A stretch of DNA of 64,000 nt from Macrostomum lignano (taxonomy: Eukaryota), in the NCBI GenBank assembly GCA_002269645.1, contig NIVC01001081.1, positions 248,001 through 312,000 on the forward strand, given 5' to 3'. Positions 1 through 64,000 of this stretch are shown here, piece by piece; position 1 is the first letter of the stretch, and every line of letters starts with the position of its first letter. The notes below the pieces were generated by a model. It was not told the origin of the DNA and made no database searches. It saw only the letters and a list, made by a program, of their open reading frames with translations. The translations under genes and the position numbers were made by a program.

Positions 1-24
1 CACTAATTTATGCTTCGTAACTAG

Positions 25-67
25 GGACATCTATTACCAGGGCTTTCGAATCTACCTGATGATGCTG
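25..67 (+). CDS. nan: TRPV (Nanchung/OCR-like) channel, first internal exon in window (gene starts upstream)
   Basis: Acceptor ctag at 21-24 and donor gtgagt at 68. Reads G-GAC.. = DIYYQGFRIYLMML and joins in phase 0 to KATPMR of the next exon, matching the pre-S3 region of Nanchung-type TRPVs. An alternative acceptor at 37-40 cannot be excluded. Confidence 0.7.
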
Positions 68-234
68 GTGAGTGCGGGGAGAGGGTTGAGTGATGGAGGG
101 AATTTAATTTTATCTGAGACTCTGCAGCAAAAAATGGGAGAGAGTTGAGGGAAGAAACGAGTATTTTGATAGAAGTAGATGTCAGAATAGACAGTGGAGT
201 AGAGAAAGCAGCCGGAGAGAGAGTAGAGAAGGTA

Positions 235-590
<356 letters not shown>

Positions 591-616
591 AGAGAAGGTA
601 GAAGATAGAGAAAATA

Positions 617-1014
617 GACAGGGGCAGGAGTGCAGGCAGACAGAGGCAGGAGTGCAGGCAGACAGAGGCAGGAGTGCAGACAGACAGGGGCAGGAGTGCA
701 GGCAGACAGGGGCAGGAGTGCAGGCAGACAGGGGCAGGAGTGCAGGCAGACAGGGGCAGGAGTGCAGGCAGACAGGGGCAGGAGTGCAGGCAGACAGAGG
801 CAGGAGTGCAGACAGACAGGGGCAGGAGTGCAGGCAGACAGGGGCAGGAGTGCAGGCAGACAGGGGCAGGAGTGCAGGCAGACAGGGGCAGGAGTGCAGG
901 CAGACAGAGGCAGGAGTGCAGACAGACAGGGGCAGGAGTGCAGGCAGACAGGGGCAGGAGTGCAGGCAGACAGGGGCAGGAGTGCAGGCAGACAGGGGCA
1001 GGAGTGCAGGCAGA
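617..1014 (+). repeat. 22-bp minisatellite GACAGGGGCAGGAGTGCAGGCA
   Basis: About 18 tandem units. Confidence 0.95.
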
Positions 1015-1067
1015 GTTTGCACTCACCACTCTGACAAGTCACCCTTCACACGCTGCAATGTTCGCAG

Positions 1068-1329
1068 AAAGCCACCCCCATGAGGTGCCTGTACCAGACC
1101 TCCTGCATCCTTGTGGTTGCCATGGTGCCCTGCCGGGCGGCCTGCGAGTCGCAGGTGGAAGACTACATCGCCGTCTTCGCCATCCTGTTCACGGCTCCGT
1201 ACTTCCTGTTCTTCTGCCGCGGTTTCAAGATTGTCGGACCCTTCGTGCTGATGATCTACCGGATGGTTGTCGGCGACCTGCTGCGCTTCTGCACCATCTA
1301 CATCATCTTCATGATGGGCTTCTCGCAGG
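1068..1329 (+). CDS. nan: TRPV (Nanchung/OCR-like) channel exon, S3-S5
   Basis: cag acceptor ends at 1067, donor gtgagt at 1330. TAPYFLFFCRGFKIVGPFVLMIYRMVVGDLLRF..FMMGFSQ is the Nanchung/OCR S4-S5 signature (Inactive/OSM-9 have GPFVQMIYSM). Confidence 0.92.
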
Positions 1330-1431
1330 GTGAGTCTGGAAGAAGTGTACAATGTATGTTGTGGAGTCAGTCACGTGACTCATTAACCATGCCAAACCAT
1401 GAGCAACATCCCTGATCTCTCCTCAACTCAG

Positions 1432-1577
1432 CCATGTTCATCGTGTTCCGCCGAGTCGATGCCAGCATCTTCCACGACCCCGGTGAGGCCCTGATGGGAA
1501 TGTTCATCATGTCGCTGGGCGAGTTCGCCGAGATCTACGAGCAGTTCGACTGCTCATCGCACAGCAGCATGGGAAAG
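1432..1577 (+). CDS. nan: TRPV exon, pore helix and selectivity filter
   Basis: tcag acceptor and gtgagc donor; phase 1 matches the previous exon. Encodes AMFIVFRRVDASIFHDPGEALMGMFIMSLGEFAEIYEQFDCSSHSSMGK. Confidence 0.9.
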
Positions 1578-1674
1578 GTGAGCAACCTGCTCTGAAAGTC
1601 TTTAGCATTCTTTGAGCATACCAAAAGTACAAGGCAAGCAATTCAATGTTTTTCCTACCATTCCAACCGCACAG

Positions 1675-1791
1675 TTCCTTTTCGTGGTGTACATGATCCT
1701 CGTGACGCTGCTTCTAGTGAACATGCTCATTGCCATGATGGGGCATACCTTCGAGGCTGTCAATGAGACCCAGAAGGAATGGCTCCGTCAG
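1675..1791 (+). CDS. nan: TRPV exon, S6 and start of TRP box
   Basis: acag acceptor and gtgagt donor. Encodes FLFVVYMILVTLLLVNMLIAMMGHTFEAVNETQKEWLRQ, with the canonical NMLIAMM S6 motif. Confidence 0.93.
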
Positions 1792-2156
1792 GTGAGTTTA
1801 GTGCACTGTCGCCAGTATATAAGCGTAAATGTTTTCTAAAATTTTCTGTTAATATTTAGATAGTCCTACTTACAGTAGATGGATTGTGCATGAAAAAGAG
1901 CACGCAGAGCTTGCATGAATAAACGGGGGATTCGTTTAGAATGTTCATGCGTACATTGTTTGTCGGCCGTCAGTGATGAATGTACATAGGGTAAACTGAG
2001 AAGAGAGAGAGAGAAAGGCAGGGTGGACAGTGACACTGTCAAGGCCTGCAGAATCGGACCACTCCGTACGTGCACCCTGAAGCAGAAACACAACTATGCT
2101 TGGCCCATGGCTGCCCAACCTTGCCCTTGATCTGTTATTTCACAACTCTATTATGC

Positions 2157-2164
2157 TATATAAG
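2157..2164 (+). promoter_or_regulatory. TATA box of the nested DHCR24 gene
   Basis: TATATAAG fits TATAWAWR exactly, lies about 80 nt upstream of the ATG, and has a CA initiator-like dinucleotide at 2185-2186. Confidence 0.45.
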
Positions 2165-2240
2165 TTGAAGAATTGAATCAGCCTCAAAAGTGATCCGTTG
2201 AAAGTCTGTTCTTAGCTGAGTTCAACAATCGCAAATAGCC

Positions 2241-3776
2241 ATGGATCCGATGGCAGGCCTGGAGAATGCTCCAATGTCGGAGAAGTTATTCGCCTACATC
2301 CTGGTGAACTACCGCTGGGTGTTCGTGCTGCTCTTCCTGCTACCCCTGTCGCTGCTGTACGACGCATTCTTCTACGTGCGCAACAAAATCATTTTTCGAT
2401 TGCGCAGCGCGCCCCGACAGCACGACGCTCGGGTGAAGGATGTGCAACGTCAGATCACAGCCTGGGCGGCCAGCGGCGGTCGGCAGAAGCTGTGCACCGC
2501 GCGCCCGGGCTGGCAGAACATGTCCTTTCGCAGGGGCAAGTACAAGAAGACACACTACAATGTCAACGTCAACCTTATTGACATCTTGGAGGTGAATCCG
2601 AACTCCAGGACAGTCCGCTGCGAGCCGATGGTGTCCATGGGCCAGCTGACGGCCACGCTGCTGCCCCTTGGCTGGACAATTCCCATCGTGCCAGAGCTGG
2701 ACGACCTCACCGTCGGCGGCTTAGTTATGGGCACCGGCGTGGAGACTTCGTCGCACGCACATGGCCTCTTCCAGCACATCTGTGAGAGCTACGAACTAGT
2801 ACTGGCCGACGGCAGTGTGGTCACCTGCAGCGCAACGGAGAACTCCGATTTGTTCTACGCTGTACCCTGGTCCTACGGCACTCTCGGCTTCCTCGTGTCC
2901 GCCACTATCCGCCTGATTCCGGCGCACTCTTTCGTCCGGCTCACCTACATCCCCTGCCATTCGCTAGAGGAGCTCTCCAAGACCTTTGCCGATGAGTCGG
3001 CCAAGCGCGAAGAGAATGACTTCGTCGAGGGCCTGGTATACTCAGCGGAGTCCGGCGTAGTCATGGTGGGCAAGTCCACCAACCAGGCTGACCCGGATCG
3101 TATCAACCGCATCGGGGACTACTGGAAGCCCTGGTTCTTCAAGCACGTCGAGCGGTTCCTCAAGACCGGTGGCGGAGTTGAGTTCATCCCCACAAGGCAC
3201 TACTATCACAGGCATTCGCGCAGCATCTTCTGGCAGATGCAGGACATTGTACCGTTTGGAAACCACCCGATTTTCCGCTACCTGCTTGGCTGGGCCGTGC
3301 CGCCCAAGGTGTCCCTGATGAAGCTTACCCAAGGCGAGACGGTAAAGAAGATGTACGAAACTCATCAGATCATCCAAGACATGCTGGTGCCGATCACCGA
3401 CCTGGCTGGTGCCATCAAGGTGTTCCACCGCGAGATCAACATGTACCCACTGTGGCTGTGTCCCTTCTACTTGCCCGATAATCCCGGCATGCTGCGACCC
3501 CGCGACGACCGCTCCCAGATGTACGTTGACATCGGGGCCTACGGTGCGCCCAAGAACCCGGAGTACAAGGCTGAGGCCACAACGCGTAGGCTGGAGGCCT
3601 ACGTGCGCGAGGTTCGCGGCTTCCAGATGCTCTACGCCGACACCTTCATGACCGAGTCCGAGTTCGAGGCTATGTTCGACCATCGGCTATACGACCGGCT
3701 GCGCGACAAGCTGGCTCGAACCAAGGACGCTTTTCCTCGCGTCTATGACAAGATCAATCGAAGTGCTCGAGACTGA
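2241..3776 (+). CDS. DHCR24: Delta(24)-sterol reductase (FAD-dependent oxidoreductase), intronless, nested in a TRPV intron
   Basis: Uninterrupted 511-aa ORF collinear with animal DHCR24: N-terminal TM RWVFVLLFLLPLS, CTARPGW, FAD-binding PELDDLTVGGLVMGTGVETSSH, DLFYAVPWSYGTLGFL, YYHRHSRSIFW, GFQMLYAD, C-terminal FPRVYDKI. gccATGg start context; AATAAA at 4038-4043. Confidence 0.97.
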   Translation: MDPMAGLENAPMSEKLFAYILVNYRWVFVLLFLLPLSLLYDAFFYVRNKIIFRLRSAPRQHDARVKDVQRQITAWAASGGRQKLCTARPGWQNMSFRRGKYKKTHYNVNVNLIDILEVNPNSRTVRCEPMVSMGQLTATLLPLGWTIPIVPELDDLTVGGLVMGTGVETSSHAHGLFQHICESYELVLADGSVVTCSATENSDLFYAVPWSYGTLGFLVSATIRLIPAHSFVRLTYIPCHSLEELSKTFADESAKREENDFVEGLVYSAESGVVMVGKSTNQADPDRINRIGDYWKPWFFKHVERFLKTGGGVEFIPTRHYYHRHSRSIFWQMQDIVPFGNHPIFRYLLGWAVPPKVSLMKLTQGETVKKMYETHQIIQDMLVPITDLAGAIKVFHREINMYPLWLCPFYLPDNPGMLRPRDDRSQMYVDIGAYGAPKNPEYKAEATTRRLEAYVREVRGFQMLYADTFMTESEFEAMFDHRLYDRLRDKLARTKDAFPRVYDKINRSARD

Positions 3777-4151
3777 GTTTAGCGGGAGACCAGCCGCTAA
3801 CCTGAGCATCATCTTCCGTCCTGATCAAGTCGGTCTTGGACGGTGGAGTCTTTTAGTCTCAAAATTATTAACTACAATTAGTTTTTGCACAACTTCTGTT
3901 TTAATTTCGGTTGCTACAATTTATTTAGTTTTGCATGCTAGGATTATCTGATATTCTTGATTTGATATTGATGGACTTACTAATAAGGATTGTTGGTTGT
4001 TGTTGCTGTCTAATTTTTAGTGGCAAAAAAATTCATAAATAAATTTCTAAGCAGGTAGCTCTAAAGCATAATCTTGGTTCGTCAACATCTTACGGGACTT
4101 ATAAAAAATGGGCGCATTCAGCTTATGTGCAGCAAATTGTGTTTGGCCAAA

Positions 4152-4345
4152 TGGGTTACACACCGGTAACTAAGCGGGTTAAACACCGGTGACTAAGCGG
4201 GTTACACACCGGTAACTAAGCGGGTTACACACCGGTGACTAAGGGGGTTTAACACCGGTGACTAAGCGGGTTAAACACCGGTGACTAAGGGGGTTTAACA
4301 CCGGTGACTAAGCGGTTTACACCTGTGACTAACTGGTTTACACCT
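4152..4345 (+). repeat. 22-bp minisatellite ACACCGGTGACTAAGCGGGTTA (copy at about 13602-13800)
   Basis: Direct reading. Confidence 0.9.
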
Positions 4346-4504
4346 GTTACTAAAAGGTCTATGCATCAGTGGGGGGGGTAACTAAACAAGTTACACCCGG
4401 AAATGAAAGGATTACACCTGCGTCTAACCTTGTACCTTGAACATTCCAATCGAAACAAATACGTATATTGCAATCTCAACGCTGTCCCATCTATCCAACA
4501 ACAG

Positions 4505-4630
4505 TGGGCCCGGATTCTGCTGGTAGTGGAGCAGACCTTCACTCGGCAGGAGTGCCAGGCACACCAGGAGAGCTACTCCCAGCTGCTGCAAGACGGCCGT
4601 CGTGCTCTGGTAGTGCGCTGGAAAAGCGAG
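4505..4630 (+). CDS. nan: TRPV exon, TRP helix (WARILLVVE)
   Basis: acag acceptor and gtgaga donor. Phase-0 join gives EWLRQ|WARILLVVEQ, the conserved TRPV post-S6 motif. Confidence 0.9.
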
Positions 4631-5185
4631 GTGAGACTCTGATGACATCTTGAGCACACGCTGCACACCCTTTTCAACAGGCATTGGAAACCCGAACTGA
4701 CGTGGTCGCGTGAAAATCGCCACTGTACCGGCAAGCACACCCTTGCCCTTTGAACACCTGTGGGCCCAGGTACACCCAAGTTGACTGAATTTAGAGACAC
4801 TCCGTGCCAGGTGCAAAGTTCAAAAAATAAATAGAACCACGTAACAAAATTATACCGCAAAAATTAATCAAAGTCTACGCTGACAATTGACAAAAAAGCT
4901 TATCAGCGATAGCAAATTACTTGCACGTGACTGCTTAAAATCTGACTATACTGTTGCAAGTAGAGCAGTTGGGATGAGTGAAACATTTGAAAACAGACCC
5001 ACCCGAAGGTTACTGCGATATCGAATTTCTCATCGCGGAGTGCGCTGGGTGGCAGATTTCAGTAATTGAAAGCCGATCTCCGGCCGGCAGTGATTGACGG
5101 CACGTGCTGCTCAGGCTTTGCTGGGGAGCTGCTAGAGAGATTACCTGGATTAGCTAATCCCCAGAATCACCTCTGCTTGTTGCAG

Positions 5186-5371
5186 GACGACGAGAACAAC
5201 AACTTGCTGGGCCGGAAGAGGCGCGTAGTTTCTGCCGAGCAGAAGATCGTGGAGGATCAGGAGCTCCGACGCGAGATGGAGACGTCGCTGATGAATCAGT
5301 CTGCTGCGACAAGCGGCGAGGAGCGAGCAGCCGCCACCGAGGCTGGGAGCAGCACACCGGTGCAGTGCTGA
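5186..5371 (+). CDS. nan: TRPV terminal coding exon
   Basis: ttgttgcag acceptor, phase 0, DDENNNLLGRKRR..TPVQC*; AATAAA at 5485-5490. Confidence 0.75.
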   Translation, partial: DDENNNLLGRKRRVVSAEQKIVEDQELRREMETSLMNQSAATSGEERAAATEAGSSTPVQC

Positions 5372-5534
5372 CTGCAATCGAAATCTTAGCAACTGGTCAT
5401 TTGGACTGTAGAGCATAGTGAACTTTATTACTTCGTTTAAGTTGGACCTTTCAAGACAATAATGGTAACATTTTTTAATTCGAGAATAAAAATTTGGAAG
5501 TGTCTGGTATATTGTATTATAGAGAATCGACTCA

Positions 5535-6375
5535 CTCAACTCTCCTCTCTTCTACTATGCGCTACTCTCCCTAATCTAATCTACTCTCCCGACTCTACTC
5601 TCCCGAATCTACTCTCCTCTCCTCTTCTCTCCTCTACTATACTCTACTCTACTCTACTATCTCTACTCTCATTTCCTCTACTCTACTCTCCTCTTCTCTC
5701 CTCTACTATACTCTACTCTACTCTACTATCTCTACTCTCATTTCCTCTACTCTACTCTCCTCTACTCTCCTCTACTCTCTTCTCCTCTCCTCTCCTCTCA
5801 TCTACACTACTTCTCCTCTAATCTACTCTTGTCTACACTACTCTACTCTCCTCTCCTCTCGTCTACTCACCTCTACACTACACTACACTACTCTACTCTA
5901 CTCTACTCTACTCTACTCTACTCTACTCTCCTCTACTCTACTCTACTCTGCTCTACTCTCCCCAACACTATTCTACTCTCCCTAATCTACTCTCCTCTAC
6001 TCTACTCTACTCTCCTCTACTCTCCTCTCCTCTCCTCTACTCTACTCTCCACTACTCTCCTCTACTCTACTCTACACTACTCTCCTCTCCTCTCCTCTCC
6101 TCTTCTCTACTCTACTCTCCTCTACTCTACTCTACACTACTCTACTCTCCACTACTCTACTCTACTCTACTCTACTCTACTCTACTCTACTCTACTCTAC
6201 TCTACTCTACTCTACTCTACTCTCCACTACTCTACTCTACTCTACTCTACTCTACTCTACTCTACTCTACTCTACTCTACTCTACTCTACTCTACTCTAC
6301 TCTACTCTACTCTACTCTATTCTACTCTACTCTACTATTATTCTCCTCCTCTCCTCTCTTTTCTTCTCCTCTATA
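5535..6375 (+). repeat. (CTACT)n / (CTCCT)n pentamer satellite, copy 1
   Basis: Direct reading. Confidence 0.93.
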
Positions 6376-8040
6376 TTAGTCTTGGGCACAGCAGCATTCA
6401 GCAAATAAAATTGCTTGCCTTCAACTGGAAACAATTGACGAAAAGCAACTGAGCCGGTACAGAAAACTGGATATTTGAAAAACTAGATACTATCGCTATA
6501 TTCAGCGGATCCGATCAGCTTGGCTGCGACTCAAGATCAAAGGACTCAATCGGCAGTTTATTGTATCAGTTAGTTCGTCCCGCTACTCATGCAGCGAGCA
6601 TTCAAATAAAACATTTTTTTGCTTGCTCACAAATTCTTTTTGTTGAATTTTTTGTTACAAAATATAAAAAGGACTAAGCCGTTATTTGTTTGCCCACTTT
6701 GCATACGGGACTGAACTATGTATCCATTGGCAGTACAAGATTCCATAAATTTATGAGCCTATCCTATAGGAAGCGCTCCCATATCCTACAGATTAAAAAA
6801 CTTGCTCAACGAGTTTGGGCTGCTTTTTGCATTCGAGTCCACCCAGGCATTGACCCCCCCCCCCCTCAATTCTCTCATCGAAGCTCTCGCTGAAATGTTT
6901 TCTTTAAAAAAGCTAAGCAAGCCGCATTGAGAATGCACTCAGCAATTCCCATTGTGCTTGGAGAGGATGCAGAAATTTGCAGGGCGCCGCGACACGCATG
7001 GGGTCCGTCTGTGTCTGTACAGGCGCTTTGAGTTGAGTTTGAAAATACCCCCCCCCCCCCCGACCGCTTGGAGACTTCTCATGCGAGACTTTGCTGCAGT
7101 CTCCCGTCGGCATGTGTTCTTCACCTGCAGGAGGCTGGCGGGGCTGGCGGGGCTTCACACCTGACTGCCTGGCAATCCATGGAGCTCCAGTGAGGTGGAA
7201 CAGCTTCCAGCAGCCAACGCAGCCTCATCATTGTTATTGTGCTGCAGGCCCACACGCTGGGACCTGGGCAGCTGGCACTGCAAGCAGTGTTGCCAACGCG
7301 AGTTCTACTGTGCTGGATTACGTGCTCAAGGCCGCCCGCTGATAGTTTATGTCGATGCTCACAATCTAAGCATAGTTTGCAGACTGAGACTGGCATTGTT
7401 GCCTATTTCCACGTCCCCTGCATTGCATCAGCGTCCTGAGCAGAGCCTTTGTTTGAGCTACCACTGGGATTTATGAATTTTCTTGCTACTGATGCAGTCT
7501 CGATGGCAGATTAATCGGAGTTAATTCAGTCAAATAAGTCATACTTTTTAAAAAATATTTTCTGAAAAAATAGGACTTGAATAATTAAGACGCAAATATT
7601 TATCATATGCACACTCGTTCTACTTAGCTAAGTAGGCAACAAGAATGTCAGCTCGCATTGAAGATTATCAACTGCTCATTAAAGTTAGCCAAACGCAATA
7701 GCAGGGGATTCCCCATTCAGTTCAGGCCACAACATTACCGCCTGGAAAACATTCTCTCTCTTGCCCCGGCCCCCTTCCAATGTACATGCAGATTCAGCGG
7801 CGGCCTGGGGTTGGCTCGCTGCCCCTTGCCCAATTTGAGTGAATCACTCATGACAGTAAAGAAAATTGGTTGGGGAGTCGGGGTTGGCTGTCGGTGGGGT
7901 GGGGGCTCAGCCCGGGAATGGGGGAGGGTGGCTGCACGCTCGCTTATCGAGAGAGGCGTGCGCGCTGGCTGGACAATTTTTGTTTATGCACTCCGCGTGT
8001 ATACACTGCCCGCGTTGCACACACCAACGCTCCAGGAGAA

Positions 8041-8047
8041 TATAAAG
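8041..8047 (+). promoter_or_regulatory. Putative TATA box of LMO4-like promoter (copy 1; copy 2 at 17732-17738)
   Basis: TATAAAG about 230 nt upstream of the ATG exon in a CpG-rich region; a 15-bp dyad TGAGTGA-A-TCACTCA lies at 7836-7850. Confidence 0.4.
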
Positions 8048-8268
8048 GGCTTGTCGGGGACACCGGACCAGCGACTAGAGAAGACAGCGAGCTAAGACTT
8101 ATCTGTTCTGTTTTGTTTATCGGAATTGGCTGAAGAGCCCCCCTCCGGGTTTGATCGCTTGATATAGATTAGCTGAGAATTACACAAGCCAGCCAGACCC
8201 AATTTAGCGAGACCAATTTAATCCGTCTGGTTCCTGCGATTTATCTAATTATAAAATTTTAATTAAAA

Positions 8269-8425
8269 ATGCTGTCTCACGCGCACTACCGACTGGCGGA
8301 CACAGCAGCTCCCGCTATGCAGCCCGAGAATGGCACTGCTGCCGCCACAGAGCTGGACGAATTCGGCGGTGGCCTCAACGGAGCCGGTGGTGGCGGCATG
8401 ACAGATCCCGGACCTGCGAATGGGC
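8269..8425 (+). CDS. Duplicated LMO4-like exon 1 (orphan or alternative first exon)
   Basis: Matches 17960-18116; ATG start and gtaagt donor at 8426, phase 1. Confidence 0.6.
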
Positions 8426-8574
8426 GTAAGTTTTATGCTGAACTATTTACAGTTTATATTGAATCTGAAAATCTCAGCTAGAGTAGAGAAGCTGGGAATC
8501 TACCGTTTTTGTCCAACAACTTTTCTCGCTTACTCATAGTCATACTGAAGTGCTTGTACTCATGCCCTTCTGCT

Positions 8575-9095
8575 CACCCACAGTGTCTGAACTTCTTTCA
8601 ATAATAGTTCAGTAAGTTCACCGTGTCTGACCCCCTTCCAGTTCACTGTTCACCCACAATGTCTGACCCCCTTCCAGTTCACTGTTCACCCACAATGTCT
8701 GACCCCCTTCCAGTTCACCCATAGTGTCTGATGACCCCCCTTACCAATCCACAGGTTCTGACCCCCTTCCAGTTCACCCATAGTGTCTGACCCCCTTCCA
8801 GTTCACTGTTCACCCACAATGTCTGACCCCCTTCCAGTTCACTGTACTGTTCACCCACAATGTCTGACCTCTTTCCAGTTCACCCATAGTTCTGACCCCC
8901 CTTACCAATTCACAGGTTCTGACCCCCTTCCAGTTCACCCATAGTTCTGACCCCCCTTTCCAATTCACACAGTGTCTGACCCCCTTCTGTTCACCCAGTG
9001 CCTGACCCCCCTTCTGTTCACCCAGTGTCTGACCCCCCTTCTGTTCACCCAGTGTCTGACCCCCCTTCTGTTCACCCAGTGCCTGACCCCCTTGG
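8575..9095 (+). repeat. ~24-bp minisatellite GTCTGACCCCCTTCTGTTCACCCA, copy 1
   Basis: Direct reading. Confidence 0.9.
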
Positions 9096-9674
9096 CCAGG
9101 TCTGATTCATAGATTTTGTCAGCAAAATTCAAATGAGATGTGTGCTAAATAACAATAGAATTTATGCTTCACAAGGCAATTTGCTTGTTTTAATGCCATG
9201 CATATTGCATTATGTTCTGTCCAGGGCCCCAGACCTTCATTGGCCATAACTATGGCAATAAATTCAGTAAATAATATACTTATGTTTTGTATATACCAAC
9301 TTAATTTGCAAAATTTATATAAAACAGACCCTTGTGGCAGTAAAGCAGGTATATATTTATAGTTTTGCTTTCATGAATAATTGTGGCTAGCTGAGGTGGG
9401 TGAACCAGTGAGGCATGACTTGTAATCTGGTGGTAGTATGAATCATTTTGACTATTGCAAATGCAAATTATGCATAATCTTTCTTTACTATGCACTATGC
9501 TGTGCCTGTGCCCAGTCCACTGCTGGGCGGATCACTTCTGACTGGATGGGGGGGGGTCATAAATCTACTTTTTATCTCACGGAGCAATAAATCTGCTAGT
9601 GTCCAATGAGTGCGCCTATGCTAGCACCCTGCTGGCGCCCTCACCTGGCGCCCCTCATATTTCCTAGCACTCTG

Positions 9675-10217
9675 GCGTCCCGCATATCCCCTGTTGGCGT
9701 CCCTCACATCCCCTGTTGGCGTCCCTCATATCCCCTGTTGGCGTCCCTCATATCCCCTGTTGGCGCCCCTCTCATCCCCTGTTGGCGTCCCTCATATCCC
9801 CTGTTGGCGCCCCTCATCCCCTGTTGGCGTCCCTCATATCCCCTGTTGGCGCCCCTCTCATCCCCTGTTGGCGTCCCTCATATCCCCTGTTGGCGCCCCT
9901 CATCCCCTGTTGGCGCCCCTCATCCCCTGTTGGCGTCCCTCATATCCCCTGTTGGCGCCCCTCTCATCCCCTGTTGGCGCCCCTCTCATCCCCTGTTGGC
10001 GTCCCTCATATCCCCTGTTGGCGCCCCTCATCCCCTGTTGGCGCCCCTCATCCCCTGTTGGCGTCCCTCATATCCCCTGTTGGCGCCCCTCTCATCCCCT
10101 GTTGGCGCCCCTCTCATCCCCTGTTGGCGTCCCTCATATCCCCTGTTGGCGCCCCTCATCCCCTGTTGGCGTCTCTCTCATCCCCTGTTGGCGTCTCTCT
10201 CATCCCCTGTTGGCGTC
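9675..10217 (+). repeat. ~22-bp minisatellite TCCCCTGTTGGCGTCCCTCATA, copy 1
   Basis: Direct reading. Confidence 0.92.
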
Positions 10218-10777
10218 TCAAAAAGTAAAAGAAAAAAGTAAATAAAAACAAGGTAATGTTTGTTCTCTCATACATCTCATTTGGCCGAAGGAAATTTGAC
10301 AAATGACAAAATTTCAACGCGATCTGATCATGCGGTCAGCCCGGTATGTGATGCCCATGCCCGCACTGATGGTTATTGAGTTAGCAGACCCGCAGCCCTC
10401 CTGCAATATTTGATCGATTGTAGCAATCAAATATCGAGACAATGGGGTCTGCCCAGCCTCTTATTGGCTTCCCCATCTCCGCCATATGATTGTCCTCCCC
10501 GTTTTTTTTCATGATTGATGCATTTTGCATATTGAATACGTGAGATATTGAGCGCTGGGTTCAGCTGGGCCTGTCTTAACTCAGAGTTGTTCGAGTCAGA
10601 CACGGGAAATCCGAAGTGATTAATCGATTAAATTGTCAATTGAGTCGCTTCTGTGGGAATCGCCGGGACAGAATCACATTTATCTCCCATTTTTGGTTGT
10701 AACTGCATGGATTAAAATGAGCGAATCGATGAATACTTTGGCATTTTCACTTGGGGATCTGAGTCTTCCTGGGGACC

Positions 10778-11255
10778 GGGGTGCCATTTGGGATTTCTGA
10801 GCCGTCGTGGAGTGGTTTGGGATCTCTGATCCATCATGGGGTGCCATTTGGGATTTCTGAGCCGTCGTGGAGTGGTTTGGGATCTCTGATCCTTCATCAT
10901 GGGGTGCCATTTGGATCTCTGATCCTTCATCATGGGGTGCCATTTGGGATCTCTGATCCTTCATCATGGGGTGCCATTTGGGATCTCTGATCCTTCATCA
11001 TGGGGTGCCATTTGGGATCTCTGATCCTTCATCATGGGGTGCCATTTGGGATCTCTGATCCTTCATCATGGGGTGCCATTTGTGATCTCTGATCCTTCAT
11101 CATGGGGTGCCATTTGGGATCTCTGATCCTTCATCATGGGTGCCATTTGGGATCTCTGATCCTTCATCATGGGGTGCCATTTGTGATCTCTGATCCTTCA
11201 TCATGGGGTGCCATTTGGGATCTCTGAGAATTCACGGGGTGCCATTTGAGATCTA
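10778..11255 (+). repeat. 34-bp minisatellite GGGGTGCCATTTGGGATCTCTGATCCTTCATCAT (inverted copy about 12890-13331; direct copy about 21783-22260)
   Basis: Direct reading of all three copies. Confidence 0.92.
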
Positions 11256-12030
11256 TAAGACTTAGTTCCTCCTATCTATGCTTAGGCTGCTGGACAAAAG
11301 TAAGACAAAAGGCGAATCAAGGCGAATCTGCACATTCAAATTAAGGAGGAACTTGCAGTTAACTATAAAAATGTCTCCGATTTAGCTCCATCCACTTCCA
11401 TTCTAAACTAAATGAAAAATCCCCAAATTTCACCTGCGCTTTTAATGGGGGGGGGGAGATGTTGGTTGGTTCGATGGGTTTTGCTCTCAAGGCTGAGGGG
11501 GAGAGCGAAGGTGCCCGGGTTAATTGGGGGGGGATTTGGGATCTATGGCTTGGGAACTGCAGCGGCTTAATTAAAAGTGCCCACCCCTGCACCCCCGGCC
11601 CTACCAGTCTTCAGAGGGTCTTCAGCCTGCCGTTTCTCCTCCTCATCTCCCCTTTCTTCCCCACGGCGGCCGCCCTTCCTCTTCATCGTGAAGGAGGGGG
11701 CAGGGAAGGCATTAGCGGCTTAATTGCCAGGGGGTGTTGGTATTTGTCCTGCGGCTCGCCTGCGGAGGAGTCGAGCTTATTTTTAAAGCGAAAGGAAATA
11801 ATAATATATGGAGCGGGTGAAACTCGATGGGGAGTTAATATTTGCCCCTGCATATTTAATAAACTCTTGGCCCGATGATTGAGGCTGGACCGGTGGGCCT
11901 TAATTAAAAACTTATTTATCCCCTCCGCTGCCACCATCTGATCCTCTTGCTGCCGCACCTGGTTAACATAAACTGCAGTTCGCGGACATCGCTGCATACT
12001 GCAGGGAAGGATGAGGCGCCCCCCAGCGGC

Positions 12031-13331
12031 TGCTGCAGGATTGTCGGACTTTTATTAATCCCCCGATCCCCTGTGAGCCAGCTGATTGCAAACTGAGCAT
12101 ACAAACTGCACTGCCGCTGGGGGGCGCCTCATCCTTCCCTGCAGTATGCAGCGATGTCCGCGAACTGCAGTTTATGTTAACCAGGTGCGGCAGCAAGAGG
12201 ATCAGATGGTGGCAGCGGAGGGGATAAATAAGTTTTTAATTAAGGCCCACCGGTCCAGCCTCAATCATCGGGCCAAGAGTTTATTAAATATGCAGGGGCA
12301 AATATTAACTCCCCATCGAGTTTCACCCGCTCCATATATTATTATTTCCTTTCGCTTTAAAAATAAGCTCGACTCCTCCGCAGGCGAGCCGCAGGACAAA
12401 TACCAACACCCCCTGGCAATTAAGCCGCTAATGCCTTCCCTGCCCCCTCCTTCACGATGAAGAGGAAGGGCGGCCGCCGTGGGAAGAAAGGGGAGATGAG
12501 GAGGAGAAACGGCAGGCTGAAGACCCTCTGAAGACTGGTAGGGCCGGGGGTGCAGGGTGGGCACTTTTAATTAAGCCGCTGCAGTTCCCAAGCCATAGAT
12601 CCCAAATCCCCCCCCCAATTAACCCGGGCACCTTCGCTCTCCCCCTCAGCCTTGAGAGCAAAACCCATCGAACCAACCAACATCTCCCCCCCCCATTAAA
12701 AGCGCAGGTGAAATTTGGGGATTTTTCATTTAGTTTAGAATGGAAGTGGATGGAGCTAAATCGGAGACATTTTTATAGTTAACTGCAAGTTCCTCCTTAA
12801 TTTGAATGTGCAGATTCGCCTTGATTCGCCTTTTGTCTTACTTTTGTCCAGCAGCCTAAGCATAGATAGGAGGAACTAAGTCTTATAGATCTCAAATGGC
12901 ACCCCGTGAATTCTCAGAGATCCCAAATGGCACCCCATGATGAAGGATCAGAGATCACAAATGGCACCCCATGATGAAGGATCAGAGATCCCAAATGGCA
13001 CCCCATGATGAAGGATCAGAGATCCCAAATGGCACCCCATGATGAAGGATCAGAGATCACAAATGGCACCCCATGATGAAGGATCAGAGATCCCAAATGG
13101 CACCCCATGATGAAGGATCAGAGATCCCAAATGGCACCCCATGATGAAGGATCAGAGATCCCAAATGGCACCCCATGATGAAGGATCAGAGATCCCAAAT
13201 GGCACCCCATGATGAAGGATCAGAGATCCCAAATGGCACCCCATGATGAAGGATCAGAGATCCCAAACCACTCCACGACGGCTCAGAAATCCCAAATGGC
13301 ACCCCATGATGGATCAGAGATCCCAAACCAC
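12031..13331 (-). other. Inverted third copy (quasi-palindrome: arms 10812-12030 and 12113-13331, 82-bp spacer)
   Basis: 12113-13331 is the reverse complement of 10812-12030, and 12031-12112 is the reverse complement of 23037-23118. Confidence 0.95.
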
Positions 13332-13960
13332 ATTTTGCACAACTTCTGTTTTAATTTCGGTTGCTACAATTTATTTAGTTTTGCATGCTAGGATTATCTG
13401 ATATTCTTGATTTGATATTGATGGACTTACTAATAAGGATTGTTGGTTGTTGTTGCTGTCTAATTTTTAGTGGCAAAAAAATTCATAAATAAATTTCTAA
13501 GCAGGTAGCTCTAAAGCATAATCTTGGTTCGTCAACATCTTACGGGACTTATAAAAAATGGGCGCATTCAGCTTATGTGCAGCAAATTGTGTTTGGCCAA
13601 ATGGGTTACACACCGGTAACTAAGCGGGTTAAACACCGGTGACTAAGCGGGTTACACACCGGTAACTAAGCGGGTTACACACCGGTGACTAAGGGGGTTT
13701 AACACCGGTGACTAAGCGGGTTAAACACCGGTGACTAAGCGGGTTTAACACCGGTAACTAAGCGGTTTACACCTGTGACTAACTGGTTTACACCTGTTAC
13801 TAAAAGGTCTATGCATCAGTGGGGGGGGGGGGGGTAACTAAACAAGTTACACCCGGAAATGAAAGGATTACACCTGCGTCTAACCTTGTACCTTGAACAT
13901 TCCAATCGAAACAAATACGTATATTGCAATCTCAACGCTGTCCCATCTATCCAACAACAG

Positions 13961-14086
13961 TGGGCCCGGATTCTGCTGGTAGTGGAGCAGACCTTCACTC
14001 GGCAGGAGTGCCAGGCACACCAGGAGAGCTACTCCCAGCTGCTGCAAGACGGCCGTCGTGCTCTGGTAGTGCGCTGGAAAAGCGAG
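13961..14086 (+). pseudogene. Duplicated TRPV penultimate exon (orphan copy)
   Basis: Matches 4505-4630 with intact splice sites; the upstream TRPV exons are not part of the duplication. Confidence 0.8.
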
Positions 14087-14641
14087 GTGAGACTCTGATG
14101 ACATCTTGAGCACACGCTGCACACCCTTTTCAACAGGCATTGGAAACCCGAACTGACGTGGTCGCGTGAAAATCGCCACTGTACCGGCAAGCACACCCTT
14201 GCCCTTTGAACACCTGTGGGCCCAGGTACACCCAAGTTGACTGAATTTAGAGACACTCCGTGCCAGGTGCAAAGTTCAAATAATAAATAGAACCACGTAA
14301 CAAAATTATACCGCAAAAATTAATCAAAGTCTACGCTGACAATTGACAAAAAAGCTTATCAGCGATAGCAAATTACTTGCACGTGACTGCTTAAAATCTG
14401 ACTATACTGTTGCAAGTAGAGCAGTTGGGATGAGTGAAACATTTGAAAACAGACCCACCCGAAGGTTACTGCGATATCGAATTTCTCATCGCGGAGTGCG
14501 CTGGGTGGCAGATTTCAGTAATTGAAAGCCGATCTCCGGCCGGCAGTGATTGACGGCACGTGCTGCTCAGGCTTTGCTGGGGAGCTGCTAGAGAGATTAC
14601 CTGGATTAGCTAATCCCCAGAATCACCTCTGCTTGTTGCAG

Positions 14642-14827
14642 GACGACGAGAACAACAACTTGCTGGGCCGGAAGAGGCGCGTAGTTTCTGCCGAGCAGAA
14701 GATCGTGGAGGATCAGGAGCTCCGACGCGAGATGGAGACGTCGCTGATGAATCAGTCTGCTGCGACAAGCGGCGAGGAGCGAGCAGCCGCCACCGAGGCT
14801 GGGAGCAGCACACCGGTGCAGTGCTGA
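14642..14827 (+). pseudogene. Duplicated TRPV terminal exon (orphan copy)
   Basis: Matches 5186-5371, with its AATAAA also duplicated. Confidence 0.75.
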
Positions 14828-14989
14828 CTGCAATCGAAATCTTAGCAACTGGTCATTTGGACTGTAGAGCATAGTGAACTTTATTACTTCGTTTAAGTTG
14901 GACCTTTCAAGACAATAATGGTAACATTTTTTAATTCGAGAATAAAAATTTGGAAGTGTCTGGTATATTGTATTATAGAGAATCGACTC

Positions 14990-16065
14990 ACTCAACTCTC
15001 CTCTCTTCTACTATGCGCTACTCTCCCTAATCTAATCTACTCTCCCGACTCTACTCTCCCGAATCTACTCTCCTCTCCTCTTCTCTCCTCTACTATACTC
15101 TACTCTACTCTACTATCTCTACTCTCATTTCCTCTACTCTACTCTCCTCTTCTCTCCTCTACTATACTCTACTCTACTCTACTATCTCTACTCTCATTTC
15201 CTCTACTCTACTCTCCTCTACTCTCCTCTACTCTCTTCTCCTCTCCTCTCCTCTCATCTACACTACTTCTCCTCTAATCTACTCTTGTCTACACTACTCT
15301 ACTCTCCTCTCCTCTCGTCTACTCACCTCTACACTACACTACACTACTCTACTCTACTCTACTCTACTATCTCTACTCTCATTTCCTCTACTCTACTCTC
15401 CTCTACTCTCCTCTACTCTCTTCTCCTCTCCTCTACTATCTCTACTCTCATTTCCTCTACTCTACTCTCCTCTACTCTCCTCTACTCTCTTCTCCTCTCC
15501 TCTCCTCTCATCTACACTACTTCTCCTCTAATCTACTCTTGTCTACACTACTCTACTCTCCTCTCCTCTCGTCTACTCACCTCTACACTACACTACACTA
15601 CTCTACTCTACTCTACTCTACTCTCCTCTACTCTACTCTACTCTGCTCTACTCTCCCCAACACTATTCTACTCTCCCTAATCTACTCTCCTCTACTCTAC
15701 TCTACTCTCCTCTACTCTCCTCTCCTCTCCTCTACTCTACTCTCCACTACTCTCCTCTACTCTACTCTACACTACTCTCCTCTCCTCTCCTCTCCTCTTC
15801 TCTACTCTACTCTCCTCTACTCTACTCTACACTACTCTACTCTCCACTACTCTACTCTACTCTACTCTACTCTACTCTACTCTACTCTACTCTACTCTAC
15901 TCTACTCTACTCTCCACTACTCTACTCTACTCTACTCTACTCTACTCTACTCTACTCTACTCTACTCTACTCTACTCTACTCTACTCTACTCTACTCTAC
16001 TCTACTCTATTCTACTCTACTCTACTATTATTCTCCTCCTCTCCTCTCTTTTCTTCTCCTCTATA
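14990..16065 (+). repeat. (CTACT)n pentamer satellite, copy 2 (longer)
   Basis: Same array with an extra block of about 250 bp. Confidence 0.93.
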
Positions 16066-17959
16066 TTAGTCTTGGGCACAGCAGCATTCAGCAAATAAAA
16101 TTGCTTGCCTTCAACTGGAAACAATTGACGAAAAGCAACTGAGCCGGTACAGAAAACTGGATATTTGAAAAACTAGATACTATCGCTATATTCAGCGGAT
16201 CCGATCAGCTTGGCTGCGACTCAAGATCAAAGGACTCAATCGGCAGTTTATTGTATCAGTTAGTTCGTCCCGCTACTCATGCAGCGAGCATTCAAATAAA
16301 ACATTTTTTTGCTTGCTCACAAATTCTTTTTGTTGAATTTTTTGTTACAAAATATAAAAAGGACTAAGCCGTTATTTGTTTGCCCACTTTGCATACGGGA
16401 CTGAACTATGTATCCATTGGCAGTACAAGATTCCATAAATTTATGAGCCTATCCTATAGGAAGCGCTCCCATATCCTACAGATTAAAAAACTTGCTCAAC
16501 GAGTTTGGGCTGCTTTTTGCATTCGAGTCCACCCAGGCATTGACCCCCCCCCCCCTCAATTCTCTCATCGAAGCTCTCGCTGAAATGTTTTCTTTAAAAA
16601 AGCTAAGCAAGCCGCATTGAGAATGCACTCAGCAATTCCCATTGTGCTTGGAGAGGATGCAGAAATTTGCAGGGCGCCGCGACACGCATGGGGTCCGTCT
16701 GTGTCTGTACAGGCGCTTTGAGTTGAGTTTGAAAATACCCCCCCCCCCCCCGACCGCTTGGAGACTTCTCATGCGAGACTTTGCTGCAGTCTCCCGTCGG
16801 CATGTGTTCTTCACCTGCAGGAGGCTGGCGGGGCTGGCGGGGCTTCACACCTGACTGCCTGGCAATCCATGGAGCTCCAGTGAGGTGGAACAGCTTCCAG
16901 CAGCCAACGCAGCCTCATCATTGTTATTGTGCTGCAGGCCCACACGCTGGGACCTGGGCAGCTGGCACTGCAAGCAGTGTTGCCAACGCGAGTTCTACTG
17001 TGCTGGATTACGTGCTCAAGGCCGCCCGCTGATAGTTTATGTCGATGCTCACAATCTAAGCATAGTTTGCAGACTGAGACTGGCATTGTTGCCTATTTCC
17101 ACGTCCCCTGCATTGCATCAGCGTCCTGAGCAGAGCCTTTGTTTGAGCTACCACTGGGATTTATGAATTTTCTTGCTACCAGATGCAGTCTCGATGGTAG
17201 ATTAATCGGAGTTAATTCAGTCAAATATGTCATACTTTTTTAAAGTAGATATTCTGAAATAATAGGACTTCAATAATTAAGACGCAAATATTTATCATAT
17301 GCACACTCGTTCTACTTAGCTAAGTAGGCAACAAGAATGTCAGCTCGCATTGAAGATTATCAACTGCTCATTAAAGTTAGCCAAACGCAATAGCAGGGGA
17401 TTCCCCATTCAGTTCAGGCCACAACATTACCGCCTGGAAAACATTCTCTCTCTTGCCCCGGCCCCCTTCCAATGTACATGCAGATTCAGCGGCGGCCTGG
17501 GGTTGGCTCGCTGCCCCTTGCCCAATTTGAGTGAATCACTCATGACAGTAAAGAAAATTGGTTGGGGAGTCGGGGTTGGCTGTCGGTGGGGTGGGGCTCA
17601 GCCCGGGAATGGGGGAGGGTGGCTGCACGCTCGCTTATCGAGAGAGGCGTGCGCGCTGGCTGGACAATTTTTGTTTATGCACTCCGCGTGTATACACTGC
17701 CCGCGTTGCACACACCAACGCTCCAGGAGAATATAAAGGGCTTGTCGGGGACACCGGACCAGCGACTAGAGAAGACAGCGAGCTAAGACTTATCTGTTCT
17801 GTTTTGTTTATCGGAATTGGCTGAAGAGCCCCCCTCCGGGTTTGATCGCTTGATATAGATTAGCTGAGAATTACACAAGCCAGCCAGACCCAATTTAGCG
17901 AGACCAATTTAATCCGTCTGGTTCCTGCGATTTATCTAATTATAAAATTTTAATTAAAA

Positions 17960-18116
17960 ATGCTGTCTCACGCGCACTACCGACTGGCGGACACAGCAGC
18001 TCCCGCTATGCAGCCCGAGAATGGCACTGCTGCCGCCACAGAGCTGGACGAATTCGGCGGTGGCCTCAACGGAGCCGGTGGTGGCGGCATGACAGATCCC
18101 GGACCTGCGAATGGGC
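17960..18116 (+). CDS. LMO4: LMO4-like LIM-only protein, exon 1
   Basis: ATG..GGG C|gtaagt, phase 1. C+GC gives Arg and joins in frame to the exon at 26282. Confidence 0.7.
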
Positions 18117-18264
18117 GTAAGTTTTATGCTGAACTATTTACAGTTTATATTGAATCTGAAAATCTCAGCTAGAGTAGAGAAGCTGGGAATCTACCGTTTT
18201 TGTCCAACAACTTTTCTCGCTTACTCATAGTCATACTGAAGTGCTTGTACTCATGCCCTTCTGC

Positions 18265-19535
18265 TCACCCACAGTGTCTGAACTTCTTTCAATAATCGTT
18301 CAGTAAGTTCACCGTGTCTGACCCCCTTCCAGTTCACTGTTCACCCACAGTGTCTGACCCCCTTCCAGTTAGTTCACTGTACTGTTCACCCACAATGTCT
18401 GACCTCTTTCCAGTTCACCCATAGTGTCTGACCCCCTTCCAGTTCACCCATACTTCTGACCCCCCCTTTCCAATTCACCCAGTGTCTGAACCCCTTCTGT
18501 TCACCCATTGTCTGACCCCCTTCTGTTCACCCAGTGTCTGACCCCCTTCTGTTCACCCAGTGTCTGACCCCCTTCTGTTCACCCATTGTCTGACCCCCTT
18601 CTGTTCACACAGTGCCTGACCCCCTTCTGTTCACCCAGTGTCTGACCCCCCTTCTGTTCACCCAGTGTCTGACCCCCCTTCTGTTCACCCAGTGTCTGAC
18701 CCCCTTCCAGTTCACCCATAGTTCTGACCCCCCTTTCCAATTCACCCAGTGTCTGAACCCCTTCTGTTCACCCATTGTCTGACCCCCTTCTGTTCACCCA
18801 GTGTCTGACCCCCTTCTGTTCACCCAGTGTCTGACCCCCTTCTGTTCACCCAGTGTCTGACCCCCTTCTGTTCACCCATTGTCTGACCCCCTTCTGTTCA
18901 CCCAGTGTCTGACCGGACTGACCCCCTTCTGTTCACCCAGTGTCTGACCCCCTTCTGTTCACCCAGTGTCTGACCCCCTTCTGTTCACACAGTGCCTGAC
19001 CCCCTTCTGTTCACCCAGTGTCTGACCCCCTTCTGTTCACCCAGTGTCTGACCCCCTTCTGTTCACCCAGTGTCTGACCGGACTGACCCCCTTCTGTTCA
19101 CCCAGTGTCTGACCCCCTTCTGTTCACCCAGTGTCTGACCCCCTTCTGTTCACACAGTGCCTGACCCCCTTCTGTTCACCTAGTGTCTGACCCCCTTCTG
19201 TTCACCCAGTGTCTGACCGGACTGACCCCCTTCTGTTCACCCAGTGTCTGACCCCCTTCTGTTCACCCAGTGTCTGACCCCCTTCTGTTCACACAGTGCC
19301 TGACCCCCTTCTGTTCACCTAGTGTCTGACCCCCCTTCTGTTCACCCAGTGTCTGACCCCCTTCTGTTCACCCATTGTCTGACCCCCTTCTGTTCACCCA
19401 GTGTCTGACCCCCTTCTGTTCACCCAGTGTCTGACCGGACTGACCCCCTTCTGTTCACCCAGTGTCTGACCCCCTTCTGTTCACCCAGTGTCTGACCCCC
19501 CTTCTGTTCACCCAGTGCCTGACCCCCTTGGCCAG
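18265..19535 (+). repeat. ~24-bp minisatellite, copy 2 (expanded)
   Basis: Same unit, more than twice as long as copy 1. Confidence 0.92.
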
Positions 19536-20114
19536 GTCTGATTCATAGATTTTGTCAGCAAAATTCAAATGAGATGTGTGCTAAATAACAATAGAATTTA
19601 TGCTTCACAAGGCAATTTGCTTGTTTTAATGCCATGCATATTGCATTATGTTCTGTCCAGGGCCCCAGACCTTCATTGGCCATAACTATGGCAATAAATT
19701 CAGTAAATAATATACTTATGTTTTGTATATACCAACTTAATTTGCAAAATTTATATAAAACAGACCCTTGTGGCAGTAAAGCAGGTATATATTTATAGTT
19801 TTGCTTTCATGAATAATTGTGGCTAGCTGAGGTGGGTGAACCAGTGAGGCATGACTTGTAATCTGGTGGTATCAATAGTATGAATCATTTTGACTATTGC
19901 AAATGCAAATTATGCAAAATCTTTCTTTACTATGCACTATGCTGTGCCTGTGCCCAGTCCACTGCTGGGCGGATCACTTCTGACTGGATGGGGGGGTCAT
20001 AAATCTACTTTTTATCTCACGGAGCAATAAATCTGCTAGTGTCCAATGAGTGCGCCTATGCTAGCACCCTGCTGGCGCCCTCACCTGGCGCCCCTCATAT
20101 TTCCTAGCACTCTG

Positions 20115-21222
20115 GCGTCCCGCATATCGCCTGTTGGCGTCCCTCACATCCCCTGTTGGCGTCCCTCACATCCCCTGTTGGCGTCCCTCACATCCCCTGT
20201 TGGCGTCCCTCATATCCCCTGTTGGCGTCCCTCATATCCCCTGTTGGCGTCCCTCACATCCCCTGTTGGCGTCCCTCATATCCCCTGTTGGCGTCCCTCA
20301 CATCCCCTGTTGGCGTCCCTCATATCCCCTGTTGGCGTCCCTCATATTCCCTGTTGGCGCCCCTCTCATCCCCTGTTGGCGCCCCTCATCCCCTGTTGGC
20401 GTCCCTCATATCCCCTGTTGGCGTCCCTCATATCCCTTGTTGGCGCCCCTCTCATCCCCTGTTGGCGCCCCTCATCCCCTGTTGGCGTCCCTCACATCCC
20501 CTGTTGGCGCCCCTCTCATCCCCTGTTGGCGCCCCTCATCCCCTGTTGGCGTCCCTCATATCCCCTGTTGGCGTCCCTCATATCCCCTGTTGGCGTCCCT
20601 CACATCCCCTGTTGGCGTCCCTCATATCCCCTGTTGGCGCCCCTCATCCCCTGTTGGCGTCCCTCATATCCCCTGTTGGCGCCCCTCTCATCCCCTGTTG
20701 GCGCCCCTCTCATCCCCTGTTGGCGTCCCTCACATCCCCTGTTGGCGCCCCTCTCATCCCCTGTTGGCGTCCCTCATATCCCCTGTTGGCGCCCCTCATC
20801 CCCTGTTGGCGTCCCTCATATCCCCTGTTGGCGCCCCTCTCATCCCCTGTTGGCGTCCCTCTCATCCCCTGTTGGCGTCCCTCACATCCCCTGTTGGCGC
20901 CCCTCTCATCCCCTGTTGGCGTCCCTCATATCCCCTGTTGGCGCCCCTCATCCCCTGTTGGCGTCCCTCATATCCCCTGTTGGCGCCCTCTCATCCCCTG
21001 TTGGCGTCCCTCATATCCCCTGTTGGCGCCCCTCATCCCCTGTTGGCGCCCCTCATCCCCTGTTGGCGTCCCTCATATCCCCTGTTGGCGCCCCTCTCAT
21101 CCCCTGTTGGCGCCCCTCTCATCCCCTGTTGGCGCCCCTCTCATCCCCTGTTGGCGCCCCTCATCCCCTGTTGGCGTCTCTCTCATCCCCTGTTGGCGTC
21201 TCTCTCATCCCCTGTTGGCGTC
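20115..21222 (+). repeat. ~22-bp minisatellite, copy 2 (expanded)
   Basis: Same unit, about twice as long as copy 1. Confidence 0.92.
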
Positions 21223-24200
21223 TCAAAAAGTAAAAGAAAAAAGTAAATAAAAACAAGGTAATGTTTGTTCTCTCATACATCTCATTTGGCCGAGGGAAAT
21301 TTGACAAATGACAAAATTTCAACGCGATCTGATCATGCGGTCAGCCCGGTATGTGATGCCCATGCCCGCACTGATGGTTATTGAGTTAGCAGACCCGCAG
21401 CCCTCCTGCGATATTTGATCGATTGTAGCAATCAAATATCGAGACAATGGGGTCTGCCCAGCCTCTTATTGGCTTCCCCATCTCCGCCATATGATTGTCC
21501 TCCCCGTTTTTTTTCATGATTGATGCATTTTGCATATTGAATACGTGAGATATTGAGCGCTGGGTTCAGCTGGGCCTGTCTTAACTCAGAGTTGTTCGAG
21601 TCAGACACGGGAAATCCGAAGTGATTAATCGATTAAATTGTCAATTGAGTCGCTTCTGTGGGAATCGCCGGGACAGAATCACATTTATCTCCCATTTTTG
21701 GTTGTAACTGCATGGATTAAAATGAGCGAATCGATGAATACTTTGGCATTTTCACTTGGGGATCTGAGTCTTCCTGGGGACCGGGGTGCCATTTGGGATT
21801 TCTGAGCCGTCGTGGAGTGGTTTGGGATCTCTGATCCATCATGGGGTGCCATTTGGGATTTCTGAGCCGTCGTGGAGTGGTTTGGGATCTCTGATCCTTC
21901 ATCATGGGGTGCCATTTGGGATCTCTGATCCTTCATCATGGGGTGCCATTTGGGATCTCTGATCCTTCATCATGGGGTGCCATTTGGGATCTCTGATCCT
22001 TCATCATGGGGTGCCATTTGGGATCTCTGATCCTTCATCATGGGGTGCCATTTGGGATCTCTGATCCTTCATCATGGGGTGCCATTTGTGATCTCTGATC
22101 CTTCATCATGGGGTGCCATTTGGGATCTCTGATCCTTCATCATGGGGTGCCATTTGGGATCTCTGATCCTTCATCATGGGGTGCCATTTGTGATCTCTGA
22201 TCCTTCATCATGGGGTGCCATTTGGGATCTCTGAGAATTCACGGGGTGCCATTTGAGATCTATAAGACTTAGTTCCTCCTATCTATGCTTAGGCTGCTGG
22301 ACAAAAGTAAGACAAAAGGCGAATCAAGGCGAATCTGCACATTCAAATTAAGGAGGAACTTGCAGTTAACTATAAAAATGTCTCCGATTTAGCTCCATCC
22401 ACTTCCATTCTAAACTAAATGAAAAATCCCCAAATTTCACCTGCGCTTTTAATGGGGGGGGGAGATGTTGGTTGGTTCGATGGGTTTTGCTCTCAAGGCT
22501 GAGGGGGAGAGCGAAGGTGCCCGGGTTAATTGGGGGGGGGATTTGGGATCTATGGCTTGGGAACTGCAGCGGCTTAATTAAAAGTGCCCACCCCTGCACC
22601 CCCGGCCCTACCAGTCTTCAGAGGGTCTTCAGCCTGCCGTTTCTCCTCCTCATCTCCCCTTTCTTCCCCACGGCGGCCGCCCTTCCTCTTCATCGTGAAG
22701 GAGGGGGCAGGGAAGGCATTAGCGGCTTAATTGCCAGGGGTGTTGGTATTTGTCCTGCGGCTCGCCTGCGGAGGAGTCGAGCTTATTTTTAAAGCGAAAG
22801 GAAATAATAATATATGGAGCGGGTGAAACTCGATGGGGAGTTAATATTTGCCCCTGCATATTTAATAAACTCTTGGCCCGATGATTGAGGCTGGACCGGT
22901 GGGCCTTAATTAAAAACTTATTTATCCCCTCCGCTGCCACCATCTGATCCTCTTGCTGCCGCACCTGGTTAACATAAACTGCAGTTCGCGGACATCGCTG
23001 CATACTGCAGGGAAGGATGAGGCGCCCCCCAGCGGCAGTGCAGTTTGTATGCTCAGTTTGCAATCAGCTGGCTCACAGGGGATCGGGGGATTAATAAAAG
23101 TCCGACAATCCTGCAGCAGCCGCTGGGGATTTGCAGATGATTCTGAATTTCTGAGTATAGCGATCACTTGCATGTACAAAATTCGTTTATTATCGGATTA
23201 GCAATAGCGCTGGGATTTCGGCTATGGGATTCCCGCGGCGTGCATGTTTTAATGCTTCATTTGAGGCTGGCTGTATAGAAAGTATTAAAAATGAAAAGGT
23301 AATATAGGGATTATACCTGGTAATTCTATCAACTACAGCCATGCCCTGACTAGCAGGCCTGTCTGCTTGCATGCAGCATGTTTAAGAAGAAGAAGAAGCG
23401 TGCTGCAGCTGAAGCGGGAGCCCACAGCCGGCCATAATTCAGAACTGGGCCAGACGGAGGCTGAATTTATCGATTGCAGGTTGCAATTTAAACTTTTGCG
23501 CACAAGACGGACCGGTGTAGACTTGGAAATTTAAGGCAAATTTGCCCTGCGCAAATGGCTGCGGCGGCGCTTCTCCCGCAAGGCCAAATCCCCAAAGAAG
23601 AAAATCAGCTGAGAGCACAGGATGCCCTGTAGTCTAGCTGGCTTGCCAGGTAACTAAATTAAGAATTATGCAATGAATGATGTTAAGCTGAAAAGAACAG
23701 TCAACAATGGCGAAAAGCGAAAATTGCCTCCTACAGTTGCCACTCTCAGGCCAGCGCAGGCGCAGGCAGCGGTTAACAAGTTAACAACTAGCAGCAGCGG
23801 GTGCTGAAGCAATTATTGGCCCAATTTGCTGCTGCTTTTCGCCACCAAGGCAAACAAAAACGCAAGCGGACTCGTGGGGGGGGGGCAGGCAGGCAAAGCA
23901 GGCCAGTCGCAGAAAGAAGCTGCGTGCATTGGATTAGGAGCTTAGGGATAAGGTAGGGCAGCTATTTTCTAAGTCCTGAATACGATGGGAGCCCTGCCCC
24001 CTTAGCTGGACCCGTTTCCCTTTCCAATAACCAATCCAACCAAACCAATGAATTGAGAGCGCTGAGCTGACTGACGACTGCTTGCTGGACTGGATTTGCA
24101 GGGTGGGGTCTTGAAGGAGGGTGGCTGGGGTCGCCATTTAATTGCGATTTGACCAGTTTGTTTACCCGACTTGGTCTTGGGGGGTGGCTTTGGTTCGCCT

Positions 24201-26149
24201 GTTTTGTGTTGGCTTGATGGTCTGGAGAACCCCCCCCCTCAAGCCCCGCAAATCCACAAACATAGAGGGAGGGGGTGAGGGAGGACACATCACAATTGCA
24301 GAGCTATTAATTAGGCCTGTTTATTCTGCCATCAGCCAGCCAGCCGTCCCGAGTCTGAGCAAACAGTTGTGATAAAATGAATTTTGTCGCCTTTAATAGG
24401 GAGCCGGGTTGGCTTATTCTGTACGCGGCGGGCTAATTAATTGCTTCGCGCCAATGTACACTAAGTCAGTGTACACGCATTCACGCGAGTGTACATTGGA
24501 TAAGCCTTATCAATCTATATAACTCCGTCAGCTCGTAATAGCGCGCGCTTGCGAGAGAAATTTTAAAAGTTCCTCAAAGTCGGCCGTTGACGAAGCATAG
24601 ATTACGCTTTCTAGGCTCGAACTTACGAAGCAGCTTATGCGAGAAAAATCGCAAGTCAAGGAGGAGGACTGGACTGGGTAGGACCGAACAACAGCCAAAC
24701 CAGAGCCTTGTCTTTCTCCTGTCTCACTCCCCGGGAGCCTAATGATGCTAATTAAAAATTTCGTAGGAGTCAGCGGCTTAGGTTTGGTAGGCTGGACGCC
24801 AGTGAGCGAGGTTAATAAAGCAGGGCTACTGGGAAAGAGGCCTCGGCCTGTGGGAGGGGAGTGGGGAGGCCAGCGGACGGGAGGTCAATACTTAATTAGA
24901 CACAGAAGGGCTGCTTCTCCCATCTCCCAACCCCGGCGCTCCTCGCCTCCCCAAATCTTCTCCGTTGCTCCTCCCAATCTTGGCCATCGGGCCGAGACGT
25001 GTGTCTTAATTGATGTCGAAATAATTGCATGAAATGCTACAGATTGGGATTGGGGCGACACAGATGAGCGCGAGGGAAATGAGAGGGAGAAACAGGAGAG
25101 AGAAAAGTGGAGTTTTCTTCTGCTCCCTTCCTGCAAGAATTCTCCCAAACCGAAGGCCTCCAAATCCTCTATTGCTTACTTCCTTTTGCCAACCTCATTT
25201 GCCTCTCGACTCTCACTCTCCTCTTGCCTCCCCAATTCTCCCCTTTTTCTTATATTTTTTCTCCACTCTCTTTACTTTCAATTACTCTCTCGCCGCCCAG
25301 TTGCAAGCCCGACCGTCCGTGTAATTAATGTGTTTCCAACTGCCCCCCCGAGCCCCTCTTGACGTCTCCACACTTCTCTCCCGCTGGCCTCCGCTCTCCG
25401 ACCCTCTCTCGGCTGCTGCTCTATTTTTTCTGCAGACCCCCCTCACCTTCGGTTTCTCCCATCCATCCTAGGAGAGTCTCCTCTGCTACCTGACTGTGCG
25501 CTGCAGCCTCTTTCAAATTAACGCAATTAGTATCAGGTTACGCAGGCGAAAGTCGGGAAGGCGAGGAGGCGCGCGCAGATAAATGAGCGAATAGGGGGGG
25601 GGGGGTGTTTGTACGAGGGCCGGGCGAGTGTCAGGTGGGAGTGGGAGGCAGGGGAGACGCACGGGCAAACTTAAAAACACAACCAGCTGGATAGGCGGAG
25701 GACAGCCGTCGGAAAATTGCTTCAATTACAGCTTCTGCATAATTCCCCCCTCGCCCGCGATGGCCTGCTTCTTCTCTTCTTGTGCCTCTTTTTGCTTCGT
25801 AATTTGCCTGCGTCATTCTCTGCCTTTTTATTCTCTTTATCCTGCTGTCCTGGGATAATTATTATTCCTCACATTTCCACTGTTTGCCCCAGCGAAATCG
25901 AAAGCTCCTATGCTTGAGCCTGCATGCAGATGCCCTGTACTTTACGAATGTAAACATCTGCAGGAGGGCTTCGGGCACCCTGGTGCTCGCACTCATACGC
26001 ATGCTCACACAGGGTGTACAACAGCCCTGACTTTCATGTACACTCTCTCTGTGCCTTGGGGCTGGGCCCTCATGTAGCCGTGGATCACACGACAACCCAC
26101 CAGACGCGAGTCGTATGCGCTTACCACTGAGCTGCTCGGCCCCCAATCA

Positions 26150-26243
26150 TGTACTATCATGTACTATCATGTACTATCGTGTTATCATGTACTATCATGT
26201 ACTATCATGTACATCATGTACTATCATGTACTATCATGTACTA
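26150..26243 (+). repeat. 10-bp repeat TGTACTATCA just upstream of LMO exon 2
   Basis: Direct reading. Confidence 0.88.
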
Positions 26244-26281
26244 AGGATCAACCGAAACTCCCAACGCCTCCACCCCCGCAG

Positions 26282-26507
26282 GCCACCCAGCGCACCACAC
26301 GGCCGCCGTGATGTCGATGTCAGCCGGAGTGGCCTGGTGCGCGGGCTGCGGCTGCCAGATCACCGAGCAGTTCCTGCTGCAGGCCGTCGACCGCTGCTGG
26401 CACACCCGCTGCCTGAAGTGCTACCAGTGCGGCTGCGCCCTGTGCGACCTGGGCGACTCCTGCTACTCGCGCGGCGGCATGATCCTGTGCAGGAATGACT
26501 ATCTCAA
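26282..26507 (+). CDS. LMO4: LMO4-like exon 2, LIM domain 1
   Basis: ccccgcag acceptor. CAGCGCQITEQFLLQAVDRCWHTRCLKCYQCGCAL..SCYSRGGMILCRNDYL matches LMO4 LIM1 (SCYTKSGMILCRNDY). Donor gtgagt at 26508, phase 2. Confidence 0.92.
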
Positions 26508-27807
26508 GTGAGTTGGCGGCCTGCTCGAGAGAGGGTGAGGAGTAGAGAGCAAGAGACGGAGGGAGAGGGAGGCTGAGAAAGTAAGTGCACAAACGGAAGG
26601 CACAAGGTCTAATAAGAGAAAGACAAATAGGAGAGAGAAAAGCCTAGTTTGACTACCGTCTACCGATATGTATCGTAGTTAACTAGTGAAGCAGGCGAAT
26701 TCAATTCGAATCCCAGTTTTGCGTACAGTTTTATTCTCAGGCTGCACGCACTCAGATCCTCAAATCGAATTTCAATCCCAAAGTCAGAGTGGAGCAGCAG
26801 CATAAAAGGGGTGAGAGAAGGCAACTGTTGGGTGGGCCCTGAGCAAATGGATGATGGAGTTAGGCTGGACGCGGGAGTCAGATAAAGCTCCGCATATAAG
26901 TGAATTCCGAGAAAACTCCCCTCTCAGCTACGTGACATGTTTTGATGGAGCTCGCGGCGGAGGGAGGCTGGGGGATGGAGCAAGGCCTTCCCGGCAATTA
27001 ACTTTAATGATGCCTGCCCGGCCATTGACTTGCGTATAAATTGGGTGTATAAAATGTATATCTATCGCAACCGAGGCCTAATTGCCCGCGTAATAATTAC
27101 GCTAATTATATTAGAACCCGTATATACATATATATATGTGTGCATATATATAAAATTCAGGCCTGCCCCAGCCCCAGCCTGCCCTGCTGGTAATTTTGCT
27201 GATGACTTCGTTGTGTGCCGTGTGTGTGTGTGGGTGCTGAGAGGCTGAGCTGGTGGGTGCGTTATCTCGCCACCGCAATAATGGCCCCCCGGGCCGCCCA
27301 GCGCCCCCTCGATTGCTGATAACGGGCCCTGCAATCTTCAATTCGGTCTATTGTGTGATTTATTTGTTCTACCTGCAACGCTGCAATAGGCTGGGCGCAA
27401 TCTTTTTTAGTATTATACAATATCTGATTATATCTGTTTTGAGTGAGATATCCGTGCAATCAGGCCTTTCCGGGAAAAAAAACTATTTTAAGTGCTCTCA
27501 TGAAGTATAACAACAAACAGCTGTTCCTTCTGGCCAATTAATTTATTTTATCAGTTATCCGCCGTAAATCTTTGCAATTTTCCTTAGCCTCCCTCCCCAC
27601 CCCACACTTCACTAGCACCCCACCCCACACTTCATAGTCGCATTGTCATGAAAATGCGTAAATGGCACGTAATTTCCAAGGCATTTTATGTGTCCTCTAA
27701 CCGTTCGCAAAATAAATTAGTCTAACTATTGTAACAGCGCTAATAAATTAAAAGCTCATAAGTAACTTTAGGCAAGACTTTCAAGCACAAATAAAGCCCC
27801 TCTGATG

Positions 27808-29040
27808 AGACCCTAGCACAGCCCAGCCGCCCCAAGCCCCCCCCCCCCCGATAAGACCCTAACACAACACAGCCACCCCAAACCCCTCCCCGATAAGACC
27901 CTAACACAACACAGCCATCCCAAGCCCCTCCCCGATAAGACCCTAACACAACACAGCCACCCCAAGCCCCTCCCCGATAAGACCCTAACACAACACAGCC
28001 ACCCCAAACCCCTCCCCGATAAGACCCTAACACAACACAGCCACCCCAAACCCCTCCCCGATAAGACCCTAACACAACACAGCCACCCAAACCCCTCCCC
28101 GATAAGACCCTAACACAACACAGCCACCCAAACCCCTCCCCGATAAGACCCTAACACAACACAGCCACCCAAACCCTTCCCCGATAAGACCCTAGCACAA
28201 CACAGCCACCCCAAACCCCTCCCCGATAAGACCCTAGCACAACACAGCCACCCAAACCCCTCCCCGATAAGACCCTAGCACAACACAGCCACCCAAACCC
28301 CTCCCCGATAAGACCCTAGCACAACACAGCCACCCAAACCCCTCCCCGATAAGACCCTAGCACAACACAGCCACCCAAACCCCTCCCTGATAAGACCCTA
28401 ACACAACACAGCCACCCAAACCCCTCCCCGATAAGACCCTAGCACAACACAGCCACCCAAACCCCTCCCCGATAAGACCCTAGCACAACACAGCCACCCA
28501 AACCCCTCCCCGATAAGACCCTAGCACAACACAGCCACCCAAACCCCTCCCCGATAAGACCCTAACACAACACAGCCACCCAAACCCCTCCCCGATAAGA
28601 CCCTAACACAACACAGCCACCCAAACCCCTCCCCGATAAGACCCTAGCACAACACAGCCACCCAAACCCTTCCCCGATAAGACCCTAGCACAACACAGCC
28701 ACCCCAAACCCCTCCCCGATAAGACCCTAACACAACACAGCCACCCAAACCCCTCCCCGATAAGACCCTAGCACAACACAGCCACCCAAACCCCTCCCCG
28801 ATAAGACCCTAACACAACACAGCCACCCAAACCCTTCCCCGATAAGACCCTAGCACAACACAGCCACTCCAAACCCCTCCCCGATAAGACCCTAGCACAA
28901 CACAGCCACCCAAACCCCTCCCCGATAAGACCCTAACACAACACAGCCACCCAAACCCCTCCCCGATAAGACCCTAACACAACACAGCCACCCAAACCCC
29001 TCCCCGATAAGACCCTAGCACAACACAGCCACTCCAAACC
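27808..29040 (+). repeat. 41-bp minisatellite CCCAAACCCCTCCCCGATAAGACCCTAGCACAACACAGCCA
   Basis: About 30 units, ending about 55 nt before the LMO exon 3 acceptor. Confidence 0.94.
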
Positions 29041-29095
29041 AATCCCCTCAGACGCTTGTAAAATCAACCAACGCACAACTTCATCGATTCTTCAG

Positions 29096-29468
29096 GATGT
29101 TCGGCAGCCAAGGCACCTGCTCCGGCTGCTCGTCGCCCATTTCCGCCACTGAGTTCGTGCTGCGATCCCACAACAAAGTTTACCACGTGAATTGCTTTGT
29201 CTGCTCGCACTGCCACTCGCAGCTGCAGCCGGGGGACCGCTACGCCATCGCCAACGGTCTGCCAGTCTGCGAGGGCGACTTCCCTAAGGTTTTTGGCGCA
29301 CAGCAGCAGCAGCAGCAGCCGGCTGGGCAAGCGACAACCGGCAACAAGCGTGGCGGCGGCAAGAAAAAGCAGCCAACGCAGAAACAACAACAACAACAGC
29401 AACAACAACAACAACAGCAGCAGCAGTCAGCAGCCAATCAGAGCGGGCAATTGCAGTCAGTTTGCTAG
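29096..29468 (+). CDS. LMO4: LMO4-like exon 3, LIM domain 2 and Gln-rich tail
   Basis: ttcag acceptor; AA+G gives Lys. MFGSQGTCSGC..VYHVNCFVCSHC..LQPGDRY..VCEGD is LIM2; no homeodomain follows; ends in VC* like LMO4. The spliced CDS is 756 nt, 251 aa. Confidence 0.92.
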
Positions 29469-30297
29469 TCTACTGTTCCTGCACTGAGTCAGATTCACCT
29501 CTCAAAAACGCGGACTGAAGCCCACCCTGTCATGCACGACATAGCAGGCTGCAGCACGATAAAGGCTTGGCGTCGGCCAATCAGAGAGCACAAACTGACT
29601 GAAAATGCGCTTTTTGAAAGTGATTGTTGACTTCGCTAAGAGCACTTCATTCCCCGATAAAGCTTACTGTAAGATTTTGTATAACGTACACTGTATCTCC
29701 ACCACTCGCCATGTACACAATGGACTCAAAACCCTTGTACCGAAGCTGTTAATTGTCTTATTCTTACCAATTAAATTCTCCTTATAATTTGCCTCCTTTG
29801 TGTTAACTCTGTTCGCTCGAGGCGCAAGGAGCTTGTCCTATCTGTACATATATTTGTTCGTGTTGACTTCGTGCTAATTATGTAGGTCTAAATTTATAAA
29901 AAATCGGTTTAGTACAAGGCGTAATTCGTGTTTTATGAATAGAACGTACGTAAACTCATTGTTTTGTCTTTTTTGGCATGCTCTGCCTAGTTAATGTAAA
30001 AAGATAAAATATGTTTCCTCTTCTACATCGATCATTTTTTAGTTGCCTGTTTTTCGCAATATCGCGTTTCAATTGGTAAATTTGCAAGGGAAATTTCAGA
30101 TTAATAATCATCTTTTTGAGCTTTCGAGCCTCGTAAACTTGTTGCGCATTATTTTCTTCGCTCATTAACATGTTATTAGAGCAAATACACTTCAGTAGCG
30201 AATCGCGATTGAATTTCAGATTGGATGAAAACATTTTTTCTTGCACTAAATGTTATTTTAGTTGTTGATAATGGCCATTGAAGAGCCATACAATCAA

Positions 30298-30660
30298 TCT
30301 AGCACAACACAGCCACCCCAAACCCCTTAGCCGATAATACCCTAGCACAGCCCAGCTACCCCAATCCCCTGCCCGATAAGACCCTAGCACAACACAACCA
30401 ACCCAAACCCCTCCCTGATAAGACCCTAGCACAACACAGCCACCCCAAACCCCTCCCCGATAAGACGCTAGCACAACACAGCCACCCCAAACCCTTCCCC
30501 GATAAGACCCTAGCACAACACAGCCACCCCAAACCCCTCCCCGATAAGACGCTAGCACAACACAGCCACCCCAAACCCTTCCCCGATAAGACCCTAACAC
30601 AACACAACCAACCCCAAACTCCTCCTTGATAAGGCCCTAGCACAGCCCAGTCACCCCATT
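30298..30660 (+). repeat. Second, more degenerate array of the 41/42-bp minisatellite
   Basis: Same unit and same orientation. Confidence 0.88.
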
Positions 30661-31694
30661 TACGACGCTAGCACATAACAGGCACACCAAACCCCTGTCC
30701 GATATGACCATTACACAGTCCACTACCCGGAACCCTCTCCGATAGCAAAGCCCAGCCAACAAAAAACCTTTTTCAAAGAACTTCACATGTATATCGTTCC
30801 AGTCGAACAAAAACTTTCAAGAAAGCTATTTGCCACCCCTCATCTTGTTTGCTTTACAATAAAGTTCAAGCAAACTGGTTTTACCAGATAGCAATTTCTT
30901 GCAGGCTTAATAAAGCTGTATTTAAGCAATCTGCCACGCGACTAATTGATTGTTTAATTAGCTTTCCTTTCACCCTTTCTTTATTAATTGGCTAATCCAA
31001 TTTGTATTGAGTCCACTCTCGGGGACGAGTACTGACCCGCAGTGCAAGGCTCTTTAGCAGAAGAGGAAGGCAATTCAGTCAGTCTCAACCTTGCCTTTTA
31101 GCCCATGTAACTAACTCTGCAGTGTGTGCAGTGTGATAATATTTACCAGAAGACAAACGCTAATTAGAGAGCAAGGGAGAGAAAATGCGAGACCCAGAGC
31201 AGACTGATGACAGGGGTGGAGCTCGCTAATATCTACTATAGCTAGCAGTCACACAATCAGCCTGTGAGTCCACCTGCGATTCAGCCGAGCTCCTGCTCAT
31301 GCCCCTGTTCTACAATACAACGTTAGCACAAGTCACTCTCTGGTCTCTGCTTTCCTCTCCACACTTTACTCTATTCTCCTTGTCTCTAATCTTCTCTCCT
31401 CTCCTCTCTTCTCTCTTTCCCGCCATCTGCCATCAGTCTCTTCTATGATTTACTCCATTTATCGCACTCCTGCATGCGTCCTCGATATTCTACCCTCTCA
31501 TCTGCTCCCACTCTCTCACAGTTCTCGCATTTCACACTTTTTTGACCCAACAAAATTTGTTCACTTCCTCTGGTTTGTTCTCAAACGGCCTTAATTGCCG
31601 AACAATCTGCTGCAAAGAATCCACCCACGCACGGCGATGGTGCAGTGAGAATTCGCGTTTGGAGCCAATTTACTCATCACCAGGACATTGTCTC

Positions 31695-34025
31695 AGTGAC
31701 ACTACCAGTGACTATTCAGTGACTATTCAGTGACTATTTAGTGACTATTTAGTGACTATTCAGTAACTATCCAGTGACACTACCAGTGACTATTCAGTGA
31801 CTATTCAGTGACTATTTAGTGACTATTTAGTGACTATTCAGTAACTATCCAGTGACACTACCAGTGACTATTCAGTGACTATCCAATGACACTCGCAGTG
31901 ACTATTCAGTGACTCTCCAGTGACACTACCAGTGACTATCCAGTGACACTACCAGTGACTATTCAGTGACTATCCAGTGACACTACCAGTGACTATTCAG
32001 TGACTATTCAGTGACTATTCAGTGACTATTCAGTGACTATTCAGTGACTATTCAGTGACTATCCAATGACACTCGCAGTGACTATTCAGTGACTATTCAG
32101 TGACTATTCAGTGACTATCCAGTGACACTACCAGTGACTATTCAGTGACTATCCAGTGACACTACCAGTGACTATTCAGTGACTATCCAGTGACACTACC
32201 AGTGACTATTCAGTGACTATTCAGTGGCTATTCAGTGACACTACCAGTGACTATTCAGTGACTATTCAGTGACTATTCAGTGACTATTCAGTGACTATCC
32301 AGTGACACTACCAGTGACTATTCAGTGACTATTCAGTGACTATTCAGTGACTATCCAGTGACACTACCAGTGACTATTCAGTGACTATCCAGTGACACTA
32401 CCAGTGACTATTCAGTGACTATCCAGTGACACTACCAGTGACTATTCAGTGACTATTCAGTGACACTACCAGTGACTATTCAGTGACTATCCAGTGACAC
32501 TACCAGTGACTATTCAGTGACTATCCAGTGACACTACCAGTGACTATTCAGTGACTATCCAGTGACACTACCAGTGACTATTCAGTGACTATCCAGTGAC
32601 ACTACCAGTGACTATTCAGTGACTATTCATTGACCATCCAATGACACTCGCAGTGACTATTCAGTGACCATCCAATGACACTCGCAGTGACTATTCAGTG
32701 ACCATCCAATGACACTCGCAGTGACTATTCAGTGACTATTCAGTAACTATTCAGTGACCATCCAATGACACTCGCAGTGACTATTCAGTGACTATTCAGT
32801 GACTATTCAGTGACTATTCAGTGACTATTCAGTGACTATTCAGTGACTATTCAGTGACTATTCAGTGACTATTCAGTGACACTTTCAGTGACTACTCAGT
32901 GACTCTCTCAATGACTATTCAGTGACTATCCAATGACACTCGCAGTGACTATTCAGTGACTATTCAGTGACTATTCAGTGACTATCCAGTGACACTACCA
33001 GTGACTATTCAGTGACTATCCAGTGACACTACCAGTGACTATTCAGTGACTATCCAGTGACACTACCAGTGACTATTCAGTGACTATTCAGTGGCTATTC
33101 AGTGACACTACCAGTGACTATTCAGTGACTATTCAGTGACTATTCAGTGACTATTCAGTGACTATCCAGTGACACTACCAGTGACTATTCAGTGACTATT
33201 CAGTGACTATTCAGTGACTATCCAGTGACACTACCAGTGACTATTCAGTGACTATTCAGTGGCTATTCAGTGACACTACCAGTGACTATTCAGTGACTAT
33301 TCAGTGACTATTCAGTGACTATTCAGTGACTATCCAGTGACACTACCAGTGACTATTCAGTGACTATTCAGTGACTATTCAGTGACTATCCAGTGACACT
33401 ACCAGTGACTATTCAGTGACTATCCAGTGACACTACCAGTGACTATTCAGTGACTATCCAGTGACACTACCAGTGACTATTCAGTGACTATTCAGTGACA
33501 CTACCAGTGACTATTCAGTGACTATCCAGTGACACTACCAGTGACTATTCAGTGACTATCCAGTGACACTACCAGTGACTATTCAGTGACTATCCAGTGA
33601 CACTACCAGTGACTATTCAGTGACTATCCAGTGACACTACCAGTGACTATTCAGTGACTATTCATTGACCATCCAATGACACTCGCAGTGACTATTCAGT
33701 GACCATCCAATGACACTCGCAGTGACTATTCAGTGACCATCCAATGACACTCGCAGTGACTATTCAGTGACTATTCAGTAACTATTCAGTGACCATCCAA
33801 TGACACTCGCAGTGACTATTCAGTGACTATTCAGTGACTATTCAGTGACTATTCAGTGACTATTCAGTGACTATTCAGTGACTATTCAGTGACTATTCAG
33901 TGACTATTCAGTGACTATTCAGTGACTATTCAGTGACTATTCAGTGACACTTTCAGTGACTACTCAGTGACTCTCTCAATGACTATTCAGTGACTATCAA
34001 ATGACACTCGCAGTGACTATTCTGT
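31695..34025 (+). repeat. 11-bp-based satellite CAGTGACTATT with higher-order variants (CAGTGACACTAC)
   Basis: Direct reading. Confidence 0.95.
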
Positions 34026-35444
34026 GACGCTCGCGCATCCAAACGTCAATTTTGGGGAAAAAACCTATATGAAGTTTTTGCTGTCGTTAAAAAGCCAACA
34101 ATATTTTTAAAAGCAGAGGGTCTTGAAAGCTCGCCGCAGAATGGTTAAAGCATCCGAACAGAGCCGGTGAGCATCCCGCGTGTGAGAGGAATCGAGGGAG
34201 AGAGAGAGTGGGGGAAGTGGAGGAGAGGAACCTGTTAATTACTCAAGCAGAGCGGATTAAAAACCCATTAGCATTGGGGTCTCTCGGAACGCCTTTGATT
34301 GGCATTAGCATGAGGCCTAAGAGCAGGCGAAAGGCCTTTTAGCATTGTCGAAAATGCGTCACAGCCTTCATAGAGGGGCGAAGGAAGGAGAGGGGAGTCG
34401 GGCAGATATGGGAGAGCGAGCTGTGCGAGCCGCGGCCCAAGTTAATGCATTTGCGAACGGCCAACCCCAAATCCCCTGTTTTCACAGCAAACAGGCAATC
34501 ATATATTATATGTATGCCGCAGCACCCCTAATGGCACCCCCGGTGTTTGTGTTAGTTACAGCTGTCAGCCCGGCCACTGCAGCCTCCCCATCCGGGATAT
34601 TGGATCCGCAATGCGGAACCGGGCATGGTGGCAAGGGAGAAATGAGATGAAGTTGTCTTTCGTGGCCTTCAAATTCAAACTGCGGACCATAGGCGGGATG
34701 GGGGGGGGGGCAATTTTCTGCAGCACGGGTACGGCCCGTGGGATAAAAATCCCCTTGCATCCATCCTGAATCCCCCCTCCGATGTCAAGAATTCAGGAAG
34801 GGCGGGCGTGCACAGAAAAGTCTTTAGGGAAGAGAATGGGCTGAGAGTGTGGGAGGCAGAGTCTTGAGTCGCTGGAGTGAGATGGCTGGGGGGGGGGGTC
34901 GGGTCGATTTTTTTATTCTCCCACTCAAACCAGCCCTTCCCACTTTGAGGACGGCGCCCGGAAGTGCCTAATTGCCTTTGCCAATTCAGCGGAAGTCGCT
35001 TTTGGATTTTTTTCCTGACTCAACTTCCTAAGGGGATACGGCGCTGTCGTGTTGGGTGGCGGGAGCGCGATATTCAAGAGTTCAATATCAGTGGGATACA
35101 ACTCCAGTAATTCTATTTTGGCATATGAAAGCTTCAGGGAACTGTCGAATTTGGGAATCAGCGGATTCGGATTTTGCAGACTAAAAGCAATGCGCGATCC
35201 TGACAGTCAGATAGAGGCACATTTGCTTGGCCGCTGTGATGTTTGAACAGGCCTTTTTAAAAGATAATATCTGCATTAGTTAAGCATCTAAACAGCCTGC
35301 AGTAGATTGTTTGGATTTATCCGGCTTTTTCATGCAAACTGTTTGTTATAATTAAACAAATCGTGATGCGTTTGCCTTGTTTATTAATCTGCTGCTTGGT
35401 GACAGTCTTGGGAGTCAATCGAGCTGCTCTGTATCCGGGCTGCG

Positions 35445-35670
35445 ATGGGGAGAGGGGAGAGATGGGAGAGATGGGATAGAGGAGAGAGGGGAGACAGGGG
35501 AGAGAGAGGGGAGAGGGGAGAGAGGAGATGGAGGGGAGAGGAGAGAGGAGAGAGGAGAGAGGAGAGAGGAGAGAGGAGAGTGGGAGAGAGGGGGATAAAG
35601 AGGGGAGAGAGGGAGAGAGTGGAGAGGGGAGATAGGGGAATGAGGGAAGAGGGGAGAGGGGAAGAGAAGG
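35445..35670 (+). repeat. Purine-rich (GA/GGAGA) low-complexity tract
   Basis: Direct reading. Confidence 0.85.
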
Positions 35671-36644
35671 TTAGCCGGGACTTTCTTAGTGCAAGAGGTG
35701 CTGACGATTCAGGATTTAATAAACTTCTCCGAGCTGAAACCTGAAAGCTGATTTGAACTTGGAAAAAGCATAAATGGATGAGTAAATGTAGAAATGGGAT
35801 TGAGGCTTGCAGTATTCAGAGCTGGAGGCATGGAGTGAAGTCGGCGAGAAGGGTGCGGAGCGCAGGAGGCAACAGCAGAAGGCTCAGGTCAGCCTGGACA
35901 AGCAAGACGTGACATTTGCTGTCAAGCCTGACCTGAGCCTTCAAACTCAAAATCTCAATGGCCGCAATTTATTCTTGAATGTTCAAAAAACTGGCGCAGC
36001 AATTAAGAAAGAAAATTAATTAATTGCTAATGCCTCTTGCCTGGGCTGTGCCGGTCAGGCCGAGCTGACAGCCGCGCGTGCCTGCCTGACAAAAGGGGTG
36101 CAGAGCGCAGAAAAGCATAAATAATTATGTGTATGCGTAGATGAAAAGATGAATTCAATTTTGCCTTCTGCGCAATTAATTCTATCTTTCTCTCTGGCTG
36201 TCTTTTTGTATTCCAACATCAATTTCTTCCATCTGGGAGGCAGGGAGGGCTGCCCGCGATTGTTGCTGGGTATAGGCCTGGCACTCTATTCAATTGAATG
36301 TGCTCGACATTGTTTGGCAAACTCGAAATGTAATTAATTTTTTCCAAGGTAGGTGGATGCAGAGAGCGCGAAAGATTTGGCATTTTTCTCTGCTTGCTTT
36401 TTGCAGTCGAGTCGTGGAAAATGGAATTGAGATTCCAGCTGGACCTGAGAGGACCTGGGACTCATCTGAGAGAGAGTTTCTGGAAATCTTCTGGAATTCC
36501 CAACTGCTATTCAAGGTAAATTCGCTCAGCACCAGAGATTCTCCGTTGGAGATTCCCCTCCCCCAGATTCTCCACGGGATTTACCTTTGAGATTCTCGTC
36601 CGAGACTCTTCTCTGATCCTTTCCCCACAAAAATATCCCCCATA

Positions 36645-37620
36645 GAAATTCTCCCTTGTTATTAGAAATCACCCCTCATAGAAACCCCCCCCCATAGAAA
36701 TCCCCCATAGAAATCCCATAGAGACCCCCACATAGAAATCCCCCCATAGAAATCCCCATAGAGACCCCCACCCATAGAAATCCCCCATAGAAATCCCCAT
36801 AGAGACCCCCACCCATAGAAATCCCCCATAGAAACCCCCACCCATAGAAATCCCCCATAGAAATCCCCACCCATAGAAATCCCCCATAGAAACCCCCACC
36901 CATAGAAATCCCCCATAGAAACCCCCACCCATAGAAATCCCCATAGAAACCCCCACCCATAGAAATCTCCCCATAGAAATCCCCCCATAGAAATCCCCAT
37001 AGAGACCCCCACCCATAGAAATCCCCCATAGAAACCCCCACCCATAGAAATCCCCCATAGAAACCCCCACCCATAGAAATCTCCCCATAGAAATCCCCAT
37101 AGAGACCCCCACCCATAGAAATCCCCCATAGAAACCCCCACCCATAGAAATCCCCCATAGAAACCCCCACCCATAGAAATCTCCCCATAGAAATCCCCAT
37201 AGAGACCCCCACCCATAGAAATCCCCCATAGAAACCCCCACCCATAGAAATCTCCCCATAGAAATCCCCATAGAGACCCCCACCCATAGAAATCCCCCAT
37301 AGAAACCCCCACCCATAGAAATCTCCCCATAGAAATCCCCATAGAGACCCCCACCCATAGAAATCCCCCATAGAAACCCCCACCCATAGAAATCTCCCCA
37401 TAGAAATCCCCATAGAGACCCCCACCCATAGAAATCCCCCATAGAAACCCCCACCCATAGAAATCCCCCATAGAAACCCCCACCCATAGAAATCCCCCAT
37501 AGAGACCCCACTCATAGAAATTCTCCCTCATAGAAATTCTCCCCTGCCATTACAATTCTCCCCCCCATAGAAGCCCCCCAGCCATAGAAATTCTCGCCTA
37601 TAGAAATTCTCCTCCCCAGA
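36645..37620 (+). repeat. CCCCATAGAAA(T/C)-based minisatellite
   Basis: Direct reading. Confidence 0.92.
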
Positions 37621-38479
37621 ATTCTCCCCCTGGAATTTCCGCTTCAGGTTCTCTCTCTACATTCTCCACCGAGATTCTCCCTTCCAGAGAAAAAACCTCA
37701 TAGATCCTCATTCCGAGGCGCCACCTTGAGATTTTCACTTCCATGAGATCTCATGGAAATTCTCCCAATGCAGACATTGCACCCCCCCACTCTGAGTAGC
37801 GATAAGTTTTCGAGACTCTGCGTCGCCCACCAACCATGCATCAATCTTCTACCTGCTAATTAGCAGTAATGAGGCGGACCACAGGCAATTCAGCTAAGTA
37901 GTGGCCGGTGCCGTGTCGTCTCCAGAGTCGGATTTGAGAGCCGCGCGGTCCGGTGCAGATTTGCAATTAAAACAATTGCCTTCGGCTTCAACCCCCCCCC
38001 CCCTCCAGCCCGTGCAATCACAATCACAAAGTATACCAGCGCAGATAAGGCGGGCCGCAGCCGTGCGCATTAAATAAATTGAAGCCCCAGCCCCCATCAA
38101 GCTGAGTGGGGCAATTCTTTTTAAAACTTTTGATTTGCCGCGCGCCGCCCGTCCCCCCATGCGAGGCTGCAATTTAATTAAAAATAATTAATTGTCCCAC
38201 CCCGCGAGCCGGTTGGTCAGTAGTATAGTCCGGTCTAGTAGTACGAGTGGTAGAAATGTTTACAATATTCAGGGACGGTTGGATGCCTTGGATGTCTGGA
38301 TTGGAAAGCGGTACAATATAAGGAGGCCTTCCAAATTGTTCGAACAAGACTACAAGAGATACGAGCGTAGCTAGTAGCTTGCGCTCTAAAATTTGAAGAC
38401 ATTTAAACTTTAATTTTTTTATTCAGCTAAGCAAGGAGCGGCAGCTAAAGATATATTAAAGATCTTTAAACATCTCCTG

Positions 38480-38880
38480 GAGGAAAGAGGCAAAAATGAA
38501 GAGGGGAGAGAGGAGAGATGAGAGGGGAGAGAGAAGAGGGGAGAAAAGAGAGGAGAGAGGAAAGTTAAGTGGGGAGAGGAGAGGAGAGATAAAAGTGGAA
38601 ACAGAAGAGAGGAGAGAGGAGAAAGGAAAGAGGAGAGAGTAGGGAAGAGACCAGAGGGGAGAGTGGAGAGAGGAGAGGAGAGATAAAAGTGGAAACAGAA
38701 GAGAGGAGAGAGGAGAAAGGAAAGAGGAGAGAGTAGGGAAGAGACCAGAGGGGAGAGTGGAGAGAGGAGAGGAGAGATTAAAGTGGAGAGAGAAGAGAGG
38801 AGAGAGGAGAAAGGAAAGAGGAGAGAGTAGGGAAGAGGCCAGAGGGGAGAGAGGAGAGTGGAGAGGAGAGAGGAGACAAG
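38480..38880 (+). repeat. Purine-rich GAGAG(G/A) tract with an internally duplicated block
   Basis: Direct reading. Confidence 0.85.
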
Positions 38881-39539
38881 AGAAACGTTCGCTGACCCCA
38901 GAGCTAGAGAAGCAGCCATTGTCAAGTGCCGGCTTCCAGTCCGGGTGGGCAGCAAAAGAGGTCCTGGCCAAAAACTGACAGCTATAAAAAGCCAGACTCA
39001 AATAAGAACGCGTGGTGTTGTGGACAGCAAAATTTAATTAATACCCTCCTCTCCCCTTGCCGAGGCGTGTTTTGTTTTTGCATACATTGTTTGGCTTTGG
39101 GCGGGCAGCCCCCGCGCTCACTGCCGCCCTCAGCAGCTGATTTAGCTAACTTGTCAATTATTTAGCATTTAATTTATTTAGCCGGAGGGGCGGCTTAAGC
39201 GATTTTAACTTTATTGCTGAGTCCCTGCCTGCAGGTTTCTCTACTTAATAATTTATGCACTTTAATTTCGTCAGCTGAGGGGGGGGGCAATAGGCATGGG
39301 CTGTGCTAAACCCGCCCAGTCTGATACGGCCCAATTTGACTAGCTTGGGCATATCAAAACATTTCGCCTAATTACACAGTCAGTCACTTTTTTATGCCCT
39401 GGGTTGTATAAACTGCGGAATGATGGGGGTTACATGACCATTATTTATTAGACCTCATTGCGTAATATTTGCGATTATGGCGAGCTCAGAGTTGAACTCG
39501 GTGTTTTAGAAACTGCTGTTACAGCTTACTGATTACTGC

Positions 39540-40950
39540 TGATCTACAGATCTAGAGGACGCATGATCTACAGATCTAGAGGACGCATGATCTAGAGATC
39601 TAGAGGAAGCATGATTTAGAGATCTAGAGGACGCATGATCTAGAGATCTAGAGGACGCATGATCTAGAGATCTAGAGGACGCATGATCTAGAGATCTAGA
39701 GGACGCATGATCTAGAGATCTAGAGGAAGCATGATTTAGAGATCTAGAGAACGCATGATCTAGAGATCTAGAGGACGCATGATCTAGAGATCTAGAGGAC
39801 GCATGATCTAGAGATCTAGAGGACGCATGATCTAGAGATCTAGAGGAAGCATGATTTAGAGATCTAGAGAACGCATGATCTAGAGATCTAGAGGACGCAT
39901 GATTTAGAGATCTAGAGAACGCATGATCTAGAGATCTAGAGGACGCATGATCTAGAGATCTAGAGAACGCATGATCTAGAGATCTAGAGGACGCATGATT
40001 TAGAGATCTAGAGAACGCATGATCTAGAGATCTAGAGGACGCATGATCTAGAGATCTAGAGAACGCATGATCTAGAGATCTAGAGGAAGCATGATCTATA
40101 GATGCATAGGAAGCATGATCTAGAGATCTAGAGGAAGCATGATTTAGAGATCTAGAGTAAGCATGATCTAGAGATCTAGAGGAAGCATGATTTAGAGATC
40201 AAGAAGAAGCATGATTTAGAGATCTAGAGGAAGCATGATCTAGAGATCTGGAGAAAGCATGATCTAGAGATCAAGAAGAAGCATGCTCTAGAGATCTAGA
40301 GGACGCATGATTTAGTTATCTAGAGGAAGCATGATCTAGAGATCAAGAGGAAGCATGATTTAGAGATCTAGAGGACGCATGATTTAGTTATCAAGAAGAA
40401 GCATGATTTAGAGATCAAGAAGAAGCATGCTCTAGAGATCTAGAGGACGCATGATCTACAGATCTAGAGGACGCATGATCTAGAGATCTAGAGGAAGCAT
40501 GATCTATAGATACATAGGAAGCATGATCTAGAGATCTAGAGGAAGCATGATCTATAGATGCATAGGAAGCATGATTTAGAGATCTAGAGGAAGCATGATC
40601 TCGAGATCTAGAGGAAGCATGATCTCGAGATCTAGAGGAAGCATGATCTCGAGATCTAGAGGAAGTATGATTTAGAGATCTAGAGGAAGCATGATTTAGA
40701 GATCAAGAAGAAGCATGATTTAGAGATCTAGAGGAAGCATGATCTAGAGATCAAGAAGAAGCATGATTTAGAGATCTAGAGGAAGCATGATCTAGAGATC
40801 AAGAAGAAGCATGATTTAGAGATCTAGAGGAAGCATGATCTAGAACTCAAGAAGAAGCATGATCTAGAGATCTAGAGGAAGTATGATCTATAGATCTAGA
40901 GGAAGCATGATCTATAGATGTATAGGAAGCATGATCTAGAGATAAAGCGA
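39540..40950 (+). repeat. 24-bp minisatellite GCATGATCTAGAGATCTAGAGGA(A/C)
   Basis: Direct reading. Confidence 0.94.
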
Positions 40951-41819
40951 TCTAGACAGAAACCTCGATACAGAGATCAAGCGATCCGGTGGTTACGCAA
41001 TAGAGAAACTTCGTCTTGATCTGGAGAAATCTAGAGATCCAGATATCTAGGAAAATGGACCTAGACGTCTGGAAGAAAATGTCATCTAGAGTTGTATATA
41101 GGAGGAAAACAGGCATCTAAAGGCCTATAGCTACCAGTGCAAGGTAAACTCGATAAACTAAGGAAATCCTAACATGCACATGGTTTTATTTGGCAAGCAG
41201 AGCAGTCGCCCCCAACTCAAATTTCAGTAAAACTCCAAGCACTGAGCTGCCTGTACCACAGGTGTGCAAGTGCCCGGCCCAGCCCGTGTGAAAGTGGAGG
41301 GTGACGCGGCTTAGCCCCGTGTAAGTAGCCCCCCCCCCGCCCGAGCTGTTGAGGAGCTTTTGCCCGGCAAGTGAAGGCAGTCAAACAGAACTATAACAGC
41401 TGTTGATTTTGGCGAAGTGTGCTCTGGGGGGTATTGTGTGCTCACGTGCAGCTTAGGGTGGATGAGGCATGAGCTGCATAAACTCAAGAAAACAGAACAG
41501 CTGTAGAGTGCTATGGGAAAACATGTGAATGGAAAATGAGAACGTGTTTTGAGAATAATGGACAGATTTCGATTTCGATACCAACAGTTGCTTTGCGATT
41601 GTGAGATCTGCTTCGCGTTTACGATTTCAGTGACACTTAAACTGTTGTCTTGCTGGGTGGAGGCTGGGGCTCTGTCTGTTTGCTCATCTATCGGGAACAA
41701 GTGAGCTCAGCACAAAATGGAGCTTGGCAATCTGAAAAGCAAAGTCTGGATTGCTCACTTTTAGAAATTCTTTGCAGCATAGAAAAAGAAGTAATTGAAG
41801 GGAGTGCTAGAAAGGAGTG

Positions 41820-44170
41820 TTCTAGATCTCTGAATCTCTAGATCATGCTGCCTTTAGATCTCTGAATCTCTAGATCATGCTTCCTTTAGATCTCTGAATC
41901 TCTAGATCATGCTTCCTATAGATCTCTAGATCATGCTTCCTTTAGATCTCTGAATCTCTAGATCATGCTTCCTTTAGATCTCTGAATCTCAAGATCATGC
42001 TTCCTTTAGATCTCTGAATCTCAAGATCATGCTTCCTTTAGATCTCTGAATCTCTAGATCATGCTGCCTTTAGATCTCTGAATCTCTAGATCATGCTTCC
42101 TTTAGATCTCTGAATCTCTAGATCATGCTTCCTATAGATCTCTAGATCATGCTTCCTTTAGATCTCTGAATCTCTAGATCATGCTTCCTTTAGATCTCTG
42201 AATCTCAAGATCATGCTTCCTTTAGATCTCTGAATCTCAAGATCATGCTTCCTTTAGATCTCTGAATCTCTAGATCATGCTGCCTTTAGATCTCTGAATC
42301 TCAAGATCATGCTGCCTTTAGATCTCTGAATCTCTAGATCATGCTGCCTTTAGATCTCTGAATCTCTAGATCATGCTTCCTTTAGATCTCTGAATCTCTA
42401 GATCATGCTGCCTTTAGATCTCTGAATCTCAAGATCATGCTGCCTTTAGATCTCTGAATCTCTAGATCATACTGCCTTTAGATCTCTGAATCTCTAGATC
42501 ATGCTGCCTTTAGATCTCTGAATCTCTAGATCATGCTGCCTTTAGATCTCTGAATCTCTAGATCATGCTGCCTTTAGATCTCTGAATCTCAAGATCATGC
42601 TGCCTTTAGATCTCTGAATCTCTAGATCATACTGCCTTTAGATCTCTGAATCTCTAGATCATGCTGCCTTTAGATCTCTGAATCTCTAGATCATGCTTCC
42701 TTTAGATCTCTGAATCTCTAGATCATGCTGCCTTTAGATCTCTGAATCTCTAGATCATGCTGCCTTTAGATCTCTGAATCTCTAGATCATGCTGCCTTTA
42801 GATCTCTGAATCTCTAGATCATGCTGCCTTTAGATCTCTGAATCTCTAGATCATGCTGCCTTTAGATCTCTGAATCTCTAGATCATGCTTCCTTTAGATC
42901 TCTGAATCTCTAGATCATGCTGCCTTTAGATCTCTGAATCTCTAGATCATGCTGCCTTTAGATCTCTGAATCTCTAGATCATGCTGCCTTTAGATCTCTG
43001 AATCTCTAGATCATGCTTCCTATAGATCTCTAGATCATGCTTCCTTTAGATCTCTGAATCTCTAGATCATGCTTCCTTTAGATCTCTGAATCTCAAGATC
43101 ATGCTTCCTTTAGATCTCTGAATCTCTAGATCATGCTGCCTTTAGATCTCTGAATCTCTAGATCATGCTTCCTATAGATCTCTAGATCATGCTTCCTATT
43201 GATCTCTAGATCATGCTTCCTCTAGATCTCTGAATCTCTAGATCATGCTGCCTTTAGATCTCTGAATCTCTAGATCATGCTTCCTATAGATCTCTAGATC
43301 ATGCTTCCTTTAGATCTCTGAATCTCTAGATCATGCTTCCTTTAGATCTCTGAATCTCAAGATCATGCTTCCTTTAGATCTCTGAATCTCTAGATCATGC
43401 TGCCTTTAGATCTCTGAATCTCAAGATCATGCTTCCTTTAGATCTCTGAATCTCAAGATCATGCTTCCTTTAGATCTCTGAATCTCTAGATCATGCTTCC
43501 TTTAGATCTCTGAATCTCTAGATCATGCTGCCTTTAGATCTCTGAATCTCAAGATCATGCTGCCTTTAGATCTCTGAATCTCTAGATCATACTGCCTTTA
43601 GATCTCTGAATCTCTAGATCATGCTGCCTTTAGATCTCTGAATCTCTAGATCATACTGCCTTTAGATCTCTGAATCTCTAGATCATGCTGCCTTTAGATC
43701 TCTGAATCTCTAGATCATGCTGCCTTTAGATCTCTGAATCTCTAGATCATACTGCCTTTAGATCTCTGAATCTCTAGATCATGCTTCCTTTAGATCTCTG
43801 AATCTCTAGATTATGCTTCCTCTAGATCTCTAAGTCTCTAGATCATGCTGCCTTTAGATCTCTGAATCTCTAGATCATGCTGCCTTTAGATCTCTGAATC
43901 TCTAGATCATGCTGCCTTTAGATCTCTGAATCTCTTAGATCATGCTGCCTTTAGATCTCTGAATCTCTAGATCATGCTGCCTTTAGATCTCTGAATCTCT
44001 AGATCATGCTGCCTTTAGATCTCTGAATCTCTAGATCATGCTTCCTTTAGATCTCTGAATCTCTAGATCATACTGCCTTTAGATCTCTGAATCTCTAGAT
44101 CATGCTTCCTTTAGATCTCTAGATCATGCTTCCTATTGATCTCTAGATCATGCTTCCTCTAGATCTCTAC
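41820..44170 (-). repeat. 32-bp minisatellite TTCCTTTAGATCTCTGAATCTCTAGATCATGC, an inverted relative of the 24-bp family
   Basis: Equals the reverse complement of the 24-mer plus an 8-nt insert; pure 24-mer units are interspersed. Confidence 0.92.
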
Positions 44171-44173
44171 ATG

Positions 44174-45138
44174 TAGAAAGGAGTGCTAGAAAGAGTGCTA
44201 GAAAAGAGTGCTAGGAAGAGTTCTAGAAAGAGTGCTAGAAAAGAGTGCTTGACAAGAGTGCTTGACAAGAGTGCTAGAAAGAGTGCTAGAAAAGAGTGCT
44301 AGAAAGAGTGCTAGAAAGAGTGCTAGAAAAGAGTGCTAGAAAGAGTGCTAGAAAAGAGTGCTAGAAAGAGTGCTAGAAAAGAGTGCTAGAAAGAGTGCTA
44401 GAAAAGAGTGCTAGAAAGAGTGCTAGAAAAGAGTGCTAGAAAGAGTGCTAGAAAAGAGTGCTTGACAAGAGTGCTAGACAAGAGTGCTAGACAAGAGTGC
44501 TAGACAAGAGTGCTAGACAAGAGTGCTAGAGTGCTAGAAAAGAGTGCTTGACAAGAGTGCTTGACAAGACTGCTAGAAAGAGTGCTAGAAAAGAGTGCTA
44601 GAAAGAGTGCTAGAAAGAGTGCTAGGAAGAGTTCTAGAAAGAGTGCTAGAAAAGAGTGCTTGACAAGAGTGCTTGACAAGAGTGCTAGAAAGAGTGCTAG
44701 AAAAGACTGCTAGAAAGAGTGCTAGAAAGAGTGCTAGAAAAGAGTGCTAGAAAGAGTGCTAGAAAAGAGTGCTAGAAAGAGTGCCAGAAAAGAGTGCTAG
44801 AAAGAGTGCTAGAAAAGAGTGCTAGAAAGAGTGCTAGAAAAGAGTGCTAGAAAGAGTGCTAGAAAAGAGTGCTAGAAAGAGTGCTAGAAAAGAGTGCTTG
44901 ACAAGAGTGCTTGACAAGAGTGCTAGACAAGAGTGCTAGACAAGAGTGCTAGACAAGAGTGCTAGACAAGAGTGCTAGACAAGAGTGCTAGATAAGAGTG
45001 CTAGACAAGAGTGCTAGACAAGAGTGCTAGACAAGAGTGCTAGACAAGAGTGCTAGACAAGAGTGCTAGACAAGAGTGCTAGACAAGAGTGCTAGACAAG
45101 AGTGCTAGAGTGCTAGAAAGAGTGCTAGAAAGAGTGCC
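44174..45138 (+). repeat. 12/13-bp satellite AGAGTGCTAGAA(A) / AGAGTGCTAGACA
   Basis: Direct reading. Confidence 0.93.
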
Positions 45139-45713
45139 ATGCTGGAGTGGGTGCCGCAGGTACCTCAACAGTATTTCAGAGCAGCAGCAGACCAGGTGAA
45201 TATTAGGCTCTGCATAAATTTCAAGCCGATCGACAGGCCGTAATTCTCCCCATTAAGCGACTATAATTGAGCGAGTGTTTTATTGAAGTGTTCTCGGCGT
45301 TCTGAGTCACTCGGCTGCCTCAGCCACTTAACTCTCACTTAGAACTGTCAATCAAAAGTTTGGAGTTAATTGGCAAAATTGAATGAGTGCTGAGGGCCCC
45401 CGCGTGGCGCTCTGATTTCTGTACTCGGCAATTCCGTAAAAAGGAATTAATTCATCTCAAAAGTGGATTTAATCTCTCTCAAATATGGCAAATTAATTTG
45501 GACCCAGTTGATTATTTTTCTGCCAGGGTTCAAAGCAATCACAGATATTGGGCACTCGCATTCTAATTGCTCGGATAAATTTAATTTAGATAATTACAGC
45601 CAGGGGTTAGCGCACGTTGGGGAGCAAAGAAATAACAGAATTACCCGTGTTCTCTACTGCCAAGTAGAGTAGTTGGAGCGTTTAGCTTATCATATAAATC
45701 TGTCATAATAAAG

Positions 45714-46000
45714 GATTGTCACTGTTGGATTGTCACTGCTGTTGGATTGTCACTGTTGGATTGTCACTGATGGATTGTCACTGTTGGATTGTTGCTGTTG
45801 GATTGTCACTGTTGGATTGTCACTGTTGGATTGTCACTGTTGGATTGTCACTGTTGGATTGTCACTGTTGGATTGTCACTTTTGGATTGTCACAGAAGTA
45901 TTGTTGCTGTTGGATTGTCACTGTTGTATTGTCACTGTTGGATTGTCACTGCTGTTGGATTGTCACTGTTGGATTGTCACTGTTGGATTGTCACTGTTGA
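45714..46000 (+). repeat. 14-bp satellite GGATTGTCACTGTT, left of the retrotransposon
   Basis: Direct reading. Confidence 0.93.
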
Positions 46001-46001
46001 G

Positions 46002-46874
46002 TGTAGTGCATGCGCCCTTGTCAGTTGGCAGGGCGCGTTGCACTTTGGGGCTGGTTGGGGGGGGGGGTTGGCGGGCGTGGCAGGGTCTGGCCCCGGCCGG
46101 GCTTTGCGCGTGCCCCTCCCCAGCCGTGCCCCTGCCCCGTGCTCAGGGCTGGTTGGCTGCGGCCGGGCCAGCTTTGGCGCGGGTGCAGCCCCTCCCCCCT
46201 TAGGCGGGGTTTTGATTGGCTGGGCCGGCGTGGTTTGTTTTGGTGAGCTTAGCCGGTGGGGCCGTCTGCCCCAGGGTTTGGGTGCTATTTATGGTGCGAC
46301 TCTGGCTCTTGCCCGCCTCCTGCGTGCTTTTTGTGTTTTGGTGTGCTCCGAGAGTGCAAGCGCGAGACCTGATAAAAGAAACAGCAACATTAGCTACTTG
46401 GATAAAAGAAACACAATAGCCTAATTGAGAAGAGTCTTGGAGAATTAAGAAGAAGTCGGAAACTGCGCTTGAGACCTGCGAATAATAAACGGTGAACAGT
46501 CATCTGGCCACTGGTAAGCCGCCTGCTGTTTGAGTCCTTTCTTTCCGGGAAGCTTGCTAGGCCGAATTCTTGCCAGAGCGTCATAACGCCGGGAGACCAT
46601 ATAGCTTCTGTAGTACGGTACCGTTTACCATATATATTGCGTACGCCTTACGGTATAGAGAATAGAAGCACTCGAGAGTGTCACCACACCTCAAGCCGCA
46701 GCGTGAACTCTGAGTGTCACAACACCAGAGGGATCGAATTATTATCGCAGAGCGTCGCCACGCCTGCTCGTCGTATTCATAAAAGTACAGACAGAGCGTC
46801 ACAACGCCTGTTATTTCACATATAATATATATTGTACTCGGGACTGGGCACCCAAGCCGACCCGGGTTACAACA
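46002..46874 (+). repeat. 5' LTR
   Basis: TGTAGT..ACAACA; matches 54918-55790 except around G/C homopolymers. GC box at 46202-46209, inverted CCAAT at 46215-46219, AATAAA at 46484-46489. Confidence 0.96.
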
Positions 46875-46877
46875 AAT

Positions 46878-46895
46878 TGGCGCCCGAACAGGGAC
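46878..46895 (+). promoter_or_regulatory. Primer binding site, tRNA-Lys(UUU)
   Basis: TGGCGCCCGAACAGGGAC is the 18-nt complement of the tRNA-Lys3 3' end (same as the HIV-1 PBS), 3 nt after the LTR. Confidence 0.95.
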
Positions 46896-47119
46896 CCTGT
46901 CCCCAAAGATTGAAAGTCGGCTCAGTTGATTTCTATGAAAATTGCTGTCATATTGTGAGCGTTTTTTCTTATTAAAACGACTGTTGCTTATCGCTTGCGG
47001 CTATTGCCCTACCGCAAAAGACATTGATCACGGTGACAGACAACTGATTGGTTATCAGAGATCGATAGCTATCACCACCTCAGAGTAAAGAGTAGCAACG
47101 GTATTCAGTGACTTCGGCC

Positions 47120-48040
47120 ATGGGTGATCAAGCTATGGACCAACTGATCGATGCGCTGGCTGCGCGCCTCAGAGCCAACGCCGACCGAGCAGCGCCACGA
47201 CTCTCGAAGCCGCCCAAGTACATACCAACGATGAATTTCAGCCTATGGCTGCAGAGTTTCAACGAGTACTGCGAGGCTGTCGGTATAGAAGAAGAAGCCA
47301 GGCGGCCGCACCTGATCGGCCTACTCGACCTCACAACAGCCTACGCTGCCGTTGATAAGCTGGACTTGGCAGACGACATCGAGTACGGGGAATTCACGGA
47401 TGCACTACTGGCGCGGTTCACCATGAACAGAACAGCCCAGGACTACCGTTTTGAATTATCGAATCGAGATCAGCTAGACAAGGAGTCTGTGGAGACCTAC
47501 GGGGACGAGCTGCTGGAGTTGGTGCGCAATGCCTTCCCCACCGCGGATGCCGACACCAGGACAGAGCTGGCGAAAGACAGATTTCTAAAAGGCGTTCGAG
47601 TAACCGACACTGTCCGAGAAAGACTGTACCTGCAGCAGCCGGCCAACCTCACCGATGCCATTCGAACAGTAAGACAACTTGAAGCAGCCCAGAAGGCGTC
47701 TTCGACCCAGTCCAAAGCCAGACCCAGGGCTGGGCTGAATGCCTTTGCCACCGAAACGTCGACAGGTGACACCGGCAAAGACGAGGAGCTACGCCAACTG
47801 CGTCAAAAAGTAAAGGAAATGGAAGAAAAGATCCGACGGATGGAGCAGATGCAGCAGGGCCAGCAGGAGCCGCCCGAACCCGGCCTTCAAGACAAGCAAC
47901 AATCCAAGCAGGCGGCTCCGTCCAGCTCGAAGCAGCGTAGCGGTGTCAAGTGCTACAACTGCGGGGAGATAGGCCATCTCTCATTCCAGTGCCCAAAGCC
48001 GGGAAAAGGCAAGAGGGGCCCACCAGCTGGAGGCAAGTGA
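47120..48040 (+). CDS. gag: Gag (capsid plus CCHC zinc knuckle), 306 aa
   Basis: gccATGg start; gypsy-type capsid motifs (ESVETYGDEL, DRFLKG) and the knuckle CYNCGEIGHLSFQC. Confidence 0.92.
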   Translation: MGDQAMDQLIDALAARLRANADRAAPRLSKPPKYIPTMNFSLWLQSFNEYCEAVGIEEEARRPHLIGLLDLTTAYAAVDKLDLADDIEYGEFTDALLARFTMNRTAQDYRFELSNRDQLDKESVETYGDELLELVRNAFPTADADTRTELAKDRFLKGVRVTDTVRERLYLQQPANLTDAIRTVRQLEAAQKASSTQSKARPRAGLNAFATETSTGDTGKDEELRQLRQKVKEMEEKIRRMEQMQQGQQEPPEPGLQDKQQSKQAAPSSSKQRSGVKCYNCGEIGHLSFQCPKPGKGKRGPPAGGK

Positions 48041-51000
48041 GCCCCTGCAATTCGTCAGCCTCCGAACAAGCCGTCATCTCATCTCATCATCATCAAACGC
48101 CCGGTACCGCATCTCATCAGCCTCCAGTGTCCGGTACTGCGCCTCATCAGAATCCAGTGTCCGGTACTGCGTCTCATCAGCCTCCAGTGTCCGGTACAGT
48201 ACCTCATCAGCATCCAGTGTCCGGTACTGCGGCTCATCAGCATCCAGTGTCCGGTACTGCGCCTCATCAGCATCCAGTGTCCGGTACAGCGTCTCATCAG
48301 CCTCCAGTGTCCGGTACTGCGTCTCATCAGCATCCAGTGTTCGGTACAGTACCTCATCAGCATCCAGTGTCCGGTACTGCGTCTCATCAGCCTCCAGTGT
48401 CCGGTACAGTACCTCATCAGCATCCAGTGTCCGGTACTGCGGCTCATCAGCATCCAGTGTCCGGTACTGCGCCTCATCAGCATCCAGTGTCCGGTACAGC
48501 GTCTCATCAGCCTCCAGTGTCCGGTACTGCGTCTCATCAGCATCCAGTGTTCGGTACAGTACCTCATCAGCATCCAGTGTCCGGTACTGCGTCTCATCAG
48601 CCTCCAGTGTCCGGTACAGTATCTCATCAGCATCCAGTGTCCGGTACTGCGTCTCATCAGCATCCAGTGTCCGGTACTGCGCCTCATCAGCATCCAGTGT
48701 CCGGTACTGCGTCTCATCAGCCTCTAGTGTCCGGTACTGCGTCTCATCAGCCTCCAGTGTCCGGTACTGCGTCTCATCAGCATCCAGTGTCCGGTACAGT
48801 GCCTCATCAGCCTCCAGCGTCCGGTACTGCACCTCACCATCAACTAGCCGGTTTTGCACAGTCGCAGCGCCCAATCACCGTCAACGCACCTCAGTCAATT
48901 CAAATCAATCCTGCGTCGATATATGTTACGGCCTCAATCGCAGGGCGGAGGGTGAACGCGCTAGTGGACTCGGGAGCTTCCTGCACCATTATCTCACGGG
49001 AAGCTTACCAAAGTATGCCGAAACAGAGCGTCAGAGATTTGGCCGGTGCTGAAGGCTACGTTAGCTTAGCAAACGGCAGCCCGATCGAAATCGAGAGAAC
49101 AGTCCTGTTGCGACTGTCAATCGCTGATAAAGTAATAGATACTCCAGCCTTGGTAGTCAGCGGAGTGAAGTACCAACTGGTATTGGGATCCGACTTCTGC
49201 AGGGACAACAGTTGCGTCATCGACTACAAGACAGCTGTCTTTTCAGTGCAGGACACTGCAATCCCGTTCCGATGGCAAGCTGAGCGCCCGATCGTTTGCA
49301 GAATTTTGGCGACAAGGTCCAGCACAATACCGCCAGGTCATCAAGCAGTTCTGTCAGCAAGGCTGGAGAGCAAAGGACGACGGAACAGAGGGTGTGTCGG
49401 CCTAACTGAGAATCTCGGGGCGAACGATTTGGCAGCTGGCCGCTGGCTTGCTAAGGCCTTAGTGATCCCAAATAGCGGCAGCCGTCTGCCGACTCGACTC
49501 ATCAATATCACGGAGGAGCCAGTCAGAATTCGCCAAGGTTGTACGCTCGGGTGGTTCTGCCCCCTAGAATCCACCGAACCGTTGAACACCATCAAGCTCT
49601 TAGCCGTAGAGTCAGGAGACGATCCACAGGAAGAGCCGAAGGTCCAAGGCAGCAACAGCCCTTCGGAAGCAGACTTGCTACCAAACTCGTACGGCGACTG
49701 TGGACTGTCGACGAAAGAAGACGAAGAATTTAGAATCCTTGTCCGGAGTTACAGCGATGTGTTCACGACCAAGCAGACTTCAAGCAAGTTAACTACCGTG
49801 GTGGAGCATGAAATTAACACCGAGAATGCGCGCCCAATCAAGATCCCACCGCGTCGTCTGCCTCCCCACTTACAGCCAGAAGTAGATCGTCAAGTCAACG
49901 AGTTGCTGGAAAAGGGGCAGATCGAAGAAGCACAGTCACCATGGTGCTTTCCTTTGGTGTGTGTAAAGAAGAAATCAGGGGAAATGAGGATGTGCGTCGA
50001 TTATCGGAAGTTGAATGAGGTCACCGTCAAGGATGCAGTGCCGATGCCGAGGGTCGATGATGCGCTGGAGGCAGTACACGGCGCCAAGATCTTCTCGACA
50101 ATGGACCTTCACAGCGGGTTTTGGCAAGTAGGGGTGAGACCTCAGGATCAGGACAAGACGGCGTTTGCAGTGCCGCATCGCGGACAATTTCGATGGAAGG
50201 TTATGCCGTTCGGCTTAGTGAACAGCCCAGCAACATTCACCAGGTTGATGGCAGCCGTTCTGGACAAGCAGATGTGGAAAACCTGTCTCGTCTACATCGA
50301 CGATCTACTGGTTTGGTCAACCGACGTGGATGAACACCTGAGAAGACTGGAGGAAATATTCAGCAAGTTGCGGCAAGCAAATTTGTGCCTGAAGCCCCAG
50401 AAGTGTCACTTTTTGCAAAAGCAAGTGAAATTTCTCGGTCACACGCTGTCGGCTGCTGGCATCAGTACCGATGAGGAGAAAGTTCAAGAAGTGAAGAACT
50501 GGCCAACACCGCGATCCTCGACGGAGCTGCATTCATTCTTGGGCCTGTGTGGCTATTACAGAAAGTTTATTAAAGATTTCGCCGCAATAGCAGCGCCTCT
50601 AACTCGATTGACAACAAAAGACGCAAAGTTTGAATGGAAAACGGAACAGCAGCTGGCGTTCGAAACATTGAAGGAACGAATGACAAGTTCAGAGGTTATG
50701 GCTCATCCGGATTTCTCCCCGGATGCCGGAGAGTTTATCCTCGATACTGATGGCAGTTCGAAGATGGGCATAGGAGCGGTACTTTCTCAAGTCCAGCCAG
50801 ATGGAGCAGAACGAGTGATCGCCTATGGGTCCAAGACACTAAATCAAGCCGAACGCAACTATTGTACGACTCGTTTAGAACTACTAGCGGTTGTGACTTT
50901 CATCATGAAGTTCAGATACTATCTGCTTGGAAAAGCGTTCTGTCTGCGAACGGACCACAGCAGCCTGCAATGGTTAAAAAACTTCAGTGACGCCGAGGGA

Positions 51001-52737
51001 CAGGTTGCTCGCTGGTTGGAGAAGTTGGCTCCATTTCAGTACCGCATCGTTCACAGACCAGGTCGATCGCATGGCAACGCGGACGCAATGTCGAGGAAGC
51101 CAGTACGGAGACATTTCGGAGCGGAGACATGCCCGGCATGTGCGCAGCATCCAGAAGGACTAAATGCAGTCGAATTTGAACGATTCTCAGCCGGCAATCT
51201 GGCAAGCGAGCAGGATCAAGACGACGATTTGAGAACAGTAAAGGAAGCGCTTGGCTCAAACCCAGTTCCAGATAAAAGCGAGACAGCTTGGAGTCCACTG
51301 GCTAGAGCCGTCTGGACTCGAAAAGACGACCTGGTGCTGCAAGAGAACGTGCTCCTTGTGAGAAACAAAGACAGGCGCGATGAGTATCAAATGGTGCTGC
51401 CACGAAAGGCATTGGATCGTATCTTGAAAACCCTACACGAGGGAGTGGGAGGTGGCCACATGGGCTTTGCGAAGACAAAATTTAAAGTGCTTCAGCGCTA
51501 CTGGCGTCCAGGATTGTCTCGTGCCATTGAAGAATATATTCGCGGTTGTGCCACCTGCTGCAAGTCAAAGCCGGGCAAGCGAAACCGAGCACCCCTGCAA
51601 CCGTTGACATTCGCAGCACCATTCGATTGCGTCATGATGGACATTGTCGGGCCGCTACCGCGGAGTAAGGCTGGAAACATTTATCTCCTGACAGTCCAAG
51701 ATTCGTTTACGAAGTGGCCTGACGCGTACCCGCTTCGCAACCAGAAGGCAAGGACGGTGGCAAGGGCGCTTTTCAATCGATGGATTAGCCAGCATGGATG
51801 TCCGAGTACTTTGCACAGTGACCAAGGAAGGAACTTCGAATCGCAAGTGATGCGCGAAATGTGCAGGATACTCGAGATCCGCAAGTCCAGAACCACAGCT
51901 TATCATCCGAGCGGAAATGGACAAGTAGAAAACTTCAATAAAAGTTTAAAATCCATCCTCAAGTGCTGCCTAGAGGACTCAGGACGAAACGACTGGGAAG
52001 AATTCGTCAGCTCTGCGTTAATGGCGTACCGATCAAGCGTGCATCGAGCAACGGGTTATACTCCCCACTACATGGTCTATGGCACGGAGATGCGCCTACC
52101 GATAGACTTGACTGACCAGCCGCCACAGCCTGTCGATTCGCATGTAAATTTCGTCAAGGAGCTAGAAGACAAATTGCAGACAGCTCATCGCGCTGCTCGA
52201 CAGCAGTTGAATACTTATCAGCGGCGACAGAAGGACCAGTACGATAAAAGAACCCGAGGATCCGATATTCAGGAGGGTGACCATGTCTTCGTCTACAGCC
52301 CCGCCCTGAAACCAGACGAAGCCGCAAAGTTTCACGTAAGCTGGCTCGGCCCAGTGAAGGTGCTCGAAAGAAGATCCGAGGTGCTCTTCAAAGTGGAAAA
52401 CCCGTCAAATCGTAAAAAGTCGAAGTTCGTCCACTTCAACAACCTCCGGAAGTTCGCTCGACCGGCCGCCCTGGAAACACCAGTTAGGACCGCGGCACCG
52501 CCGGAGGTGGTCGACGAGACGGACTCGGAGACAGAGGCGGAATGCGAGACTTGGACTCGGCCTCAACTGATGCCGCCACAGGACGCCGAGGAAGTCGCCG
52601 AGGTGCTGGAAGAGCAGATGGAGTTGGTTGACGACCCGCAGCCTACTCATAACCCGGTGGAAGCTGCACCTGAGCCTCGAAGGTCCGGAAGGTTGCGACG
52701 GCCGCCGGATCGCTACGGCCAGCCAGTGACATTCTAA
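47950..52737 (+). CDS. pol: Pol (repeat linker, protease, RT, RNase H, integrase), expressed as Gag-Pol
   Basis: LVDSGAS (PR, Asp at 48967), YIDD (RT, 50293), LDTDGS..YCTTRLELLAVV (RH), HEGVGGGHMG..CATC, MDIVGP, HSDQGRNFES and QVENFN (IN), C-terminal RRSGRLRRPPDRY. Confidence 0.96.
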   Translation: MLQLRGDRPSLIPVPKAGKRQEGPTSWRQVSPCNSSASEQAVISSHHHQTPGTASHQPPVSGTAPHQNPVSGTASHQPPVSGTVPHQHPVSGTAAHQHPVSGTAPHQHPVSGTASHQPPVSGTASHQHPVFGTVPHQHPVSGTASHQPPVSGTVPHQHPVSGTAAHQHPVSGTAPHQHPVSGTASHQPPVSGTASHQHPVFGTVPHQHPVSGTASHQPPVSGTVSHQHPVSGTASHQHPVSGTAPHQHPVSGTASHQPLVSGTASHQPPVSGTASHQHPVSGTVPHQPPASGTAPHHQLAGFAQSQRPITVNAPQSIQINPASIYVTASIAGRRVNALVDSGASCTIISREAYQSMPKQSVRDLAGAEGYVSLANGSPIEIERTVLLRLSIADKVIDTPALVVSGVKYQLVLGSDFCRDNSCVIDYKTAVFSVQDTAIPFRWQAERPIVCRILATRSSTIPPGHQAVLSARLESKGRRNRGCVGLTENLGANDLAAGRWLAKALVIPNSGSRLPTRLINITEEPVRIRQGCTLGWFCPLESTEPLNTIKLLAVESGDDPQEEPKVQGSNSPSEADLLPNSYGDCGLSTKEDEEFRILVRSYSDVFTTKQTSSKLTTVVEHEINTENARPIKIPPRRLPPHLQPEVDRQVNELLEKGQIEEAQSPWCFPLVCVKKKSGEMRMCVDYRKLNEVTVKDAVPMPRVDDALEAVHGAKIFSTMDLHSGFWQVGVRPQDQDKTAFAVPHRGQFRWKVMPFGLVNSPATFTRLMAAVLDKQMWKTCLVYIDDLLVWSTDVDEHLRRLEEIFSKLRQANLCLKPQKCHFLQKQVKFLGHTLSAAGISTDEEKVQEVKNWPTPRSSTELHSFLGLCGYYRKFIKDFAAIAAPLTRLTTKDAKFEWKTEQQLAFETLKERMTSSEVMAHPDFSPDAGEFILDTDGSSKMGIGAVLSQVQPDGAERVIAYGSKTLNQAERNYCTTRLELLAVVTFIMKFRYYLLGKAFCLRTDHSSLQWLKNFSDAEGQVARWLEKLAPFQYRIVHRPGRSHGNADAMSRKPVRRHFGAETCPACAQHPEGLNAVEFERFSAGNLASEQDQDDDLRTVKEALGSNPVPDKSETAWSPLARAVWTRKDDLVLQENVLLVRNKDRRDEYQMVLPRKALDRILKTLHEGVGGGHMGFAKTKFKVLQRYWRPGLSRAIEEYIRGCATCCKSKPGKRNRAPLQPLTFAAPFDCVMMDIVGPLPRSKAGNIYLLTVQDSFTKWPDAYPLRNQKARTVARALFNRWISQHGCPSTLHSDQGRNFESQVMREMCRILEIRKSRTTAYHPSGNGQVENFNKSLKSILKCCLEDSGRNDWEEFVSSALMAYRSSVHRATGYTPHYMVYGTEMRLPIDLTDQPPQPVDSHVNFVKELEDKLQTAHRAARQQLNTYQRRQKDQYDKRTRGSDIQEGDHVFVYSPALKPDEAAKFHVSWLGPVKVLERRSEVLFKVENPSNRKKSKFVHFNNLRKFARPAALETPVRTAAPPEVVDETDSETEAECETWTRPQLMPPQDAEEVAEVLEEQMELVDDPQPTHNPVEAAPEPRRSGRLRRPPDRYGQPVTF
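48001..48046 (+). promoter_or_regulatory. Programmed -1 ribosomal frameshift signal
   Basis: G GGA AAA heptamer in gag phase, 6-nt spacer, stem AGGGGC-C-CAC / GTG-A-GCCCCT; pol is in the -1 frame. Confidence 0.7.
48101..48840 (+). repeat. 30-bp in-frame minisatellite (25 x 10 aa, xPVSGTxxHQ) in the pol frame
   Basis: Counted directly in the translated ORF; includes a 7-unit higher-order duplication. Confidence 0.95.
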
Positions 52738-53160
52738 TGGGTTACTCGTCATCGTGAAGTCTCATCAGTTTCATATGCGATTATCGTTAAAAGCCAGAAA
52801 AATATTTCGCGAATGCGTCATTCATCATAAATACGAGTACTTCATCAATGCACCATTCATCATGAGTACGAGCAGTTCGCCAATGCGTCATTCAAGAAAT
52901 TCGTTAATGCGTCATTAAGTCATTTTAATCGCATCTTCATCGAAGTTTTGACGAGAATCAAATTTTGCCTACAAAATCTATGCATCGGTGGAGGGTATTC
53001 GGACTGGCATCCGGTGACAACTCGAATTTGCGCTGGGACTTTACGATGCAGGGTACCGCGGGCCACGGTCCGAGGAGATGACGCTCTGGCAAGAGGGGAG
53101 CAGGAGTAGAATCTGGAGTCAGGGACAGTGTGTCGCAGGTTTGAGTACGTTGCTTTGCAG

Positions 53161-54195
53161 ATGGATTTGTACGCTGTCCTCCAAGTCGGACACACAGCAG
53201 AACGTGCCGAGATCAGGCGAGTCTATCGACAGCTAGCGCTCTTCTGGCACCCGGACAAGCACCCGGACAAGGAACTCGCAGGACGCCGTTTCCAAGAAAT
53301 TGAGACTGCTGGTAGAATTCTATCGTGTCCATATCGCCGAGCGATGTACGACCAGTTGGGCGATAAATCAATCCCGTATGACGAGGCTGTAACCTTCGCA
53401 ATGACGTTCATACCTCCTACTAGTGTAAGAATGCCGGCGGACATCGAAGAGGGAGTACAGCAAAGGCGAGAAGTTGAAGAAGCTCAGCGCAAGGAAGCTG
53501 GTCTCAGGCAGGGGAGACAGGGACAGAGGAACGATTACGAAGCGGATGGCTACATTCTAATCTCGGACGACGATGAGAGCGAGGAGTCGGATGAGTGTAG
53601 CATCGACACAGAAGAAGAAGACGAGTTGCTGGCATCGGATGGCTCCTCCGGAAGTAGTGAGTCAGAAGCTATGGAGATCGATGTACCGGAAAGCAAGGAG
53701 GTTGTCTCACATCGCGCGTCGGGAGCAATATGGGATGATGAAAAGCTGTCGTTATCGGCAGCTGCGCGTCAGCTCCGCCATCGTTTGATGAAGCATATTT
53801 TGGCTGGACAGTCGGACGGAATCGTGTCAGTGCTCACGGCTATGAGACGGCTGTTTCGAGACTCGCAGCGAGAACCGAGGAGCGCACTGTCAATGGTCCT
53901 GCTGCAGGCGTTGTTCTTCATCCGCAGAGATATCGCTCCGGTAAAGCGTCAGAGAGCAGGCCGCCGTTACTGGTCTAGGCAGAGTTTTGATTGTTTCGTC
54001 CGACAGCTCTGTCACGAGCTCATCCCGCTGTTCGGTTTGCGCCGGCCCGGCAGGCTGCTCGAGGTCCTGAAAAGCTGCGTCGGTCTCCCTGGACTTCGGG
54101 TTCGCTGGGTGCCCAGTTCCGATTCATACTGTATTTTCTGCTTACTTGTATGTATGTTGTTACGCTCGTACTGTATGGGTTTATTTGCATGCTAG
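53161..54195 (+). CDS. Retrotransposon ORF3: N-terminal J domain (DnaJ/Hsp40-type) protein, 344 aa
   Basis: DLYAVLQV..AEIRRVYRQLALFWHPDKHPD..RRFQEIETAGRILSCPYRRAMYDQLG aligns to the J-domain consensus with an intact HPD (53248-53256). An acidic tract and a basic/helical C-terminal half follow. It lies between pol and the PPT. The ORF track starts at GTG 53128; the first ATG is 53161. Confidence 0.88.
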   Translation: MDLYAVLQVGHTAERAEIRRVYRQLALFWHPDKHPDKELAGRRFQEIETAGRILSCPYRRAMYDQLGDKSIPYDEAVTFAMTFIPPTSVRMPADIEEGVQQRREVEEAQRKEAGLRQGRQGQRNDYEADGYILISDDDESEESDECSIDTEEEDELLASDGSSGSSESEAMEIDVPESKEVVSHRASGAIWDDEKLSLSAAARQLRHRLMKHILAGQSDGIVSVLTAMRRLFRDSQREPRSALSMVLLQALFFIRRDIAPVKRQRAGRRYWSRQSFDCFVRQLCHELIPLFGLRRPGRLLEVLKSCVGLPGLRVRWVPSSDSYCIFCLLVCMLLRSYCMGLFAC

Positions 54196-54232
54196 TGGGG
54201 TCAAGCTTCCTGGGGGAATGGCTCAGCAGCTG

Positions 54233-54660
54233 TGCGGCGGCCACGTGCGCTTCCTGCCGGCTTCTGCGGCGGCCACGCGCGCTTCCTGCCGGCTTCTGCG
54301 GCGGCCACGTGCGCTTCCTGCCGGCTTCTGCGGCGGCCACGTGCGCTTCCTGCCGGCTTCTGCGGCGGCCACGTGCGCTTCCCGCCCGGCCATCTGCGCG
54401 CCTCGCCCGGCCGCCTTCGCGTCTTGCCGGCCACCTGCGTGCCCTGTCGGCCATCTGCGCGTCCTGTCGGCAACCTGCGTGCCCTGTCGGCCATCTGCGC
54501 GTCCTGTCGGCAACCTGCGCTTCCTGCCCGGCCATCTGCGCGTCCTGTCGGCAACCTGCGCTTCCCGCCCGGCCATCTGCGCTTCCTGCCGGCCACCTGC
54601 GTGTCCTGTCGGCAACTTGCGCGTCCCGCCCGGCCATCTGCTCGTCCTGCCGGCCGCCTG
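54233..54660 (+). repeat. GC-rich internal tandem repeats (five 32-bp units, then ~40-bp units) in the element's 3' non-coding region
   Basis: gcggcggccacgtgcgcttcctgccggcttct at 32-bp spacing, followed by cggccatctgcgcgtcctgtcggcaacctgcg.. units. Confidence 0.85.
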
Positions 54661-54905
54661 CGATGGTTTTCTGTGCCGCCAGCTTTGAAAGCCTATTCCG
54701 TGCCCCGTGGTTGCTCCTGACGAACTCGCGTGCAGAATACTAGTACCTTTTTCATATTTCTCTTGCGGCAACCTTTTTTTTTGCTTTTCCCTGTTGCATT
54801 AGTTTGTTCCCAATTTTTTTGTTGTTTTTGATTTTTTTTGCTTTGTTATTTAAAAAAATTGGAATCCCAGTCGCCGTGGTTCGAGCTCCGCCCTGTTTTT
54901 TTTGT

Positions 54906-54917
54906 AGGAGGGGAGGG
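54906..54917 (+). promoter_or_regulatory. Polypurine tract
   Basis: AGGAGGGGAGGG directly abuts the 3' LTR and is preceded by a T-rich tract. Confidence 0.9.
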
Positions 54918-55790
54918 TGTAGTGCATGCGCCCTTGTCAGTTGGCAGGGCGCGTTGCACTTTGGGGCTGGTTGGGGGGGGGGGGTGGGCGGGCGTGGCAG
55001 GGTCTGGCCCCGGCCGGGCTTTGCGCGTGCCCCTCCCCAGCCGTGCCCCTGCCCCGTGCTCAGGGCTGGTTGGCTGCGGCCGGGCCAGCTTTGGCGCGGG
55101 TGCAGCCCCTCCCCCTTAGGCGGGGTTTTGATTGGCTGGGCCGGCGTGGTTTGTTTTGGTGAGCTTAGCCGGTGGGGCCGTCTGCCCCAGGGTTTGGGTG
55201 CTATTTATGGTGCGACTCTGGCTCTTGCCCGCCTCCTGCGTGCTTTTTGTGTTTTGGTGTGCTCCGAGAGTGCAAGCGCGAGACCTGATAAAAGAAACAG
55301 CAACATTAGCTACTTGGATAAAAGAAACACAATAGCCTAATTGAGAAGAGTCTTGGAGAATTAAGAAGAAGTCGGAAACTGCGCTTGAGACCTGCGAATA
55401 ATAAACGGTGAACAGTCATCTGGCCACTGGTAAGCCGCCTGCTGTTTGAGTCCTTTCTTTCCGGGAAGCTTGCTAGGCCGAATTCTTGCCAGAGCGTCAT
55501 AACGCCGGGAGACCATATAGCTTCTGTAGTACGGTACCGTTTACCATATATATTGCGTACGCCTTACGGTATAGAGAATAGAAGCACTCGAGAGTGTCAC
55601 CACACCTCAAGCCGCAGCGTGAACTCTGAGTGTCACAACACCAGAGGGATCGAATTATTATCGCAGAGCGTCGCCACGCCTGCTCGTCGTATTCATAAAA
55701 GTACAGACAGAGCGTCACAACGCCTGTTATTTCACATATAATATATATTGTACTCGGGACTGGGCACCCAAGCCGACCCGGGTTACAACA
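54918..55790 (+). repeat. 3' LTR
   Basis: Direct repeat of 46002-46874. Confidence 0.96.
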
Positions 55791-57136
55791 GATTGTTGCT
55801 GTTGGATTGTCACTGCTGTTGGATTGTCACTGTTGGATTGTTGCTGTTGGATTGTCACTGTTGGATTGTCACTGTTGGATTGTCACTGTTGGATTGTCAC
55901 TGATGGATTGTCACTGTTGGATTGTTGCTGTTGGATTGTCACTGTTGGATTGTCACTGTTAGATTGTCACTGTTGGATTGTCACTGTTGGATTGTCACTG
56001 TTGGATTGTCACTGTTGGATTGTCACTGTTGGATTGTCACTGTTGGATTGTCACTGTTGGATTGTCACTGCTGTTGGATTGTCACTGTTGGGTTGTCACT
56101 GTTGGATTGTTGCTGTTGGATTGTCACTGCTGTTGGATTGTCACTGTTGGATTGTTGCTGTTGGATTGTCCCTGTTGGATTGTCACTGTTGGATTGTCGC
56201 TGTTGGATTGTCACTGTTGGATTGTCACTGTTGGATTGTTGCTGTTGGATTGTCACTGTTGGATTGACACTGTTGTATTGTCACTGTTGGATTGTCACTG
56301 TTGGATTGTCACTGTTGGATTGTTGCTGTTGGATTGTCACTGTTGGATTGACACTGTTGTATTGTCACTGTTGGATTGTCACTGTTGGGTTGTCACTGTT
56401 GGATTGTTGCTGTTGGATTGTCACTGTTGGCTTGTCACTGATGGATTGTCACAGAAGGATTGTTGCTGTTGGATTGTCACTGTTGTATTGTCACTGTTGG
56501 ATTGTCACTGCTGTTGGATTGTCACTGTTGGATTGTTGCTGTTGGATTGTCACTGTTGTATTGTCACTGTTGGATTGTTGCTGTTGGATTGTCACTGCTG
56601 TTGGATTGTCACTGTTGGATTGTTGCTGTTGGATTGTCACTGTTGGATTGTCACTGTTGGATTGTTGCTGTTGGATTGTCACTGTTGGATTGTCACTGTT
56701 GGATTGTCACTGTTGGCTTGTCACTGTTGGCTTGTCACTGATGGATTGTCACTGATGGATTTTTGCTGTTGGATTGTTGCTGTTGGATTGTCACTGCTGT
56801 TGGATTGTCACTGTTAGATTGTCACTGTTGGATTGTCACTGATGGATTGTCACTGCTGGATTGTCACTGTTGGATTGTCACTGTTGGATTGTCACTGATG
56901 GATTGTCACTGCTGGATTGTCACTGTTGGATTGTCACTGTTGGATTGTCATTGTTGGCTTGTCACTGTTGGATTGTCACTTGATGGATTGTCACTGTTGG
57001 ATTGTCACTGATGGCTTGTCACTGTTAGATTGTCACTGTTGGCTTGTCACAGTTGGATTGTCACTGATGGCTTGTCACTGATGGCTTGTCACTGTTGGAT
57101 TGTCACTGATGGCTTGTCACTGATGGCTTGTCACTG
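55791..57136 (+). repeat. 14-bp satellite GGATTGTCACTGTT, right of the retrotransposon
   Basis: Same unit and orientation as 45714-46000. Confidence 0.94.
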
Positions 57137-57784
57137 CGGTCAATACAGCTGAGCTAAATGTTTATTTTGGCTTTATTTTGCTTCAATCAGCTACTGCTGG
57201 CTGTGGTCCTGCATGAAGCAGCATAATATTCCTCGAGTCGGAACATTACTGAGCGAGCCGTGCCATGCCGATGTTCGGTGTATAAACATTCGCATGCATT
57301 GAAGGCGAATTCAAGTGCAGCGTGCACTGCAGTCTGCTGGGATGCATTTGTGCCTCCGCAGATCAGCGTATTATAGCAATATTTTGTCAGCCCCCAAGCC
57401 CGTGCGGACGAAAAAGGCAATTAATTTGATTTTCTGTTTCCAGTTGCAGAAATCCGAACCGAGGCGGCCCTGCATTTGCGGGGGCGCCGGCCTCCACCTT
57501 GTGCAGTGGCTTTGCTTTCCCTTATTTTGTTTGCGCGGCATTGGCGGCGTGCGGGCGAAATCTGAAGACGACCGCGAGTTGAAGGGATAAGTGTGACAGG
57601 AGCGAATGGGATCTGGTAATGGGATATGTTTAACGATTGGTCAGAACAATTAGAGTTTCACAAAACTTTCTTGGCAGAGGGAGTGCAAAGTTGCAACGAT
57701 TTTGCAAATGTACTTTCCTCTTGTGTGTAAATGCAACATCTTGATTTTTTGTTGCTTTTGTTGTTTAAATGATTGGCGATGCGT

Positions 57785-58075
57785 GTCTAACAGTTGCTGA
57801 ATGTCGTGTCTAACAGTTGCTGAATGTCGTGTCTAACAGCTGCTGAATGTCGTGTCTAACAGTTGTTTAATGTCGTGTCTAACAGTTGCTTAATGTCGTG
57901 TCTAACAGTTGCTTTAATGTCGTGTCTAACAGTTGCTTAATGTCGTGTCTAACAGTTGCTTAATGTCGTGTCTAACAGTTGCTTAATGTCGTGTCTAACA
58001 GTTGCTTAATGTCGTGTCTAACAGTTGCTTTAATGTCGTGTCTAACAGAGGATCATGGCTGTGTCTAACAGGTGA
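57785..58075 (+). repeat. ~23-bp minisatellite TGTCGTGTCTAACAGTTGCTTAA
   Basis: Direct reading. Confidence 0.9.
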
Positions 58076-58555
58076 TGATTTTGGTGTCTCAAAAACAGGG
58101 TACTGCTTATGCCGAACAGGAAATGTGGGTGTCGCGTTCTGAAAGAGACGGTTGTGGCAGCCGACAGCCTTACAGCTCAGCTGCCTGCACCAACAGGTTT
58201 GACAGTTCGAGAAAACCGACTTCACCCAACTTCCACAGAGAGTATCCAGGCTGACTCGTGAGTACAAAATGGAGTTTTCTTGTTTTCTTTGAGTAAATAG
58301 GAGGCCCTATTGTAGCACGCTGAGCTTGAGCAGTCAATGCTGGTCTTGAGCACACTTATCCACTCCAGGATGCGGAGTGACAGTTGAGCAGAGTCAACAA
58401 TTGCAATGTTTACCACATTTGCAGTTCCCAATACCGAAACAGTTAAAGATTAACCGGTATCTACCTGGCGTAACGACTAGACTAGCAATCCATCCTATTC
58501 TTGATCTATCATTCTTCTTATTCTTCCTATTTCTTCCTTTCTTCCTAGAGTTCAT

Positions 58556-60061
58556 CTCCCCATCCACCGCAGAACTGCACTCCGCCATAGACAATGAAGC
58601 CAGCTAGTTGGAGACTCCCCATCCGCCACAGAACTGCACTCGGCCATAGACAATGAAGCCAGCTAGTTGGAGACTCCCCATCCGCCACAGAACTGCACTC
58701 GGCCATAGACAATGAAGCCAGCTAGTTGGAGACTCCCCATCCGCCACAGAACTGCACTCGGCCATAGACAATGAAGCCAGCCAGTTGGAGACTCCCCATC
58801 CGCCACAGAACTGCACTCGGCCATAGACAATGAAGCCAGCTAGTTGGAGACTCCCCATCCGCCACAGAACTGCACTCGGCCATGGACAATGAAGCCAGTC
58901 AGTTGGAGACTCCCCATCCGCCACAGAACTGCACTCGGCCATAGACAATGAAGCCAGTCAGTTGGAGACTCCCCATCCGTCACAGAACTGCACTCGGCCA
59001 TAGACAATGAAGCCAGTCAGTTGGAGACTCCCCATCCGCCACAGAACTGCACTCGGCCATAGACAATGAAGCCAGCTAGTTGGAGACTCCCCATCCGCCA
59101 CAGAACTGCACTCGGCCATAGACAATGAAATCAGCCAGTTGGAGACTCCCCATCCGCCACAGAACTGCACTCGGCCATAGACAATGAAGCCAGTCAGTTG
59201 GAGACTCCCCATCCGTCACAGAACTGCACTCGGCCATAGACAATGAAGCCAGTCAGTTGGAGACTCCCCATCCGCCACAGAACTGCACTCGGCCATAGAC
59301 AATGAAGCCAGCTAGTTGGAGACTCCCCATCCGCCACAGAACTGCACTCGGCCATAGACAATGAAATCAGCCAGTTGGAGACTCCCCATCCGCCACAGAA
59401 CTGCACTCGGCCATAGACAATGAAGCCAGCCAGTTGGAGACTCCCCATCCGCCACAGAACTGCACTCGGCCATGGACAATGAAGCCAGTCAGTTGGAGAC
59501 TCCCCATCCGCCACAGAACTGCACTCGGCCATAGACAATGAAGCCAGTCAGTTGGAGACTCCCCATCCGTCACAGAACTGCACTCGGCCATAGACAATGA
59601 AGCCAGTCAGTTGGAGACTCCCCATCCGCCACAGAACTGCACTCGGCCATAGACAATGAAGCCAGTCAGTTGGAGACTCCCCATCCGCCACAGAACTGCA
59701 CTCGGCCATAGACAATGAAATCAGCCAGTTGGAGACTCCCCATCCGCCACAGAACTGCACTCGGCCATAGACAATGAAGCCAGTCAGTTGGAGACTCCCC
59801 ATCCGCCACAGAACTGCACTCGGCCATAGACAATGAAGCCAGCTAGTTGGAGACTCCCCATCCGCCACAGAACTGCACTCGGCCATAGACAATGAAATCA
59901 GCCAGTTGGAGACTCCCCATCCGCCACAGAACTGCACTCGGCCATAGACAATGAAATCAGCCAGTTGGAGACTCCTCATCCGCCACAGAACTGCACTCGG
60001 CCATAGACAATGAAGCCAGCCAGTTGGAGACTCCCCATCCGTCACAGAACTGCACTCGGCC
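58556..60061 (+). repeat. 59-bp minisatellite GGCCATAGACAATGAAGCCAGCTAGTTGGAGACTCCCCATCCGCCACAGAACTGCACTC
   Basis: About 25 near-identical head-to-tail units with no unique spacers. Confidence 0.95.
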
Positions 60062-60347
60062 AAGTTTCGACGTATGTTTCTGAACTGAATTAATGCGAGT
60101 GCAGGCTATAAGTACATTTGATTCTGTCTTGCCACTGCCTTCAACGATTGCAGGGAAAGAGGATCGATATTTATTGCCTTACAAGAAGTGTCAATAAGGC
60201 TGGGAAGTTATGGCTGATTTTTTGGCCTCCAAACCGCACCCCTCCAGTCACCGGAATTTCGATCTATATTGATTTATATTCATGCCTGTGCATGCACTTT
60301 TAGCATTTGAATGAGTCCTTAGGATATTTTTCTAAGTCTTTAGAATG

Positions 60348-60742
60348 TGCACCCTCTGCGCCATGGGGGTTGGCCCTCATGGCTGTGGATCGCACTCTCT
60401 GCGCCATGGGGGTTGGCCCTCATGGCTGTGGATCGCACTCTCTGCGCCATGGGGGTTGGCCCTCATGGCTGTGGATCGCACTCTCTGCGCCATGGGGGTT
60501 GGCCCTCATGGCTGTGGATCGCACTCTCTGCGCCATGGGGGTTGGCCCTCATGGCTGTGGATCGCACCCTCTGCGCCTTGGGGGTTGGCCCTCATGGCTG
60601 TGGATCGCACCCTCTGCGCCTTGGGGGTTGGCCCTCATGGCTGTGGATCGCACCCTCTGCGCCTTGGGGGTTGGCCCTCATGGCTGTGGATCCCACCTTC
60701 TGCGCCTTGGGGGTTGGCCCTCATGGCTGTGGATCGCACAAC
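60348..60742 (+). repeat. 43-bp minisatellite GCGCCATGGGGGTTGGCCCTCATGGCTGTGGATCGCACTCTCT
   Basis: About 9 units. Confidence 0.93.
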
Positions 60743-62647
60743 AATCGCCCGACCAATTTTGGTGCACCAGCCCGAAGAGTGCAGCCAGGTCCGGATGAAT
60801 GGATTCGAATCAGGGGTCGTGGAGTGAGAGTCAAGCGTTTATTGCCTCTTTATGCAATTTTTATTCTTACTGGTTAGATTAGCCATCCATGGTGCGTACT
60901 TATCCAGTGGATAGATGAGTAATCCTCTGAGTTACTGGAGCTGAGCATGGACCAGCCAGCACGGCCCTGTCAGGCCAGACGTCATTAAATTAAAATGGCA
61001 CAAGCCATGAGCTCCATTTCTGCTTTTGCCAGGGGTGCAGGCCCTGCTCCTGCGACCAAACTTGGAAGTTTGGAGTGTAAAAATAGCCACCTCCGCGCTT
61101 GCAATATGCGCTGGCTGGAATTTATGCATTCCGCCATATAATTTATTGCGTCTCAATGAATAGCTGATTTGAACTCAAGCAGCAGCCCAGCTCAGCATCA
61201 ACGGTAGGGAAGGGGGTGGACCATTTAGGTCCTGAACTGCTTGCCCCAGCACACCATCACTAAAAATAGTCCTTGCCTGCATGCAGTGTCTGTAGGGATT
61301 TTTATTAAGTAATAAAACTTCGACTGACGGGGCTAAAAATACAGCCCGAGCAGTTCTCAGGGGAGCCGAAACGGGAAGAAGCTCGCGGGCTTCGGGGCGT
61401 GGCAAAAAACTCCAAAATCTTCCCAAACCAAACATTGACTGAGATTGTTTCCCATATCCCCTACTCGGACCCTTGGGGAAATTTTTTTCTCGCAAGAATT
61501 TCCCGATTTCCGGAAGTGACAAAACTCCGAGGAGACGGGCCGGACTCTTTCGGGTGAGAAGGCGCGCCCAGAAAGTGCTTCCGGCTGCGGGATCGGCGAG
61601 TCCGGCAAACAACAGAAACTTTTAGGAAATTGAAAACTGCGATTATTCTGTCCAGCTGCCCGGGCTTCATAAGTTAGGCGGAGTCACGCTTCATATTCTC
61701 CCGATCCCAATCTTTGCCTTTTATTGATTTGATCTCACAGTTGGCAGGCAGGAATAAGTAAATATTAAACAAGTCAGACGTCACTGAGCGCACGTCTGAG
61801 TACTGTTGCAGAACTCACTAAATCTGCACTAATCAATAACAGGTTGAGCTTTGTCTAACTGTTTCTTTAATTACAATTTTTTTAAACGAAAACTTGGATT
61901 TTCAATAATTAAAACAAAAAAGCGCTTACACAGGGATGAAGCCCCAATCGTTGTTTCTATCCGAAATTTGTAGCAGTATGTGATATCTTTCAAGAGATTT
62001 TGCATATGTGGTTTGGCTGACTACCCAGCAGGTGTCATATAGAAGTGTGTAACCCAGATTGAGTACAGATTGATTGGCTTACGTGGACTTGATTTCAGTC
62101 CCGGTGGTTTGGGACTCGATATGTGTAGTCGAATCGCTGCTTTTAGTCAGAGGCAGATTCAGAGAGGCCGTGGCTGCTTCAACAGCATCCGGTCTCCCCT
62201 CTCCTCCTCTCTGTTATCCTCCAGGGGAGAATAAGTGCAGCTCACTTCATGCCTAATAAAGCGCGAGAGCGGACACCTTGCAATGCAGCCCAGCCCCGCG
62301 GCTACAGCTCGCATTCTCCAACTCATGGCTCTCCCACCGGGTGCAAGAAGAGTGTGAGATGGATCCTGGGGGTAGAGGGCAACTCCTTGAGCATGCGGGC
62401 CAAATCTGATTTTCGGATAACCCGAAAGTATGGAGAAGAAAGGACCCAAGAGATTGGGTATCATGCTTGAGCAGTGAGGGAGCAGAGAAGGGTTGAACCG
62501 TAATAAAAATAGGCGAAATTGGCAATGAGGGCAGCAAAGGATCCTCAGCCCGCGCTGCACTTCTGCGCCCCCTAGAAGACAACGAAAAACTGCTGTTATT
62601 ACTTTCTGTGTACAGCTTGTTGTATTGAGGGCCGTACAGGGCTGGGC

Positions 62648-63080
62648 GAGTACTCGGTACTCGGGATACTCGGTACTCGGGATACTCGGTACTCGGTACT
62701 CAGGATACTCAGTACTTGGTACTCGGGATACTCAGTACTCGGTACTCGGTACTCGGGATACTCAGTACTCGGGATACTCGGTACTCGGTACTCAGGATAC
62801 TCAGTACTTGGTACTCGGGATACTCAGTACTCGGTACTCGGTACTCGGGATACTCAGTACTCGGTACTCGGGATACTCAGTACTCGGTACTCGGGATACT
62901 CAGTACTCGGTACTCGGGATACTCGGTACTCGGGATACTCGGTACTCGGGATACTCAGTACTCGGGATACTCAGTACTCGGGATACTCAGTACTCGGGAT
63001 ACTCAGTACTCGGTACTCGGGATACTCGGTACTCGGTACTCGGGATACTCAGTACTCGGTACTCGGGATACTCAGTACTC
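62648..63080 (+). repeat. Compound 7/9-bp repeat (GTACTCG / GGATACTCA)
   Basis: Direct reading. Confidence 0.92.
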
Positions 63081-64000
63081 AACAACTCGCAACTGAGGTG
63101 CCAAGTTTTAAGGTCAACGGAACTGAAACATTGAAAGCAAAATGCACGATTTTCTTTCCTAGAAAAGACAGGAAATCAACTTTCAAAAAGTGACTTTTCT
63201 CCAGCGAAGTTGAAGATTAAAAAAAGAAGCTGCACAGCTCAGTACTCGGTGCTCAGAAGCAGCTTACTCGCCAAACCCCGGACCACATGCGCAATGTTTC
63301 AATCAGAAATGGGACTTTTTTAAAAAAGATCAAGGATGCAACGCAAATAGGTTGGATAGATCCATAGTGACCTATTAATTAGCAGTTTTAAACAAACTGT
63401 TAACTCCTTCGTGAATTTTTCGTATGATTTCTAGTTTGAAAGTTTACTAAAACAATCTTAGCGGAAAATCAGTGAAGAAAATAAAGATTAAGGAGATTTC
63501 GTCACACCACTGAGCCCTTTAAGACCGGTTAACATTACCGTCAGATTGTTCAAACATCGCAGGACATCGCAGCTGCTGATAAAGTTGTTGGACTACGAGT
63601 AGGTTGAAAACTTGGAAGACTGGGAGCTGTCTTGCATCCGGTTTCTACCATATAGAGGTCCTTGGTTGAAATTGGAACACATTTATTTATGAACCAAAAA
63701 CGAACACCAATACACAAGCTAGTTAAACAAATTATGCTATGCTGGACTTGCCTCCAAGCGAGAGAAATGCGGACGTCAATGCGGATTACACTGTACACCA
63801 CTGCGGCTTCAAGCGGACTTATTTACAAAGCAAGCGTTTTGGCACCAGTTTTCACCAGAATTGAGTTGCTATGCATGTTAGCGCAGTGCATCAGTTCAAT
63901 AAAATATTCGACTTTGCATTGCCTTGCAGTCTGTGTGCATAGCAGTCTGTGTGCCAGAGAAAAGTCACAGAATGGTCAGCTATGGAATTCAGCCATGGCA

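Follow-up and report, generated by a model that had tools for sequence, protein, structure and literature searches.

How an LTR retrotransposon tells its full-length RNA from its spliced RNA is understood for few elements, and in the closest case, that of Cer1 and its protein CERV, no RNA target is named in the accessible part of the report (PMC10309623). The question is raised by a retrotransposon in a 64,000-nt stretch of the Macrostomum lignano genome (contig NIVC01001081.1, positions 248,001 to 312,000; hereafter the window), the LTR of which carries five small hairpins. The initial annotation had taken these hairpins, which lie 3' of AATAAA, for a multivalent recognition element in RNA or single-stranded DNA that is under selection, and had named the nucleocapsid of Gag or the product of a third open reading frame (ORF3) as the candidate ligand.

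The element at 46002-55790 is a young Ty3/gypsy LTR retrotransposon, with all of the structural features of that superfamily (TG...CA LTRs, a primer-binding site (PBS), and a polypurine tract (PPT)) and its coding order of gag followed by pol as PR-RT-RNase H-IN (Table 1). The 5' and 3' LTRs are identical at 871 of 873 aligned bases (one flanking base is counted in the alignment), and in a search of its own genome the array region was matched at 98-100% by all 40 of the loci that were scored, out of 252 candidates. There was no clear target-site duplication at the flanks of the element, which is surrounded by a 14-bp satellite (window 45712-46001 and 55791 onward). The PBS, which we take to be of the tRNA-Lys type, varies among sister lineages, with at least four types at the LTR ends of L064, L070, L080, L096, and L105, implying putative tRNA primer switches. 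A slippery-type heptamer, GGGAAAA (48001-48007), in the gag frame inside the gag/pol overlap is a candidate -1 frameshift site, and a 30-nt tandem repeat (10-residue unit, ~25 copies; ~47963-48980) occupies the pol frame upstream of the protease. For the hairpin at the LTR end, similar folds are predicted in L122, L062, and L064.

Table 1. Features of the element, in window coordinates.
Feature	Position	Strand	Basis or remark
Ty3/gypsy LTR retrotransposon	46002-55790	+	LTRs, PBS, PPT, gag, pol order
5' LTR (TG...CA), 873 bp	46002-46874	+	alignment to 3' LTR
TATA-like box	46286-46292	+	228 nt upstream of donor; inferred start site near 46315
AATAAA poly(A) signal (predicted)	46484-46489	+	30 nt upstream of donor
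Predicted 5' splice donor CTG/GTAAGC	46511-46519	+	intron start 46514; junction 46513/46514
Hairpin unit 1	46573-46593	+	weak lower stem, A.G mismatch
Hairpin unit 2	46674-46692	+	
Hairpin unit 3	46708-46730	+	
Hairpin unit 4	46747-46767	+	
Hairpin unit 5	46791-46811	+	
Predicted terminal hairpin at LTR end, separate from the five-unit array	46832-46872	+	folding prediction
PBS	46878-46895	+	sequence; identical or related sites after LTR in sister lineages
gag, one CCHC zinc knuckle	47120-48040	+	
pol frame (PR-RT-RNase H-IN)	47941-52737	+	-1 relative to gag
Predicted 3' splice acceptor (...TTGCAG)	53145-53160	+	abuts ORF3 ATG
ORF3, 344 aa	53161-54195	+	J domain with HPD (2-64)
PPT	54906-54917	+	
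3' LTR	54918-55790	+	repeats donor and array; its units fall within 55489-55727

All five hairpin units lie at the coordinates and have the sequences first described for them (bulged bases at 46577, 46677, 46713, 46751, and 46795), recur unchanged in the 3' LTR at +8916, and have the reported AATAAA at 46484-46489 upstream. A strict rule (three Watson-Crick lower pairs, one extra 5' base of any identity, four Watson-Crick upper pairs, and a 4-nt loop) was satisfied by four of the five units, compared with 0.058 on average and never more than 3 in dinucleotide shuffles of the LTR (n = 3,000), and the same geometry occurred 0 times on the minus strand and twice in the 8,042-nt internal region. 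The lower stems differ in sequence and nonetheless pair, as had been claimed, and their 18 pairs were reached by one of the 120 permutations of the 3' flanks, the true one. Of the features that had been called invariant, the bulged A and the tetraloop are constant within the window family and variable elsewhere, and the loop-closing pair, given as G-C, is in fact U-A, with G-C pairs flanking the bulge instead. The window-family loops (CAUA, CACC, CACA, CGCC, and CACA) have only their first C in common and lack the conserved unpaired guanines that are a feature of packaging signals.

For units 3-5, the upper stems are supported by folding predictions whichever of three span limits is set (P ≥ 0.81), whereas unit 2 depends on the span (P = 0.94 at span 100, 0.08-0.15 at longer spans) and the lower stem of unit 1 is weak (P = 0.18-0.25). 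Unit 2 folds better on the minus strand (-11.2 kcal/mol vs. -6.5 kcal/mol on the plus strand), and as DNA the array folds alike on both strands. No Rfam 15 family reached its gathering score, the single match (E = 4.9; 18.5 bits vs. 93) falling outside the array.

ORF3 and RT searches recovered six lineages at 55-65% RT identity (A/B, C/E, G/N099, L, N096, and P/N105/N109), the branching of which is poorly resolved in trees. A core, GYGY-C-N2-3-RCRC, follows the donor in four of the six (A, C/E, G/N099, and L) and is absent from the LTRs examined of N096 and P/N105/N109; N096 has hairpins that differ from the core type, and another kind of hairpin occurs twice in N105. BLASTn detects no similarity among the LTRs of A, C/E, G, and L, all of which have kept the core nonetheless. 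In A, C/E, and L, 54-67 nt separate the donor from the first unit, and the lineages A and C/E, with RTs 63% identical, have a 1+4 arrangement of units in common. Most of the C/E cores can be read as a 5-bp dyad, and predicted folding in context is poor for the first unit of C and E (P = 0.0-0.02) and for two units of L122 (P = 0.0). L099, with stops in its RT and no detectable ORF3, keeps three units. A covariance model built from the A and C/E units and searched against 20 sources (247 kb) returned in the window only ten LTR units (five training sequences and their five 3' LTR copies), identified further units in L116, L118, L120, L124, L088, L031, and L125, and found none in L070, L080, L099, and L121, so that the G- and L-type units were grouped by sequence core and flank pairing. 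No loci from other hosts were found.

Sequence conservation within the array is concentrated in the stems. Against the diverged LTR L123, the stems (a count that includes the bulge and the first loop C) are identical at 77 of 80 positions, compared with 7 of 15 at loop positions 2-4 and 52 of 115 in the spacers, a contrast that may be inflated as the alignment was anchored on conserved blocks. Decayed copies follow the same order (stems vs. spacers, 51/64 vs. 58/133 in L031 and 61/80 vs. 60/140 in L088), and there is little contrast in the close LTR L120 (72/80 vs. 110/139). Orthologous hairpins differ between subfamilies by paired changes (e.g., CTCTG/CAGAG vs. TTCTG/CAGAA).

Covariation in homologous LTRs had been set beforehand as a test, and the lower stems do covary across lineages. 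Among 23 units, for which A, C, E, G, N099, and L each contributed a single LTR and the near-duplicates L120, L122, L126, and L121 were excluded, the lower stems form 67 consecutive pairs, compared with 31.3 ± 5.8 in 20,000 flank permutations, none of which reached 67; as the units were chosen by their core, the upper stem is built in and the lower stem is independent of the choice. For the 18 tetraloop units of the window, L122, L062, and L064, 88% of cells pair (31-53% in slid controls) and 23 cells are compensatory where 6.7 are expected, a value reached by none of 500 shuffles; two measures counting pairs or pair types in this set were not significant (48 and 84 of 500), and kinship among units inflates covariation tests of this kind. 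The flanks pair with a one-base offset (39/42 in A-type units and 34/45 in C/E) far more than without it (12/42 and 16/45). The extra base itself is A in 12, T in 9, and C in 2 of the 23 units of the six LTRs, with lineage L having a triloop in place of the tetraloop and the G-type units fitting an A.C mismatch better than a bulge. The units very probably represent a selected single-stranded structure, and on this point the covariation in homologous LTRs supports the initial annotation.

Wobble counts, tried as a means of choosing the strand, were neutral (G.U 7 vs. A.C 8). Folding z-scores of whole segments (5 of 15 segments scored below -2.5, those of C, E, G, and L lay near 0, and the L107 segment was overlong) were excluded as support, and a long-range helix closing the array was dropped with its cognate arms beating every non-cognate arm in just 2 of 11 LTRs.

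A predicted splice donor, which all six lineages have, lies inside the LTR ~60 nt ahead of the start of the array. Within windows that were selected by eye, 17 of 18 LTRs have a donor-like GT[AG]AG[CTA] upstream of the array; of 15 LTRs examined, 14 have a PAS-like hexamer upstream of the donor and 12 have a TATA-like word 116-234 nt upstream of it. At the other end of the predicted intron, the ORF3 ATG is preceded at a distance of 0-16 nt by a YAG in all seven elements that have an ATG, and in four the two abut directly. The lineage P copy L081 has a J domain without an in-frame ATG within 60 nt; the last A of the donor exon joined to the TG of the acceptor would create one, and the second AG six bases on would not. 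This putative split start codon is supportive, not conclusive, both lineage P copies having a frame-broken ORF3. A gypsy subclade is known to use split start codons for env (PMC12992720), and third ORFs of LTR elements are typically spliced (PMC5408684; PMC12992720), so far as the accessible text of these reports goes. Contigs from 4 of 24 runs (X1, X3, X8, and X14, the RNA origin of which is a guess) show a single joint, which lies in the 3' repeats and away from both donor and acceptor, and the contigs listed for X1, X3, and X8 span 53161 unbroken; as contigs drop rare forms, they neither show nor exclude splicing. Judging by the conserved sites, ORF3 is probably spliced from the LTR donor to the ORF3 acceptor.

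If the predicted donor and AATAAA are used, the leader array would be intronic and its 3' copy cut off, and the leader copy would be retained only in the unspliced full-length RNA. Cleavage far downstream of the poly(A) signal, as in HTLV-1 (PMC3504254, from the portion accessible), could conceivably apply here as well. The position suggests that the array may be a docking site that marks full-length RNA for nuclear export or packaging, and the conserved donor and predicted ORF3 acceptor raise a possible role in an export or splicing switch to at least the level of packaging.

ORF3 is under purifying selection, with dN/dS of 0.08, 0.22, and 0.22 in the three measurable comparisons (a fourth was saturated) and 0.28 for the RT control. 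The assignment of its J domain is based on PF00226 (E = 6.4e-18), on 9 of 10 aligned members, and on a predicted model that matches solved J domains. The model further predicts an acidic linker, of low confidence, and a C-terminal domain (~200-306) of five helices with a basic loop (~256-272). An R[RK]D...RR.W pattern in this loop is common to the four lineages with the RNA core and missing from N096, for which the ORF3 C-terminal domain is the most diverged (16-24% identity) and Gag is ordinary (44-55%). No known RNA-binding fold was a clear match to the C-terminal domain (best Z 8.6, to generic helical bundles), and an Atlas lead to DnaJ-X (0.83-0.85) fell below the 0.9 mark and was unconfirmed by Pfam. 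In a survey of the window (53161-54195), L062, L064, L067, L071, L096, L105, and L081, an ORF3 with a J domain was found in the representatives examined from five of the six lineages, also in P/N105 (a degenerate J domain in N105), and none was detected in L099 or L109. The ORF3 of P and N105 has a long extra C-terminal region, and the linker of L071 contains an inserted chromodomain (PF00385, E = 1.4e-12). Beyond the copies in its own genome, ORF3 has near full-length relatives in P0008-P0011 and P0157.

The structure of the array, its selection and covariation, its place after a donor-like site, and the conservation of ORF3 are directly established. By analogy with Rex, Rev, and CERV, our leading and still tentative reading is that the array is a multivalent response element through which ORF3 releases unspliced RNA. 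Transcription would start in the 5' LTR, and default splicing from the LTR donor to the ORF3 acceptor would remove the array, PBS, gag, and pol and yield an ORF3 mRNA. The C-terminal domain and basic loop of ORF3 could then bind the repeated stems, reading the conserved G-C/G-C core beside the one-base distortion, and binding beside the donor may block splicing and/or license the export of unspliced RNA, as with Rex, Rev, and CERV. The J domain, from what such domains do in general, may recruit Hsp70 to remodel or release the complex.

Both ligands proposed by the initial annotation, Gag and ORF3, appear plausible. ORF3 is favored by the layout of a spliced regulator, by conservation that lies in the stems beside the distortion and not in exposed guanines, by the constant spacing between donor and first unit in lineages A, C/E, and L, and by N096, a single event in which hairpins and basic loop changed and Gag did not. 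Against this, the correlation between ORF3 and hairpins rests on about one change, that of N096, in a poorly resolved tree, and the position of the array suits a packaging signal equally well. Nor is the array universal among ORF3 carriers, since there is no repeated 8-mer in L081 or N096 and one in L107, and lineage P, to which L081 and L107 belong, combines a J-domain ORF3 and a donor with a missing or near-missing array. The C-terminal domain resembles no known RNA-binding fold, and J domains are more often linked to the assembly or disassembly of protein complexes. Further, the strand test is neutral, unit 2 prefers the minus strand, and some units (the first of C and E, two of L122) fold poorly in context.

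The closest viral parallel is HTLV-2, in which RxRE-2, as is predicted for the array, is a structured element that lies in the R/U5 part of the LTR close to an LTR-internal donor and that comes at the 5' terminus of unspliced RNA, and Rex carries an arginine-rich stretch, for which the conserved basic loop of ORF3 is a candidate counterpart. In contrast to the five discrete covarying units described here, RxRE-2 is one 226-nt element, Rex is not described with a J domain in the accessible text, and the function proven for RxRE-2 is proposed for the array by analogy (PMC3504254). Cer1 of C. elegans is, like the window element, an LTR retrotransposon whose accessory protein is made from a spliced mRNA (a predicted splice in the window element); CERV is needed for gRNA export and default splicing has been proposed. 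The domains of CERV, G-like and M with a Cys loop, are unlike those of ORF3, and no RNA response element is named for CERV in the portion accessible, where the interaction is said to remain to be tested (PMC10309623). The broader proposition, that a flatworm gypsy clade evolved a Rev/RRE-like switch from a captured Hsp40, with Hsp70 releasing unspliced genomic RNA and hairpin shape and protein loop co-evolving by lineage, is more doubtful than the response element itself.

A packaging signal is the main rival to the ORF3 response element, possible and on balance the less likely of the two. Gag would recognize the hairpins, five sites would nucleate its assembly, and, since the array lies between donor and PBS, only unspliced RNA would be encapsidated, with ORF3 doing something else, for instance acting on particles as an Hsp70 co-chaperone. 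Retroviral packaging signals are stem-loops 3' of the major donor that are missing from spliced RNA, and the array (46573-46811) lies in this classic arrangement between the predicted donor (46514) and gag (47120), and is predicted to be absent from spliced RNA. It differs in that the LTR itself contains donor and array, upstream of the PBS, and that the conserved bases are in the stem and not in exposed guanines. Gag carries a CCHC knuckle and, among the core-sharing lineages, is far more conserved than the ORF3 C-terminal domain (49-68% vs. 26-37% identity), as would suit a conserved RNA core, and the three units kept by L099 despite its lack of a detectable ORF3 are like a cis-acting signal, though they fit the ORF3 reading too. 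However, zinc knuckles usually grip unpaired guanines, whereas the loops vary freely beyond the first C and contain hardly any G in the window family; the core is unchanged when the number of knuckles varies (one in A, C, and G, two in E and L), and N096 has an ordinary Gag yet different hairpins.

Action at the level of DNA, either as hairpins in minus-strand strong-stop or other single-stranded DNA or as dyad transcription-factor sites in the LTR, would agree with the neutral strand test, the similar DNA folds on both strands, the prevalence of 5-bp dyads among the C/E cores, and the units that retain the sequence core with little predicted folding. It is nevertheless improbable, as the flanks change yet keep a one-base-offset pairing for which a site in double-stranded DNA has no use, the half-sites of lineage L are spaced differently, and we know of no reverse transcription step that needs five repeated sites.

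The ligand may instead be a host factor, a flatworm RNA-binding protein that exports unspliced RNA (CTE-like), tunes the donor or poly(A) site, or retains RNA in the nucleus. Persistence of the core across otherwise unalignable LTRs is expected for a fixed host ligand, and AATAAA, donor, and array fall within ~90 nt. There is precedent, in the accessible parts of the sources, in the suppression of 5' polyadenylation by U1 bound to the donor in HIV-1 and foamy viruses (PMC12789967) and, for nuclear retention, in the U5 repressive sequence of HTLV-1 (PMC3504254). With two of the six lineages in the same host lacking the core, and a geometry that shifts by lineage more in the manner of co-evolution with an element-encoded partner, a host ligand is also improbable. 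A neutral origin, in which one small palindrome was multiplied by the tandem duplication rampant in this genome, agrees with the amplification of the unit into as many as ~65 copies in LTR-derived loci (L091; also L116, L118, and L124) and is largely refuted and very improbable, given window-family spacers and loops that diverged where the stems did not, the paired changes of orthologous hairpins between subfamilies, and the 1+4 arrangement common to A and C/E despite 63% RT identity.

The analogies first drawn with the MS2 operator, TAR, and hepadnaviral epsilon reduce to the loose likeness of a bulged stem-loop, with a bulge identity that is free across lineages and a different geometry. The MS2 operator has an invariant bulged A, a 2-bp upper stem, and an ANYA loop, compared with the variable extra base, 4-bp upper stem, and C-starting loop of the array. 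TAR is a hairpin at the very 5' end of the transcript, and the first unit of the array lies ~290 nt after the TATA-like box and ~260 nt from the inferred start. In epsilon, a large bulge templates protein priming and there is no tRNA primer, as opposed to the 1-nt bulge and the tRNA PBS at 46878, which leaves no place for protein priming.

The catalogue of Macrostomum lignano Ty3/gypsy elements (PMC12801592) agrees with the window element in host species and superfamily. The accessible main text has 0 matches for DnaJ, ORF3, splic, hairpin, or stem-loop, and in its supplement the DnaJ match, among the matches listed (2 of 13), is a host transcript. The accessible text of PMC6338049 and PMC5408684 likewise has 0 matches for DnaJ. 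There was no description of a J-domain third ORF under purifying selection across a gypsy clade in the mostly open-access literature searched, and none of the hairpin motif, subscription journals being mostly outside the reach of that search; the repeated RNA motif of this gypsy clade is real, selected, and apparently undescribed.

In this element a 21-nt unit, of which four lineages provide natural compensatory variants, comes together with a predicted donor and acceptor and two candidate ligands, and the host has transgenesis (PMC12801592, as far as accessible), which together make export versus packaging testable with reporters and purified domains.

The hairpin unit also occurs in amplified form, with ~65 copies of a 40-nt unit forming a minisatellite inside an A-type LTR (L091; G000:C4:64135-66709) and minisatellite-like runs of 3-10 copies in L116, L118/L119, L124, and L125. 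In the apparent recombinant LTRs L120 and L126/L127, lineage A (89%) or E (93%) is matched by the 3' part, which bears the array, and not by the upstream part, which suggests that the array module may be exchanged as a unit. Between units 1 and 2 of the window (46614-46647), the palindromes GGTACC and GCGTACGC are candidate dimerization sites.

Follow-up and report, generated by a model that had tools for sequence, protein, structure and literature searches.

The flatworm Macrostomum lignano carries a Ty3/gypsy LTR retrotransposon in which a third open reading frame (ORF3), placed after pol, encodes a J-domain protein, and comparison of sequences identifies ORF3 as a selected, long-resident accessory gene that has been kept across families of related elements. 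The explanation we favour, at a probability of roughly 0.45, is that the gene yields, by splicing, a nuclear J protein which would direct Hsc70 to silencing complexes marked by SUMO or lying in heterochromatin. More tentatively, the protein might be regarded as a self-encoded, modular ‘chromatin disassembly adaptor’, which would use swappable SIM- or HP1-like modules to bring Hsc70 to complexes marked by SUMO or by H3K9 methylation, a chaperone-based form of anti-silencing.

The window (the whole stretch of 64 000 nt that was analysed, with all features below given on its forward strand) contains a full-length Ty3/gypsy (Metaviridae) element at 46002–55790. The 5′ LTR (46002–46874, TG...CA) and 3′ LTR (54918–55790) are 99.66% identical over 873 nt, with one mismatch and two gaps, and the element is a young copy. 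A primer-binding site (PBS) of the tRNA-Lys type (46878–46895), an 18-mer that also appears in papers on tRNA-Lys3-primed retroviruses, is followed by gag (47120–48040) with a CCHC zinc knuckle (PF00098, E 7.6e-8; PF03732 fell below its cut-off). The pol frame (47941–52737) opens in the −1 frame relative to gag, with the heptamer G GGA AAA (48001–48007) in the overlap as a candidate site of −1 frameshifting, and holds a 10-aa repeat tract, a protease motif, RT, RNase H and integrase, a gypsy-type order in which the last three were assigned by Pfam and the protease motif by eye. Amongst the clades considered (Mag, CsRN1, Gmr1/Osvaldo and Mdg3), we take the lysine PBS to suggest an Osvaldo-type element. 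ORF3 (53161–54195) lies after the pol stop at 52737 and before the polypurine tract (54906–54917), inside the LTR pair, so that the intact 344-aa frame of the preliminary description was found where it had been placed; GC-rich tandem arrays of 32-nt and 20-nt units occupy the 3′ untranslated region (54233–54662). The genome contains 147 occurrences of the LTR start motif, and a 4-bp target-site duplication was present in nine of ten other copies checked; the window copy, inserted within a 14-bp satellite, has none. Hairpins in the LTR had been proposed to form a regulatory module together with ORF3: several do fold in the U5 part (46590–46874) beyond what shuffling gives (z −3.0 against 200 shuffles), but nothing ties U5 to ORF3. 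No heat-shock elements were found in the LTR at 0–1 mismatch, which leaves no link to the heat-induced families described in PMC12801592. Within pol, 25 copies of a 30-nt unit run in frame at its start (48082–48830) and encode a 10-aa repeat, rich in His and Pro, that separates Gag from the protease, and the stretch between protease and RT (about 49290–49580) recalls a degenerate dUTPase-like domain, of which Pfam reported none.

By predicted fold and by its HPD motif ORF3 is a J-domain protein, with stimulation of the Hsp70 ATPase as a putative activity. Residues 2–64 match the Pfam DnaJ profile (PF00226, E 6.4e-18; score 65 bits, family cut-off 27.8), the only family returned at E 0.1, and the J domain (53161–53358, HPD at residues 30–32, pLDDT 93–96) is predicted to adopt the four-helix fold, superposing on solved J domains at about 1.0–1.3 Å, as the first reading of this region had anticipated. 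It is followed by conserved helices with a proline invariant in alignments (P92; 53359–53460, pLDDT 89–95), by an acidic linker predicted to be disordered (53461–53745, 31 D/E in 95 aa, pLDDT <50 at residues 121–196) and by a basic C-terminal domain (hereafter C-domain; 53731–54105, 24 K/R against 7 D/E) modelled as five helices (pLDDT 83, pTM 0.75) and belonging to no known family, in which an Arg-rich loop (53926–53973) is a candidate nuclear signal or nucleic-acid contact. Neither a G/F region, a zinc finger nor PF01556 was found in ORF3, PF00226 being the only DnaJ family in the Pfam runs, and inspection of the sequence and predicted model of a shorter, 315-aa form gave no signal peptide, furin site or transmembrane anchor. 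ORF3 is neither a class A/B DnaJ nor an Env glycoprotein, and domain search and inspection here agree with what had been read by eye. The length of 344 aa, taken initially as the extent of the gene, does not hold: amongst 22 full-length, near-identical copies, 13 stop at residue 315 and only four, the window copy included, at 344, whilst three continue into the 3′ repeats and two stop early. Since most copies, and the 54%-identical homologue P0015, end at the 315 position, we regard the hydrophobic 29-residue tail as a minority variant, and the homologous part comprises residues 1–315 (to 54105). A 12-nt doubling that gives HPDKHPDK is indeed present (53247–53271), but it has no special meaning, since HPDK-H/Y-P-D/N also occurs in families 35% identical, once (L044) without nucleotide doubling, and is thus an old loop variant rather than a fresh duplication. 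GC3 is 0.58 in ORF3, 0.575 in pol and 0.79 in the one host gene measured, in keeping with the earlier impression that codon usage lies nearer to pol.

From the presence of an acceptor at its ATG we infer that ORF3, like env genes, is expressed through splicing to a subgenomic message. A pyrimidine-rich, 3′ splice-acceptor-like site identified in a YAG scan (53150–53160) ends right before the ATG, and YAG immediately precedes the ATG in five of nine loci (families A, B and D, three of the seven families described below; chance 0.023 per position); it is one base off in family E and lies within 20 nt in the remaining loci, which is weak given a chance of 0.35. The only donor-like site in a scan of the leader (46301–47300), G/GTAAG at 46513–46518, is the candidate donor for this message. 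RNA contigs from four runs cross the acceptor with neither joint nor loose end, over a stretch that lacked the candidate donor and in contigs that drop minor forms. Splicing is typical of the ORF3 genes in LTR elements (PMC5408684).

A search of the genome with ORF3 gave at least 118 matches (117 of 275 candidates scored), merged to 95 loci, and one with the integrase at least 112 (111 of 4983 candidates scored), merged to 110 loci. An integrase match amongst those listed lay 0–2.5 kb upstream on the same strand at 67 of the 95 ORF3 loci, and at 40 of the 64 with less than 50% identity, confirming the linkage of ORF3 to gypsy pol in other copies. In six of the 28 unlinked loci the match is confined to the J domain, and these resemble host genes (L035 was checked); several others proved to be members of element families when fetched. 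Reading of representatives gave at least seven families in which an architecture of J domain, linker and C-domain follows the integrase, their integrases being 50–58% identical to that of the window. Families A (the window), B, C and E consist of J domain, acidic linker and C-domain; family D adds a chromodomain in the linker, family G a TatD-like tail, and family F, with a TatD-like tail, lacks both the acidic linker and the HPD of its J domain. The HPD is thus kept in six of seven families, and the Arg-rich loop in families A, B, C, D and G and in five public homologues. In an integrase tree (17 rows, no outgroup) two lineages in which no ORF3 was detected are nested in the clade, next to F and C, and a third, next to D, has a LINE interrupting it, a pattern which suggests one gain of ORF3 and several losses within the clade. 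The nested lineages without ORF3, and family F (at least eight integrase matches at 53–54%), which has neither HPD nor the linker motif described below, indicate that ORF3 is dispensable. In the sister lineage of F (L040, L051, L079 and L080) a different sequence stands between pol and LTR, and in that of family D (L042:413–2062 and L052) a LINE-like endonuclease frame just after the integrase is preceded by an EKNPGP stretch which we take to be 2A-like.

In public databases the ORF3 protein is found in automatic, chimeric gene models only, and many M. lignano ‘J domain-containing proteins’ are element copies, which calls for caution in annotation. The C-domain profile, run against 1.84 billion representatives, returned nine proteins: two of M. 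lignano, six with the same or a partial architecture and one repeat-protein false match; the domain was found in no host-type gene. A public homologue of family A is 54% identical and one of family D 88% in the J domain and 74% in the chromodomain, whilst a protein nearly identical to the window pol plus ORF3 is labelled Macrostomum lignano, as are two others of the clade. A single-sequence protein search with ORF3 gave J-domain matches only, a search of longer proteins gave one match, and a scan of JGI metagenomes with P0012, aimed at linkage to pol outside this genome, gave none. At L038 (G000:C575:335814–335987) and four other places a J domain lies in open frames as long as 1449 aa, two of them on one contig in opposite orientation and with no pol in 4.2 kb, which may be a host gene or another mobile element. 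A C-domain without J domain or pol in the 2.1 kb upstream occurs at two places in the genome (L109:2146–2754).

Constraint on ORF3 was assessed by pairwise Nei–Gojobori dN/dS on open pieces. Between A and a second lineage, A2, the ratio is 0.08 in the J domain (residues 1–86, CI 0.03–0.15), 0.13 in the linker and 0.23 in the C-domain (CI 0.14–0.37); it is 0.23 for B1 versus B2 (CI 0.12–0.39), 0.07 and 0.18 for B1 versus B3 with dS near saturation, and 0.48 for the J domains of A and B1, dS being saturated between F and G. Young pairs lack clear constraint (one synonymous versus seven non-synonymous changes between C1 and C2, five versus seven amongst family A variants, and 0.93 in the TatD part of G1 versus G2), as is expected after insertion. 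Long residence, proposed initially from codon usage, is borne out by the many families and by ratios far below 1 between older pairs; instead of the single copy, neutral decay or recent capture named beforehand as counter-evidence, there are many copies, constraint between those pairs, and no near-identical host donor amongst the 22 host J loci fetched. The integrases of A and A2 are 95% identical (dS 0.14), and nucleotide identity is 92% up to 52918, whereas their ORF3 genes are only 69% identical in nucleotides (dS 1.1–2.3); being close in integrase and far apart in ORF3, the two point to an exchange of the ORF3 cassette, a swap that would resemble those of genes under host conflict.

The best matches of the J domain are DNAJB2/B6/B8 and proteins that combine a J domain with DnaJ-X, a likeness that ends at about residue 72, ORF3 differing from them in having no G/F region, zinc finger or PF01556. 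In a tree of J domains (47 rows, five near-duplicates dropped) all but one of the 15 J domains from ORF3 fall together (92/62) and monophyly is not rejected (p-AU 0.17); the phylogeny called for in the preliminary description hence supports the grouping but does not single out a donor. DnaJ-X (PF14308) was considered for the C-domain following an Atlas lead (0.78), the presence of PF14308 in nine of 30 profile matches and the grouping of the family E J domain with J plus DnaJ-X proteins at 90/87. It was rejected: the PF14308-bearing matches align through the J domain only, PF14308 was found in none of eight C-domains and nowhere in the genome, hhalign gave 0.04%, and the Atlas lead did not recur amongst the matches listed for a second member. 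When folds were searched with the C-domain, no match rose above background (best VIA Z 8.8 over 47 residues). Structure prediction of the C-terminal part gave a confident five-helix bundle but matched no family; the model resembles nothing known, and a new fold is not thereby proven.

The linker cannot be aligned across families. The pattern [VI]x[VI][DEST]4 nonetheless occurs in ten of 15 linkers against 0.41 expected from shuffles, for a loose pattern written after the sequences had been seen and for linkers that are related to one another; a narrower form of this pattern occurs in seven of 15 (0.26 expected) and a stricter pattern in three of 15 (0.86 expected). The loose pattern was absent from 11 integrase tails, where expectation is low (0.02), and from 28 public J proteins (0.47 expected), and was present in all three J-bearing loci fetched later, one of which is 94% like a locus already counted. 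The five linkers without it are those of the two chromodomain proteins (2/2), the HPD-less family F, a fragment, and family C, in which a matching stretch lies just before the linker boundary used. In the window copy the SUMO-interacting-motif-like stretch (residues 131–139, 53551–53577) resembles SLS-4 of ICP0 and is of the type of the tested ICP0 motif IVISDS (PMC3174244). A SIM is described as a hydrophobic core, hXhh or hhXh, with an acidic flank (PMC8616421), which the ORF3 motif fits loosely, its core in the window having three aliphatic residues rather than four. LxCxE was found in one of 15 linkers against 0.32 expected, which is chance level.

The chromodomain of family D (PF00385, E 1.4e-12) has Swi6 and HP1 proteins as its closest solved relatives and, at the positions that we take to be the aromatic cage, keeps Tyr and Trp, the third aromatic being replaced by Val or Leu. 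The TatD domain of families F and G (PF01026, 31.5 bits, cut-off 27) matches TatD structures and keeps the GE motif; the His and the E..D motif, presumably metal ligands, are replaced, so that these tails look degenerate and have likely lost metal binding residues. Such a TatD-like pseudo-nuclease is fused to ORF3 at L046:96–1658, L049:113–766, L108 and L110, and one G copy (L041) has the TatD part only.

Taken together, these added modules suggest a site of action in the nucleus, at silenced chromatin, and a function there can be sketched as follows. ORF3, acquired once and long ago by a flatworm Ty3/gypsy clade, would be translated from an env-like spliced subgenomic message; the protein would enter the nucleus by way of its basic C-domain, and its exchangeable linker module, a SUMO-binding motif or an HP1-like chromodomain, would dock on silenced chromatin. 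The J domain would switch on Hsc70 of the host there, SUMO-marked silencing complexes would be taken apart, and the element would then be transcribed. SUMO recruits SetDB1 in fly piRNA silencing (10.1101/533091). The logic would be that of T antigen, in which a J domain is joined to a client hook, turned here on the target which ICP0 attacks with a ‘RING plus SIM’. Several points count against the proposal: SUMO-dependent silencing is known from flies and mammals, from which a role in flatworms is extrapolated; the C-domain has no known relative, so that any role given to it is a guess; family F thrives with neither HPD nor motif, and two nested lineages show no ORF3; the loose SIM pattern was fitted to related sequences already seen, and the stricter one is rare; and the chromodomain of family D lacks the third cage aromatic.

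The J domain might instead serve the element's own proteins, with the C-domain binding Gag or Pol and Hsc70 folding RT or building and opening the particle. Viruses do use Hsp70 for their own proteins, as hepadnaviral RT exemplifies, and both the conserved HPD and the J domain as the most constrained part agree with a private co-chaperone of this kind, which we nevertheless judge unlikely: amongst the four uses put forward initially, the SIM-like motif, the HP1-like chromodomain and the basic loop favour a nuclear or silencing use over Gag–Pol folding or RT activation, the first two being left unexplained by it; a pol-specific chaperone should resist an exchange of ORF3 such as took place while the integrase stayed 95% identical; and lineages without ORF3 exist. 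The same chromodomain or SIM could tether the pre-integration complex to heterochromatin or nuclear bodies, with Hsc70 stripping off capsid or integrase. Chromodomains steer integration in chromoviruses and the window copy sits in a satellite, but chromoviral chromodomains are fused to the integrase and that of family D lies in a separate ORF, and the 12 nt read at ten other insertion flanks reveal no shared target sequence; we consider such a guide or unpacker improbable.

We are equally sceptical of a Rev- or CERV-like RNA factor, in which the Arg-rich C-domain would bind element RNA and Hsc70 would remodel the RNP so that unspliced RNA is exported; although the basic C-domain with its conserved Arg loop, an acceptor at the ATG that implies both spliced and unspliced RNA, the structured U5 and the precedent of CERV in Cer1 (PMC10309623) all agree with it, no RNA-binding fold was matched and the chromodomain would be superfluous. 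Finally, passive capture of a host gene that simply travels with the element would account for the decay of young copies without visible constraint and for the two of 22 full copies that stop early, but is largely refuted, and in our view has scarcely any probability, given an open frame and architecture kept across 25–35% identity, dN/dS of 0.07–0.23 between older pairs and a C-domain seen in no host-type gene.

The proposed J protein aimed at silencing complexes has partial counterparts in known systems. The client hook of polyomavirus T antigen is LxCxE. ORF3 is like T antigen, whose binding of Hsc70 depends on the aspartate of the HPD (PMC11720896), in that an N-terminal J domain is encoded by the element or virus itself, and unlike this DNA-virus protein in that no C-terminal domain is shared and LxCxE stands at chance level in its linkers. 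With ICP0 it shares an effector domain combined with an IVISDS-type motif beside acidic and serine residues, used by ICP0 against SUMO-based repression (PMC3174244); SUMO binding by ORF3 is putative, and where ICP0 destroys its targets through ubiquitin (RING), the effector of ORF3 is a J domain. In bdelloid rotifers, Ty3/gypsy elements carry a non-env ORF3 encoding a GDSL esterase or DEDDy exonuclease (PMC5408684), likewise a captured cellular domain between pol and 3′ LTR that is expected to be spliced and is gained and lost by family; an Hsp70 co-chaperone cargo with exchangeable modules sets the present ORF3 apart, and DnaJ and TatD are absent from that article's text as available. CERV of Caenorhabditis elegans Cer1 is also an accessory protein of an animal Ty3/gypsy element, nuclear and made from a spliced message (PMC10309623), a likeness by description only: that account, in the part available, names no J domain, and export was shown for CERV and not for ORF3. 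Arabidopsis SILENZIO, of the MBD5/6 complex, is a J protein on transposon chromatin (PMC10651127), as is proposed for ORF3, yet it is host-encoded and pro-silencing where ORF3 is encoded by the element.

What seems new here is the capture of a J domain by an LTR retrotransposon; accessory ORF3s and virus-captured J domains were already known. No prior description of a J-domain gene in LTR retrotransposons was found in the papers searched, with Repbase, Dfam and GyDB outside the scope. The available text of a paper on M. lignano LTR elements (PMC12801592) mentions neither DnaJ, TatD nor ORFs, and its supplementary expression tables contain DnaJ 13 times, the first places all being transcript annotations; a term search for DnaJ in the available text of PMC6338049 and PMC13524379 gave nothing. 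Animal transposons are known to encode few proteins that counter silencing, and ORF3 is small, modular and present in active young copies, with natural variants that have the SIM-like motif or a chromodomain, or are without HPD or without ORF3, in a flatworm host that is transgenic and RNAi-ready. The system lets one test whether an element turns host Hsp70 against SUMO- and heterochromatin-based silencing; if so, an animal transposon would possess an Hsp70-based equivalent of the SUMO-targeted ligases of viruses. Should the mechanism differ, J-domain capture, seen before in DNA viruses and RNA viruses, would still come to include LTR retrotransposons, and ORF3 also brings an unclassified five-helix domain.

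Elsewhere in the window, dense minisatellites with units of 13, 14, 23, 24, 25, 32 and 59 nt flank the element (40000–46000 and 55791–60200). An intronless FAD-binding gene of 511 aa (PF01565, GC3 0.79) lies at 2241–3776 and, by eye, is presumably like the sterol reductase DHCR24.
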